A DNA stretch of 51,699 nucleotides, from positions 1 through 51,699 of the forward strand of contig JACPIJ010000060.1 in NCBI GenBank assembly GCA_016188145.1. Reading direction: 5' to 3'. The stretch is from Candidatus Woesearchaeota archaeon (GTDB lineage: Archaea; Nanobdellota; Nanobdellia; Woesearchaeales; UBA10216). Positions within the stretch are counted from its first letter, which is position 1. Each line of letters starts with the position of its first letter. Below are positions 1 through 51,699 of the stretch, piece after piece. Both the position numbers and the translations under genes were made by a program. The notes under the pieces are model-generated. The model did not search any database. It saw only the letters and a program-made list of their open reading frames with translations, and had not been told where the DNA came from.

Positions 1-145
1 CCGCCCATATACCGGCGTAGTCCGTCAGCTTTTTCTTTTTCTTGAAGTGCTCTCTAATAACATCTGAGAAGCTTTCATCCGGCAGCTTATGCCTTACCAG
101 AAGTTCGTAAGAATCTTCCGTTATTGCAATGTTCTTTGTGGCCAT
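1..145 (-). CDS. VapB-type antitoxin-like protein (DUF217/COG1753-like), 3' end cut by the window edge
   Basis: My minus-strand translation from the ATG at 143-145 gives MATKNIAITEDSYELLVRHKLPDESFSDVIREHFKKKKKLTDYAGIWA... This fits the archaeal small-antitoxin pattern (I-x-I-x-E-x-x-Y-x-L ... ESFSDVI ... GIW). A CTTAAATAT TATA-like box lies about 25 nt upstream. A 9-bp inverted repeat ATATGGGTA/TACCCATAT at 144-171 overlaps the promoter. Confidence 0.55.
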   Translation of the reverse strand, partial: MATKNIAITEDSYELLVRHKLPDESFSDVIREHFKKKKKLTDYAGIWA

Positions 146-171
146 ATGGGTATGCGTATGTGTACCCATAT

Positions 172-432
172 TTAAGCTTTTCTGTTTTTTTGCTTCACTG
201 CAGCCTTGAACATCCTTGTTTCCCTCTTTATGTCTATCATGTCAAATATCTTTATTTTTGGGATGAGTGGCAGCAGCATGAGCACGAACAGCAGGGCTAT
301 TAGGTACCTTGCGAAGAAGTCTGACTGCAGGGGGTATAGGTTGAAGAGGTAAATGCCAAGTATCAGCAGCACGAGCAGTAGCAGCGAGAAATAAAGCGCT
401 ATTGCTACCCTGCTACCTCTTTTTTGTGCCAT
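172..432 (-). CDS. small hypothetical membrane protein
   Basis: 86-aa ORF with two hydrophobic stretches (VAIALYFSLLLLVLLILGIYLF and YLIALLFVLMLLPLI). It sits 6 nt downstream of the GT4 gene on the same strand. Confidence 0.4.
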   Translation of the reverse strand: MAQKRGSRVAIALYFSLLLLVLLILGIYLFNLYPLQSDFFARYLIALLFVLMLLPLIPKIKIFDMIDIKRETRMFKAAVKQKNRKA

Positions 433-438
433 GGCTCA

Positions 439-1587
439 TTACCGGACTATGCTGTTTTTAAAGCTTTTTGCTGCGAGCTCCTTGTAGACGTCCAAGTATT
501 TCGCAATGTTCGCTTCAATCGTGAACTTCCTTAGTGGCGTTTTGTGGCACTTGCCCTTATGCATGCTGGTAACAGCATCCGCTATTTCCCTGCTGTTTTT
601 TGGCTCAACAAGGATGTGCTTCCCGCTCACAACTTCAGGCAGCGATGTGGTATCGCTTGCAACGATTGGCTTTCCCATTGCAGCGGCTTCTGCAGCAGTG
701 TATCCGAACCCTTCGCTTATTGATGGCACAATCACGCAGTCAGCAGCCATTATGTAATCAGGAAGTTCCGAGTGCGGCACAGGCTCAATGTTTATTATTC
801 TGCCGTCAAGTTGCAGTTTTTTTATCAGCTGCAGCAATTGCGAATATTTTTCTTGGTATTGCCTATCTCTGCTCAACATAAGCATCATTTTAGCATTTGG
901 GATTGAAGCAGAGATTTCCTTCATCGCTGTTATCGCATATTCAATTCCTTTGCTAGGCCCCGGTCTGCCATATACAAGTAACACGTAGTTCTGCTGCAGC
1001 GAATATTTTTTTCTGACTTTGTTGCCATTGTACTTTTGTGGGTTAAAGTGCCCGTAATCAACGCCGTTGTAAATCGTAACTGCGTTCTTCTTCCCTATTC
1101 CCAGAAGCTGCTGCCTTGTTGAGTTTGAGACAGCAACATACTTATCGACAGCAGGAAGCAAGTAGAGGAATCTTTCGACCATGTCGTGAATGAAAGCCTT
1201 GATTGGGTTAAAGTCCGTGTACTGCCACCATTTTCCAACCCAGACCTCGTGTATTGTTGCCACCAATGGTTTCCTGTTCAGCTTTGCCGCAGCCCATGCG
1301 GGAAAGAAGCCGTTGAACGTGGTGGTGTGCACAATATCGGCTTTTCCCGCAGCTGCAACTGCTGCCGGAATTGCCAAGAAAGTGAATAAATACCTGCTGC
1401 CGAAGCAGCTTACCCTCCTTACCTTAACGCCGTTTATTGTTTCCTCAGCCGCTGTTCCCCTTATGCGGTGCGTTATTATGGTTGCAGAGTGCCCTTTTTT
1501 GACAAGCCCTTCTGCAAGGTTTTTGAATACCATCTCTACCCCTCCGATGTGGGGGAGATAGTTTTCTATCACGAAGAGTATGTTCAT
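439..1587 (-). CDS. glycosyltransferase, GT4 (GT-B fold) family
   Basis: N-terminus MNILFVIENYLPHIGGVEMV. The C-terminal E-x7-E region reads PSISEGFGYTAAEAAAMGKPIV, typical of GT4 enzymes. Confidence 0.85.
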   Translation of the reverse strand: MNILFVIENYLPHIGGVEMVFKNLAEGLVKKGHSATIITHRIRGTAAEETINGVKVRRVSCFGSRYLFTFLAIPAAVAAAGKADIVHTTTFNGFFPAWAAAKLNRKPLVATIHEVWVGKWWQYTDFNPIKAFIHDMVERFLYLLPAVDKYVAVSNSTRQQLLGIGKKNAVTIYNGVDYGHFNPQKYNGNKVRKKYSLQQNYVLLVYGRPGPSKGIEYAITAMKEISASIPNAKMMLMLSRDRQYQEKYSQLLQLIKKLQLDGRIINIEPVPHSELPDYIMAADCVIVPSISEGFGYTAAEAAAMGKPIVASDTTSLPEVVSGKHILVEPKNSREIADAVTSMHKGKCHKTPLRKFTIEANIAKYLDVYKELAAKSFKNSIVR

Positions 1588-1593
1588 ATTCGG

Positions 1594-1624
1594 TTTTTGA
1601 TCAACCTTTTTCTTAAAAAGGTTG
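1594..1624 (-). repeat. hairpin + ATCAAAAAC element, short copy A
   Basis: Minus-strand reading: CAACCTTTTT-AAG-AAAAAGGTTG-ATCAAAAAC-CGAAT-ATG. A 10-bp stem lies between a TTTAAATA box (1640-1647) and the GT4 start codon. Confidence 0.8.
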
Positions 1625-1679
1625 TGCTGCAGATGCAGATATTTAAACGTGTTTGTTGTTTTTGGCTCATCTGTTATGC

Positions 1680-3518
1680 TCAGAACCCTATTTGCCTTTC
1701 AGCTCGTCCCAGAACATTTTTTCTCGCTATGTACGGGATTGTGTCAAGAAAATTTATTGGATGTACGAACCTAATCATTCCAGGCAGGCCGTAAGAGGCA
1801 AGTGTTTCTGTAGCTTCGTGCTTTGTTATTAAGTTAATTCCTGTTTCGCTTGTTGCCCGGTGTTTTCTTTCCATGAGATAGTCCTGCATTGTGTTGGTTA
1901 TTGTTTGAAATGCTGTGATTCCATGGGAGTGGGCTTCTTTGCCAAGGCGTATTTCTCCAGTTATGATCAGCTCGTGTACCACCAGAGCAAACATTACTGG
2001 CCGAGCGTCTATCCTGACTCCGTATGTCCTGTTTATTTCTTCCGCCAGCCTTTTGTATTCCTGTGAGTCTTTGCTTATCATTAGCAGCTGTACTATCGGC
2101 GGCAGGGCCTCCCCCATCCTGGTCAGTATTTCCAAGGATGCTCTTATCTGGCCCCCTGTGCCGTACCTTTTATCAAGCTCTTCTGACATTATTTTATCTG
2201 CAAGCTCTGAGGAGAACTCATTGCTTTGTGCAAATAGGCGCCTGTCGCCTCTTTCCGCATTTCCTGTCACTGTGGCAACTGAGTTGTGCTGGTTATAAGG
2301 CCGCGAAAGCGACTGCAGCCTGCTGAGAACATATTCTAGAACAAGAAAACCACTGTGTTGCGGCACCGCTTCCCTCAGCATCATCTTTTTGAAAAGGTTG
2401 TCATATATTGTTTCATACCTTTGCCTTGTTGATTCCAGGTACTCAGTGACAACTCCAGTGACTGCTTCGATTACGACTTCGCGCTCTCTCACCAAGTCAG
2501 TAACTGTTATTACCCTGCCTTTGAAGCCTTCAGGTATGGCTGTTACTAATCCTCTTGACAGTCTTGGGCTTGGCCTTCTTCCTGGGCCAACAACTGCGGG
2601 CTTGGTTTCGTCAGCAGCTTGTTCGGCGCTTGTTGTGCCCGTGCTGAGCACCATTGGGGAGGCAAACTTTTCTATTACCCTTCCGATGTATTCTCGTACG
2701 AGCCTGCTGATTTCTTCTGGGTAGTGTATCTGCACTGGCCTTCTGCGCTTATGCCCAGTTTCCTGAGCGGCTCTTTCCTTCGCGACAGCCGCATCTGCCA
2801 CGGTTTCAGCCTTTGCTGTCATTCCGCTCAGCATGTAGCCCACTATCTTTCCCACAAGGTCCCTGTAGAGCCAGTATGCTGCTCTTGGGTCTTTCGGGTA
2901 GGCCTTTTCGTCAAAGCTGCCTGTGCTTTGCTCCCATTTCAGAAATTCGGGGTTAATTGCTGCGAGTTGTTCAAGGGCTGAGTTTTCAAAGGCTTCTGCC
3001 TCGTAGTCGAACTCTTTCGGCGCTACCGTGGGTCCTGTTATCCACTTATAGATTGTTTGTTGCGTTCTTGCTTTTACACGGCTGTGGACAACCGCTGCCA
3101 TCTGTCTCAGCTCTTTACTGCTGAACCCTTGCCCTTCGCTTGCCAGCTTGTCTTCTAAGCCTTCTCTGCCCATGCCAAGGCAGGGCAGTTGCAATCCGTC
3201 TTTAGCATTGAGCTTCCACAGCCCTGTTATTATCAGGTAGCTCAGCATCGTTTGCCTGCGCCCGTAGTCTTTGAAGAGAAACCGCAGCGCTGCCTGCATC
3301 CTTTCTTCCTTTTCAATTGAAGCGAAGGCTTCTTTGTAGGTTATGCCTTGGATTGCTTGCCTGTGCACAAGGGGATGGTGGCCCTGCCTCACGTCGCTGC
3401 CCACGACTTTTAGGTAAACTCCCTCCCCCTTAAGGTCGCCTATGTCCAGAAAGGCCGGCTTGTCTCCCTCGGTCAGGAAGGTTCTTCCAGCAACCTCTAT
3501 CATGGTGTCCAGCGGCAT
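1680..3518 (-). CDS. hypothetical cytoplasmic protein, 612 aa, no recognisable domain
   Basis: Long uninterrupted ORF with complex composition and no TM segments. A CATTAAATACC TATA-like box lies about 28 nt upstream of the ATG. I could not place it in any family. Confidence 0.6.
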   Translation of the reverse strand: MPLDTMIEVAGRTFLTEGDKPAFLDIGDLKGEGVYLKVVGSDVRQGHHPLVHRQAIQGITYKEAFASIEKEERMQAALRFLFKDYGRRQTMLSYLIITGLWKLNAKDGLQLPCLGMGREGLEDKLASEGQGFSSKELRQMAAVVHSRVKARTQQTIYKWITGPTVAPKEFDYEAEAFENSALEQLAAINPEFLKWEQSTGSFDEKAYPKDPRAAYWLYRDLVGKIVGYMLSGMTAKAETVADAAVAKERAAQETGHKRRRPVQIHYPEEISRLVREYIGRVIEKFASPMVLSTGTTSAEQAADETKPAVVGPGRRPSPRLSRGLVTAIPEGFKGRVITVTDLVREREVVIEAVTGVVTEYLESTRQRYETIYDNLFKKMMLREAVPQHSGFLVLEYVLSRLQSLSRPYNQHNSVATVTGNAERGDRRLFAQSNEFSSELADKIMSEELDKRYGTGGQIRASLEILTRMGEALPPIVQLLMISKDSQEYKRLAEEINRTYGVRIDARPVMFALVVHELIITGEIRLGKEAHSHGITAFQTITNTMQDYLMERKHRATSETGINLITKHEATETLASYGLPGMIRFVHPINFLDTIPYIARKNVLGRAERQIGF

Positions 3519-3713
3519 CGTGATTTGGTTAAAAGAAATGGTATTTAATGCTTTTTCACAGTAGGCATTGTTACGCTACGGGTGTAAGCTTTATCCCTTC
3601 TTTAGCATTCCTCAATCTCCTGTATTCTCCAGCCAGGGCTTTTAGTTATCTGCCCCAATAGTTGGCTAAAAATCGGACTTATGAGGTAAAGCGGGTTGCG
3701 ATGAGCTATTGCT

Positions 3714-4463
3714 TCAGAAGAACATTGGCAATAAGTATGCCAGTCCCAGTCCGACAGCTATCGCGCCGATGCTGAATGAGATTATCCAAAACCACGTCGT
3801 TCCGCCTTTTCGCAGGAAAATCCAGACCGGAATTAAGCTCAAAAATTGGACAAGGAAGTCGTTCCAGAAGTAAAAGCTCGTTACCATTCCTTGAAATCCG
3901 TAGCCGAAGTGCCCGAAAGCCCCTCCGGTGTAGTATCCAAACGCTGCAGGAATGACAGTATAGCCGATTATTGGCCCGCACACCTCAATCAGCCTCGCCC
4001 ACAGCGCAATCCTGATTCCGGCCGCCTTCTGGTCAAACGTCAGAAGGAAGAGGGTGCCTAAGCCGATGCCGTAGAACATGGTGTCGTACAGGCCGCCCCT
4101 GAACCCTGTCCTTGCCCCGCCGAAAACGACTGCCAGAAGTCCGTTGGCAATAAGCACCAGGGAAATCAGGGCGAGAAATTTGCTCCTGTTCCACTTCAGC
4201 CTTATTCTTGGCTTCAGGAATTCCACGAACAGGCCAAGCGCAATCAGGTAATAGGCCAGCTGGAACGTCAGGCTGAGGAAAATCCCCCTCGTTGCAGGGC
4301 TCATTCCCTTGATGTAATCCGGCAGTTCATGCGCTCTTGCTTCAGAAAGGTTGACAAAGCCTATGGTGCTGGCAACTATCCATGATATAATTGCTGCTAT
4401 GAAAAGCAGGAGAAAGCCCTTTACGATTAGCTTTTCTTTATCCACAGCTCTAGCCGTTGCCAT
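3714..4463 (-). CDS. polytopic membrane protein, unknown function
   Basis: 249 aa with at least 6 hydrophobic helices. Its start overlaps the stop of the upstream TIM-barrel gene by 14 nt, which suggests translational coupling. Confidence 0.6.
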   Translation of the reverse strand: MATARAVDKEKLIVKGFLLLFIAAIISWIVASTIGFVNLSEARAHELPDYIKGMSPATRGIFLSLTFQLAYYLIALGLFVEFLKPRIRLKWNRSKFLALISLVLIANGLLAVVFGGARTGFRGGLYDTMFYGIGLGTLFLLTFDQKAAGIRIALWARLIEVCGPIIGYTVIPAAFGYYTGGAFGHFGYGFQGMVTSFYFWNDFLVQFLSLIPVWIFLRKGGTTWFWIISFSIGAIAVGLGLAYLLPMFF

Positions 4464-5214
4464 TTTTCAAGAACTCAACTTCCTTCTTTCTCTGCTCTAT
4501 GTCTACCGGCGTTTCAAGGCACACAGGCTTGTTCGCCTTCTTCACGGTTTCTTTCACGAAGTCAGGGTCTATGGCGCCTTCAAATATGCTCTGGTGGTGC
4601 CCCTTTGAATAAACTCTTGTGTTAAGTCTCACGCCGCTCAACTGGAAATATTCAGGCTTCAGTCTCATCAGCCCGGCAACAAACCTCTTATAGTCAATCC
4701 CAAGCTGATGGGCTGCGATCGCGGCATGTTCGAAGTCAAGACAAAACCCCGCACCCGTTATTTCAAGCAGTTCTCTTAGGTGCTCATAGTCATAGCAGAT
4801 GTAGTATTTTCCCTTCTCTATATCGAAGGCAGCCTTCGGATAGCTGTTCTCTATCAGCAGTCTGCCGTAGCTTACGGTTTTTGCGAGCTTTGCCACGGCT
4901 TTGGCGGCTTTCCTGACGAATTCTTCATCTGGTTCCTCTTCAACTAGCCCTGTATGCATTATTATCAGTCCTGCCTTGAGCTTTTTTGCAGCACCTACTG
5001 CCTGGTCCAGCAGCTTTCGGCTCTTCCTCATGTTGTGAATCGGGCTGAATCCGAAGAGTTCGTGAGGCACATGGATGGTGTATTTGCGCTTTCTTCTTGC
5101 GAGCTTGTCAAGGCTCCTTTCGCTTCTTGGCAGGACCTCTATGAAGTCGGCAAATTCCGATTTATCAACGTACTTTACAGGGTTGCTGCTCCAGAGTTTT
5201 ATTCCTACTTCCAT
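4450..5214 (-). CDS. xylose-isomerase-like TIM-barrel protein (sugar phosphate isomerase/epimerase family)
   Basis: Family-typical layout: ...YTIHVPHELFGFSP..., ...LIIMHTGL..., ...LIENSY..., ...GFCLDFEHA... An AGGTGA Shine-Dalgarno sits 5 nt upstream of the ATG. Confidence 0.65.
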   Translation of the reverse strand: MEVGIKLWSSNPVKYVDKSEFADFIEVLPRSERSLDKLARRKRKYTIHVPHELFGFSPIHNMRKSRKLLDQAVGAAKKLKAGLIIMHTGLVEEEPDEEFVRKAAKAVAKLAKTVSYGRLLIENSYPKAAFDIEKGKYYICYDYEHLRELLEITGAGFCLDFEHAAIAAHQLGIDYKRFVAGLMRLKPEYFQLSGVRLNTRVYSKGHHQSIFEGAIDPDFVKETVKKANKPVCLETPVDIEQRKKEVEFLKNGNG

Positions 5215-5265
5215 TCATTCACCTTTTTTTAACAATGCAAATAGTCATTTGCCGCAGCTGTTGTA

Positions 5266-5309
5266 ATAGCAAATCTCGGTAATTTTTGAACTTTTGCGAG
5301 ATTTGCTAT
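5266..5309. repeat. perfect 13-bp inverted repeat with an 18-nt loop
   Basis: ATAGCAAATCTCG (5266-5278) pairs with CGAGATTTGCTAT (5297-5309). It lies between the DUF2304 stop and the TIM-barrel gene start. Confidence 0.8.
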
Positions 5310-5325
5310 AATGCCAAGACTATTT

Positions 5326-5760
5326 TCACTTCTTCCGCTGCGTTTTCTGATTGACCTCTCCACGTCGTCTTTGGACGACGGGACCAGTCGTGCTTGCACG
5401 ACTTGGTTTCTTAAAGAGGTCATGCTGTGGTTCCTGCGCCCTTTCGAGTGCGAGCTGCCTAACGAGCTCTTCAAGGCCTTTCTGCGTTTTCCTGACAACG
5501 CGGTAGGAATAGAACGTAGCCGCTATGAGGAACATGAAGCCCAGTATTATGAAAAGGTCCAGCTTTCTTTCAAGCCTTAATGCAGCTGTTATTGGGTTGA
5601 TGACGTCGGGGAAAAGCGAGATTGCGCTGAATGACAGTGCAAACAGGCTCCAGAATGCCCACTCGTTTATTGTGAATTCCTTTTTCTTCCACTGGAGGAA
5701 GCTCATGTAGAGCATGAATGCGCCGAATACTATTCCGAAGACCTGTACGCCAAGCACCAT
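5326..5760 (-). CDS. DUF2304-family small membrane protein (usual GT2 partner) with an element-encoded C-terminal tail
   Basis: MVLGVQVFGIVFGAFMLYMSFLQWKKKEFTINEWAFWSLFALSF...FIILGFMFLIAATFYSYRVV fits DUF2304, and it lies directly downstream of a GT2 gene. The last ~30 codons are read straight through repeat copy E. Confidence 0.65.
   Translation of the reverse strand: MVLGVQVFGIVFGAFMLYMSFLQWKKKEFTINEWAFWSLFALSFSAISLFPDVINPITAALRLERKLDLFIILGFMFLIAATFYSYRVVRKTQKGLEELVRQLALERAQEPQHDLFKKPSRASTTGPVVQRRRGEVNQKTQRKK
5343..5422 (-). repeat. hairpin + ATCAAAAAC element, long copy E (carries a two-hairpin insert)
   Basis: Outer stem TGACCTCT/AGAGGTCA encloses CCACGTCGTC-TTTG-GACGACGGG and ACCAGTCGTGC-TT-GCACGACTTGGT. 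It is flanked by the (plus-strand) TTTTCTGAT motif. Confidence 0.85.
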
Positions 5761-5804
5761 GCATTATCGCCTTTTTCCTTCCCGTTTATATGTTTTTCTG
5801 TGGC

Positions 5805-6467
5805 TTACCTGGCTATTTTCCACCACAGCATCTTCAGCACGATGTTTACCCCGTCAAAGACTGTCGTGCCCTTGTACCTGTCTGCGTATATGGTTTTTAT
5901 TGGGAGCTGCGCGAATTTGAGCCTGTATTTTCCTGTTTTTGCAACTATCTCTGATTCTATGCTGTAGTCGTTCGACATGAGGCTCAGCTTTTCGTAAGCT
6001 GACCTGGTCAGGGCTTTGTAGCCGCACTGGGTGTCTTTCACGTTTATGTGGAATAGCAGCCTAATGACGGCGTCTATGAACCAGTTGCCAACCTTCTTCA
6101 CGATTGGCATGTTCTGGCTTCTCCTGTCCCGGTAGGTAAACACGATGTCGTTGCCTTTCAGCGCCTCAATCAGCCTTGGCAGGTCTTCCGGGTCGTGCTG
6201 CCCGTCGCTGTCCATGAAAACCAGCGCCTCGCAGCTTTTTCCGTAAGCATAGGTGCAGCCAGTCCTTAGGGCTGCTCCTTTCCCGAGGTTGATAATGTGC
6301 CTCAAAACAATCACGTCGTGCTTTTCTGCTACAGCTGCCGTGCCGTCCCTTGAGCCGTCGTCCACCGCGACTATTCTTTTGTTCGCAGCGAATTTCTTTG
6401 CTGCTTCAAGCACGTTGCCCAGGTTTCTTCCCTCGTTATGGGCGGGTATTATTACGTAGAAATCCAT
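5805..6467 (-). CDS. GT2 glycosyltransferase (dolichyl-phosphate hexose synthase-like)
   Basis: MDFYVIIPAHNEGRNL..., VAVDDGSRDGT and DSDGQHDPEDL (DXD) motifs. The ORF track extends it to 6551, but that would overlap the aglB stop. In-frame ATGs at 6509, 6494 and 6467 are all possible; 6467 gives the family-typical N-terminus. Confidence 0.85.
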   Translation of the reverse strand: MDFYVIIPAHNEGRNLGNVLEAAKKFAANKRIVAVDDGSRDGTAAVAEKHDVIVLRHIINLGKGAALRTGCTYAYGKSCEALVFMDSDGQHDPEDLPRLIEALKGNDIVFTYRDRRSQNMPIVKKVGNWFIDAVIRLLFHINVKDTQCGYKALTRSAYEKLSLMSNDYSIESEIVAKTGKYRLKFAQLPIKTIYADRYKGTTVFDGVNIVLKMLWWKIAR

Positions 6468-6532
6468 TTTTGAGTTCGTTTTTGCAGTTGCCATTTTGAC
6501 AATTTGCATTTTGCCGATCTTGCAGGATATGT

Positions 6533-9500
6533 TTACTCGAGCGTATCCCACTGTGCCTTGTATACGTACACGTTTGTTCCTGTCAGGCCGCGGTTGTGCG
6601 TGAGCAGCTTGAAGTGCTTGAGGCCCTTTCCTTCCATGAAAAACATCCTGGTGAACATCCCCGCTGCCTGCTCAGGGCTTGCCACGGCGGCATAATAACT
6701 GCTGTAGCTGTTACTGCTTCCAAGCCATTCTCCCTGGGGCACAAGTATCACTGAGAGCTGTTGCGGGACTGTGTCGTTTGCGTACGCCCTTTCCGCAAAT
6801 TCTTCCGTTCCTGTTTCGTTTGTCATGTATACAAATGAGATAGGATGCAAAACCTTTCCCTCTTGCGCGGGGAAATAGGCGTCGTTTGTGGTGAGGTTGA
6901 CTGTTAAGCCGTTGCCGCAACTCACAAGCTTGTCCTGCTCGTTTTCATTGCTGGCAAGTATTGCGCACCCGCTTACGTCTCCGGAGAAGCTTGGCCAGGG
7001 CGCTATCCAGCTATTCGCCTCGCGGTCATCCTTTATTCTTGCAATCTCATTGTATGTCGCCTTCGCCTTCTCTTCAGAATAGTTGAACATCTCCTTCATC
7101 GCAGTTACAGCTTCTTTTTGGCTTTTGCCTTTCAGGGTTTGCCATGCTATGCCTTTTTCGAAGTCCCAGCTTCCAAAATGCCCCCACACTCCGGATTTGC
7201 CTATCATGTCTTCTGACGCTATTACGTAGGCCTCCGGAGGTGTGCAGTGCGTGTACTTCAGCACGTTTTCTGCCTGACCTTGTGTCAGGTTGTAATCCAG
7301 AACCAGCAGTGTTTTTGCATCCTGCTTTAACGGAGTTGCCGTCAGCCTGTAAAGTATTTTTATAGTGGCGGCAAAGTCATTTTTTGCCTTATTCAGTTCG
7401 TCGAAGGCTATGGTGCTGCCGCAGTCAAGCATCCTCAGTATGCCTGCCGCTTCTGTCTCGTTTTTTGTCATGAAAAACTTCCCAACCCAGTGAGCAGGAG
7501 GATATTGCTGGGTTGTGCCGTCAAACGTAACCCTCCTGTCGGTTATGGACTTGAAGTGGTGCCCGAAGTCCCACCACGAGGTAATTATTGCATCAGGTTT
7601 GGAATCGTCCTGTATTGCAGTGAGTGAGCCGTACCACGCGTCATTAATTATTGGCACATCATTGTTGGCTATGGAGTAGGCTTTCTTTGTAACATCTGTT
7701 GAATAGGTTACTGTTGCCAGCATTACGAATACTGCTGTCGCAGCCGCAAACTTATTCAGCTTTAGGAAATTTTCGTTTATCCACATTAATAGCCTGAAGA
7801 TAAGCCCGAGCGTTGCGCCGAATCCAAGCCCCGCCATGGGAGCCAGCAGCAGCACGAATCTTATGCCTTTGGTGCTTGCGTAGATTGTGCCTGCAAACCA
7901 CACCACCACTAACGTTGCAAAGAATACCGAGTACAGCGCTTTTTCTTCTTTCGGCACTATCGCCTTTAGCTTGTTCTTGAGAAAGCCAAAGTTTGTTATT
8001 GCAACAGCGGTAAGCATTGCAGCGCTCAAAAATGAAAGCCAGAAGATGTTCGGCGTTATGCTGTTGACTACTTGGTCAAAGTTTCCTTCGTTAAGCTCGG
8101 CTACTGTCGTGAGCACGTTGGGCCAAAACGATGCGCCAACGACCGGACTTTTCAGCGTCTGCACGCCAAGTGCGAGCAGGGGCGTTTCCAGGAACTTGTT
8201 AAATCCCGTGAAGAGTGTTATGAGTGCTGCCGTCGAAAAGAAAAAGACCGCCGTCGGCATTATGAAACGCTTCCCAACGTTTCCTGCCAATATAAGCCTT
8301 AGCGTCTTGCCTAAACTCAGCTTGGTGCCTTCAACAAGCTGCGTGAATACGCTAACGGCAGCACCTGCCAGTATTGCTGCTGCCGCGGCACTGAGGATGA
8401 ATAGGAAAATAAACCACCACCCTCCCCAAGCCATGCTGTAAAGCGCTACTGAAAAACCGGCAAACAAGGCAAGCATAGTTCTCCATATAGCCCTATGCTC
8501 GTGGATTGCCTGCACGAACAGCCAGACTGAAAGCACGGCAAAAAAGATTACCACCTGGTCGTTATCGCCATGGATGGTCCTGTTGACGTAAGCCGCGTGC
8601 AGCGCAGCCATCAGGGCTCCAAAGAATCCTCCTACGGTGCCGGCAATTTTCCTTCCTATCAGGAATATTAGCAGCGCTGTTAGGCTTGTAAAAAGTACAG
8701 AGTATATCATGGTCTGGACTTCCCAAAGCGTTACGGAGTGGTTGAAGAACCTTACAAACTTGTAAAGGTATGCGATAAAATATGGAAAGAAGTAGTCCTG
8801 GGGTGAAATCTCTCTCCCAAGCGGCGCAACCTGATGGTTGTCCCATTCCAGTCCGTTCCTTATTTCATCCCCAATGTGGCCTTTTTCAACTATGTTCAGG
8901 GCATACCTGTTCCAGTAGTAAGGGTCAATGTCCGGCGAGTAGGGTCTGCCTTCCTCATCCCTGTAGAAATCCTTTATGAACTCTGAAGTGCTTTTTATCT
9001 GGCTGCTGACGTCAATCTGCTGCCCTGCATACTGACCTGTTTTGAAAATGTATGTTTTGCTGCTCCTTGCCTTGTTCATCTCATCAGCCAAAATCTGGCT
9101 TTTTCTCTTGTCAGGAAGGTTTGGGTACTGTGCGTTTATTGCGCCCTGTATGTCATTTTGCATGGTATTGTAAACAGAGTTGCTCGCCCAGTCCTCAGCG
9201 AAACGCAGCTGCGACGGCTGCGTCCTGACATCGGCAGTTAAGCCAATAACTATCAGAATTCCTAAAATTGGTAGTATGACAGAGCCCTTTTTTCTTAAAA
9301 ATTCGGCAATGGAATTGAAGTCCAGTGAGACCTCGTCCCCTTCAGTCACACCATGCGGTTTTTCTCCTTTTTCCTTTTCTTTTCCTTCCCTCTTGACTCT
9401 GAAAAGTCCCTTAATGCCGGAAGCCAGCCTCCCAATATCTATTTCAGCTTCTTCCCCTTCCTTTTTTCCTTCTGCTTCTGCGCTGCGGCTGCCGTGGTGC

Positions 9501-9697
9501 TCTGTTCTGTGTTCACTCTTTGCGGCTGCAGGTGATTCGCTTGCTTTTTTTTTAAAGAACGAGAGAACCTTGCCGAAGTTAAAGTTTATCTCAATGTCTT
9601 TCTCGTCTTTTTCTTCCGGGTGGGCGTCCCTTACTACCTCTTTGCCTTCCCCGAAGCCCTTTTCTTTTGCGTGCTCGTCTTTCCTGTCTTCAGCCAT
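6533..9697 (-). CDS. aglB: archaeal oligosaccharyltransferase AglB (STT3 family) with a long charged N-terminal extension
   Basis: 1054 aa. A multi-TM N-terminal half is followed by the catalytic WWDFG variant of WWDYG (ITSWWDFGHHFKS) and a large soluble C-terminal domain. About 140 Lys/Glu-rich residues precede the first TM helix. Confidence 0.9.
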   Translation of the reverse strand: MAEDRKDEHAKEKGFGEGKEVVRDAHPEEKDEKDIEINFNFGKVLSFFKKKASESPAAAKSEHRTEHHGSRSAEAEGKKEGEEAEIDIGRLASGIKGLFRVKREGKEKEKGEKPHGVTEGDEVSLDFNSIAEFLRKKGSVILPILGILIVIGLTADVRTQPSQLRFAEDWASNSVYNTMQNDIQGAINAQYPNLPDKRKSQILADEMNKARSSKTYIFKTGQYAGQQIDVSSQIKSTSEFIKDFYRDEEGRPYSPDIDPYYWNRYALNIVEKGHIGDEIRNGLEWDNHQVAPLGREISPQDYFFPYFIAYLYKFVRFFNHSVTLWEVQTMIYSVLFTSLTALLIFLIGRKIAGTVGGFFGALMAALHAAYVNRTIHGDNDQVVIFFAVLSVWLFVQAIHEHRAIWRTMLALFAGFSVALYSMAWGGWWFIFLFILSAAAAAILAGAAVSVFTQLVEGTKLSLGKTLRLILAGNVGKRFIMPTAVFFFSTAALITLFTGFNKFLETPLLALGVQTLKSPVVGASFWPNVLTTVAELNEGNFDQVVNSITPNIFWLSFLSAAMLTAVAITNFGFLKNKLKAIVPKEEKALYSVFFATLVVVWFAGTIYASTKGIRFVLLLAPMAGLGFGATLGLIFRLLMWINENFLKLNKFAAATAVFVMLATVTYSTDVTKKAYSIANNDVPIINDAWYGSLTAIQDDSKPDAIITSWWDFGHHFKSITDRRVTFDGTTQQYPPAHWVGKFFMTKNETEAAGILRMLDCGSTIAFDELNKAKNDFAATIKILYRLTATPLKQDAKTLLVLDYNLTQGQAENVLKYTHCTPPEAYVIASEDMIGKSGVWGHFGSWDFEKGIAWQTLKGKSQKEAVTAMKEMFNYSEEKAKATYNEIARIKDDREANSWIAPWPSFSGDVSGCAILASNENEQDKLVSCGNGLTVNLTTNDAYFPAQEGKVLHPISFVYMTNETGTEEFAERAYANDTVPQQLSVILVPQGEWLGSSNSYSSYYAAVASPEQAAGMFTRMFFMEGKGLKHFKLLTHNRGLTGTNVYVYKAQWDTLE

Positions 9698-9774
9698 GAA
9701 TCTGCCCCGTCAAACCCGGTGATGCAAGCTACTGCGGCAACTCAGGGCGTATTTAAATGTGTTGCGGATTTTTG

Positions 9775-9854
9775 TTTTTTGATTGACCTTTCCACATCGT
9801 CTTTTGACGATGGGACCCGTCGTGCTTGCACGACGTGGTTTAGAAAAAAGGTCA
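9775..9854 (-). repeat. hairpin + ATCAAAAAC element, long copy D (carries a two-hairpin insert)
   Basis: Outer stem TGACCTTT/AAAGGTCA encloses CCACATCGTC-TTTT-GACGATGGG and ACCCGTCGTGC-TT-GCACGACGTGGT. The TGA stop of the reductase gene is part of the outer stem. Confidence 0.85.
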
Positions 9855-11087
9855 GAACCACGCTTTTTTAGCGAAGAGCAGCAGCTTTGGCTCTCTCATC
9901 AAAAGCTTGAGCGCAAATCTTGACGGCTGGTCGCGGTCGTAGCTTTCAAGAATAGCTTTGTTCTTTTCCCTGGCGAAAGTTTCAACAAGCCTGTTGTAAT
10001 CCTCGTTGCTGAACCTTTCCATTGCCTTTCTCATGAGGAGTGAGAGGTACAGGTCCATCCCCATTCTCTTCTTCCACAGCTTTTCATAATCGGCATTTTT
10101 CGTTATCGCCTCCGCCACCGCCTCTGCCCCGATCAGGCTTTGGTTTATCCCTCCGAGCGTTGGCGCTTTCACCATTGTTGCCGCATCCCCAACAAGCAGC
10201 ACCCTGCCGTCCTTTGTTTTTGACTTTAGCCTTGGGTCATACAGTGGTATTGGGCCGGCCTGCCTACCTGCTATCTTCTTCTCGTAATCCTTGCCGGCCA
10301 CAGCTGTCAGGAACCGCTTGAAGTATTGGCTGGCTTCTTTTTTCGCGGCAATACCCACTCTTGCAATTTTCTCATTCTCGGGCACAACCCAGGCTATGCC
10401 TTCCTCGCTTGGGTAGAAGTCAATGATGTTATCGTTTTCAACCGGTATGGTTGCCTGCAGCCCGACGTAGAACTGCCTGTTTCCAAACAAGCCCGCAGAT
10501 TTTGCAACCGCGCTTATGGGCCCGTCAGCACCAACCAAATAATTGGCTTCGACGGTTTTTGTTTCGTTTTTTATTTTGTCTTTCACAGCAACCATTACTT
10601 TTCTCGTTTCCCAATTCGCTTTCGAGCGAATGGGCCCAATCGGGCTCTTCCCGATTTGTGTTTCTTTTTCACTGCCGCTGCCGCCATTATTGCCATCTTC
10701 AAACGTTTCAAACGTGTGGTTGGCAAAGAATTTTGCCCCTGCGTCTTTAGCCAATTCAGAAATGTGCCTGTCAAGCCCTGCCCTGTCTATAATAATGTCG
10801 TTCTTCAGCTTGACCTCAACAAATTCCTTATTTGGCGCAATTATCCTCGCCTTTGCAATCCTGTTGACAATTAATTCCTTCGGCAATTGCAGCCGTTGTG
10901 AAAGGACATCGCCGGTTATGACCCCTGTGCAGGCTACCGGTTCCCCTATCGTTCCATGCTCCTCAAACACCCGCACGTCCATCCCTGCTTTCGCAAGAAG
11001 GTAGGCTGAAAATCCGCCAGCTGGCCCTGCGCCAGCAATCGCTATTTTTTTGCTTTCCATATTTCCATCTCCGTTGCTGCCATGCAC
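9852..11087 (-). CDS. geranylgeranyl reductase family FAD-dependent oxidoreductase
   Basis: KIAIAGAGPAGGFSAYLLAKAGMDVRVFEE (GxGxxG), GEPVACTGVI and LLVGDAA motifs. A Gly/Ser-rich insertion of about 50 aa is present. Confidence 0.85.
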   Translation of the reverse strand: MHGSNGDGNMESKKIAIAGAGPAGGFSAYLLAKAGMDVRVFEEHGTIGEPVACTGVITGDVLSQRLQLPKELIVNRIAKARIIAPNKEFVEVKLKNDIIIDRAGLDRHISELAKDAGAKFFANHTFETFEDGNNGGSGSEKETQIGKSPIGPIRSKANWETRKVMVAVKDKIKNETKTVEANYLVGADGPISAVAKSAGLFGNRQFYVGLQATIPVENDNIIDFYPSEEGIAWVVPENEKIARVGIAAKKEASQYFKRFLTAVAGKDYEKKIAGRQAGPIPLYDPRLKSKTKDGRVLLVGDAATMVKAPTLGGINQSLIGAEAVAEAITKNADYEKLWKKRMGMDLYLSLLMRKAMERFSNEDYNRLVETFAREKNKAILESYDRDQPSRFALKLLMREPKLLLFAKKAWF

Positions 11088-11236
11088 CGCATGCAGTTTT
11101 TAATTGTTGCTGCATTTGTTGCCGCGGCCATTACGGCCTGTCGTGTTTCTATTCTAAAGTAGCGTCACTTGCAAAAACTTTAAATAATAGGTCATCCTTC
11201 GGCGTTTTTAACAGCTGTTGCTGGGGGGTTCAAAAA

Positions 11237-11599
11237 ATGGCGTCGTTCAGGCTTTTCTTCATTTCAGCGGTTCTTCTTATTGCCATCATCTCGGTCTCGG
11301 CGAATGCTGCGGCAGCCGAAAAAGCAGTCAAAATCACCAAGGTTTCGGCAGTCCAGGACTCCGAAGCGCTCGTTATTGTAAGCCTTGACTCGCAAAGGAA
11401 AAACACCGGTTCAAAGGTAACGGTTTCTGTTCCTGAGCTTGGATTAAGGGCCAGCCGCAATGTTGACTTTGCCAAGACAAACAAAAAGACAGTCCACCTT
11501 GAGATTCCTTCGCCAGACATGTTCGACCCCTACGTCAGGATAGTTTTTAGCAGCGACGGCGGCAAGAGGGTCAAGCACAGGCCGTTAATCCTGCAATAA
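11237..11599 (+). CDS. small secreted protein, single CARDB-like beta-sandwich module
   Basis: Signal peptide MASFRLFFISAVLLIAIISVSANAAAAE. The segment VSVPELGLRASRNVDF parallels VSIPELGVTATPDFVDEL in the next gene. Confidence 0.55.
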   Translation: MASFRLFFISAVLLIAIISVSANAAAAEKAVKITKVSAVQDSEALVIVSLDSQRKNTGSKVTVSVPELGLRASRNVDFAKTNKKTVHLEIPSPDMFDPYVRIVFSSDGGKRVKHRPLILQ

Positions 11600-11629
11600 T
11601 TTGACACCACTATATTTGACACCACTATA
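11600..11629. repeat. perfect tandem duplication of the 15-mer TTTGACACCACTATA
   Basis: Unit 1 is 11600-11614 and unit 2 is 11615-11629. It starts immediately after the TAA stop at 11597-11599. Confidence 0.9.
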
Positions 11630-11765
11630 TAATAGATAACAAAAGTAACTACTCTTATATGCTAAAATAGCGAAATGTTTATATAGAAGCTTCGTTTATC
11701 GGAGAAAGCATAACGCATAATTTTGTGCTAATTCAGTAGGAAATGACAGTTGGGGTGGTTTGAAA

Positions 11766-13391
11766 ATGAATATGTCCAAGAGTGTGTTTGTTGTTCTTTT
11801 GATGTCGATTGTCAGCATGCTTGTTCTGGCTTCGTCAGCACTCGCTGCCGCTCCAAAGGTTTCTTTTTCCGGCGTTCCGTCAAATGTTGTTGCCGGAACC
11901 ACGTTTGATGTAACGGTTTCAGCCGCAAACGACACTACTGCAAATCAGTTCATGCAGGTGATTACAGTGGCAAGCGACCTTGGCTGGTCAGTTTCACCCC
12001 AGTCAGTCAACTGCGGCTCTGTGCTTTCATGTGTTGCCAAATTCACCGTAACAGTTCCTTCTGGCGCAACTGTCAACCAGAAGTCAAAGCTGACTGCGCA
12101 GGTAACTACGAGCACCAGCGAGTCCGGCTCTGCAATTTCAGGGGATACAGTAGTTTCAGGCGCTCCATCGCTCGGCAACGGGGTGCCTGTCAGTGTTGAT
12201 GCTGTTGAGGTTGATAACTTCGAGCTTTCCTCTTCAGACACAAATGTCCGCGACCTGGAAAGGGGCGAGGAGTTCACGCTTAAGGTCAAGCTTACAGCAC
12301 TGGCGAATGCCAAGGACGTTGAGATAAGGGCTTTCGTTACAGGATTTGAGTTTGCAAAGAGCGAGCCAATAAGCGACTCGACAAGCCCATTCGACGTTGA
12401 GAAGGGAGTCAGCTATGTTAAAACGTTAAAGCTCAGGCTGCCTGACAGGGTTCAGGAGGACACATACAGAATAAGGGTAGTGGTTGGCGGCAGAGACAAC
12501 GATGAGCTTGTCGAAAACTTCAGGATAAAGGTAACCCCGTCAGCCCACGAGGTTGTTATCAAGGACCTTAGCGTCAACCCTGAGGACGTTATCCAGGCCG
12601 GAAGGGCTGTCCTGGCGACTGTCAGGGTGAAGAACCTTGGCGATAAGACGGAAAGGGACGTCAAGATCAGGGTCAGCATTCCTGAACTCGGTGTTACGGC
12701 AACTCCGGACTTCGTGGATGAGCTGAAGTCAGAGGATTCCGCAACTTCAGAGGAGTTTTTCCTCAGGATTGACCCGTGCGCAAAGCCGGGAACTTACGAT
12801 GTCAAGGCCGAAGTCACCTTTGAAGAGGGCGACAAGACGGTAACTGCAAAAGAGCAACTGACTGTCACAAAAGGCCCATGCGAAGCTCCGGCAGGCCCTG
12901 CATCTGTCTCGGCAGGCGGCGTTAAGATAGCTTACAGCGCTGAGCCGCAGAATGTTGAGGCTGGCGGCGCGGCTGTTGCATACCCAATAACGATTGTGAA
13001 CGAGGGCTCGGAAACAAAGAGCTACAGCCTGTCTGTAGCCGGCTCTGACTGGGCAACTGTCAAGCTCAGCCCAGGCAACATGGTCACCGTGAAGGGCGGT
13101 GACAGCCAGACTGTTTACGTGTTTGTTTCAGCCAAGGCAGGAAGCTCCGGCGGGCAGACGTTCGTAGTCAGGATCAAGGACCAGGCAGGCGACGTTGTGA
13201 AAGAGCTTCCATTGTCTGCTAATGTTGTAGCAGCAGGCGCTGGTGGCGCAGGTGCTGCCAGCCTTGCCCAGCTGTTGCAGCTTGGCCTGATTGCCCTGAT
13301 AGTCGTGCTGGTCATAGTTGGACTGGTCATGGCCTTCAGGAGAATGAAGGGCCCGGGCGAGGGCGGGGAAGGAAGCCAGACTTACTACTAA
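11766..13391 (+). CDS. sequon-poor surface (S-layer-like) protein with CARDB-like repeats and a C-terminal TM anchor
   Basis: Signal peptide, repeated beta-sandwich-like modules, and C-terminal LGLIALIVVLVIVGLVMAFRRMK. GGGGTGG sits 7 nt upstream of the ATG at 11766 (the ORF track starts at TTG 11760). Only one mature N-X-S/T sequon by my scan. Confidence 0.7.
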   Translation: MNMSKSVFVVLLMSIVSMLVLASSALAAAPKVSFSGVPSNVVAGTTFDVTVSAANDTTANQFMQVITVASDLGWSVSPQSVNCGSVLSCVAKFTVTVPSGATVNQKSKLTAQVTTSTSESGSAISGDTVVSGAPSLGNGVPVSVDAVEVDNFELSSSDTNVRDLERGEEFTLKVKLTALANAKDVEIRAFVTGFEFAKSEPISDSTSPFDVEKGVSYVKTLKLRLPDRVQEDTYRIRVVVGGRDNDELVENFRIKVTPSAHEVVIKDLSVNPEDVIQAGRAVLATVRVKNLGDKTERDVKIRVSIPELGVTATPDFVDELKSEDSATSEEFFLRIDPCAKPGTYDVKAEVTFEEGDKTVTAKEQLTVTKGPCEAPAGPASVSAGGVKIAYSAEPQNVEAGGAAVAYPITIVNEGSETKSYSLSVAGSDWATVKLSPGNMVTVKGGDSQTVYVFVSAKAGSSGGQTFVVRIKDQAGDVVKELPLSANVVAAGAGGAGAASLAQLLQLGLIALIVVLVIVGLVMAFRRMKGPGEGGEGSQTYY

Positions 13392-13576
13392 GCCCTTTTC
13401 TTTTTTCTTTTCTTTATTTTCTCTTTTTATTTAGTTTCAAGCCAGTTTGAAAATTATAAACTGTTCCACCTGTTCCACAAAACCTTTAAATAATGGAACC
13501 TATTCTAAAGTAGTAACTGATTTTGTAGACTTTGGATTAAATTTTTTTTCGTAAAATGGTCATGGGGAGGACTTGG

Positions 13577-14803
13577 ATGAAACGTGCTAACACAGGCGTT
13601 TTTGCGGCATTCCTTCTTGTTTTCTTGTTTTTGTTAGTCACTGTTATCCCTCTTCTGCTGCTCCTCTTCTCTTACGGCTTTTTGCAACTACCTAAGCTGA
13701 CTTACTATAACATCACAATCGCAGCCACCACAGGGCTTTTCATTATTCCCGTTTTCCTTGTTTTCCTCGCAGCAGTCATTGCTCTAGCAGCGAAAAGAAA
13801 AGGGGCAGCCGTTGCTGCTGGCTTAAAACCAAGGCGGGAACCTGAGCCTTATCCCTGGGAAAGTGTCTTCGGGGCAGCAGGGAAGGAGGATTTCAAGGCA
13901 GTAAAGGTAACTGCGAAAACAGCTTTTACCAGTCCTAAACCTAGCGTAACTGTCCTGGCTGTTGCTGCCGTTATTGTGGCAGCGACTGTTGTTTTCTTTG
14001 TAATGGTGGTGCCAACAGCAAAGGACGTGTTCACAGGAGGTGGCAAAGGCTCAAATTTGACTGTCCTGGCGAACTTAAGCGCTGGCATCTCAGATAACGT
14101 CGTGAAAAATGAAAGCGCAAGCTCGCTTTTCCAGTTTTTTAAGGCAAAATTAAGTAATTTAAGAAAAACAAACATGACTGGCCTGGCAGAAGAGGCAAGG
14201 ATAGCCGAAGCAAAAAAGCTGGCTGAACTGGAAAAGGCAAAGCAAAAGCAGGAAAAGGAAGCAAAGCAGAAGGAACAAAAGGCTTCATCTTTTTCAGCTT
14301 TGGCAGCGAAATTCAATGCTGTTAAGGCTGCAGCAGTGAAGGTGTCTGCGTTTTGGCCTTATGCCCTTGCCGGGATTAGCATGCTGGTGATGCTTGCTGG
14401 TGGTTTTTATTTTTACAGGGCAAAAAAGGTTAAGCCCGCTGCGGAATGGGTCAGAACATGCGTGGCTGACTCTGCCGGCTGGCTTGCCGTGCTTTTTTCT
14501 GACGTGAAAAGAAACGGCCTGAAGCTTCTGATAATTGCAGCTGTGGTTTTGGCTGCAGCCTTGGCTTTCGTGTTCAGAAGCTGGCTTAAGGCCAAATTGC
14601 CGGCTTTTTCCAAAGTTGCCGTGCCTGTTCTTGCGGCTATCCGCGAATCAGCCATTAGCTTTTTTTACGCGGCAAGAAACTTTCTTCTGGCTTACAGGAT
14701 TTACATCCTGATTGGCATAGCTGTGCTTCTGGTGATTTTTGGGATTCTTTTTGTGCTTGAACGCAAAGGGAAAGAAGCAGGAACACCCAAATCAAAAACC
14801 TAG
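13577..14803 (+). CDS. hypothetical membrane protein with a Lys/Ala-rich coiled-coil segment
   Basis: Several TM helices flank AEEARIAEAKKLAELEKAKQKQEKEAKQKEQK. A GGGGAGG Shine-Dalgarno lies 7 nt upstream of the ATG at 13577 (the ORF track starts at 13556). Confidence 0.55.
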   Translation: MKRANTGVFAAFLLVFLFLLVTVIPLLLLLFSYGFLQLPKLTYYNITIAATTGLFIIPVFLVFLAAVIALAAKRKGAAVAAGLKPRREPEPYPWESVFGAAGKEDFKAVKVTAKTAFTSPKPSVTVLAVAAVIVAATVVFFVMVVPTAKDVFTGGGKGSNLTVLANLSAGISDNVVKNESASSLFQFFKAKLSNLRKTNMTGLAEEARIAEAKKLAELEKAKQKQEKEAKQKEQKASSFSALAAKFNAVKAAAVKVSAFWPYALAGISMLVMLAGGFYFYRAKKVKPAAEWVRTCVADSAGWLAVLFSDVKRNGLKLLIIAAVVLAAALAFVFRSWLKAKLPAFSKVAVPVLAAIRESAISFFYAARNFLLAYRIYILIGIAVLLVIFGILFVLERKGKEAGTPKSKT

Positions 14804-15954
14804 CCTGCAATGGCCTTGGCTGCAGTAATCACGGCATAGATTATCCCGAACAGGAACATAAATGCAAGAGCAATTGCCACAAGCCTTGGCATGTTGATTG
14901 CGTATTCCGGTTTTACCTCAGCCTTTTTCTTCTTCGCGGCAATATGCATTGCTACCAGCAGGATTCCTTCTATGCCGCCAGCCACTGCACCTGCAACTCC
15001 CAGCACGGCAATGAAGTTCTTCAAGCCGAGAAGGAAAGCCAGCAGGGGGATGAAGCATGTCAGTGCCCACGCGGTCTTCCTTTTAAGCCTGTAGTCATAA
15101 ACGTACATCTCCTTTAGCGCAAGCCCAAGTGCTATGAACGAAGTGCTCATTGCCAGCACTGCAAAAAGGTTTGCGAACAGAATCATTCTTTCCCCAAGCA
15201 TTTTGCCAATGGTTACAGTTGCCAGCTGGCCTGTTGCTGCGCCGCTTATTCCAACAACAGCCACAGCAAAGAGCGAATAAAGCACTATGGGCACAAGCCC
15301 TCCCAATATTATTGCCCTTTTGAGAAGCTTTCTGGCTTTTCCGCTTCCGAGCTCTTCCCTCATTTCTGGTATGGCAACCGCTCCCAGAAAGGCAAATAGC
15401 ACGACACCATACGGCACAAACAGGTTTTGTATGCTTGTTCCAGTGAAGTTCGCCGCAGAGAACCTGCCTGAGTTTGCAGCGACTACTATTATAATAGATA
15501 TAACGGCAATGGTTAAAAAAGACAGCAGCAGCTCGGATTCCTCAACAGCCTTCAGCCCGAAGTATACTATTGCCGAGGCAGCTGCAAAAAAGATAATGCT
15601 CCAGAAAAATGGCGTGAGCTGGGGGTTTATGGCGTTAAGGGCATTCCCCGCTCCTATAATGTAGGCGAGCAGGGCTCCGTAGATGCCAAAAACCATTGCA
15701 AGCGCCATGAGCCTCTTGCCATTCTTGCCAAGATATTTTTCCGCATAGCCTGTCAGCTGGTGGTTTCCTTTGGTTCTAAGCACCACCTCCCCAAGCAGCA
15801 GGTTGACCAGCATCACGGCAGCGCCTATTATAATAATGTGCAGCAGCCCAACAGCCAAGCCTGACTTGGCAACAACATATGGTATGCCCAGCACACCGGC
15901 TCCGATTGTGGTGCCGACAAGCGTTGCGACTGCCTCAAGGAACCTCTTTTTCAT
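14800..15954 (-). CDS. amino acid permease (Trp/Tyr permease / AAAP-like family)
   Basis: 384 aa with about 11 TM helices. The N-terminus EAVATLVGTTIGAGVLGIPYVVAKSG is typical of this transporter family. Confidence 0.75.
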   Translation of the reverse strand: MKKRFLEAVATLVGTTIGAGVLGIPYVVAKSGLAVGLLHIIIIGAAVMLVNLLLGEVVLRTKGNHQLTGYAEKYLGKNGKRLMALAMVFGIYGALLAYIIGAGNALNAINPQLTPFFWSIIFFAAASAIVYFGLKAVEESELLLSFLTIAVISIIIVVAANSGRFSAANFTGTSIQNLFVPYGVVLFAFLGAVAIPEMREELGSGKARKLLKRAIILGGLVPIVLYSLFAVAVVGISGAATGQLATVTIGKMLGERMILFANLFAVLAMSTSFIALGLALKEMYVYDYRLKRKTAWALTCFIPLLAFLLGLKNFIAVLGVAGAVAGGIEGILLVAMHIAAKKKKAEVKPEYAINMPRLVAIALAFMFLFGIIYAVITAAKAIAG

Positions 15955-15977
15955 ACATTATTACCCGCATCTAAACA

Positions 15978-15985
15978 TTTAAATA
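15978..15985. promoter_or_regulatory. shared, near-palindromic TATA box (TTTAAATA) for the divergent permease gene and tRNA-Trp
   Basis: It lies 24 nt from the permease ATG (15954) and 26 nt from the tRNA 5' end (16012). TTTAAATA-type boxes recur about 25 nt upstream of many starts in the window. Confidence 0.6.
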
Positions 15986-16011
15986 TGTTGCTGCAAAGCC
16001 TTAAATCCTGT

Positions 16012-16231
16012 GGGGATGTAGTATAAACACCCGCGGCTCTTGAGTAGTGCTGCGGGATGGTACAGCCCGGCATTATGGGGGCCTCCAGCGATTGGAGAAC
16101 TGAGCCAACGGCAAACCGAAGGCGATGACCGACCCATAGTAGAAAGCCTCGGATCTGGGTTCAAATGACCTTTTTTTTGCGAAAAATGTCAATCAAAAAA
16201 CGCAAGAAGGCTGAAGGTCCCAGCATCCCCA
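16012..16231 (+). tRNA. tRNA-Trp(CCA) interrupted by three introns (D-arm, canonical 37/38, T-loop)
   Basis: Exons 16012-16024, 16064-16088, 16145-16166 and 16219-16231 join to a 73-nt cloverleaf: GGGGAUG-UA-GUAU-AGCCCGGCA-UUAU-G-GGGGC-CUCCAGA-GCCUC-GGAU-CUGGG-UUCAAAU-CCCAG-CAUCCCC-A. The acceptor stem is a perfect 7 bp and the T-stem a perfect 5 bp. The D-loop has A14, G18G19 and A21. A TATA box lies upstream and a T7 run downstream. The first intron boundary is ambiguous between 9/10 and 13/14 because of the GTAT/GTAC duplication. Confidence 0.8.
16166..16200 (+). repeat. hairpin + ATCAAAAAC element, copy F, inside the tRNA-Trp T-loop intron
   Basis: TGACCTTTTTTTTGCGAAAAATGTCAATCAAAAAACG aligns with the minus strand of copy C (TGACCTTTTTAGAAAAAAGGTCAATCAAAAACG). 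The similarity continues into CGCAAGAAGG versus CGAATAAGG. Confidence 0.7.
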
Positions 16232-16282
16232 CCTTTTTTTCCAAAAAGCTTATATAGTGCTTTTGCCTTTACAAAGTTCAGC

Positions 16283-16414
16283 ATGAAAACAGTAACGGTA
16301 TCAGAAGAGGAGTACAAACGTTTGAAAGAGAAGGAGAAGGTAGATTCCGAAATCCTAGAGGACATAGCACGAGGAGTTAAAGACATATTGACTGGCAAGG
16401 TCAAGGAGATTTAA
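16283..16414 (+). CDS. 43-aa antitoxin-like mini-protein
   Basis: My translation: MKTVTVSEEEYKRLKEKEKVDSEILEDIARGVKDILTGKVKEI. A CTTATATAG box lies about 25 nt upstream. It is too short for the ORF track. Confidence 0.35.
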   Translation: MKTVTVSEEEYKRLKEKEKVDSEILEDIARGVKDILTGKVKEI

Positions 16415-16526
16415 GGTCCCTAACCAGTTTTTCAATTAGTTCTCTGTAAACATCACGTGCCTTTTCTGAACCGTCAAGCTTGGAGAGCTTTTTCTCGTAC
16501 CAATCTGACCTGAACACCCTGAACAT
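16401..16526 (-). pseudogene. 41-aa ORF resembling only the N-terminal helices of a RelE/ParE toxin (possible truncated remnant)
   Basis: My translation: MFRVFRSDWYEKKLSKLDGSEKARDVYRELIEKLVRDLKSP*. A TTTTTAAAC box lies about 27 nt upstream. It converges on the 16283-16414 ORF and overlaps it by 14 nt. Confidence 0.3.
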
Positions 16527-16657
16527 ACAATGTAAAACTTCTCCCGTGTTTAAAAACATTGCTCGCTTGGGCGCAGCAAGCCCCTTAATTTACAGTATCG
16601 GGCTCCGAATCCAAAAAGCTTAATAAGCACCTCATAAGTCCGCCTTCCTGATATTCT

Positions 16658-17059
16658 ATGCCCGTAAAGAACGTTACCAGGAATACGATAATAGCTTCGC
16701 GTTCAAAGATTGCTGACTCGGCATTGGGGCGTGCTGTAGGCTTAATGTTTTCAAAGCCAACCCAGGCAGCCATGGTCCTCAAGTTTGCAAAAGAAACGCC
16801 AATAAGCCTGCACACGTTTTTTGTTTTTTTCCCGATAGACATCATCCTTGCCGATAGTGCACTGCGCGTTGTGGGCATTGTCAAGGGCATGCCTCCGTTC
16901 AGCACTTACTCTGCAGACCAGAAAGCAAAGTTTGTGGTAGAGGTTCCCAGTGGCACCAGAGCTAAAAGCAAAACGAGAGTCGGGGACAGGCTCACCTTCC
17001 TCCGGATTGTCGAAAAGAGGTTTGCCAACGGCAGGCGCATAACTGTGAGCAGGGCCTGA
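16658..17059 (+). CDS. DUF192 (COG1430) family protein
   Basis: GRAVGLMF...PISLHTFFVFFPIDIILADSALRVVGI...FVVEVPSG...VGDRLTF matches the DUF192 pattern. Confidence 0.7.
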   Translation: MPVKNVTRNTIIASRSKIADSALGRAVGLMFSKPTQAAMVLKFAKETPISLHTFFVFFPIDIILADSALRVVGIVKGMPPFSTYSADQKAKFVVEVPSGTRAKSKTRVGDRLTFLRIVEKRFANGRRITVSRA

Positions 17060-17429
17060 CACTCACAAATCTGCTGTTGCCATTTCAGTTTTGACCGGAT
17101 TGATGCGTAACTTGGCCAAAATTATCATAACTCATCATACTCGTCTTAACTTTAAAGAGGTTACAACAATTTAAATATAGACCTTCTCAACTGTTCCAAC
17201 TGGATTTGAAGGGGGTGCGTGCGCGTTATTGGCAAACGTAGCGAACATAATGGCAACAGGAGAGAAATTAAGTCATATTTTAGCACGTATTCACGCCTTT
17301 TCCAAAAAGTTTAAATACAACCTAACCAAAAGTGAGTTCCATACTCCCAGTCATACTATTATCGGCCATCGGAATTGTGTGGCTGTGCAGTTTGAGTGGT
17401 GTCAGGAGTTAAAATCGAGGTGTTGAGGC

Positions 17430-20400
17430 TTGTCTTTTAACGCGAAGTCGCTTAAGCCGCTTTTTTCACAGAAAAAGGGAACCATTTACAGCCTTGTTCT
17501 GCTGATTGCCGTAGCGGTAATGGTTGTAGGCATATTGTCGGTTAATGCTTTAAACGCAAGAAATGTTACAATAACTCCCAAGTGGGTGGGTTCTAGTTTC
17601 AATCAGTCCTTTAACATTACTGTTAGCAATGTTGCTGGCAGTGCTGTAATCAATGTAGTCAGGATTACTAAACCAAACGATTTTGTCGACATATACTGTA
17701 TTAACCCCGTGACTACGGGGTGGACTTGCGCAACCAACGGCACGAAACAAGGGTTTGTGTATGTGGAATTCACAGGCGGCACCATAGCTGCTGGCGCTTC
17801 TGACAGCTTTAACATTACCTCAACCGCTGCCAGTGCTGCCGGTGATTACACGTTTCAGTTGAGGACAGAGGATGACGCTGCCGCTATTAACTCAACCAAT
17901 CTCAACAACAACGTTTCTGTCGACACACGTCCTCCACTGCTTGTTTTGATGAACGTTTCTGACGGCACCAGAATCCTTAGCAGCGGGGAGCACCTTAATG
18001 GCTCGCTTTTCCTGAGCAACTCCACTGGCAGGGTTACCATACTGTTTAACGCAACCGACAACGAGTCGTCAGTGCACTCTGTAACGCTTTACTACAACGC
18101 CACAAATAGCACGTCAATTTCTGAAGATGTTATCTTAAAGCCTAACCACCAAACAGCAGGCACTTATGATTTGGCATATGCAATGTCCAACTTATCATTC
18201 GGGCCTGGCTCTTTGTGGAACGCAACGCTTGATGGCGGCAACATCCTCAACGGCACAAGGATATTCTTCACAGTTGTTGCCAACGACACGGTAAGAAACG
18301 GCAACGTGAGCAACTCCACCTACTGGCCGAATTCTGGCACGGCTTACAATTTTACTATAGACTCGGCTGCCCCAAGGTTTGAGGACGTTCAGGTTTTAAA
18401 CGCCAGTCAGCTTACCACCAACACGGCAGGCAATGCCATTAACACCACTAAGACGTTTGGCAGCCTTGGCGGGCTTGAGTACATAATAAACAGCAGCCTG
18501 CTGCTTAACGTCAGCGCCCTCGTCAGCGATGGCGGAGGCTCAGGCGTTGTGCGTGTCCAGATTATGAACAGGACAGGCAACTTTGTGGACATGAACCCGA
18601 TTACCGGCACGAATGGCTCAAGTGGCCAGACAACGTGGAACCTCTCGCTCTACAACATAACCGACCTGGGGCAGCGCGTTGGCGGCTTCAATGGCGATGG
18701 GTTATACAACCTCAGCTTCAGGACAACCGATAATGTCAGCAACGTCGTCAATAATAACTTCACCGTTGAGGTTGACGACGCCCCGCCAACAGGCTCTGTT
18801 TCCACAAACATAACAATTAATGGCAAGCTTTCAGAAGGCAATGTAACACTGGACATCTCTACAAACGCATCCTTCAACATCAGCCTTAAGACAACCAATA
18901 ACATAAACAACATTACAAGGAACGTGAGCGTGTTTGGCAACAGAGGGCTGGTGTACAACTTCACTTTCGGCAGCGGAACGACTTCAGGCACTTCAGTCTG
19001 GAACCTGACCCTGTTAAACGACTCATTGGTTAACCTGAGCAACTTCTGCGACGCAAGCACGGGCTTTACGGCTGCTGACGGCTCGCAGTGTAACCTCCAA
19101 TTCAACTTCTCAGACGTCCTTGGAAGGATGAACAGCTCAATAAACCTGACAATAGCTGTTGACGGGGTTGCGCCAAACGTTTCGATAATCAGCCCTGTTT
19201 CCCTTACAACTAACTATACCGGTACAGTCCTGATTAACGCCTCAGTGAACGATTCTGTCGGGCCATTAAGGAACGTCTCGTTCAGGTGGAGGATGAACTC
19301 GTCAACAATTACTGACGGTGACGAAGGCCTTAATGCGAGCAACTGGATGCCCCTCAGTTTGACATCAGGCACCAACAGCCAGTTCAACGCTCGCGGCTAC
19401 TGGTCAGCCACGCTCACAATCAGCAGCTTGACTGACACGAATTACAGCATAGAAATCAACGCAACCGACAGCGGCGCAAGGCAGAACACTACGACAAATG
19501 TTTCGAATGTCATATTTGACTCTACAATTCCGCAGAACATCACCATAGTTGCGCCCGGCTCGAACAGCTTCCTCAGGGTTAACTTCACAGTTGGCATAAA
19601 CGCCACCGAGAGGATATCGGGGCTGCGCAACGTGAGCGTAAGGCTTGAAAACGCAACCCATACTTCTCCGTGGGTTGGGATGAATCAGGAGATTGTTGCC
19701 CTTTCATCTGTTACTACCATTGCCACAACTGCAAAATACAACGCATCCAGGTTTAACCTCACCCATGTTGGTGAGCAGGCCATGAACGCAAGCAATGGCA
19801 ACTTCACCTTGCGGCTTAACGTCACAGACACGGCAGGCAACCAGAACACCACTGTAACGATAAACTTCACAATAGACACGGTTCTGCCCACGAATATAAC
19901 GGTAATACAGCCGTTAACCGGCATAAACAGGACAGGCAACTTCACCATTAACCTCTCGGTTAATGAGTCAAACATTGATACTGTCTGGTTCAGGTGGGTT
20001 AATGACAGCAGCGGCGCTACAGCGGGCCATAGGGGGCCATGGGTGCCAATGACTCAAGGCACTGTCGGCATGTTCAACAGCACCTTTATCAACCTGACCG
20101 TTGCTCCGGTATTGCTTGATGGCAACTACAGCATAGAGTTTAACGTTACCGACAGGGCGGGCAACCAGAACGCCTCCACGCTGCTCAACAGCACTCCCTT
20201 TGCCCAGCTTGTCCTTGACAGTAATGCCCCGCTGATTATTGCTACCGGCTCCCTTGCTGGCAACACCTCAAACCTGACCGGCAACTTTTTTGTTAACCTC
20301 ACGATAAACGACACCAGCACATGGAACATGACCGTTGGCAAGCTTACTACCAGAAACATTAACGCCTCAGCGTTCAGGCTTGAGAACACAACGTTTAACA

Positions 20401-21647
20401 GCAGCTGGCTCAACATGGATTTCGCAACCAATGACATGACAAACGCAGACTCCAACAGGACCAACGCTACCTTCACGTTCAGCTCTGTGCCAAACGGGCT
20501 TTACAACATAAGGTTCATGGTTAACGACACAGCAGGAAACCAGAACAACACAGTCCAGGTCAGCAACGTTATGCTTGACAACGTTGCGCCAAGCGTTGCA
20601 ATGTCTGTAAGCAACCTAAGCCCGAGCCCGACTGGAGGAAGCGGTATTTCCGGCAGTTTGTCATTCAATGTTACCATAACAGACAACCTGCCGGTTAACA
20701 TCAGCATCGGAAACACGAACAGCACGCAGGGCAACAGGTTCGGCGTGTTCTACCGCTTTGTGAGCGCTTCACTCACAACATCGTGGCTGCCGATGAACAC
20801 TACATCGTTCTCAGAGTCAATAACAGCGCCGCACAAGGTCGTGTTTAACGCCACCAACGGCACCTCAGCGCTGGCTGACGGCGATTACCAGCTGCAGATT
20901 AACGCAACAGACTCGGCAAACAACCAGAACGCTACAGTGTATGTTGACGTTACATTGCAGAATGGCGGCAGCCGTGTGCAGGCCAAGAACCTGACCTTCT
21001 TTGAGGGCATTTGGAATGGCTTTGCCAACAGCAGCACAGACACCTACACGTTCCTGATGAACACCACTGCAAACGCGACTTGCAGATACTCGCTCGACAC
21101 GTCAGCAACCGACTATGACGCTATGACCAGCACTATGACTAACAACGTCAGCAGGGAGCACAGAATCGCCTTCGGTCCACGCAGGGATGTTGGAGCTTCA
21201 GGCCATACATTATACTATGCCTGCAAGGATGTTTCTGGCAACTTCACAGCTGCTGGAGGAGCAGCGAGCCAGTTCCCCTTCGGCATTGACACCAGGAGCC
21301 GTTGGAATGTTACAATCCCGGGAAAGACCGACAGCAAGTGGCCAAACTACTTCCAGGCAGCAGCTGGCGGCAGCGCTAATGGCTGGTCAAGCTTTGTGCT
21401 TTCAACAGGACAGTTGGCAGACACTACTTTAGTCAGTCCGGGAACATATAACGTGACTTCTGTGCTGTCCTCGCTGCTGAGCGGAACCGCAGCAGGCAAC
21501 TTCACCAGAATATATGCTTACACTGCCAGCAGTGACTCGTGGGTGAGTTTCAGGGTAGGGCAGACAGGCAATACATTTATCAACTTTACCAACCAGACAA
21601 CATACTGGCTTAACGTTACAACCGTTGAAAGGCTGGAGATAAACTAA
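17430..21647 (+). CDS. giant secreted/anchored glycoprotein, about 10 Ig-like (DxAGN-type, Big_5/SbsA-like) repeats, sequon-saturated
   Basis: 1405 aa. Repeated modules end in DTAGNQNTT / DRAGNQNAS / DTAGNQNNT / DSANNQNAT followed by V-x-D-x-x-x-P. I hand-counted about 110 N-X-S/T sequons. The N-terminus SQKKG-TIYSLVLLIAVAVMVVGILSV resembles an archaeal class III signal. TTG start, with GAGGTG 10 nt upstream. Confidence 0.8.
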   Translation: MSFNAKSLKPLFSQKKGTIYSLVLLIAVAVMVVGILSVNALNARNVTITPKWVGSSFNQSFNITVSNVAGSAVINVVRITKPNDFVDIYCINPVTTGWTCATNGTKQGFVYVEFTGGTIAAGASDSFNITSTAASAAGDYTFQLRTEDDAAAINSTNLNNNVSVDTRPPLLVLMNVSDGTRILSSGEHLNGSLFLSNSTGRVTILFNATDNESSVHSVTLYYNATNSTSISEDVILKPNHQTAGTYDLAYAMSNLSFGPGSLWNATLDGGNILNGTRIFFTVVANDTVRNGNVSNSTYWPNSGTAYNFTIDSAAPRFEDVQVLNASQLTTNTAGNAINTTKTFGSLGGLEYIINSSLLLNVSALVSDGGGSGVVRVQIMNRTGNFVDMNPITGTNGSSGQTTWNLSLYNITDLGQRVGGFNGDGLYNLSFRTTDNVSNVVNNNFTVEVDDAPPTGSVSTNITINGKLSEGNVTLDISTNASFNISLKTTNNINNITRNVSVFGNRGLVYNFTFGSGTTSGTSVWNLTLLNDSLVNLSNFCDASTGFTAADGSQCNLQFNFSDVLGRMNSSINLTIAVDGVAPNVSIISPVSLTTNYTGTVLINASVNDSVGPLRNVSFRWRMNSSTITDGDEGLNASNWMPLSLTSGTNSQFNARGYWSATLTISSLTDTNYSIEINATDSGARQNTTTNVSNVIFDSTIPQNITIVAPGSNSFLRVNFTVGINATERISGLRNVSVRLENATHTSPWVGMNQEIVALSSVTTIATTAKYNASRFNLTHVGEQAMNASNGNFTLRLNVTDTAGNQNTTVTINFTIDTVLPTNITVIQPLTGINRTGNFTINLSVNESNIDTVWFRWVNDSSGATAGHRGPWVPMTQGTVGMFNSTFINLTVAPVLLDGNYSIEFNVTDRAGNQNASTLLNSTPFAQLVLDSNAPLIIATGSLAGNTSNLTGNFFVNLTINDTSTWNMTVGKLTTRNINASAFRLENTTFNSSWLNMDFATNDMTNADSNRTNATFTFSSVPNGLYNIRFMVNDTAGNQNNTVQVSNVMLDNVAPSVAMSVSNLSPSPTGGSGISGSLSFNVTITDNLPVNISIGNTNSTQGNRFGVFYRFVSASLTTSWLPMNTTSFSESITAPHKVVFNATNGTSALADGDYQLQINATDSANNQNATVYVDVTLQNGGSRVQAKNLTFFEGIWNGFANSSTDTYTFLMNTTANATCRYSLDTSATDYDAMTSTMTNNVSREHRIAFGPRRDVGASGHTLYYACKDVSGNFTAAGGAASQFPFGIDTRSRWNVTIPGKTDSKWPNYFQAAAGGSANGWSSFVLSTGQLADTTLVSPGTYNVTSVLSSLLSGTAAGNFTRIYAYTASSDSWVSFRVGQTGNTFINFTNQTTYWLNVTTVERLEIN

Positions 21648-21693
21648 AAATATAAATAATAGCTTCTATCTTTGGCATAGTAGGGGAATCTGC

Positions 21694-23364
21694 ATGGTTA
21701 AAGCTAAAAATTCCGCATTAATAATTCTTATTTTAAGCATTTTAAGCTTGTCATTGTTTCTGTCATTAAGCGCGTATGCTGAGCAGTATGAAAAGCTTAA
21801 CACATTCACAGGCAACGTCACAATAGGAGGGAGCTACGCGTATAACGGCGCAGTTATTGACGCCTTCATAGGCAGCTCGTCCTCTCCTGCAAAGTCGTAC
21901 ACGATTGGCTCCTCAAACCTGGGGGAGAACTACTCAGTTGACTTTGAATGCAACGCCGGCAGCACAGTTTTCCTGAAAGTGTGGGGCATCAACGCCACCC
22001 ATCAAACCTGCACCAATTACTTGGCTAACTACACAAACCTTTCTGTTTCCCTGACGGCCAACGACGGCTCGTGCAGCTACGCCAACGGCTGCTCAAGCGG
22101 CATCTGCTGCTCTGGCGATACTGCAGTTAACAGCTCTACCTCAAGCGGCGTATGTCAGGCAGCGGCGTGCGGCGCCGGCATAACCATACCGGCATTTTCC
22201 CTCAGCGCTTCGAGCATAACAACGTCTGGAACAGTGAATTTCACCATAAACCTAAGCAGCGTGCTGCGCTACAACATCACGTCAGCGAACTTCACCCTGG
22301 TTACCGGGTCAACTGTGGTTAGCAGGAACTTTACCATACCTTCCAGCGGGAAGGATTTCAACTTAAGCTACAAAATCTTTGCCTCGTCAGAAACAGCGTC
22401 TGCTGGCACGTACAACGTGACCGCTGTGCAGGTTAATGACAACGGAAGCATAGTAAACCGCACTGCCATAACAAACATGAACTTCACCGTTACGGCTGCG
22501 GCAACCACTCCTGCCGCTGATACGGGCGGAAGCAGCGGCGGTGGAAGCGGTGGCGGAGGGGGAACCCCGGCTGTAACACCAGCTCCAGCACCCAGTAAAG
22601 AAACTGTAGAGGCGGTTAAAGAGGCCTTGCCTGCGACTTTCCAGGTGGCTGCGGAAGCCGGCAACGTTGAGTACAAGACAGTTGCAGCTCCTGAGGTCAA
22701 GGCGGTTCCCGCAAAGGCAGAAGCAGCTACCTCAGATATCAAGTACGCTGTGGATTATTTAGTCAAGACAGAGGAGGCACAGCAGGCGTTGAGCAGCATA
22801 CAGGACGCCGTTTCAGCTGGCTCTGCAACCACGGTCCAGGCTTCTGGCGGCTCTGTCAAGAAAACAATTGAGGTTGTCAAGGCTACCAACAAGGTCACTA
22901 AGGAAGAGGTAGTTGTTTCTGTCGTCAAGCTCTCGGTCACCGCCCCAGGTAACCAGGACCTGAAGAACGTTGAGGTTGTCGAGGTTATTCCGAAGGCAGC
23001 TGCCAGCAATGTCAACCAGGTCACTTTTAAGGGCGAAAAGCCCATAGTGCTTGAGGCAGACCCTGTTGTCAAGTGGTTCTTTGCCCAGGTCAGCAAGGGC
23101 CAGAAGAAGGATCTCAGTTACGCCATTAACAAGGACATAAGGAGCATCGGCACGAGCACAGTCGCTGTCCAGGGACGGGCAGAAGCAGCCCCTCCGGCCG
23201 TTGAGGCGCCCCCTGCTCCTCCTGTTGGGGAGAAAGAAGAGGCAGCGCCTGCTGAGGTCAAGAAGCCCACTCCTTTTAGCATAATGATTTTGGTGGTTGT
23301 TCTGGCTGTTGTCGTGGTTGGCGGCTGGCTGTTCCTGAAGGGCAGGAAGAAGGTTATGAAGTAA
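21694..23364 (+). CDS. secreted Cys-rich glycoprotein with a Gly linker, IPK-type domain, TM anchor and basic tail
   Basis: Signal peptide ...LSLSAYAEQ, a Cys-rich N-domain, many NxS/T sequons, GGSSGGGSGGGGGTP, and C-terminal FSIMILVVVLAVVVVGGWLFLKGRKK. Confidence 0.75.
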   Translation: MVKAKNSALIILILSILSLSLFLSLSAYAEQYEKLNTFTGNVTIGGSYAYNGAVIDAFIGSSSSPAKSYTIGSSNLGENYSVDFECNAGSTVFLKVWGINATHQTCTNYLANYTNLSVSLTANDGSCSYANGCSSGICCSGDTAVNSSTSSGVCQAAACGAGITIPAFSLSASSITTSGTVNFTINLSSVLRYNITSANFTLVTGSTVVSRNFTIPSSGKDFNLSYKIFASSETASAGTYNVTAVQVNDNGSIVNRTAITNMNFTVTAAATTPAADTGGSSGGGSGGGGGTPAVTPAPAPSKETVEAVKEALPATFQVAAEAGNVEYKTVAAPEVKAVPAKAEAATSDIKYAVDYLVKTEEAQQALSSIQDAVSAGSATTVQASGGSVKKTIEVVKATNKVTKEEVVVSVVKLSVTAPGNQDLKNVEVVEVIPKAAASNVNQVTFKGEKPIVLEADPVVKWFFAQVSKGQKKDLSYAINKDIRSIGTSTVAVQGRAEAAPPAVEAPPAPPVGEKEEAAPAEVKKPTPFSIMILVVVLAVVVVGGWLFLKGRKKVMK

Positions 23365-23468
23365 CCTTTCCTTTGTGCCGTTTTCGGCACTTAAGTGCCA
23401 CAATTGGAACATTATAAACAACTTTTCCTGTATAACTTTATAAATCCCCGCTTGCACTTAATTTTAAG

Positions 23469-26400
23469 GTGCTGGCAAAATTGGACAGTAGAGCGGTGTC
23501 GAGGCTTGTTTTTCTGGTTGCTGTAGCTGCTGCAGCTGCTGTGCTGTTTGGAAAGCTTTTCGTAGCTGCCTCAGCATCTTCTGAGGAGCCTGTAAAGGTA
23601 ATTGTTTACGTCAAGGACGGCTCTTGGGAGAAGAAGCTCGTCAGGGGGATTTACCCCGCAGCTGCCGCTGTCAGTTCGCAGTCTGTGCTGGAATCCTTGC
23701 CTGCTGGCGAGGTCGAGGCTGGCCACCGCTTTAGCTCCTTTGACGGCTTTGTAGCTACTGTGAGCAGGGCTGCTTATGAGCAGCTTAAGGCAAATCCGAA
23801 CCTTGAGGTGTATGAAGATGGGTTTTCCAGCATCATGCTTGACGGCTCTGCCCCCCTTGTAAACTCAACCATTACGCATGGCCTGGTTTACAACAGCAGC
23901 AACATAACGGGGAATACCATAAGCGTTTGCGTTATTGACACTGGCGTCAACTACAGCCATCCTGCCCTGGGAGGATGCACCACTTCGCAGTTTACAGGCG
24001 GCACCTGTGCAAAGGTTCTTTCAGGCTATGACTTTTTCAACTCTGACAATGACCCGATGGACAACCACGGCCACGGCAGCCACGTTGCAGGGATAGTGGC
24101 GAGCACTGACAGCACTTACCGCGGCATAGCCCCTAACGCTTCCATTATAGCCTTAAATGCCTGCAGCAATGCAGGCTCCTGCCCTAACAGTAACATTACA
24201 GCTGCCATCGACTGGTGCGTCAACAACGCCTCTAAGTTCAACATTTCCGTCATAAGCATAAGCTTGGGGGGAGGGCTTTACAATTCTTACTGCGACAACG
24301 ATGATTCAGCAGGCGTTTTCAAGCTGCCAATAGACACCGCTGTTGTGAATAACATCTCTGTTGTTGCAGCTTCTGGCAACCAGGGCGTTTCTGTTACTCA
24401 GGGCAGCACAACTCAGATACGCGCTCCTGCCTGCATCCAGAACGCTACAGCTGTTTCTTCAACAACCAAGCAGGATGCGGTTGCAGCTACTGCTGACCGA
24501 AACAACATTACAGACCTGCTTGCCCCTGGCGACAGCATTACATCTGTTAATTACAACACTGGCGGCTTTACGTCAAAGAGCGGCACTTCCATGGCTGCCC
24601 CGCATGTTTCTGGCGCGATTGCCCTTCTGGCGCAGTTCAGGAAGCTCACGGCAGGTGTTAACATAACGGTAAACGAAAGCTTCCTCGCCCTCAACACAAC
24701 AGGCGTCAACGTTACAGACACAGACGGAAACGGTATCCAGTATGCGAGGATTAACGTCTACAAGGCTTCGCTGTGGCTTGACTCCGACCCTCCCAACATC
24801 ACTTACGTTGCCCCGACACTTGCTAACAATTCAAATTCCTCGTCGACAAACGTCTTCGTCAACATCACCAGCAGCGAAATCCTCCATACTGCATTGCTTG
24901 AGTGGAACAACAACACCAACATCACCAACTACAGCATGGTCCAGAATGGCTCGGCTCTTGCCTGGGCTAGGAACCATACCTCGAGCAGCTCCGGCGTTAT
25001 AACTTACAGAGTGTGGGGCAACGACTCTGCTGGCAACTGGGGTGTTGCCGAAAATAGGACTGTGCAGGTCAACAACACGCCTCCGAGGATTGATTTGTTC
25101 CTGCCTGCCAACATCAACCACAACATCACAGAGCCAGCCAATCAGACATTCAACATAACCTACACCGACACCGAAAACGATGCCGTGATTGTGGACTGGT
25201 ACGTTAACGGCACCCTCCAGGCATCAGCGAGGAACACCAACTTCACTTTCCTTGGCAACTTCAGCCAGGCATCGCAGCAGCGCAACGGCACTTACAACAT
25301 CACCGCTGTTGTCTCGGATGGTAGCCTTTCCAACCAGCTAAACTGGACTTTGACAGTGAATAACACAAACAGGGCTCCGCAATGGGCCAATGCCTCCAAC
25401 CAGACATCAGCCGAGGACGCCCCGCTGAATTTCACAGTCATTGCCACAGACCTTGACAACGACACGATAACCTACTTCCTGAACAACACGATAAACTTTA
25501 CTATAAACGCGACAACAGGCAACATAACCTTCAACCTCTCTGGCGCCGGCAACTTTTCGGGAACGTTTTACCTTGCCATCAACGCTTCTGACGGCCTCGC
25601 AAATGCGTCTGAAGTGATTTTCGTGAACATAACGGCAGTTAATGACACCCCAACGCTATTTACAATCAGCAACTTTACCTTGAACGAAACCGACTTTGCC
25701 AACATAACCGCAGTTGCCGATGACGCTGAGAACGACCTTCTCAACTTTACAATAAACGACACTGCAAGATTTAATTTCACGACGAGAAACCAGTCAGCTG
25801 CCAACTTCAGCTGGAAGACAAACATTACTGATGCGGGAACTTACCAGTTCAGGGTCAACGCCACTGACTTCAATACATCAAGCATTGGCTTCTTCAACGT
25901 TACGGTGGTTGACAGGCCTGATTTTGACGGGGATGCCATTCCTGACATTTATGATGATGATATTGACAATGACGGCGTTCAAAACGGGCAGGACTCGATC
26001 CTTGGTAACTTCAGCAGCCTGAATTCCTCAACTCTGCTGTCTTCAGCCCTTAATGTTACGATTAATGGCACAGCAAACGCATCAAGGCTTCTCAGCGATA
26101 CGCTTTTTGTGAACGTATCAAACAGCACCCGTTCATTGCTCGCGTTTTACTGGAATTTCAGCCTCAGCAACCTTTCGCTTAATTTTACGGTTGACGTGCA
26201 GGCCCCGGCAGCGTCTGTTGGCTTTATACTGATTAAAGGGCTTGTGCTGCAGCAGAACCAGACGAAAAACATCACTATAAACGTTGTGAGCGGCAGCAAC
26301 AGCGTCTGCGTCAAGGATGCTGATGTTTCCTCGATTAATGACGTGAGCAGCGGCTGCAGCGGCGCTAATGAGACTCTCATCTCATGCCCTGGAGTTGCAG

Positions 26401-27305
26401 GCAAGTTCGACTGCTCAATAGTCAACAGCCAATTTTACGAAATCACGAATGTCAGCTTTACAGCAGCAAAGGAGCAGCCTGCATCACCAAGTCCGCAGGC
26501 GCAGAATGACGGTGGTGGTGGTGGCGGTGGAGGCGGTGGTGGGGGTGGTGGAGGGGGTACGGCAGCAAGCACAGGCGGCTCTTTGGCAAGGGTGTCACAG
26601 GTGTTTACAGCAGTCAAGGAAGGTGAAACTGCGATTATGAGGATTAACAGGTCAAGCATAGCTTTCACGAAGGTAAGATTTACGGCAGCGTCATCCCTGT
26701 CAAACATCAACATTAATGTTGAGCTTCTTAATGAGTCGAGCGTTTCAACTAGGCTTTCCACCCCTGAAACATCATTCTCTGTTTACCAGTACCTGAGCAT
26801 TACATCAAAGCTTACCTTCCTTGACATAACCGGTGCTGCAGTTGAGTTCAGGGTTCCAAGGCAGTGGCTGTCGGACAGGGGCTTCAATGCAAGGCAGGTT
26901 TCGCTGTTCAGGCACTCAGCCGGCTCATGGGACAGGATGAGGGCTGTGCTTTTCAGCGAGGACAGCAGCTATTACTACTATTCAGCCGATTTGCCGGCGT
27001 TTTCGCTTTTCGCAATCGCTGCTGAGAAGCTTGGAGAAGAGGAAAAGCCTGTTGCCGGAGAACCTCTCCTGGTACCGCCAAATGCGACAGAAGCAAAACC
27101 GGCTGATCAAACCGCAGTTTCGCTGCAAAAAGAGTCTCTTTTCAAATCGGTATTTTCTGAAAGGAAGTTCAAGCTTGTGGCAGCAGCTGCCGCTGTTGCC
27201 CTCGTTCTGCTGGCAGCCATTTTCCTTAAAATGTTCAGAAAAATGAGGGAGCAGGAAAGAGTAAGCGACTTTGTGTCCACAGTTTCTAGAATAAGGCGTA
27301 AATGA
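23469..27305 (+). CDS. membrane-anchored subtilisin-like (S8) serine protease fused to a long glycosylated stalk
   Basis: Catalytic motifs VCVIDTGVNYSHPAL (Asp), HGHGSHVAGIVAS (His), AASGNQG (Asn) and SGTSMAAPHVSGAIALL (Ser). An I9-like propeptide comes first. After the protease come sequon-rich Ig/cadherin-like repeats, a DFDGDAIPDIYDDDIDNDGVQNGQD calcium-type motif, a 16-Gly tract, a PGF-pre-PGF-like domain (...VYQYLSI...FRVPRQWL...AFSLFAIAA) and a TM anchor. A leaderless-type GTG start lies about 25 nt downstream of CTTTATAAAT. Confidence 0.85.
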   Translation: MLAKLDSRAVSRLVFLVAVAAAAAVLFGKLFVAASASSEEPVKVIVYVKDGSWEKKLVRGIYPAAAAVSSQSVLESLPAGEVEAGHRFSSFDGFVATVSRAAYEQLKANPNLEVYEDGFSSIMLDGSAPLVNSTITHGLVYNSSNITGNTISVCVIDTGVNYSHPALGGCTTSQFTGGTCAKVLSGYDFFNSDNDPMDNHGHGSHVAGIVASTDSTYRGIAPNASIIALNACSNAGSCPNSNITAAIDWCVNNASKFNISVISISLGGGLYNSYCDNDDSAGVFKLPIDTAVVNNISVVAASGNQGVSVTQGSTTQIRAPACIQNATAVSSTTKQDAVAATADRNNITDLLAPGDSITSVNYNTGGFTSKSGTSMAAPHVSGAIALLAQFRKLTAGVNITVNESFLALNTTGVNVTDTDGNGIQYARINVYKASLWLDSDPPNITYVAPTLANNSNSSSTNVFVNITSSEILHTALLEWNNNTNITNYSMVQNGSALAWARNHTSSSSGVITYRVWGNDSAGNWGVAENRTVQVNNTPPRIDLFLPANINHNITEPANQTFNITYTDTENDAVIVDWYVNGTLQASARNTNFTFLGNFSQASQQRNGTYNITAVVSDGSLSNQLNWTLTVNNTNRAPQWANASNQTSAEDAPLNFTVIATDLDNDTITYFLNNTINFTINATTGNITFNLSGAGNFSGTFYLAINASDGLANASEVIFVNITAVNDTPTLFTISNFTLNETDFANITAVADDAENDLLNFTINDTARFNFTTRNQSAANFSWKTNITDAGTYQFRVNATDFNTSSIGFFNVTVVDRPDFDGDAIPDIYDDDIDNDGVQNGQDSILGNFSSLNSSTLLSSALNVTINGTANASRLLSDTLFVNVSNSTRSLLAFYWNFSLSNLSLNFTVDVQAPAASVGFILIKGLVLQQNQTKNITINVVSGSNSVCVKDADVSSINDVSSGCSGANETLISCPGVAGKFDCSIVNSQFYEITNVSFTAAKEQPASPSPQAQNDGGGGGGGGGGGGGGGGTAASTGGSLARVSQVFTAVKEGETAIMRINRSSIAFTKVRFTAASSLSNININVELLNESSVSTRLSTPETSFSVYQYLSITSKLTFLDITGAAVEFRVPRQWLSDRGFNARQVSLFRHSAGSWDRMRAVLFSEDSSYYYYSADLPAFSLFAIAAEKLGEEEKPVAGEPLLVPPNATEAKPADQTAVSLQKESLFKSVFSERKFKLVAAAAAVALVLLAAIFLKMFRKMREQERVSDFVSTVSRIRRK
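26511..26558 (+). repeat. GGN microsatellite encoding 16 consecutive glycines
   Basis: ggt ggt ggt ggt ggc ggt gga ggc ggt ggt ggg ggt ggt gga ggg ggt, read directly from the sequence. Confidence 0.95.
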
Positions 27306-27579
27306 ACGGCGATAATGGGGATGCTTGCCCGAATATTATGAGCATGCCCACAAGCACAAGCGTTACTATTATTGGCAGGAGCCACCACTTCTTCCTGACC
27401 TTCATGAAGCTCCAGGCCTCCCTCACAAGGTAGAAGTGTCTCTGCAGGAAACCTTCCCTTCCCTCATTTTTGCCAAGTACCTCTGCAATTCTTGCTTCTT
27501 CACCTGTTTGAGCTTGAGCTTCCCGATTTTCATTCCGGGCTTGTTTGCCTTTGTCCATTTCAGTTTTTCCGTTCTTCAT
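27286..27579 (-). CDS. DUF5989-family small membrane protein with a charged N-terminal extension
   Basis: The C-terminus VREAWSFMKVRKKWWLLPIIVTLVLVGMLIIFGQASPLSPFIYALF matches the DUF5989 signature (RKKWWL...PFIY-LF). It sits 12 nt downstream of the SGNH gene. Confidence 0.7.
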   Translation of the reverse strand: MKNGKTEMDKGKQARNENREAQAQTGEEARIAEVLGKNEGREGFLQRHFYLVREAWSFMKVRKKWWLLPIIVTLVLVGMLIIFGQASPLSPFIYALF

Positions 27580-27591
27580 ATTACTGCGTTT

Positions 27592-28797
27592 TTATATTTT
27601 GGCTTTTATCCTCAAATCCTCAACTGCAGCGGTTTGTGTGCTGTAGTTTGCCAGGCCCTTGTAAAGCTCTTCTGCAAATAGCTTGTCGCCTTCCTTTGTG
27701 AAGTGCACGAAGGACTGGTACAGGGTTTTGCCTTCAGCCTCGCGCTTCAGAAATTCGTCTGTAGGGTCTATCAGCATTATTCCATTCCTGGCGCTTATGT
27801 CTGTAATCCTTTCCCGGATGGCTTGCATGTTTGTTCTGTTAGTGCTGAGGTTGGCTGCCTGCAGGAAGTCCTCGTACTCCTTTTCGCCCACTTCCCACCT
27901 TGCAGGGATATAGGCCAGGGCAAGCTTTGCTCCTCTCTGCTCGGTTTCTGCTTTCATGGTTCTTATCAGCAGCTCAGTTTTGTTCCAGGCGTCTTCTACG
28001 GCCTGCTTCTCATCCGGCGCCAGGTCCGTGACATAGGGATGCTTTTTGAAATCTGTTGCGGTTGCTGCCCCTGTTGCAACGCTAAAGCCAAGCCTTGCCA
28101 TTATTGGATTGAGGAGCTTGAACTGTGTTGCGTGCAGCTGGAAGTAGCTGCAAAATGCAGAGTAGAAGCTGCATTTTATGATTAGCTTCTTCGCCCCGTT
28201 CCCAAGCATTGTTCCTCCAACATCTGTTGGCAGTATGCTTTCGTTCTCAACCCTGAAGAGCCTGCTTACCGCCACGTTTCCCAGGTCGTTCTGGTAGTAA
28301 GTGAGCACAACGACGTCAGGATTATAGCTAAGAGCTTGTGTTATCAGGTACTTGTACTCGTTGTCTGTGCCCCACGAGCTTGTGCCGTAGCTTATTACCT
28401 CGTGCCTTGCTGATGATTGCTGGCTTGCATAGCTGTTTAGCCTGTTCTGCAGAAGCGCCGTGAAGTGATTTTCTTTTTCTGTGTAGAGCCCTTCAACAAA
28501 GGAGTCCCCAACAATGAAGATTCTTTTTGTGCCTGGCGGTTTTTCTTTTTTCGGGTTCTGGTTAACGAAACCTTCCTGGTTTGTCCAGAACTCGTGCTGC
28601 CCTTCCGGGCTTTTGTACACCCCGACGAAGTTTGGCTTTGGTTTATAGTTGAGCTCGTCGTCTGAGACGTATATTGATTTGTACGGCCAGTAGAACCTGA
28701 AGAACACCTCGATGACTATTGCGCACGCAAGCAGCGTTATTGCAAGCAGCAGCATCTTTTTTACCAGCTGATTCGTTTTCATCGGTTGCTCCATCAT
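27592..28797 (-). CDS. SGNH/GDSL-like hydrolase with an N-terminal TM anchor
   Basis: Block I RIFIVGDSFVEG, block III-like YYQNDLGN, and block V-like SFVHFTKEGDKLFAEEL. The N-terminal hydrophobic helix is LLLAITLLACAIVIEVFF. Confidence 0.6.
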   Translation of the reverse strand: MMEQPMKTNQLVKKMLLLAITLLACAIVIEVFFRFYWPYKSIYVSDDELNYKPKPNFVGVYKSPEGQHEFWTNQEGFVNQNPKKEKPPGTKRIFIVGDSFVEGLYTEKENHFTALLQNRLNSYASQQSSARHEVISYGTSSWGTDNEYKYLITQALSYNPDVVVLTYYQNDLGNVAVSRLFRVENESILPTDVGGTMLGNGAKKLIIKCSFYSAFCSYFQLHATQFKLLNPIMARLGFSVATGAATATDFKKHPYVTDLAPDEKQAVEDAWNKTELLIRTMKAETEQRGAKLALAYIPARWEVGEKEYEDFLQAANLSTNRTNMQAIRERITDISARNGIMLIDPTDEFLKREAEGKTLYQSFVHFTKEGDKLFAEELYKGLANYSTQTAAVEDLRIKAKI

Positions 28798-28846
28798 GCT
28801 CCATAGGCAATTGCTTAATAATTGTTTAGTCTTTGCTTAGTTTTGC

Positions 28847-30574
28847 TTAGTCCTTAGCGAGGCTTTCGCTGTCCCAGAGGTCTTTTTTGTTGTCTTCTCT
28901 CCTGATTAGGAAGTTGTCCATTGCAAGGTAGTCGATGCCTGTGCCCGTGAAGCAGCGGTAGGCATGCTCCGGTGTCATCACAATTGGCTCCCCCCTGATG
29001 TTGAATGAGGTGTTGACAAGTATGGGCACCCTGCTGAGCTTTTCAAACTCCCTGAGGAGGTCATAGTATCTCTGGTTTGCCTTTCTCCTTATGGTCTGGA
29101 GCCGTCCTGAGCCGTCAACATGGGTCACTGCCGGCAGCAGCTTTCGCGCTTCCTTCCTTACAGGGTAAACAAATGACATGAATGGCACTTCTATGTCGGC
29201 CTCGAAATACTTTCTGGCATCCTCCGCGGCCACAACAGGGGCGAAGGGCCTGAACTGCTCCCTGTGCTTCACCTTCATGTTCAGTATGTCCCTCATTTCC
29301 GGATTGCACGGGTTGGCAAGGATGCTCCTGTTTCCCAAAGCCCTTTCGCCAAACTCCATCCTGCCCTGGAACCATCCAACGACGTTGTTCTCCCATAGCA
29401 GCTTTGCAACGGTTTTGACAAGTTCTTTTTCAGGCAGTTCCTTGTAGGCAATGCTGCGGTTGTCAAGGAAACTTTTTATGCCATCATGGCTGAATCCAGG
29501 TCCCAGGTCAGCCACGTTCATCACAAAGCTTCTCGGCTTTCCAAGCAGCATGTGGTAAACAACTGTTGCAGCACCGACAGCAGCTCCGGGATCAGATGGC
29601 GCTGGGGGCACGTAAACGTTCCTGAACGGCGTCATCCTTGTCAGCTTGCCATTGGCTACGGAGTTTAGCGCTACCCCTCCTGCCAGGCACAGGTTTTTTG
29701 TCTTGGTAAGCTCGTGAAGATGATTTACGGCAGCGAATACCACCTCCTCAACCACCTTTTGCAGCGATGCTGCGATGTCCTTGTGCCTTTCCTCAACGAC
29801 TGCCTCCTTCTTCCTCACAGGGCCGAATTTTTCCTCAAACCTTTTGCTCAGCATCCTTGTGCCGTAATGGAACGTGAAATAGCCCATGTCAAGCCTGTAG
29901 CTGCCATCCTCCTTTACGTCTATTATTTTCCTGAACCTTTCATAGTATGTCGGCTTGCCATAAGGCGCAAGTCCCATGACTTTGTATTCGTCGTTGTTTA
30001 CCTTGAATCCGAGATATGCGGTTACCGAGCTGTAGAGCAGGCCCAGCGAGTGCGGGAAATGGAGTTCTTTGAGCAGCGTCACTTCAGTGCCCTTTCCGTA
30101 GCCAAGCGTAGTGGTTGTCCATTCCCCAACGCCGTCTGCCGTGAATATTGCCGCTTCCTCAAAGGGCGAGACGTGGAATGAGCTGGCAGCGTGGGCCATG
30201 TGGTGCTCCACGAAGAACACCTTGCCATCGTACCTGAGCCTCTTCCTAAGCAGGCTTGGTATTCTAAGCTTTTCAGTTATCCAGCTCGGCAGGGCCTGCA
30301 CGAACGCCTTGTACGACTTTGGGAAGGTCTCTATATGCGAGCTCAACAGCCTTTCAAACTTTAGCAATGGTTTTTCATAAAAACCAATGGCATCAACCTT
30401 ATCAATAGTCAGTCCTGCTTGTTCAAGGCAGTACCTTATGGCGTTTTCAGGAAAGCTTATGTCGTGCTTCTTTCTCGTCCACCGCTCTTCCTGCGCAGCA
30501 GCCACTATCTTGCCGTCCTGTAGCAGCGCCGCTGAACTGTCATGGTAAAAGCATGATATGCCCAGTATGTTCAT
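28847..30574 (-). CDS. carbamoyltransferase (NodU/CmcH family, COG2192)
   Basis: MNILGISCFYHDSSAALLQDGKIVAAAQEERWTRKKHD is the hallmark N-terminus. At 575 aa it has the family-typical two-domain length. Confidence 0.9.
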   Translation of the reverse strand: MNILGISCFYHDSSAALLQDGKIVAAAQEERWTRKKHDISFPENAIRYCLEQAGLTIDKVDAIGFYEKPLLKFERLLSSHIETFPKSYKAFVQALPSWITEKLRIPSLLRKRLRYDGKVFFVEHHMAHAASSFHVSPFEEAAIFTADGVGEWTTTTLGYGKGTEVTLLKELHFPHSLGLLYSSVTAYLGFKVNNDEYKVMGLAPYGKPTYYERFRKIIDVKEDGSYRLDMGYFTFHYGTRMLSKRFEEKFGPVRKKEAVVEERHKDIAASLQKVVEEVVFAAVNHLHELTKTKNLCLAGGVALNSVANGKLTRMTPFRNVYVPPAPSDPGAAVGAATVVYHMLLGKPRSFVMNVADLGPGFSHDGIKSFLDNRSIAYKELPEKELVKTVAKLLWENNVVGWFQGRMEFGERALGNRSILANPCNPEMRDILNMKVKHREQFRPFAPVVAAEDARKYFEADIEVPFMSFVYPVRKEARKLLPAVTHVDGSGRLQTIRRKANQRYYDLLREFEKLSRVPILVNTSFNIRGEPIVMTPEHAYRCFTGTGIDYLAMDNFLIRREDNKKDLWDSESLAKD

Positions 30575-30592
30575 TTGTTACCCCGGAATCTT

Positions 30593-30874
30593 TTAGAACG
30601 CCCTGTAAGACTCCTTGCTGCTGTAATCCTCTTTCTTCCTCTCAATCCAGTAGCTTTGCTTCTTTTCATCTGGCTTAAGATCTAAGAACCTTTTCCTGGC
30701 CACCTTGGCAATGGCAGCAGTTGCGGCAAAAGCGGTGAAGTAAACGGCAGTTAAAAGAACATAATTCACCAGAATGGCAACCTTTTTCCCAACGAACTCA
30801 AATGGTTTGAGTGCCAGCTTCAGCCTTTTCAGCTTGCCCAGCGGCTTTAGAAAGTCAAAAATCCCCATTTTCAA
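30593..30874 (-). CDS. SxtJ-like small membrane protein (C-terminal-half homologue)
   Basis: VNYVLLTAVYFTAFAATAAIAKVARKRFLDLKPDEKKQSYWIERK resembles the conserved SxtJ C-terminal pattern (...L-x-LK......SYW/F-x-R). It lies directly upstream of the carbamoyltransferase, as in bacterial clusters. Confidence 0.5.
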   Translation of the reverse strand: MKMGIFDFLKPLGKLKRLKLALKPFEFVGKKVAILVNYVLLTAVYFTAFAATAAIAKVARKRFLDLKPDEKKQSYWIERKKEDYSSKESYRAF

Positions 30875-31019
30875 GTCAGGAGCGGGTTTAGGCTGTTTTT
30901 TAAATGTTTTTATCCGTCACTGTGCTCAATGCAGGCACATAGAAAACTTTAAATATGCCTGCCACAGTTTATTCCTCGTTTCTTTGCTTTAGTTCATGGG
31001 ATTGTGAAAGAGGTGTTGG

Positions 31020-34000
31020 ATGAGTAAAGCAGGCGGTTTATTCAGGCTATCTGTTTCCTTTGCTGCCGTTGCGGTGTTTGCAGCCGTTTTAGTGCTCCTT
31101 TTCAGCTCGTTTGGCAGCGGGCAGCAGGGCCCTCCTCCTTGCACTCCAGGTCCCTTTGTCCTTCGTGGAACAGTCCTTAACAGCAGCTTCCACAACGCCT
31201 CATCTAACAACGTAACCCTTTGGAATGGCTCTAACGTTAACATCTCGATTTTTAACATGTCCTTCTCCCAGTTCGGGGAGCCGCAGAAGGTATTCATAAA
31301 CCAGACAAACACTAGTTCGATGAACGGCTCGTTTATTTTAAACACAGCCTCTGGCAACTGCGACACCTTATACACGCTAAGCGTTGTTGCTTATAACATT
31401 TCGACCTGGAACGCCTTGGAAATAGGCCCGACGCTGCCTCCTGTTCCCAAAGGCGCTTTGATAGCCTTTATGGACAACAGCACCATTTATCTCCAGCCCG
31501 CTGTCACTTTGAACCTTACGGCATGGAACGGCACTGCCATGGTTAATTTCAGCAACCTTATCTTTGATGACGCGCTGGGCTTCCCGATTTCTGAGGACTT
31601 CAGGACCCTCCGCTTCAACACTTCCATTGTTGTGCCAAGGGCTAAGAACTATACGATTATGATGATGCGGCCGCCGCAATTTGACCCTGGGGACCCTAAT
31701 CCCTTTAACCTTGCCTTGCCGCCCCAGACAATATCTGTCCAGAACGCGTCGAACTATTCAAGCAGCCAGTTTGTCATAAGCATTAACAAGAGCCTTGCCT
31801 TCGCGCTAAACACGATTTCTGGCAACATAACCATTGACGGAAGCAATTCGACAGCTGTTAACGTTACCCAGATTGTTGTGAAGCTCGGCATTGCCGGACT
31901 GGTGCCTCCAAACTCTGACCTGCAGATTTCCGGCGGTACTGCAATAAACCAAACCCCAGGCGGCGGCAATCACGTTGCCAACTACAGCGCAACTGTCATG
32001 AGCTCTACCAGCGGGATTTACCAGATTCTTGAGTTTTACGGCGCAAATACCTCAGGCATGAGTTCAGGCGGCGGCGAGTATTTTGCTTATTTCAGCAACT
32101 TCACAGTAACCGGAAATATTGTCCACAACCTGACATTGAAGAAGCTTGCAGGCAATTACTCAAGCGTTAGCAGCGGTTCAACGACCCTTAACACCAGCTT
32201 TGTGAGGATAAACATCAGCGATGCCAACGGCCTGCCCTTGGATGATGCGCACACAGAGCTTAAGGTTGACATGGTTGGCCACAAGACAAACTTCCCGACG
32301 TTCAGGTACATGGTCGACCAGCTGAGCGGCGGAATAATAAGTCTCCCAATCCTTAACGGCAGCAACGCTACCTTGTTAGTCTTTAACAGGCAATTTGCCC
32401 CTCTTAAGTTCAAGCTTAACGTAACGAACGCATCCAGGGAGCCAAATGGCATAATCAAGGTCACGCTGAACGCCTTCAAGCCCAGGAAGTTCCAGGCAAA
32501 CGGCAGCTTTGAGGACTTCTCAGGCAGCAAGGCAGGCGAGTTCAGGCTTACCTTCATGAGGAACAGCGCTGCCTGCAACGTTTTTAATGCCAGTGTTGAA
32601 AGCTGCAGGCTGTTCAAGGATGACTTTGACGCTGGCGGGTTTAACCCTCTGAAGGTCATGGCTACTGGCAAGGTCAACATGCTTATGGAGATTAACACGA
32701 CTGGCGTGAAGGTTTACTTTATAGGGGTTGACATGCTCGCTTCAGGCCCCCCCGAGGCTTCGATGAGCGACAGCGCGCTTAGGGCGGACACGAACGGCAG
32801 CAGCTATCAGGAGCTCTTCAAGTTCGGCAGCGCAGCACCCAATATTTACGACAATGTATTTGTTGGCATGCCGTACAATTATTCAAGGCTTGATGACTCC
32901 AAGCAGATTAATTTCACGATTAAGGAGCTTTTCGATGACACCGGCTCTCTTGCATGGAACAGCAGCGTAACCCCGAATTCAAGCATCCCTTCCGAATGGT
33001 CTGATTACGACACAAGGTGGTTAAACACAACTAATGGCGGAATGCCCTGCACCAGCACTGAAGATGCGAACTCAACAAATGCTACCTGCTTCGTGAACAC
33101 AACCACCAACTACGTCTGGATTAGCCTGCCGCACTTCTCTGACGGCCAGGGAGGCCCGCAGGGCAGCGATTCCACGCCGCCAGCTGCGCCTGCGCTAATA
33201 AACATATCAGCCACGCTTGGCGGCAACGCCATGATAAACTGGACTGACGTTTCTGGCGAAACAGGGGAGAGCTACATAATTTTCAGGTCCGCGACAAACA
33301 TCAGCACGCTTTGGAATAACCTTACCAATTACTCCGGCATAAACTACGTTATTAACATCACAAATCTCACTTCCACAAGCAGGATTGGCGAGGGCGTGCA
33401 GACCTACATTGACAACATAACCCTTAACGGCAGCGTTTTCTATTACGCTGTTGCCGCTGTTGACGCAACCGGAAACCTGCAAAACAGCAGCCCCACAGGC
33501 GGTGTTAACGTGTCCAGCAGCTACAACATTACTATTAATGATACTATATTACCTCGTTCACCAACAAACCTTACCCTGACCGCTTCAGGCGCTACAGTCA
33601 CCCTTACATGGCTTAACGTAACCCAGGATGTTAACGGCATGGCAGACTTCTACGGCCGCGTTTACAGGATTTATCGCTCTGCCGTGAACGAAACCAAGGT
33701 TAACCTTAGTGCCGGCGTTAATGTGACGGCAGCAAACATGACCTATCTGAAAAACGTTACCGCTAATTCAACAACAGACACAGGACTTGTAGGAGGCAAC
33801 TACCATTATGCAATCACAACTGTTGATGATGCCGGAAACGAAAACGTTACCGTGTACGTTCCAAGCGCTGATCGCAATTATAACAATGTAAGCGTCACCC
33901 CGTCTGCCGGCAGCGGAGATGGCAGTAGTAGCGGCGGTGGAAGCAGTGGTGGGGGAGGTGGAGGAACGCCTGCTCCAAGCGAGGGTACAAAGGTGTCCAA

Positions 34001-34826
34001 AAAATGGGACGCCCTGCCTGCAGGCACTTCAACAATGAACATTGCGAATGATAAGGTAAGCTTCAAGGCGCTTGATATCACCACTGCGAACAGCGCTTCT
34101 AACGTTGAAATATCCGTAACAGCGCTTGCCTCAAAGCCAACCGTAAAAAGGGAGGTGCAGGGCAAGGTCTACCAGTACATAAAGATTGACAAGACTAACC
34201 TTAGGGACGCTGATGTTTCCGAGGTCAAAATTGAGTTCAAGGTAGAGAAGAAATGGTTTGACCAGAACTCCGGCTCCATCAAGAATATAATTCTGCAGCG
34301 CTACTCCAGCGACCTGTGGACATCCCTTGATACGGTTTACAAGCGCTCTGACACTACTGACAATTATTTCGAGTCAACCTCACCAGGCTTGTCGCTGTTT
34401 GCGGTTGTCCTCAAGCCTGCCGCTGAGGGAACGCCGAAGCCAAAAGCAAACGAAACGCCAGTGAATATCAGCGCGGCAGCAGGCAACGAGTCCGGAATTG
34501 AAGCAGCCAAGGGGGAAAAAGGCGGCAAAGCCAGCGGCAAAGCCCTGCTGTTTGCCGTTATAGCGCTTGCTGTTCTGGCGGTTGGCGGAGGCGCGTTCTT
34601 TGTAATCAAGAAGAAAGGCGGCGGGATGGGCGGCTTTAGCTTCCCGAACCCGTTCAGCAGGTTTGGCAAAGGAGGCAGAGGGAAAGGAGCAGGCGGCAGG
34701 GGCAAATCGCGCGATGCGGAAGAGGCAGCCGAAATTGTCAGGGAGTACGAGAGCCAGCGCTCCGGCCGGCAGGAGCGCCCGCCTCAGCAGGACCAGAGGG
34801 GCAGGCCCCCTGAGGCGTTTAATTAG
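31020..34826 (+). CDS. giant sequon-rich surface glycoprotein with FN3-like modules, a PGF-pre-PGF-like domain, a TM anchor and a Gly/Arg-rich cytoplasmic tail
   Basis: 1268 aa. FN3-like segments: PPAAPALINISATLGGNAMINWTDV...YYAVAAVDATGN and PRSPTNLTLTASGATVTLTWLNV...YHYAITTVDDAGNEN. These are followed by GGGSSGGGGGGTP, then ...VYQYIKIDK...EFKVEKKWF...LSLFAVV, the TM helix ALLFAVIALAVLAVGGGAFFVI, and the tail KKKGGGMGGFSFPNPFSRFGKGGRGKGAGGRGKSR. GAGGTG precedes the ATG. Confidence 0.8.
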   Translation: MSKAGGLFRLSVSFAAVAVFAAVLVLLFSSFGSGQQGPPPCTPGPFVLRGTVLNSSFHNASSNNVTLWNGSNVNISIFNMSFSQFGEPQKVFINQTNTSSMNGSFILNTASGNCDTLYTLSVVAYNISTWNALEIGPTLPPVPKGALIAFMDNSTIYLQPAVTLNLTAWNGTAMVNFSNLIFDDALGFPISEDFRTLRFNTSIVVPRAKNYTIMMMRPPQFDPGDPNPFNLALPPQTISVQNASNYSSSQFVISINKSLAFALNTISGNITIDGSNSTAVNVTQIVVKLGIAGLVPPNSDLQISGGTAINQTPGGGNHVANYSATVMSSTSGIYQILEFYGANTSGMSSGGGEYFAYFSNFTVTGNIVHNLTLKKLAGNYSSVSSGSTTLNTSFVRINISDANGLPLDDAHTELKVDMVGHKTNFPTFRYMVDQLSGGIISLPILNGSNATLLVFNRQFAPLKFKLNVTNASREPNGIIKVTLNAFKPRKFQANGSFEDFSGSKAGEFRLTFMRNSAACNVFNASVESCRLFKDDFDAGGFNPLKVMATGKVNMLMEINTTGVKVYFIGVDMLASGPPEASMSDSALRADTNGSSYQELFKFGSAAPNIYDNVFVGMPYNYSRLDDSKQINFTIKELFDDTGSLAWNSSVTPNSSIPSEWSDYDTRWLNTTNGGMPCTSTEDANSTNATCFVNTTTNYVWISLPHFSDGQGGPQGSDSTPPAAPALINISATLGGNAMINWTDVSGETGESYIIFRSATNISTLWNNLTNYSGINYVINITNLTSTSRIGEGVQTYIDNITLNGSVFYYAVAAVDATGNLQNSSPTGGVNVSSSYNITINDTILPRSPTNLTLTASGATVTLTWLNVTQDVNGMADFYGRVYRIYRSAVNETKVNLSAGVNVTAANMTYLKNVTANSTTDTGLVGGNYHYAITTVDDAGNENVTVYVPSADRNYNNVSVTPSAGSGDGSSSGGGSSGGGGGGTPAPSEGTKVSKKWDALPAGTSTMNIANDKVSFKALDITTANSASNVEISVTALASKPTVKREVQGKVYQYIKIDKTNLRDADVSEVKIEFKVEKKWFDQNSGSIKNIILQRYSSDLWTSLDTVYKRSDTTDNYFESTSPGLSLFAVVLKPAAEGTPKPKANETPVNISAAAGNESGIEAAKGEKGGKASGKALLFAVIALAVLAVGGGAFFVIKKKGGGMGGFSFPNPFSRFGKGGRGKGAGGRGKSRDAEEAAEIVREYESQRSGRQERPPQQDQRGRPPEAFN

Positions 34827-34837
34827 ACTTTTTCCAT

Positions 34838-35263
34838 TTAAGCCACTTCTACAAGATACCTGTCAGGCGATAGCATCGTAAGGCGTGCCTTTTCCTTTTT
34901 TTGCTTTGCCCAGTTTGCCGTCAGGTCCTTCGGAAATCTCACAAAGTAAGTCTTGCCGTCGTAATTCAGGCTTCTTTCCATTTTCGGGGCCTTTCCTTCA
35001 AAAAACATTTGCATCTGCCAGAACCTTTCAAGGTGTTTTGCCTGGTTCGTATCAAGGTAGTCCTTATGGCATCGTTCGCATTGCCAGACGTCATATGAGA
35101 ATTCTATGCCCCTGTAACTTGTTTTTTTCCAAGTCCTTTCAGTTAATTTGCCACAGCATTTGATAGGCTTTTTGAAAGCATCCTTGTCTATAGTAACATT
35201 TACCTCACCGATGATGTCTTCTTCCCTTATCTCCTCATCTTCCTTACTTATGCTTCTTTTCAT
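34838..35263 (-). CDS. putative antitoxin: YgiT/MqsA-type zinc ribbon plus AbrB/SpoVT-like C-terminus
   Basis: CCGK...x24...CERCHKDYLD gives four Cys ligands. The C-terminus is YFVRFPKDLTANW...LSPDRYLVEV. Its start overlaps the stop of the upstream toxin-like gene (ATGA, 4 nt). Confidence 0.5.
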   Translation of the reverse strand: MKRSISKEDEEIREEDIIGEVNVTIDKDAFKKPIKCCGKLTERTWKKTSYRGIEFSYDVWQCERCHKDYLDTNQAKHLERFWQMQMFFEGKAPKMERSLNYDGKTYFVRFPKDLTANWAKQKKEKARLTMLSPDRYLVEVA

Positions 35264-35520
35264 TTTCTCTTGTAAAGGCTGATTTGCCAGTTTGATGACG
35301 GATAGGCTGTTATAATCATTGCGATTCCACTTCTATTTTCATATACTACGCTGATGAACCTTTTCAGGAAGCCAATTGCAAGGTATCTGCCTCTTCTGGC
35401 TTTGAGGTGTTTCGGCTCGTCTGCAAGCAAGGTTTCCTCTATTTCTTCCCTCAGCACGCTGTGCTTTGTCAATATCTTTTCTTCTATCTCTTGCCCTAAG
35501 TACACGTCCACGATACGCAT
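35260..35520 (-). CDS. BrnT/DUF497-like toxin
   Basis: From the internal ATG at 35520: MRIVDVYLGQEIEEKILTKHSVLREEIEETLLADEPKHLKARRGRYLAIGFLKRFISVVYENRSGIAMIITAYPSSNWQISLYKRK. The KH-x-V..EE.EE ... R-Y-x-x-G ... VVY ... IITA pattern resembles BrnT. An ACTTTAAAGAG box lies about 27 nt upstream. The ORF track's longer version (to 35664) has an implausible N-terminus. Confidence 0.5.
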   Translation of the reverse strand: MRIVDVYLGQEIEEKILTKHSVLREEIEETLLADEPKHLKARRGRYLAIGFLKRFISVVYENRSGIAMIITAYPSSNWQISLYKRK

Positions 35521-35901
35521 TGTAGTACTCCATAGCGTACTCTTTAAAGTACGCCACCTTTTTAATGTTTTCGCTTTTGCACTCCACAGTTGCAGAACCA
35601 GCTTATAAGCCCTAGCCGCACCTGTCCAGTGTCCAGTGAACATCATATTTCGGAAATCTTTCATTACTGCCGAAAATCTTCCACCATTTTACTCATGGAG
35701 GAGGTCAAAAAAGCCGAAGAAGTCACTGGACACAATTCCGCCATGCGGAACATAGGCAGTTACGCTGCCTATGCGCATCGGCTTTGCCGATGCTGTGTGC
35801 AATCAGCGTAAACGATTTGCACCTTCGCCAGCGACCCAGAAGCTAATCCCATAACTCCCCCTGTCAAGCCCGGATTCCAGAAGCTTTTGCCTGCCTAAAT
35901 C

Positions 35902-35953
35902 TGTATGTGCACAAATAACCGAAATATTTATATATTGTGTGCACATACAATAT
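35902..35953. promoter_or_regulatory. fic promoter: TATA (TTTATATA, 35927-35934) bracketed by an inverted repeat of TGTGCACATACA
   Basis: TGTATGTGCACAAAT (35902-35915) is the reverse complement of TGTGCACATACAATAT (35938-35953) apart from small differences. A third, direct copy lies at 36905-36920. Confidence 0.6.
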
Positions 35954-36895
35954 GGTGTGGTCTACATAGAAACAATAAAGCGGAATAATAAGGAATATTA
36001 TTACTTTACCAAAAATGTAAGGCTCAACTTAAACAAATGGAAAAAAATCAGGATTTTTTTGGGAGATAAAAAACCTTTAAAGGAAGAACTAAAAAAACAT
36101 GCTAAAGAAATAGAAGATAAAGCAAAGCCATTCTTGAAATTATCAAACCGCGCTTACCTGTCAGAGCATGACGCAGAAACTTTGCAGGATTTAAAAGAAA
36201 GTTACAGCACATGGCTTAAGCAGATTCCCAAAAGTGTTAAAGAAAAGCTGAATGAAGATTTTGTAATTAGGTTTACCTATCATTCCAATGCAATTGAAGG
36301 CAATCGGCTGACATTAAGGCAAACTGCCCTTATCCTAAAAGATAAAGTCATCCCTTCTGGAGTGCGGGCAGAGGATTATAATGAAGCAATAAACGGGAAA
36401 GAGTGTTTGGATTATATAAAATCATATAAAGGCGAATTAAACGCTAAATTGCTTGAAAAAGTAAACGGAATTCTTACTAAAAATACCGGCGTGGTTTACG
36501 GTGGAAGAATGCGATTCTTTGATGTGCGGATAGAGGGCTCAGCACATGTTCCTCCTCCTCACAACGAAGTCAAGAAACACATGCTTAATTTCTTTAAGTG
36601 GTATAGTGCAAATAAAAATAAGCTGCGCCCCTTTGAATTAGCTGCTTTGGCTCATGCAAAATTAACATGGATACACCCTTTTGAAGATGGGAATGGCAGA
36701 ACTGCGAGAACACTTATGAATTTTATTCTGATGAGAAAAGGATTCCCTATGTTCTTTATCCCTTTTGAGAAGAGAGAAGAATATTATCAATCATTGGATC
36801 TTGCTGATAAGGGCAATTATAAGGAATACGTCTCCAGGATGCTGCGGTTGATTATAGATCAAATAAGAAGTTACGGGCACAGCAAAAAACAATAA
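35939..36895 (+). CDS. Fic-domain protein (AMPylase/phosphocholine-transferase family)
   Basis: Canonical Fic motif HPFEDGNGRTARTLMN. The gene is AT-rich (a 60-nt sample I counted was about 35% GC). The start is uncertain: GTG at 35939 or at 35957, and the latter fits a leaderless start about 25 nt after the TATA. Confidence 0.85.
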   Translation: MHIQYGVVYIETIKRNNKEYYYFTKNVRLNLNKWKKIRIFLGDKKPLKEELKKHAKEIEDKAKPFLKLSNRAYLSEHDAETLQDLKESYSTWLKQIPKSVKEKLNEDFVIRFTYHSNAIEGNRLTLRQTALILKDKVIPSGVRAEDYNEAINGKECLDYIKSYKGELNAKLLEKVNGILTKNTGVVYGGRMRFFDVRIEGSAHVPPPHNEVKKHMLNFFKWYSANKNKLRPFELAALAHAKLTWIHPFEDGNGRTARTLMNFILMRKGFPMFFIPFEKREEYYQSLDLADKGNYKEYVSRMLRLIIDQIRSYGHSKKQ

Positions 36896-36904
36896 TCCTT
36901 AAAT

Positions 36905-36920
36905 TGTGCACATACAATAT
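36905..36920 (+). repeat. direct repeat TGTGCACATACAATAT (second copy, downstream of fic)
   Basis: Exact 16-nt match to 35938-35953. Confidence 0.9.
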
Positions 36921-37089
36921 TTTTTCTGCCATAACCTGAAGAATTTCAACGTTTTACTCACGGCAGCCGCAAAAAACGCCTGAAGAAGCCACTGGACATC
37001 CTACCACAAGCCATAAGCCTATGCTACATAATTATGGTTAAATGCAATCGTCGGGAGAATTTATTATTGAAAAGTCGCAGGGTATAAAA

Positions 37090-37210
37090 CCCCGACCTGT
37101 CAGAAGCGAAGCTTCTGAGCACTCAGAAACGCTTAAGCGTTTCTGTTGTTTAGGTCGGGGATACACAGAAATGCTTGCGCATTTCTGGTACACAAAACCA
37201 AGGGTTTTGT
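37090..37210. repeat. cluster of four hairpins, three sharing CAGAA...TTCTG bases, two of them enclosed by a 9-bp outer stem
   Basis: The outer stem CCCCGACCT (37090-98) / AGGTCGGGG (37152-60) encloses CAGAAGC-GAA-GCTTCTG (37101-17) and CAGAAACGC-TTAA-GCGTTTCTG (37124-45). Next come CAGAAATGC-TTGC-GCATTTCTG (37166-87) and ACAAAACC-AAG-GGTTTTGT (37192-210). Confidence 0.8.
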
Positions 37211-37336
37211 TGTAGCTCCGAGCAGGCGAGTTTTGTTATTTGGGGTTGGCTCGAGTATTAATGGTTAGGATTACTTTCTTAAGTTCTAATACTTTTAGTG
37301 ACTTCAAAGTCTTCTAAAGAATCGGTAATGAAAATA

Positions 37337-37957
37337 TCAATCCAAATTTTTAAAATTATTTTTTACCAAATAATCTTTAACTACAACCTCTTCAACGATG
37401 TCTTGTTCTATACTATAAAATTTAATAGTACATTTTTCAAACTCAAAATACTCGGAATCAGAAGCGTCGATTGTAGATTCTTCCTTGAAGTATTTCACCA
37501 GAGGATAAGTTCTAATTTGAAACCAAAATTCAACTATCCCTCCCTTTTCCAAAAACTCTATCCCATCTTTATTTGTAACAACTCTTGTTTTTCTATCTAA
37601 TGTATAATCACTAAATCTAGTATCTTCACATGCATTCTGTTTACTGCACGTAGAATATCTTTGATTTCCATATTTTTCAGATTCAACTAAAAAATCGCAA
37701 TCATATTGTGTCTTAAGATTTTTTATATTATCTCCCTTGGCCATTAGTGTGACTGTTATAGTGGGGATATCATTATCATTCAAAACATAATTATTTCCTG
37801 AGATATACTTAACAACTTCATCTCCTGAAAGCACTCTTACTTCTATGTTAGTTATGACTATTTCAGGCTTGCTAAATATCAAAAAGGCTGTAGCAATAAG
37901 CCCCACACTTAACAGCACTGATATTACAATCAATGACCCAATCAAAAATTTTCTCAT
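37337..37957 (-). CDS. hypothetical N-terminally anchored protein, low-GC
   Basis: 206 aa. The N-terminal TM/signal anchor is MRKFLIGSLIVISVLLSVGLIATAFLIF. It has strongly AT-rich codons like the fic gene and no recognisable domain. Confidence 0.5.
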   Translation of the reverse strand: MRKFLIGSLIVISVLLSVGLIATAFLIFSKPEIVITNIEVRVLSGDEVVKYISGNNYVLNDNDIPTITVTLMAKGDNIKNLKTQYDCDFLVESEKYGNQRYSTCSKQNACEDTRFSDYTLDRKTRVVTNKDGIEFLEKGGIVEFWFQIRTYPLVKYFKEESTIDASDSEYFEFEKCTIKFYSIEQDIVEEVVVKDYLVKNNFKNLD

Positions 37958-38154
37958 CTTAATAAATATAAAAACTCCCTATTTAAACATTTCTATATGT
38001 ACAATCTATTCCCCTTGTTTTCTGTACAATTCAATTTTTTAAGTGAACACTAGAGCCTCAGTATACAAGTTCGCATTCCTCGCCGATCTTATTTTTACTC
38101 TAGTGCCGATAACTCTTCGTCAATTTTTGCTTCACTCCTCACTCAGGCTTCGCC

Positions 38155-38796
38155 TCAAACCTCCACAACCTCTCCTTTCGGCCCCGGATTAATAACCAGC
38201 GTCTTTCCAATCCTGTCCTTCTTGCCCTGCGTTTCGTGCAAATGGCCGCATACGTGCAGCAACGGCTGGAATTTTTTGACAAACCTTGTGTAACTCTTAT
38301 TGCCGTGGTGTGCCCAGATGTAGTCAAGCTTTGTGCCGTGAGGGGGTTGGTGAGTGATGAATATGATTTTTTTGCCCTTTTTTCGCAGCTGCTGCAGCCG
38401 GAACGAAATTCCTCTTGCAAACCTCTCAAAGTCCTCGCTTACACTGTCAAACCCTTCCCCGCCGTGCCCTACAAAGACGTAATCCGGAAATTCGTTGCTG
38501 CCATAAACTTTCCTGTGAATCTGCTTAACATTTTTGAGCGTCCTGCATATCTCGTAAACAAGGCCTTCATCCTCGTGGTTGCCGTTGACCAGCATTACGG
38601 GCTTTCCGATTGTGTCAAGCTTCCTCATTATGCGCAGTATGTTGTGTTCAAAGACGGTAAAGTCCCCTGCGCATACAACAACATCTGCTTTTTTTGCCCT
38701 TTTTGCAACTATTCCCAGCGCCTTTTCATTGCCGTGCAGGTCGCTGAACGCAAGAAGCTTCAGTTTTCTTTTCTTCTTTGTTATTTTGGCTTTCAT
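38155..38796 (-). CDS. calcineurin-like metallophosphoesterase
   Basis: Motifs in order: SDLHG, GDFT, GNHED, GHGG, THQPP, GHLHE. Confidence 0.8.
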   Translation of the reverse strand: MKAKITKKKRKLKLLAFSDLHGNEKALGIVAKRAKKADVVVCAGDFTVFEHNILRIMRKLDTIGKPVMLVNGNHEDEGLVYEICRTLKNVKQIHRKVYGSNEFPDYVFVGHGGEGFDSVSEDFERFARGISFRLQQLRKKGKKIIFITHQPPHGTKLDYIWAHHGNKSYTRFVKKFQPLLHVCGHLHETQGKKDRIGKTLVINPGPKGEVVEV

Positions 38797-38801
38797 AATC
38801 G

Positions 38802-38833
38802 TTTTTTGATAAACCTTTTTTCTAAAAAGGTTT
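38802..38833 (-). repeat. hairpin + ATCAAAAAC element, short copy B
   Basis: Minus-strand reading: AAACCTTTTT-AGA-AAAAAGGTTT-ATCAAAAAA-CGATT-ATG. It lies between a TTTAAATA box and the metallophosphoesterase start. Confidence 0.8.
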
Positions 38834-38855
38834 TGTTGAGGCGCTATTTAAAACT

Positions 38856-40043
38856 TTACGCTACTGTAGCATAATAATCCTCTAGCACCAGCACGTCGAC
38901 GTCTTCAATGCTTTTAGCCACCAGGAACCTTCCTTTTCCTATCTCGACAATTTTCTCCGCCAGTTTTCTGCCCTCCTCGTCAGGGCTTATGCCTATGACG
39001 GACACTGTTATGCCTTTTGATGCTATCTGCGATACGGCTTCGAGCGTTTCCTTTTCCGGCTCCTGCCCTGCTGTTGGCATTATGTCAGTTATCAGGATCA
39101 GGTGTTTTTTCGACTCTGCTTTCTCCCTTTCCAGCATTTCCGCAGCTTTCCGGATTGTTGCCGCTATGTCTGTCTGCTCAAGGGCTTTTATTCTGGCTAT
39201 CTCGTGCAGCAGGTGGCTGAAGTCCTTTGTCGGATTTACCTCTGCCCTTACCTGTCTCCCGAAAACGACCATTCCCACAAGGTCATTGCCTTCAATTGCC
39301 TTGTATGCCAGTGCGACTCCAGCTTTTTTGCACTGCTCGAGCTTTTTTCCTTTCATGCTTCCTGATGCGTCAAGGGCGTAGATTACCGTGTTCCTGCCTT
39401 TTGACTCGCGCTCAAGGCTTTCGAGGTCTTCCATCTGCACGGCCGTGTGGCCTCTTTTTGCGGCTTTTTTTATCGTTTTCCTTATTGCTATGTCCCTATA
39501 CCTCTCGCTGGTGTACGGCTTTGTCTCTTCGGTTTCTCCTGTTCTCGTGATTCTTCTCCTGTGCTTCTCGCCATAGCCCTTTGCTGCCAGGCTGTCTATT
39601 TCTTCTGTGAAGATTATGAGGGCTGCCAGCTTTATTGCTTTGTCTGTCAGCTGGTATTCTGCGTCTATAAGCTTGTGCTTTTGCAGCTGACCCAGCTTTT
39701 GCCTTATTCTTTCCCTGAGCTCCTTCCTGAACTCCGGAATGTTAAGGTTTCTCTCAACCTGTTCAGGCTCATACCCTGTCAGTGCCCTTATCATGGCCTC
39801 TCCGGTGAGCTGTTTTGCGAGCTTGTAGTTTTTTACTATCTGCTCAAGCATAAGCTCCGGTGTCAGTGCCCCTATTCCCTGGTTTATGGCGTCGAGTATG
39901 AGGTGGGCGTTGTCTGTTGCTTCCTTGTCGTCTTCAAGGATTGTTTTCATCAGCCTTTTTTCTTCAGGGTCTGATTTCAGCTTTCCGGACAGTTCTTCTA
40001 TCAGTGAGAATTCTTTTGGCTTTTGCTCTGAGCTACCGGCCAT
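38856..40043 (-). CDS. von Willebrand factor A (vWA) domain protein, ChlD-like partner of the AAA+ ATPase
   Basis: MIDAS motif VIYALDASGSMKG. The ATG at 40043 overlaps the AAA+ stop by 11 nt. The ORF-track start at 40082 is a TTG. Confidence 0.8.
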   Translation of the reverse strand: MAGSSEQKPKEFSLIEELSGKLKSDPEEKRLMKTILEDDKEATDNAHLILDAINQGIGALTPELMLEQIVKNYKLAKQLTGEAMIRALTGYEPEQVERNLNIPEFRKELRERIRQKLGQLQKHKLIDAEYQLTDKAIKLAALIIFTEEIDSLAAKGYGEKHRRRITRTGETEETKPYTSERYRDIAIRKTIKKAAKRGHTAVQMEDLESLERESKGRNTVIYALDASGSMKGKKLEQCKKAGVALAYKAIEGNDLVGMVVFGRQVRAEVNPTKDFSHLLHEIARIKALEQTDIAATIRKAAEMLEREKAESKKHLILITDIMPTAGQEPEKETLEAVSQIASKGITVSVIGISPDEEGRKLAEKIVEIGKGRFLVAKSIEDVDVLVLEDYYATVA

Positions 40044-41052
40044 CACCCTGTAGCACTTGGTGGTCTTGTGAGAAGTCTTCAAGCTCTTCCTTTATGAACT
40101 CTTCCGGGCTCATCGCATATCTGGCAGAGGGCTTGAGCCCTATTCTGTGTGCAAGGACCGACATTATGGCGTCTTTCACATCCTCCTGCTGCACTTGTTT
40201 GTGTTTCCTTAGCAGGGCGTTTGCCTGTGCCCTTTCGTAAAGGCCAATGCTGGCCCGTACGCTTGGCAGCTTCTCCAGCTTTTTGCTTTCCCTGAGCTGC
40301 CGCACAAAGCTTATTGTGAAGTCAATGAGCTGCTGCTGGAATTCAACTGGCTCAATCCTTTTGCCTTTCTCAATGACTATCCTTTTTTCTGTTTCGTGAT
40401 TCTCAGGGTAAGTCATGTAGATGAGGTCAAACCTGTCCAGGAAAACGTCAGAAAGCTTTTCTGTGCTGGAATCATACGGATTCAATGTACCTATAAATAT
40501 GAAATCCGCATCAAGGTCAACCTTGTAGCTGCCTAGGGTCGCCTTTTTTTCTTCCAGGACCTGCAGCAGCGCATTCTGCAGCCTCTGGGGGCACCTGTTC
40601 AGCTCGTCGAAGAACAGCACTCCGTTGTTTGCCCTGAATATTTTTCCTGGCGAGAATGCTTCCAATGACGTTGGGCCGAACTTCAGCGCCTTTATCGGGT
40701 CTATATCACCAAGCAAATCCTCTGCTGCTAAATCAGGAGAGCCTTGCACCCTTATGAACCGCTCCGAGCCTTTGCTTTTCTTCTTTGCTGTTTTAGCTCC
40801 GGATTTGCACTGTTGGCATACCGGCTTTTCAGGGAGGCAGTTGAACCCGCAGCCGTTTACTGTTATTTCTGGAAGCAGCTTTGCAACGTTTTTGGCCAGT
40901 GTTGTTTTTCCAACTCCAGGCGGCCCTATGATTATGACGTTCCTCTCGGCAAGGAGCGCTGACTTGAGCTGTTCTTTCGTTGTGTCCTGCCCTATTATGT
41001 CAGTGAAGCAGTCATTTGCCAGCAGCGCTTTTTTCAGCTCGTCATTTATCAT
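40033..41052 (-). CDS. ChlI/BchI-like (COG1239) AAA+ ATPase
   Basis: Walker A IIIGPPGVGKTT and Walker B VLFFDELNRCP. The ChlI-typical Cys cluster LLPEITVNGCGFNCLPEKPVCQQC follows Walker A. Confidence 0.85.
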   Translation of the reverse strand: MINDELKKALLANDCFTDIIGQDTTKEQLKSALLAERNVIIIGPPGVGKTTLAKNVAKLLPEITVNGCGFNCLPEKPVCQQCKSGAKTAKKKSKGSERFIRVQGSPDLAAEDLLGDIDPIKALKFGPTSLEAFSPGKIFRANNGVLFFDELNRCPQRLQNALLQVLEEKKATLGSYKVDLDADFIFIGTLNPYDSSTEKLSDVFLDRFDLIYMTYPENHETEKRIVIEKGKRIEPVEFQQQLIDFTISFVRQLRESKKLEKLPSVRASIGLYERAQANALLRKHKQVQQEDVKDAIMSVLAHRIGLKPSARYAMSPEEFIKEELEDFSQDHQVLQGDGR

Positions 41053-41078
41053 TGCAGCTCAACCCGTCTCAGCCTAGT

Positions 41079-41585
41079 TCAGCCTTGTTCAGCCTTTTGC
41101 AGGGCTGCTTTTATGTTTATGCCTTCCGTAACAACTATTTCCGCAACCTTGCCGAACATGTGCTCTTTCCTATCATCTTCCAGCACCTTTCTTATCCTTT
41201 GCAGGAGCGGCTCAAGCTCCTTGTAAGCGTAGATTGCTGCTGCCAGGGCATCTTTCTCGTGCTCATTGCCCGCCCTGCTGGCTTTGCCTGCTTTGCCGGC
41301 TATGTAATCCCTCGTCAGCGTCTCCTTTTCAGCCACGAACAGGTCCTCTTTTGGCGCTATTATCCTTGCCCCGGTTTTCGCTGCAGCTTTCTCAATCAGG
41401 CCAGGGCATTTCTTCTTGTCAGTGCCTATCGCCAGGACAGTTCCAAAGCCAACAACCTCTTCAACCATGCTGTTCAGCTCAAGCTGCTTTGACGACCTTG
41501 TTATAAGAACATTGCCTCTCGTGTCCAGCACAGCATACCCCACAGTCGTGCCGGGGTCCACCCCAACTATCAAGAGCTCCCTCAT
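41079..41585 (-). CDS. RNase-H-fold (RuvC/YqgF-like) putative nuclease, COG2433/DUF460 N-terminal-domain-like
   Basis: LIVGVDPGTTVGYAVLDTRGNVL...VLAIGTDKKK...ARIIAPKEDL resembles the DUF460 N-terminal nuclease domain. At 168 aa it lacks the long coiled-coil of full-length DUF460 proteins. Confidence 0.5.
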   Translation of the reverse strand: MRELLIVGVDPGTTVGYAVLDTRGNVLITRSSKQLELNSMVEEVVGFGTVLAIGTDKKKCPGLIEKAAAKTGARIIAPKEDLFVAEKETLTRDYIAGKAGKASRAGNEHEKDALAAAIYAYKELEPLLQRIRKVLEDDRKEHMFGKVAEIVVTEGINIKAALQKAEQG

Positions 41586-41634
41586 CCAGCCAACAAGAAT
41601 AACTTCGGCATTTAAATAGGTATTCCCTTATTCG

Positions 41635-41665
41635 TTTTTGATTGACCTTTTTTCTAAAAAGGTCA
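41635..41665 (-). repeat. hairpin + ATCAAAAAC element, short copy C
   Basis: Minus-strand reading: TGACCTTTTT-AGA-AAAAAGGTCA-ATCAAAAAC-GAATAAGG. It lies 21 nt upstream of the TTTAAAT box of the nuclease gene, at the left edge of the lower-GC BNR gene. Confidence 0.8.
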
Positions 41666-41844
41666 TGCGCTTTCGCTCCTTTGCACGCCTTTTACTTTGT
41701 CAAATGCGGCGTCATGTTTCACATCATAGTGTCTATTTCATTCAGGAAGTTTTTGCCAAAGTCAACCTTTGGACGGTTAAGAAACTTCTTGAATGGAGGT
41801 GAAGGTCTCAGAAACATTATTAAATATCGTGAAAATAGTAGCTT

Positions 41845-44193
41845 ATGATGGAAAAAGAAGTGATGCTGGCAATTTGTGCTATTTTTCTGGTTATCCTGAG
41901 TAGTGGTTGCGCTCCTCAAGGAGTTCCTATAGAGAATGTACTAGAACCCATTGTTGAAGATGCTCAACAGGAAGCAGCGGAAGATCTAGAACCTGTTGTT
42001 GAAGAAAAAGATGAAGTGGCATTTGAAGATGATCCAGCATTTAATCTACCGCCAGATCAAGATTCATCTGGTTGGACACAAACATCCGGACCGCTAGGAG
42101 GAGTAGTCATTAGAATGGTCCCTCACGATGGAACCGTTTGGGCCTCATTGTATTCAGGAGGAATTTATGAACTTCAGCCAGATAATTCTTGGAAACAAAT
42201 CGCGGTAGGGCATGGCATTCCAGAAGTCCGCGCCTTTGACATTGTGGCTGATCCCAGCAACGTCAACATTGCTTATGTTCCAGAAATGATTGCATGTGTA
42301 GCAAAGACAACGAATAAAGGAGTTAGTTGGCAGGGTTTATGTGATAAGGTGGTCAGAGATATTGGATCGCCTAATTTCAACTCGCACACGTTGGCGCTCG
42401 ATCCAGACAATCCGAAGATAGTGTATGTGCCGGGCCATACTCATGATCAAACCAGTATGCTCATCATTTCTACGGATGGAGGAGAACACTGGGAAAAACG
42501 CTTCACCTTTGATAAGCATTATGATTTTAATCACATTTATTTTTATAATTCAAAAATGTATCTTGCCACGCGTGATGATGGTGTTTTGGTTTCATCCGAC
42601 AAAGGTAAAAGTTGGGTGCCATTCAACGCTGGCCTTGAAGATCTAAAGACTGCTCGGTTCGTGAATTTCAAAAATACCCTTTATCTACTTGGTGCTGAAC
42701 TGCAATTTAATGTCCGCATGGGAGGCAACTTGTACCGCCTGGCGAATGATGGTTTATCATGGGAAAAAGTTCCTGAGGTTCAGGAGTTGTTTCATGAGGT
42801 TACGGGGATCGGAACGGATGGCACAACACTCTTTATTGGAACATGGGATCCTAATCCTACACTTTGGGCTTCACCAGACGGTGTCTCATTTCAGAGAGCA
42901 GAATCCAAAGGATTGCCGCGCGATTGGATTGGGGAGATTGTGCCGCTTGATGGAAAAATATATGTTGGTACAGGTGGTGATGGCGTGTATGTATCTTTGG
43001 ATAATGGCAACACCTTTGAGGAGTTCAACAAAGATCTGATTTCTATTGCAACGCGGGAAGTGTATGTTAATCCAAAAGATGAGAACGAAATATACGTTGG
43101 AACCTGGGACCGGCTCGGTTTTTATTGGTCAAAAAATGGTGGTAAAGGATATAAGCGTGTTGCAACAGACCTAAGCATTGTCACTCTTCTGCCAGATCCC
43201 CATAACTTCTCGATCGTGTACCTTGGAGGTGATGGATTTTTTAAAGGAACAGTGCATGAAAAAAGCAGCACATTTGTTCAAAAAAATAAGCCAGGAAGCA
43301 TGACATCTGTCATCAAATCCATCGCAGTTGATCCAAAAAATTCTGATCATATTCTTATAGGAATTGGAGATGAACTAGCTGAAACCCCACCGGGTGAGGG
43401 ACTCTGGGAATCCTATGATGGGGGAGAAAGCTGGAATAGAGTGCAAGGAATTGGAAATTTTGCAGTATATTCTATTATTTTTAATCCGATTGATCCAAGT
43501 ATAGTATATGCATCAGCATTAGGCGGAGGAGTATTTAAGAGCAACGATGGTGGCAGCCACTTTACGTCATTAGGAACAGATAAACTTAAATATACTTACC
43601 GACTGGTAATGTCTCCCGCAGATCCTAATATAATTATTGCATCTTCCAACGTCTTTTTCGGACAACTTTCCTCAGAGGAACAAATATCAGGAAAATATGG
43701 AGGAATTTTTCAAAGCAAGGACGGTGGGGCAACTTGGAAAGAACTTACCAAGGGAATTCGAAATTATGAAGGTGGAGAGAGGGAAGAAGACTTCTTGGGC
43801 TGGCTCTATAATTTTGGCCACCTGCCAAATTATGAAAATATCCTTATTGACCCAAAAAACCCCGATCATCTGGTCGTTGGGCATCACGGAGAGAACGTCG
43901 TAGAAACTACCGATGGTGGTGCAAGTTGGAAAAAAGCTGGAGCAAATGAGATGGTGCCTGGCGGTATCCACAATTATGCTTACTGCTTAGGTGCATCGCC
44001 AAGTTTCAAAAAATTTTATGCCTGCACATGCGGACGCGGGTTATTTCGAGGTATTATGAATGAAAAGGGTTACATCTCTTTGAGCTTAACCGGCGCTGCA
44101 GTCTACGCTGATGAAGAAGAACATCCCCAACCTCGCAATGCTGCAGAAGCAAGAGAATTCATCTTATCTGGAGAATATAATCATCAGCATTAA
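41845..44193 (+). CDS. BNR/Asp-box repeat beta-propeller lipoprotein (sialidase / GH74 / Ycf48-like fold)
   Basis: Lipobox-type signal ...FLVILSSGC. At least 7 Asp-boxes: TTNKGVSW, STDGGEHW, SSDKGKSW, SYDGGESW, SKDGGATW, TTDGGASW and SNDGGSHF. Codon usage is visibly more AT-rich than in the flanking genes. Confidence 0.8.
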   Translation: MMEKEVMLAICAIFLVILSSGCAPQGVPIENVLEPIVEDAQQEAAEDLEPVVEEKDEVAFEDDPAFNLPPDQDSSGWTQTSGPLGGVVIRMVPHDGTVWASLYSGGIYELQPDNSWKQIAVGHGIPEVRAFDIVADPSNVNIAYVPEMIACVAKTTNKGVSWQGLCDKVVRDIGSPNFNSHTLALDPDNPKIVYVPGHTHDQTSMLIISTDGGEHWEKRFTFDKHYDFNHIYFYNSKMYLATRDDGVLVSSDKGKSWVPFNAGLEDLKTARFVNFKNTLYLLGAELQFNVRMGGNLYRLANDGLSWEKVPEVQELFHEVTGIGTDGTTLFIGTWDPNPTLWASPDGVSFQRAESKGLPRDWIGEIVPLDGKIYVGTGGDGVYVSLDNGNTFEEFNKDLISIATREVYVNPKDENEIYVGTWDRLGFYWSKNGGKGYKRVATDLSIVTLLPDPHNFSIVYLGGDGFFKGTVHEKSSTFVQKNKPGSMTSVIKSIAVDPKNSDHILIGIGDELAETPPGEGLWESYDGGESWNRVQGIGNFAVYSIIFNPIDPSIVYASALGGGVFKSNDGGSHFTSLGTDKLKYTYRLVMSPADPNIIIASSNVFFGQLSSEEQISGKYGGIFQSKDGGATWKELTKGIRNYEGGEREEDFLGWLYNFGHLPNYENILIDPKNPDHLVVGHHGENVVETTDGGASWKKAGANEMVPGGIHNYAYCLGASPSFKKFYACTCGRGLFRGIMNEKGYISLSLTGAAVYADEEEHPQPRNAAEAREFILSGEYNHQH

Positions 44194-44233
44194 CTAAAAT
44201 TTATTTTGGCGCATTTTTCAGATTATCGCTTGG

Positions 44234-44944
44234 CTATTCAAGCTTCACATAATCCTGGTCGCGGCTACCTGGAAAATTAGCATCGCCGTTCTTGGTTCCT
44301 TCAACAGGGCACGGCTCAGCGTCCCTTTCTGCTTTTGGGATGATGATATTTTCAGGATTTACTCCCTTGTCAGCGTATTCGCTAAGCACAGCTGCTGACA
44401 TGTGGAGGAATGGCGAGTCAAACACCTGCCCTCTGAAGCCGAACTGCTTCAGGCCGATGTCGAAGTTGTGAATCTCCTGATGCGCATAGCCGACCAGCTG
44501 CCCGGCCTTAACATAGCTTCCTTCTCTAATCTCCGGCATTGGGCTGGTGTGGAAGAAGATAAAGTTCCATGACGGCGCTGCATTGGCTGAAATGAACATT
44601 TGTTTTCCAGGAGGGGATTCAAGGAGCTCTGTTACCTTTCCATCAAAAGGGGCGAAAATTTTCACTGTGTTGCCAACGCGCAATTTCTGGAGGGGTTCAA
44701 CGTAGTGCTTCATGGACCTGAGTGTTTCCCTCTCCCCCTTGTTGTTGAGGCCGCTGTAGTCATGCCCGACACAGCTTCTGAATTTGGAAATCCTTTCTAT
44801 CTGGGATAAGTCTAGGGGGTTGGCAACGATGAACTTCTCACCGCTTTTCTGGATTGGCGTCTGCTTCTTCTCTTGAACACAACCGCTAACCAGAAAGATA
44901 GTAAGCGCAACAACCGCAATAACGGTTAAAGCTTCTTTTTTCAT
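44234..44944 (-). CDS. lipoprotein with a divergent M23/LytM-like barrel-sandwich motif
   Basis: Lipobox ...IFLVSGC. FAPFDGKVTEL...FFHTSPMPEIREGSYVKAGQLVGYA resembles the M23 fold, but I could not find canonical HxxxD/HxH ligands. Confidence 0.4.
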   Translation of the reverse strand: MKKEALTVIAVVALTIFLVSGCVQEKKQTPIQKSGEKFIVANPLDLSQIERISKFRSCVGHDYSGLNNKGERETLRSMKHYVEPLQKLRVGNTVKIFAPFDGKVTELLESPPGKQMFISANAAPSWNFIFFHTSPMPEIREGSYVKAGQLVGYAHQEIHNFDIGLKQFGFRGQVFDSPFLHMSAAVLSEYADKGVNPENIIIPKAERDAEPCPVEGTKNGDANFPGSRDQDYVKLE

Positions 44945-44947
44945 CTT

Positions 44948-45928
44948 TCACAGCCAGTCGTTCTTCTTCGCGTAGAAGAATATGGAGGCCATCAGTGCCA
45001 AGGTTGACCCCGTTACTGCGAAGAAGCCCCATTCGTATTGCGCGAAGGGTATGACGCTGAAGTTCATCCCGAAGATTCCGGAAATCAGCGTTGGTATGAG
45101 CAGTATCAGGCCGTAGGCAGCAAGCCTCTTCATAATGAGGTTAAGGTTGTTTGATATTATTGCAAGCCTGTTGTTCACGCCTGTCGCATAAACTGTAAGG
45201 GCATCGCTTAGCATCTCCTTTTGCGCTGCAGCCACGTCTATCTGGTGCAGGAACGTTTCATGGACATCGCCCAGGAGCCGGATGCTTTCCGTGTCAATGC
45301 CGACCTGTGCAACGCCCATCCTTATGAGCGAGATGACTCTTGTTGTTGCCCAAAACTGCCTGCTGAGCTTGTAAAGCTGCGATTTCAGGTACATGATGTC
45401 GTCCACTTTTATCCTTGATTCTTTTTCGAACATCGCAGCCTTGAACTCTATGCTTTTGATTTGCTCCTCGATTTTGCCAAGGACCTCATAGTTCTCGTCT
45501 ACGTCCTCCTGCAGGAAGTTGCAGAGTATGTGGCCTATGCTCCTTACCTTTGTCTTCCTGAACCCCTCGAGCAGGTTGGTCACAAGCTCGTCATAGTAGC
45601 GTGATTCTTTTGCTGATGCAACTATCAGGCACTTGTTTGTCAGGACGAAAAGCAGGTTCGTGGAGTCAACCTTGCCGTCTTCAATGTAAACAGATCTCAT
45701 TACGAACTGGAAAGGGACTGTTATGAACCTTCTGGAGTGAAATTCTTTTGCAAAATTAGCGATGGGCCTTTTGTCAAACTTAAAGTCAGAAGCAATCCTG
45801 TCAATCTCTTCCCTGTTCGGTCTGCTTAAGAAGATGAGAAGGTAGTCTTTCTTCCCTGGCTTGGGGTAGTCGAGCCTTGAGCCTTTCTTTACAGAGCCTT
45901 TTCCGTCGAACAGGACATAGCTTATCAT
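44948..45928 (-). CDS. corA: CorA-family Mg2+/Co2+ transporter
   Basis: The C-terminal two-TM region carries the GMN signature (LISGIFGMNFSVIPF). The 326-aa length is typical. Confidence 0.85.
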   Translation of the reverse strand: MISYVLFDGKGSVKKGSRLDYPKPGKKDYLLIFLSRPNREEIDRIASDFKFDKRPIANFAKEFHSRRFITVPFQFVMRSVYIEDGKVDSTNLLFVLTNKCLIVASAKESRYYDELVTNLLEGFRKTKVRSIGHILCNFLQEDVDENYEVLGKIEEQIKSIEFKAAMFEKESRIKVDDIMYLKSQLYKLSRQFWATTRVISLIRMGVAQVGIDTESIRLLGDVHETFLHQIDVAAAQKEMLSDALTVYATGVNNRLAIISNNLNLIMKRLAAYGLILLIPTLISGIFGMNFSVIPFAQYEWGFFAVTGSTLALMASIFFYAKKNDWL

Positions 45929-46112
45929 TGCGCTTCCTCTTTTGCGTCGATTCGTGTGTCGTCAATCCGTCCACAATTTGCCAGCAGCAGGTCGGCGGCT
46001 CTTTGCTGTCTTCTATGGTCTCTTTTGAGGCGTATTTAAACTTTGCCTTTTTAAAATGAGCAGCGTCAATCCTGCAACAACTATTTATAGTCGCAGCAGC
46101 GGCCATAGCCAT

Positions 46113-47273
46113 ATGATTAAAATAGACGGCAGCTACCTTGAAGCCGGCGGCCAAATCTTGAGGACAGCCCTTACACTTTCTTCCCTCACTTTGCAGCCAT
46201 TTGAGATAACCAATATCCGCAAAGGGCGCCCTAATCCCGGCCTTCAGCCGCAGCACCTTGCATGCGTAAAGGCATTGGAGGGCTTGTGCAACGCCTCTTC
46301 GGAAGGTGCCGAGGTCGGTTCAGCGGTTGTGAAGTTTTATCCTGGAAAGCCACAGTCAAGAACGCTTAACATTGATATCGGGACTGCTGGCTCAATCACT
46401 CTCCTGTTGCAGGCGGTTCTGCTTCCTGCATTGTTTGCGCCGGGCAAGGTCCGCCTCAAGCTGACTGGCGGTACAAGCGTGATGCACAGCCAGCCCGTTG
46501 AGTATTTTAGCGGCGTTTTCCTCCCCCATACGGCTAGTTTTGGCAACTGCAGCTTTTCGCTGTTGCGCCGTGGATACTTTCCCAAAGGCGGAGGAAAGGC
46601 GGAGCTCGAGATAAGGCCGCTTTTTCATCTTAATGACTACGACACTTTTGCAGATTTCGGAAAGGCGATATCGCAACAGATTACTGGAATAAGTCTGGCC
46701 GAAAGGGGAAAGCTCCTGAAAATAGCAGGAGTGTCCCACGCCTCGGCTGATTTGAGAAAGGCAGAGGTTGCCGAAAGGCAAGCTAGGTCAGCGAAGTCAA
46801 CTTTGTTGCAGCAGCTGCAGAAAATTAACGGCAGTTGCCCGGTAAGCATCCAGGCAGAGTATTCAGATTCCTTTTCAACAGGCTCAGGAATAACCTTGTT
46901 TGCATATTTTGCTTCTGCGTGGAAAGACGACATTGATGCTGTCAATCCTGTAATTCTTGGCGCTGATGCCCTTGGTGAGCGTGGCAAAAGGGCTGAGGCT
47001 GTTGGCCAGGAAGCGGCAGCTGCTTTGGTTAAGGAAATAAGTTCAGGAGCATGTGTTGACCGTTATCTGGCAGACCAGCTCATTCCTTTTATGGCCCTTG
47101 CCGGCAACAGCAATAAGGGCAGCTCTACGCCGCCCTTATCAACCCTCGGCAGCCTCATAAGGGCTTCGGAAATCACGAATCATTGCCTCACTAACATCTT
47201 TGTTGTGGAGCAGTTTCTTGGCAAGTGCTTTGAGGTGGATGAAGGGAGAAAGCTTATTCGCACAACTGAATGA
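46113..47273 (+). CDS. rtcA: RNA 3'-terminal phosphate cyclase
   Basis: MIKIDGSYLEAGGQILRTALTLSSLTLQPFEITNIRKGRPNPGLQPQHL is the RtcA N-terminal signature. I prefer the ATG at 46113, about 25 nt after TATTTATAG. The ORF-track start at 46056 lies too close to the upstream TATA. Confidence 0.85.
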   Translation: MIKIDGSYLEAGGQILRTALTLSSLTLQPFEITNIRKGRPNPGLQPQHLACVKALEGLCNASSEGAEVGSAVVKFYPGKPQSRTLNIDIGTAGSITLLLQAVLLPALFAPGKVRLKLTGGTSVMHSQPVEYFSGVFLPHTASFGNCSFSLLRRGYFPKGGGKAELEIRPLFHLNDYDTFADFGKAISQQITGISLAERGKLLKIAGVSHASADLRKAEVAERQARSAKSTLLQQLQKINGSCPVSIQAEYSDSFSTGSGITLFAYFASAWKDDIDAVNPVILGADALGERGKRAEAVGQEAAAALVKEISSGACVDRYLADQLIPFMALAGNSNKGSSTPPLSTLGSLIRASEITNHCLTNIFVVEQFLGKCFEVDEGRKLIRTTE

Positions 47274-47281
47274 GATGGGAA

Positions 47282-47394
47282 CGCCACGGGCGGGAGTTTC
47301 ACTCTGCCTCACAGCAGAGTTTTGAACCCACACGATGGTTGGCCCATCACCCGCTTCTGGAGCGAGCGCATTAACCAAGTTCTGCCACCGTGGC
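47282..47394 (-). tRNA. type II tRNA, Leu(CAG) by anticodon position, with a 25-nt T-loop intron
   Basis: Minus strand: GCCACGG-TG-GCA-GAACTTGGTTAA-TGC-G-CTCGC-TCCAGAA-GCGGG-T-GATGG-GCCAA-CCATC-GT-GTGGG-TTCAAAA[CTCTGCTGTGAGGCAGAGTGAAACT]CCCGC-CCGTGGC-G. It is 88 nt after intron removal. A CTTTATAATG box lies about 25 nt upstream. Position 33 is C and the discriminator is G, both atypical. Confidence 0.65.
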
Positions 47395-47677
47395 AATTCC
47401 CTCCTTCATTATAAAGTCAAATGTTGATATGCCTTTCGCCGACTTTTCCGGAAGTTGTTTTATAAAAGTGAAAGATTTACGGCCCCATTGGAAAAATATT
47501 TGCCGTGTTTAAAAAGTGAAGTTTTGTTTTTTCAACTTAACCGCAAGAATTTTGCGCAGTCATCCACACAATAGGAAAAAGATAGAAAAGCTTAAATAGG
47601 CGGTGAACTTCAATTACCTTTAGAAGGTTGGCCCTAAGTCATTAACCGGGTTCTGGAACCCGCATTTTTCTTCTCTT

Positions 47678-48100
47678 TTATTTTATTCTGGAAAAATTCC
47701 CGTTTATGACAATCGGCTTGACAGCTTGTATTTCTGACTTGTAGAATTCAATTTCCGGAATTGGATTCATCAGGTATATTCTCTTGTTCAGTACGTGAGC
47801 GAATCCTATTTCCATCAGCGTGTTCCCGCCAATGTAGTTTTTAATGCCTTTCCTGTCATAGTTCAAAACGAGAACCGCATTGCTTTTCTTTATCTTTTCC
47901 CAAAATTCGCGTATGGCGTCTTTCGCAAATTTGTGATGCAACTTAAGTTTTTCAATTTCTTCTTCTTTCTTGCCAACATATGAATCTGCAAATCCAGAAA
48001 TAAAAACTTTATGACCGAGCTTTTCAAGCTTTTTCTTAATTTTAAGCATCTTTTCTGTGAAGACCATGCTTGTGCATATGGCAATTTTCATGGGTTTCAT
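47678..48100 (-). CDS. nucleoside 2-deoxyribosyltransferase-like protein
   Basis: MKIAICTSM..., ...NAVLVLNYD..., ...YIGGNTLMEIGFA... resembles the Rossmann-like NDT / DUF4406 pattern. Its start abuts the stop of the upstream gene. Confidence 0.5.
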   Translation of the reverse strand: MKPMKIAICTSMVFTEKMLKIKKKLEKLGHKVFISGFADSYVGKKEEEIEKLKLHHKFAKDAIREFWEKIKKSNAVLVLNYDRKGIKNYIGGNTLMEIGFAHVLNKRIYLMNPIPEIEFYKSEIQAVKPIVINGNFSRIK

Positions 48101-49828
48101 CTACCCGAGCGAAGCCAGTTTCAAATCCGCTTCAACTTCCAGAATTTCGTATTCCATCTGCTTTTTCTCGTTGAGCGTCATGTAGACTGTGTTGAAGACA
48201 GACTGCGCCTGCTCAAGCGCTTTTTGGGCTTCGTCAACATTGTTCTGGTATATATGCTGCTTTGCCTCTTCCAGTAGCGCCTGCAGCCTTTCTTTTCCGT
48301 ATTCCCCTCCAAGCCTCAGGTCCGGCATCCCTTTCAGTTCCTGGGCGAAGTCTGGCAAGCGTTCAGGCTGCTCTGCCTGCTCTGCCAGTAATGTCTCCTG
48401 TCTTTGCGCTGTGAGCCTGTGCTTCCTCATGAATATCTCAAACTTTTTCCTTTCAATTTCTCCTTTCTGCTTTATCAGCTCGTATCTTTTTCTGGTTATG
48501 TCAATCTTGTTGGCGTTTAGCTCTGCTTCCTCGCTGCTTAGCTCCTTCTCCTGCCTGTCTAGCTCCTCCTCTTTCCTGTCAAGCTGAGCCTCTTCGGGCG
48601 TTTTTCTTTCCCTTGCCTTTTTTATTCCCCCTGCATGCTCTTCTGCCATTTCTTTCGCAGAGGCAGGCAGCTCTCCCATTTCCTCTCCCACTCCTTCCTC
48701 AACTTCTTCTTTGGTTTCTTTTTCTTTCCCTTCCCCACTGGCCTCTGCCCATTGTGCATGGTGAGGCTCAAGCTCAGCAGTTTCTGCCCCTGCTTTTTGA
48801 TCCATATCAGCCTTGCTAGGCCTGAATCCCCCCATTCTTGCCCTTTGCGTTTCCGGCATCCCGAACTCTTGGCCAATCTCCCCGAGTTCTTCTAAGTCTG
48901 GCAGGTCAGGCACAATAGCTTCTTTTTGCGCTATCCCCTCTTCCTTGAATGGAGTTTCCGGAATCTTGGGGAACTCAGGAAGTTCAGGCACGGCCTCTGC
49001 CGCCTCTTCAGGGCTTTTTTTCTTGAATGGCCAGAACCACCTTCCTGGTTTTGCAACGCGTTTGGCTTCTTCCTCATTTTCTGCTGCTGTTGTAATTTCC
49101 GGCAGCTTCAGCTTTAGCTCTTCGCCAGGCTCTTCATTAGGTTCCTTGCCAAATTCATCAATTTGCGCTCCCTTTGGCATATCCTTCCAGGTCTTCCAGG
49201 CCTCAATATCTTCTTTGAGTGGCTTCGGCTGTTTTATCTTTGCGGCAGTCCTTATTGCCTTTGTCTTCCCGGTTGCTTTTGCAGGCTTTTCGGCTGGTTT
49301 GGCTGCTTCTTTCCAGGCTTTTTTGGCTGGCTTTGTTGCTTTCATTGCCTTAGCAGCTGTCCTTGCTGCCATCTCCGCTTTTCTCCTTGCGGCCTTGAGG
49401 CTGCTGAGTTCTTTCTCCGCATAACTTGCTGCCTGAAGCCTGCCCTTCGCCTTCCTCAACTGCATGGCGAGCCTGTCATCGTTCAGTATCTCCTTCACCC
49501 ATTCTGCAATGTCATTCCGTTCATCGTTCACGTGTTCCTTGTAGTCCGCCGCATTCATTTTCCTCAGCGCTGCGGCGAGTTCCTTCAGGCTCTTTACCGT
49601 TGCGCCGTTGTTAAGCCAAAGGGCAAGCTCCGGCTCAACCTCTTCCTTCACATTTACGGCTGCTTCAGCGCCTTCTCCTGCTGCCTGCTCTGATTCAATC
49701 TCCCTTGCAGCTGAGACATCTATTTTTTTTAAGAATTCCGGCTCTTCCTGTGCAGCTGTAGCAGCTAAGGTGCTAATTGCATCTTCTTTTTTTTTGCCTG
49801 GCTTCAAAAAGCCGAATAAGCCCATCAC
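48101..49828 (-). CDS. hypothetical Lys/Glu/Ala-rich coiled-coil protein
   Basis: 575 aa. The N-terminus is MMGLFGFLKPGKKK. An internal WLNNGATVKSLKELAAALRKMNAADYKEHVNDERNDIAEWVKEIL motif is followed by long charged helical segments. The antisense ORFs here are low-complexity Ser/Phe artefacts. Confidence 0.6.
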   Translation of the reverse strand: MMGLFGFLKPGKKKEDAISTLAATAAQEEPEFLKKIDVSAAREIESEQAAGEGAEAAVNVKEEVEPELALWLNNGATVKSLKELAAALRKMNAADYKEHVNDERNDIAEWVKEILNDDRLAMQLRKAKGRLQAASYAEKELSSLKAARRKAEMAARTAAKAMKATKPAKKAWKEAAKPAEKPAKATGKTKAIRTAAKIKQPKPLKEDIEAWKTWKDMPKGAQIDEFGKEPNEEPGEELKLKLPEITTAAENEEEAKRVAKPGRWFWPFKKKSPEEAAEAVPELPEFPKIPETPFKEEGIAQKEAIVPDLPDLEELGEIGQEFGMPETQRARMGGFRPSKADMDQKAGAETAELEPHHAQWAEASGEGKEKETKEEVEEGVGEEMGELPASAKEMAEEHAGGIKKARERKTPEEAQLDRKEEELDRQEKELSSEEAELNANKIDITRKRYELIKQKGEIERKKFEIFMRKHRLTAQRQETLLAEQAEQPERLPDFAQELKGMPDLRLGGEYGKERLQALLEEAKQHIYQNNVDEAQKALEQAQSVFNTVYMTLNEKKQMEYEILEVEADLKLASLG

Positions 49829-49873
49829 TTCCCCCTTTTTTACTATTCCCAGCGGTAAAAACTGTTGCTGCTG

Positions 49874-50233
49874 CTATTTAATACTTTTGATTTGGTGATG
49901 TTCCCTTCTGAGGCATTCGTTAACCTTGGCAACTATTTTATCGTGAAATGCGTCGTTTATTGTGCAAAGCTTCTTCCTTATTATCTTTTCATGAATTGTG
50001 AATAGCCTGTGCGGTTTTATCCAACTCCTGAAGGGCAGCTTGCCTCCCTCAAAGCAGCCGGTTTCTATGGGGATGCCGTCTTGAGGCTGCTGGCTGGTGA
50101 CGAGGCAGCAGATTCTGTCTTGGCTTATGTTGACAAGCTCGTTTGAGATTATGAGGGCGGGTCTATGCTTTGCGCCTGTAAGGTCAGAGTAAGGGAATGG
50201 TATTAGGACAACGTCCTTTTGCTCATAGCTCAT
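49874..50233 (-). CDS. MazF/PemK-family toxin (endoribonuclease)
   Basis: MSYEQKDVVLIPFPYSDLTGAKHRPALIISN... is the PemK signature. Its ATG overlaps the antitoxin stop (ATGA). Confidence 0.8.
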   Translation of the reverse strand: MSYEQKDVVLIPFPYSDLTGAKHRPALIISNELVNISQDRICCLVTSQQPQDGIPIETGCFEGGKLPFRSWIKPHRLFTIHEKIIRKKLCTINDAFHDKIVAKVNECLRREHHQIKSIK

Positions 50234-50460
50234 ACATCGTTCCACCTTTCATCTGCCTTATTGTCCCATTCTTTTTTCAGCACTTCTTCCGAAGCAAGCA
50301 TAGTCAGGATGCTCTCCTTAGCCCCGCTGCGCCCGAGTTCGTCTAGCTCGTCTACTCTTTGCTTTATGGCTTTGCGCACAAACTCGCTCCACTTTATTTC
50401 GGAGTGCTTGCGCATACGCCTGTATACGGAATCCTCGATGGACAGTGTTACATTCGTCAT
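50230..50460 (-). CDS. RHH/CopG-like antitoxin of the MazF pair
   Basis: MTNVTLSIEDSVYRRMRKHSEIKWSEFVRKAIKQRV has a ribbon-helix-helix pattern. It lies upstream of the toxin and overlaps it by 4 nt. Confidence 0.65.
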   Translation of the reverse strand: MTNVTLSIEDSVYRRMRKHSEIKWSEFVRKAIKQRVDELDELGRSGAKESILTMLASEEVLKKEWDNKADERWNDV

Positions 50461-50555
50461 AAAGCCAAATAAGTGAGCTCACTTATTTAAAGCTTTCGCA
50501 TTTTCGCAGCGTTTTGCAAATCTTTTTAAAGCTCCTGCCGTTCCTGCTTTTTGGC

Positions 50556-50723
50556 ATGGCGGATGTTTGCAGTTCCTGTAGGAACCAGGTAACCAATATG
50601 AAAGGGATGGTCAGGTTTAGCTGCCCTGGCTGCGGCAAGGTTGAGTTCGTCAGGTGCCAGCGCTGCAGGGCGAATGCTGTCCAGTACAAGTGCCAGGAAT
50701 GCGGTTTCTCAGGTCCGAACTAG
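50556..50723 (+). CDS. COG2888-type zinc-ribbon protein (translation-associated, usual neighbour of aEF-1beta)
   Basis: MADVCSSCRNQV...FSCPGCGKVEFVRCQRCRANAVQYKCQECGFSGPN contains four CxxC pairs. The ATG at 50556 is about 25 nt after TTTTTAAAG. Confidence 0.7.
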   Translation: MADVCSSCRNQVTNMKGMVRFSCPGCGKVEFVRCQRCRANAVQYKCQECGFSGPN

Positions 50724-50735
50724 GTCAAGCGAAAA

Positions 50736-51011
50736 ATGGCAACGGTAATCGTCACAATGAAGATAATGCCTTCCTCGCCTGAAGAGGACTTGGAATTAAT
50801 AAAATCGGCTGCAGCAAGGCTGATAACAGAATTTGGCGGCACTATCGGGAAGGTTGATGTCGAGCCCGTAGCCTTTGGCCTCAAAGCCCTGGTTTTCATG
50901 TTTGCAATGAGTGAGAGCCTTGGCGACACCGAGGATGTTGAAAAGAAGATAGGCGACCTTGACGGTGTAAACAGCGTTCAGGTTACCGATGTCAGAAGGG
51001 CGATTGGTTGA
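50736..51011 (+). CDS. ef1b: translation elongation factor aEF-1 beta
   Basis: MATVIVTMKIMPSSPEEDLELIK...VDVEPVAFGLKALVFMFAMSESLGDTEDVEKKIGDLDGVNSVQVTDVRR matches the archaeal EF-1beta pattern. The 91-aa length is typical. Confidence 0.85.
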   Translation: MATVIVTMKIMPSSPEEDLELIKSAAARLITEFGGTIGKVDVEPVAFGLKALVFMFAMSESLGDTEDVEKKIGDLDGVNSVQVTDVRRAIG

Positions 51012-51020
51012 TTTTCAGGC

Positions 51021-51620
51021 TTAGGTCTGGCTTGCTATTATCTGCTTCAGCCTTTCAAACTCTGACTCTGTTATCGTGCCGTTCATGTATTTTTCTGTTA
51101 GGTAGTGGGCCTCTGTCATTGCCGCCTGCTGCGCAAGCGACCTGTGTATGCGCATTATTCTTGAATAGTATTGTGCTCTTTCCCCTTCTTCCATCTGTGC
51201 ATACAGCTGCTTTATGCCGTTGTACAGGGCATAAGCTTCAGAGTGGTTGCCTTCCTTAACAGCATTTTCCGCTTTTTCAACAGTGCCTTTTATGCCAGGG
51301 GCTTTGCCTTCCTTCATGCCCGCCAAGGCATTTTGCCCGACCCTTGCAACGACTACCAGCACGGCTATTGACAGCAGCCCGAGCAGGGCAGAGCCGGCAG
51401 CCTTTTGCAGGCCATTCAGTTGCGCTGAGTTTATCCCATGGTCTGCAGCCTTTCCGGTTACCGCTGCAAAATTACCTTTAACAACGCTTTCTTTTGCAAC
51501 AGTGAATCCTGTTATGGTATTCGCTACAAAGAAGGTTCCGGCCAATGACAGGACTATCGCTGTGATTATGATTATCCTTCCTGCAGCAGACGCCCTTCTT
51601 TCCCTTTCCTCTTTTGTCAT
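51021..51620 (-). CDS. hypothetical two-TM protein
   Basis: MTKEERERRASAAGRIIIITAIVLSLAGTFF plus a second helix ALLGLLSIAVLVVVA. The C-terminal helical region is AYALYNGIKQLYAQMEEGERAQYY. The ORF-track start at 51629 is a TTG; the ATG is at 51620. Confidence 0.5.
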   Translation of the reverse strand: MTKEERERRASAAGRIIIITAIVLSLAGTFFVANTITGFTVAKESVVKGNFAAVTGKAADHGINSAQLNGLQKAAGSALLGLLSIAVLVVVARVGQNALAGMKEGKAPGIKGTVEKAENAVKEGNHSEAYALYNGIKQLYAQMEEGERAQYYSRIMRIHRSLAQQAAMTEAHYLTEKYMNGTITESEFERLKQIIASQT

Positions 51621-51699
51621 GCCCGCCAATTGCCTCTGCTTTTTCTGTGCTTTTTTCTATTATAAATCTTTCGCAGCAGCCGGCATAGTTGAAAATCTC

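Follow-up and report, generated by a model that had tools for sequence, protein, structure and literature searches.

This locus raises the question of whether a large exported protein crowded with N-X-S/T sequons, and encoded near an oligosaccharyltransferase gene, is a sugar-coated component of the cell envelope or only a protein rich in Asn, Ser, and Thr. The gene lies in a window of 51,699 nucleotides, the whole stretch of DNA that was analyzed, from an uncultivated groundwater Candidatus Woesearchaeota archaeon (DPANN).

Sequon excess in the 1405-residue protein

17430 to 21647, forward strand: 1405-aa sequon-saturated Ig-like repeat protein of the predicted envelope, TTG start (Pfam Big_13, 71.5 bits; cut-off, 27)

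An earlier note had counted about 110 sequons by hand, considered this density to be beyond what an Asn-rich composition would give, and named a shuffling test as one means of refuting it. With a sequon defined as N-[not P]-S/T and overlaps counted, the exact number was 113 (8.0 per 100 aa, or one per 12.4 aa), of which 69 were NxT and 44 NxS, so that Thr was favored over Ser at position +2. Although N, S, and T make up 36% of the residues, 1,000 shuffles of the protein's composition yielded only 40.7 ± 5.3 sequons (2.8-fold enrichment; z = 13.6), and thus composition does not explain the count. Sixty-four percent of the Asn residues were part of a sequon.

The excess is specific to the N-x-S/T direction. 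The reversed motif, S/T-x-N, was at chance level (41 observed versus 40.6 expected), N-x-N (12 versus 20.9) and S/T-x-S/T (66 versus 76.9) fell short of expectation, D-x-S/T and Q-x-S/T were at expectation, and N-S/T and N-x-x-S/T were depleted. Sequons in the cytoplasmic proteins of the window were at chance level.

Domain architecture

17430 to 17561, forward strand: N-terminal export signal (aa 1 to 44), a charged n-region followed by a ~21-residue hydrophobic helix
17562 to 20954, forward strand: nine diverged Ig-like (Big_13/Big_3-type) domains (aa 45 to 1175) of 114 to 146 aa, with 7 to 14 sequons each
20955 to 21644, forward strand: C-terminal region (aa 1176 to 1405), a tenth Ig-like sandwich and a ~115-aa subdomain of unknown fold

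The earlier description of about 10 Ig-like repeats ending in DxAGNQN(T/A/N)(T/S) agreed with the nine canonical repeats plus the tenth sandwich found here, but the motif was not on every repeat: the strict form, D.AGNQN[TAN][TS], occurred only 3 times (aa 800, 908, and 1033) and a looser form 7 times. Canonical repeat boundaries (h-D-x-x-x-P) were at aa 164, 310, 448, 577, 696, 815, 929, and 1049. The structure model was all-beta (pLDDT, 60), and its Foldseek matches, none with a TM-score above 0.2, were generic multi-Ig strings, while the protein matched BIg domains from SiiE, a giant Salmonella adhesin, with an E value of 3.9e-9 (PDB 2yn3).

The tenth sandwich (~aa 1185 to 1290, with Cys1218 and Cys1265) was predicted at a pLDDT of 80 to 95. 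The C-terminal region contained conserved sequon-free patches (aa 1216 to 1270 and 1294 to 1334), gave no Foldseek match with an E value of <1e-3, and was assigned to no family. The sole hydrophobic segment (aa 15 to 43) is at the N terminus; there was no other transmembrane segment and no C-terminal anchor. The n-region ends in Q-K-K/T/R-G-A/T, which is kept among orthologues, and the helix may serve as either a Sec signal peptide or a signal anchor, or else belong to a class III (pilin-like) signal.

Mutual identity of the nine domains averaged 25%, and 33 of 46 sequon columns were confined to one or two domains; therefore, the count is not an artifact of repeat copying. About 8 columns did have a sequon in at least four of the nine domains, as recent duplication would leave. 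Together, the shuffles, the directional motif controls, and the domain-wise sequon positions rule out Asn/Ser/Thr-rich composition or recent duplication as the source of the count, the probability of which we regard as negligible; conservation of the sites among orthologues (see below) also argues against it.

The sequon Asn residues were in predicted strands more often than the other Asn residues (59% versus 21%), in a strand-like h-N-h-S/T-h context, a placement that is approximate because of the low confidence of the structure model. Such a context might suggest that the motifs are structural (for example, Asx-type motifs or polar strand residues that face outward) and mostly unglycosylated, with N, S, and T providing surface polarity to a protein with few charged residues (10.7%). 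However, periodicity along strands would elevate S/T-x-N, N-x-N, and S/T-x-S/T to the same degree, and all were at or below chance. Furthermore, the excess was limited to exported proteins, while other exported proteins avoid the motif, and an AglB gene is present. We therefore consider a purely structural role highly improbable.

Some sequons are spaced as little as 3 residues apart, and full occupancy of such sites would be difficult.

Conservation of the sequons

Sixteen full-length orthologues, all from Candidatus Woesearchaeota, were 46 to 62% identical to the protein, and the 17 proteins had 107 to 126 sequons each. Full-length gene models were rigid in length (1387 to 1429 aa) and domain number. 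Among the 113 sites, 54 were kept in all 17 proteins and 74 in at least 16. Of the alignment columns, 229 had a sequon in one or more orthologues, and 54 had one in all. Column identity was 0.84 for sequon Asn, 0.54 for other Asn, and 0.52 for all other residues; the S/T at position +2 was kept in 0.89 of cases versus only 0.55 for the X position. This pattern points to purifying selection on the sequons across the 17 orthologues.

Because most of the sequons are conserved in relatives, the protein is probably a conserved, heavily sugar-coated glycoprotein of the cell envelope. It represents an extreme example of a theme already known in archaea. N-glycosylation is typical of archaeal and DPANN surface proteins with Ig-like folds (PMC5744192; bioRxiv 10.1101/2023.10.27.564410). 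Many homologous proteins with Ig repeats, from Woesearchaeota, Aenigmarchaeota, and Altiarchaeales, were also saturated; the trait is common to many DPANN Ig-repeat proteins and not peculiar to this one. In contrast, two homologues of the same Ig family that are annotated as bacterial had little or no excess (observed/expected, 1.0 and 1.7), which also argues against the structural-motif explanation.

Glycan genes and promoter elements in the envelope island

439 to 1587, reverse strand: GT4 glycosyltransferase
5326 to 5760, reverse strand: DUF2304 small membrane protein, adjoining the GT2 gene
5805 to 6551, reverse strand: GT2 glycosyltransferase resembling polyprenyl-phosphate sugar synthases
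6533 to 9697, reverse strand: AglB/STT3 oligosaccharyltransferase, 1054 aa (STT3, 126 bits; cut-off, 24.5)
9852 to 11087, reverse strand: geranylgeranyl-reductase family protein, adjoining aglB (TIGR02032, 165 bits; cut-off, 158.8)
28847 to 30574, reverse strand: carbamoyltransferase (NodU/CmcH type), conserved within the island

As had been proposed, the surface protein gene lies near genes for AglB (7.7 kb upstream) and glycan building (GT2 and GT4). It is part of an envelope island of ~35 kb with conserved synteny in five related genomes, and each related locus examined had one conserved copy in the equivalent syntenic position. The linkage to AglB could reflect conserved gene order and no more. 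AglB has the motifs DIDPYY and WWDFG and a charged N-terminal extension of ~140 aa. The GT2 gene, which shares 19 nt with the 3' end of aglB, had PpgS and AglJ as best matches, both with scores well under the curated cut-offs. The gene for the geranylgeranyl-reductase family protein, which may saturate the polyprenol/dolichol carrier, also adjoins the AglB gene in two related loci (L001 and L003), and it is possible that the carbamoyltransferase has a role in glycan modification.

17149 to 17177, forward strand: conserved upstream block 1, with the TATA-like TTTAAATA at 17170 to 17177
17299 to 17321, forward strand: conserved upstream block 2, TTTCCAAAAAGTTTAAATACAAC, which resembles a BRE/TATA promoter box and lies ~110 nt upstream of the start codon
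17417 to 17432, forward strand: conserved GAGGTG Shine-Dalgarno-like sequence and TTG start codon

TTTAAATA and most of block 1 were invariant in the window, L001, and L002; the few substitutions were mainly in L002. The proteins encoded at these three loci, by comparison, share only ~55% identity. No RNA run was found to contain the gene for the 1405-residue protein.

Two classes of exported proteins

21694 to 23364, forward strand: 556-aa type I membrane protein, candidate tether for the 1405-residue protein
23469 to 27305, forward strand: membrane-anchored S8 subtilase with an Ig-like region, poly-Gly linker, PGF-pre-PGF domain (aa 1048 to 1184), and C-terminal transmembrane helix
31020 to 34826, forward strand: 1268-aa type I membrane protein with a PGF-pre-PGF domain (aa 1007 to 1130)
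13556 to 14803, forward strand: polytopic membrane protein (5 sequons versus 1.1 expected)
11760 to 13391, forward strand: sequon-poor, CARDB-like exported protein with NEW3/FixG_C Ig-like domains, a signal peptide, and a C-terminal transmembrane helix
11237 to 11599, forward strand: small secreted protein of 120 aa with zero sequons

Three downstream genes that the earlier note described as similarly Asn/Ser/Thr rich also encode sequon-enriched proteins. Saturation of the subtilase (80 sequons versus 24 expected; z = 12.9) and the 1268-aa protein (72 versus 21; z = 12.5) equaled that of the 1405-residue protein, and the 556-aa protein was enriched (16 versus 6.4; z = 4.2), with all of its sequons in the first 263 aa. 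This last protein consists of a signal peptide, a Cys-rich N-domain, one sequon-rich repeat of ~95 aa, a G/S linker, a highly conserved sequon-free module of ~230 aa, a P/A linker, and a transmembrane helix. Orthologues of the polytopic membrane protein had 2 to 7 sequons versus 0.7 to 1.8 expected.

The CARDB-like protein had 2 sequons, but one of them, NMS (residues 4 to 6), is at the extreme N terminus of the signal peptide, leaving the one mature sequon reported earlier. This protein and neighboring signal peptide proteins had 0 to 2 sequons versus 2 to 5 expected; summed over the window and five related loci, which are non-independent samples, the sequon-poor exported proteins had ~8 observed versus ~36 expected. 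The 1405-residue protein, the subtilase, and the 1268-aa protein were enriched 2.6- to 3.7-fold in every genome. Because signal peptide proteins of the island avoid sequons, the proposal of two envelope protein classes, one sequon saturated and the other sequon avoiding, is supported at the sequence level.

Possible roles of the predicted glycoprotein

The glycan occupancy, topology, tethering, and function that we infer for the protein are as follows. The chain would be exported via its N-terminal signal or anchor helix, and AglB would add lipid-linked glycans to most of the ~110 sites at the outer membrane face while the chain is still unfolded. A sequon does not guarantee occupancy; the S-layer protein of Nitrosopumilus piranensis has eight sequons and showed no detectable glycan (PMC12153357). 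The protein would then fold into a rod of ten Ig-like beta-sandwiches and a small C-terminal subdomain. Every face of the rod would bear glycans because most of the sequons are placed within strands or at strand edges, and the sequon-poor first domain and the C-terminal region would be the likely protein contact ends. Attachment of the rod to the cell might rely on the N-terminal helix of the rod protein itself or on the membrane-anchored 556-aa protein, a candidate tether suggested by adjacency and by analogy to SlaA/SlaB. Together with the saturated subtilase and the 1268-aa PGF-pre-PGF protein, it could form a dense glycan coat (a glycocalyx or outer canopy) that would display glycans outward and shield the envelope, for instance against the protease that the cell itself exports.

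The rod might be a protruding, non-lattice fibrillar adhesin or host contact protein of an episymbiont, anchored by the N-terminal helix and binding a partner cell or surface with its sequon-poor distal end. Most DPANN archaea live as ectosymbionts, and attachment is believed to be mediated by their surface proteins (bioRxiv 10.1101/2023.10.27.564410). The SiiE BIg domains are the closest solved relatives in sequence and fold. SiiE-type Big_13/Big_3 repeats are of the same domain family and also have a D-x-A-G-N strand motif closing each domain. However, SiiE is Ca2+ stabilized and secreted by a type 1 system, whereas the domains here are overlaid with ~12 sequons each in an archaeon with AglB. 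The beads-on-a-string build, with a distinct C-terminal domain bearing conserved sequon-free patches, is consistent with an adhesin, but no lectin or adhesin fold was recognizable in that domain, and many adhesins vary in repeat number, unlike the rigid architecture seen here. K-G-A/T and the long hydrophobic helix after it are reminiscent of an archaeal class III signal that would be retained as an anchor; the motif is imperfect, with Thr at -2 in some orthologues (QKTGA), and neither other pilin-like proteins nor pilin or prepilin peptidase genes were found nearby. An adhesin function is thus plausible but tentative.

It is somewhat unlikely, but would refine rather than exclude the envelope glycoprotein reading, that the protein is the lattice-forming outer subunit of an S-layer (SlaA-like) with the 556-aa protein as its membrane stalk (SlaB-like). 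In Sulfolobales, too, a ~1400-aa, beta-rich, multidomain outer protein without a membrane anchor is encoded upstream of a smaller protein with a C-terminal transmembrane helix. Here, a signal peptide protein of 430 to 670 aa with a C-terminal transmembrane helix followed in six of six genomes (the window and 5 of 5 related loci), its membrane-proximal module was conserved and sequon free, and both the single syntenic copy and the strongly conserved BRE/TATA-like boxes fit a lattice subunit. In Nanobdella, a protein of similar build has been put forward as a putative DPANN S-layer protein (bioRxiv 10.1101/2023.10.27.564410). However, the protein lacked sequence homology to SlaA or any other known S-layer protein, its fold matched only the generic multi-Ig strings, and no coiled-coil stalk or SlaB homology was detected in the 556-aa protein. 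With about 12 glycans on each ~120-aa domain, little surface would be left for lattice contacts. An alternative lattice candidate is the sequon-poor CARDB-like protein, with a match to the NCBIfam model "putative S-layer protein" (NF033506) that was below the cut-off (93 versus 110 bits; E = 1.3e-26).

The density of sites exceeds those reported for Sulfolobales SlaA and for a set of other DPANN exported proteins. SlaA, which is N-glycosylated by AglB, has 31 predicted sites, one per 30 to 40 residues, a density described as "remarkable" (PMC5744192; PMC12153357), yet sequons are ~3 times denser here. Similar in build, with no orthology detected, are MJ1_0160 and the thermopsin-like and pectin-lyase-like proteins, DPANN exported Ig-fold proteins with many predicted N-glycosylation sites (15 per 1000 aa, up to 36 to 52 per 908 to 1320 aa); the group includes sequon-rich exported proteases and proteins with and without a C-terminal transmembrane helix (bioRxiv 10.1101/2023.10.27.564410). 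The organism that encodes them is a thermoacidophile, in contrast to the groundwater archaeon studied here, and they have at most ~4 to 6 sites per 100 aa versus 8. By analogy, not homology, the protein also resembles the glycan shield of HIV-1 Env gp120, in which dense N-glycans mask the protein surface and, as here, sequon number is conserved while positions partly turn over. For the archaeal protein, proteases, viruses, or host contact might be the selective agent. The sequon density of gp120, roughly 5 per 100 aa, is lower than that of the protein described here.

A surface protein saturated with N-glycosylation sequons

The gene at 17430-21647 (+) encodes an Ig-like repeat protein of 1405 aa that contains 113 sequons (exact count of N-x-S/T, where x is not Pro), which amounts to one every 12.4 aa (8.0 per 100 aa). 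An earlier note had arrived at ~110 by hand and had proposed that this density exceeded what an Asn-rich composition would give. In 1000 composition-preserving shuffles the expectation was 40.7 ± 5.3 (z = 13.6), in agreement with that proposal. Sequons, 69 of them NxT and 44 NxS, accounted for 64% of the Asn of the protein, and there were zero N-P-S/T motifs. The reversed motif, S/T-x-N, was found 41 times versus 40.6 expected, and N-x-N, S/T-x-S/T, D-x-S/T, Q-x-S/T, N-S/T, and N-x-x-S/T were not above expectation. Because these control motifs were at or below chance, the excess is specific to the glycosylation motif, and the directional controls rule out both N/S/T-rich composition and the alternating polar periodicity of beta-strands as its cause.

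Repeat duplication was considered as another source of the high count. Eight h-D-x-x-x-P boundaries (aa 164, 310, 448, 577, 696, 815, 929, and 1049) divide the protein into nine domains of 114 to 146 aa, which have a mutual identity of only 25% and carry 7 to 14 sequons each. A sequon common to at least four domains was present in only ~8 alignment columns, and 33 of the 46 sequon columns were restricted to one or two domains. Thus, the count was not inherited from one duplicated unit, and the domain alignment rules out this source.

The downstream genes, which had been described as similarly Asn/Ser/Thr rich, gave the same picture, with an excess of sequons: 80 versus 24 expected in 23469-27305, 72 versus 21 in 31020-34826, and a weaker one in 21694-23364 (16 versus 6.4, all inside the first 263 aa). 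The ~24 cytoplasmic proteins of the window had ~28 sequons versus ~29 expected (hand sum of the per-ORF table).

Conservation of the sequons

A database search yielded 16 full-length orthologues with 46 to 62% identity, each with 107 to 126 sequons (z of 12 to 16); those with named sources were all annotated as Candidatus Woesearchaeota, a phylum in the kingdom Nanobdellati (DPANN). In the alignment of all 17 sequences, 54 of the 113 sequons were kept in every protein and 74 in at least 16. Column identity was 84% for sequon Asn, 54% for non-sequon Asn, and 52% for all other residues. Ser or Thr was retained at +2 in 89%, and the X residue (55%) was no more conserved than background, which indicates that the sequon motif itself, beyond the local sequence, is under purifying selection. 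This selection is the strongest indirect evidence here that the predicted sites are used. When a majority sequon was lost, another sequon lay within ±6 columns in 64% of cases versus a background of 68%, a comparison that is uninformative at such density. The sequence runs that matched the DNA of the gene were groundwater DNA metagenomes only, and none of the RNA runs searched for it matched.

Two classes of exported proteins

Among the signal-peptide proteins of the window, four are sequon rich and four others are sequon poor. The sequon-poor proteins are as follows:

11760-13391 (+), protein of the NEW3/CARDB/FixG_C type, 1 mature sequon versus 2.9 expected
11237-11599 (+), 0 sequons
41845-44193, BNR protein with a lipobox-like signal, 1 sequon versus 4.8 expected
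44234-44944, M23-like protein, 0 sequons versus 1.1 expected

The signals of the last two proteins (a BNR/sortilin-type beta-propeller and an M23-like peptidase) are bacterial-style and lipobox-like, LSSGC and VSGC, and local GC at window 42-44 kb is 43%.

Five related contigs (L001 to L005) that are syntenic with the island were compared with the window. Proteins of the two kinds lie at the following positions:

window 11237-13391; L001 2990-6462; L004 2039-5781; L005 2014-3330 and 6134-8690, NEW3/CARDB/FixG_C-type signal-peptide proteins that, like their neighbours, avoid sequons
window 13556-14803; L001 6597-7760; L002 5771-6997, polytopic membrane protein with 5 to 7 sequons versus ~1 expected

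Across the five related loci, NEW3/CARDB-like proteins and the secreted proteins next to them had 0 to 2 sequons versus 2 to 5 expected each, with two proteins at 0 versus 5.2 and 0 versus 5.3. Summed over all loci, the sequon-poor class had ~8 versus ~36 expected, the orthologues not being independent samples. The Ig-repeat protein, the subtilase-like protein, and a 1270-aa protein were enriched 2.6- to 3.7-fold in every locus, and the polytopic membrane protein had 2 to 7 sequons versus 0.7 to 1.8 expected across loci; four of the five sequons of 13556-14803 lie in one soluble stretch, at about aa 176-207. These predicted sites indicate avoidance in one class of exported proteins and saturation in the other. 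The earlier note had set a CARDB-like protein with a single mature sequon against the sequon-rich ones and had interpreted them as two classes of envelope proteins, nearly unglycosylated and glycan shielded; the count of one holds, and the interpretation is supported at the level of sequence.

A conserved island around AglB

The organism is predicted to encode the oligosaccharyltransferase AglB, in which WWDFG and DIDPYY align with the STT3A catalytic motifs WWDYG and EFDPYF. The genes of this envelope and glycosylation island are as follows:

439-1587 (-), GT4 glycosyltransferase
4450-5214 (-), xylose-isomerase-like TIM-barrel protein
5326-5760 (-), DUF2304 protein
5805-6551 (-), GT2 that resembles polyprenyl-phosphate sugar synthases (PpgS and AglJ scores below cut-offs)
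6533-9697 (-), AglB/STT3 (Pfam STT3, 126 bits; cut-off, 24.5)
9852-11087 (-), geranylgeranyl-reductase-family gene after AglB
23469-27305 (+), TM-anchored S8 subtilase that has a PGF-pre-PGF domain, downstream of the Ig-repeat gene
between 23469-27305 and 31020-34826 (-), DUF5989-like small ORF, GDSL protein, and carbamoyltransferase
31020-34826 (+), 1268-aa PGF-pre-PGF protein, downstream of the Ig-repeat gene

The GT2 gene and the 3' end of aglB share 19 nt. The conserved order is AglB, the reductase, NEW3/CARDB-like proteins, the polytopic membrane protein, an amino-acid permease, DUF192, the Ig-repeat protein, an anchor-type protein of 430 to 670 aa, the subtilase-like protein, the carbamoyltransferase, and the 1270-aa protein. 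It was kept from AglB to the 1270-aa protein in the five related contigs, including that of the most distant orthologue (46% identity). This island names candidate glycosylation-pathway genes of Woesearchaeota.

AglB has an unusual, highly charged, K/E-rich N-terminal extension of ~140 aa before its first TM helix. In 23469-27305 and 31020-34826 the PGF-pre-PGF domain (TIGR04213) directly precedes the C-terminal TM helix, and both proteins end in a long charged cytoplasmic tail with no obvious PGF-CTERM end; in the subtilase, 16 consecutive Gly precede the domain.

Signal region and possible attachment

The Ig-repeat gene starts at a TTG behind a Shine-Dalgarno-like GAGGTG. Its first 44 aa consist of a charged n-region ending in a conserved Q-K-K/T/R-G-A/T and a hydrophobic helix of 21 residues, and a hydropathy heuristic placed the only TM segment at aa 15-43. 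These features are those of a predicted exported, extracytoplasmic polypeptide. Of the 17 orthologue gene models, 13 contained the motif and hydrophobic stretch, and four began downstream of the motif. When compared with the class III (type IV pilin-like) motif, position -2 was Thr in two of the 13 motif-bearing models. Neither pilins nor a prepilin peptidase were present in the loci, and a scan that covered the window and loci L001 and L002 gave no other convincing protein with K-G and a hydrophobic N terminus. Small residues that follow the signal helix offer a possible signal peptidase I site. The C-terminal PGF motif and TM helix of archaeosortase A substrates (PGF-CTERM) were not found in the Ig-repeat protein, whose last residues are VTTVERLEIN and which lacks a C-terminal hydrophobic segment. 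The deposited gene model of the orthologue P0004 (L001 9989-10003) starts at an internal ATG, 4 codons (12 nt) downstream of the conserved SD-TTG start that is seen in the window and L002, and four more orthologue models begin past the K-K-G motif, either inside the signal helix or beyond it.

The next gene, 21694-23364 (+), encodes the 556-aa anchor-type protein. The copies of its sequon-rich repeat of ~95 aa vary in number among orthologues, from 0 to 1 or 3 (loci compared: window 21694-23364, L001 14337-15656, and L002 14313-16322), and its sequon-free, membrane-proximal module of ~230 aa is far more conserved than the Ig-repeat protein. A module shared with 31020-34826 and 23469-27305 was rejected, as BLASTP of the C-terminal halves gave TM-helix similarity only; the PGF-pre-PGF domain common to those two proteins (NCBIfam) was not detectable in 21694-23364.

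Predicted fold and role

The Ig-repeat protein matched Big_13 (71.5 bits; cut-off, 27), Big_3_2 (35.1; 23.3), and Big_3_3 (31.6; 27) above the Pfam cut-offs and is a member of the bacterial Ig-like domain repeat proteins of the Big_13/Big_3 clan. An AlphaFold2 model of aa 206-1405 (1200 aa) was all-beta and of low confidence (pLDDT 60). A model of aa 1156-1405 (pLDDT 74) contained a confident tenth Ig-like sandwich at about aa 1185-1290, with conserved Cys1218 and Cys1265, and beyond it a C-terminal subdomain of ~115 aa with no family or fold match. Foldseek of the latter model returned no match with E < 1e-3, and neither the C-terminal 230 aa nor either half of the 21694-23364 product had a Pfam/NCBIfam match even at E ≤ 1. 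The ~10 repeats of the earlier note resolve into the nine domains and the tenth sandwich; the DxAGNQN ending assigned to them occurs only three times in strict form and seven times in a looser one. This ending, D.AGNQN[TAN][TS], is the usual D-x-A-G-N strand motif of the Ig-like family followed by a sequon.

Sequons have the context h-N-h-S/T-h, with mostly V, A, L, I, or F at X, -1, and +3. Predicted strands held 59% of sequon Asn versus 21% of other Asn, strand placement being taken from the low-confidence model. Conserved patches free of sequons (aa 63-127 in domain 1, 536-558, and the C-terminal 1216-1270 and 1294-1334) are likely protein-contact surfaces.

We consider it probable that the protein is exported, glycosylated by AglB at most sequons, and folded into a glycan-covered rod. 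Once the protein was exported, AglB would glycosylate most sequons while the chain is unfolded, and the chain would then fold into a rod of ten beta-sandwiches with glycan on all faces. The usual length of an Ig domain is ~4 nm, which gives an estimated ~40 nm for the rod. If the sites are occupied, ~100 glycans of ~1-2 kDa would roughly equal or exceed the ~148-kDa polypeptide in mass. Attachment could be by the protein's own N-terminal helix or by the 21694-23364 product. The presence of a sequon-saturated subtilase in the same island suggests a coat that protects from the cell's own and foreign proteases.

It seems unlikely that the rods form a lattice-forming canopy like that of SlaA/SlaB. 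Foldseek of the 1200-aa model returned multi-Ig proteins with a probability of 1.0, as generic matches only (TM-scores ≤0.2), to strings of Ig, FN3, or MG domains: thick-filament 8q6t, mastigoneme, complement, SiiE, and the H. volcanii csg (rank 34). The csg match was one of generic fold only (TM-scores, 0.13 to 0.18), and a profile search of PDB sequences returned only SiiE and no characterised S-layer protein. An automatic assignment as the S-layer protein is weakened by the likeness of 11760-13391 to the NCBIfam 'putative S-layer protein' NF033506 (E = 1.3e-26; score of 93 bits, where the cut-off is 110). That the rod is instead a protruding glycocalyx or adhesin can be proposed tentatively; at pLDDT 60 and with such generic matches, the 1200-aa model cannot discriminate an S-layer protein from an adhesin.

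Sequon saturation in related proteins

When 1.84 billion cluster representatives were searched exhaustively with HMMER, only 227 matches had E ≤ 1e-3. Among the 145 newly retrieved matches, beyond the 20 of the first search, 35 had at least 7 sequons per 100 aa and 75 had an observed/expected ratio of at least 2; examples of the latter are proteins of 2560 aa with 197 sequons, of 1755 aa with 153, and of 693 aa with 72. The named sequon-rich matches, which include P0020 of the first search, were from Woesearchaeota, Aenigmarchaeota, and Altiarchaeales, and both named low-ratio matches were bacterial. Given these many homologues, saturation is lineage-wide in DPANN Ig-repeat surface proteins rather than peculiar to this gene.

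N-glycosylation is a well-known modification of archaeal surface proteins. SlaA of S. acidocaldarius (Sulfolobales) has 31 predicted sites, one per 30 to 40 residues, a density that reviews have called remarkable (PMC5744192, PMC12153357), and in Nitrososphaera viennensis there is one per 240 residues (PMC12153357). Putative Ig-fold surface proteins of Nanobdella aerobiophila, a DPANN archaeon that has been cultivated, have 15 to 52 predicted sites per ~900 to 1300 aa (bioRxiv 10.1101/2023.10.27.564410). The protein described here belongs to that kind, with a density two to three times as high. With its neighbours it has one conserved sequon per 12 to 17 residues, in a mesophilic, uncultivated DPANN lineage; no publication that deals with sequon density or surface proteins in Woesearchaeota was retrieved by a literature search. 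Were the sites occupied, glycan rather than protein would dominate the cell surface, which bears on how these tiny symbionts withstand proteases and viruses and recognise their hosts.

A broader proposal, which we regard as rather doubtful, is that DPANN, including Woesearchaeota, divide the proteins they export between two classes that are maintained in evolution. The saturated class (~8 sequons per 100 aa; Ig rods, an exported protease, and loops of membrane proteins) would make up a glycocalyx, protecting a minimal symbiont cell and mediating partner recognition, and the actively purged class (NEW3/CARDB-type, putative S-layer-like) would form protein-protein lattices or interfaces. Occupied sites would make glycan at least half of the total mass of proteins in the saturated class, with N-glycan arrays denser than any characterised archaeal S-layer or viral shield. 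Saturated and avoiding exported proteins together are a simple, testable genomic signature that could predict which envelope proteins are glycan coated and which make protein contacts.

Upstream region and other features of the window

The region upstream of the Ig-repeat gene contains the following blocks:

17149-17177 and 17299-17321, BRE/TATA-like blocks, each with TTTAAATA
17208-17222, intervening block GAAGGGGGTGCGT

Between the window, L001, and L002, these blocks and the SD-TTG start showed little or no variation, even though the downstream proteins are only ~55% identical. The blocks may act as promoters in tandem or belong to a regulatory element or leader that is conserved, and the first could drive a short upstream transcript. 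No RNA genes were detected by tRNA and Rfam scans across the window.

The 118-aa ORF at 27325-27681 (+) is probably spurious and overlaps the 97-aa ORF at 27286-27579 (-), which has a DUF5989-like hydrophobic tail at its end and is a match to the DUF5989 gene beside carbamoyltransferase or GDSL genes in L002, L003, and L005. An NTP_transf_2 nucleotidyltransferase and its partner, possibly a toxin-antitoxin-type pair, lie between the anchor and subtilase genes in L001 (15668-16602), L002 (16344-17284), and L005 (15107-16081). A pair of similar-sized small genes at 34838-35664 in the window, after 31020-34826, had no NTP_transf_2 match. A MazF/PemK toxin gene is at 49874-50245. The stretch at 35939-38000, with a Fic/DOC-family gene (35939-36895) and an unassigned 206-aa ORF, has a GC content of 35% versus ~48% elsewhere and may be recently acquired DNA.
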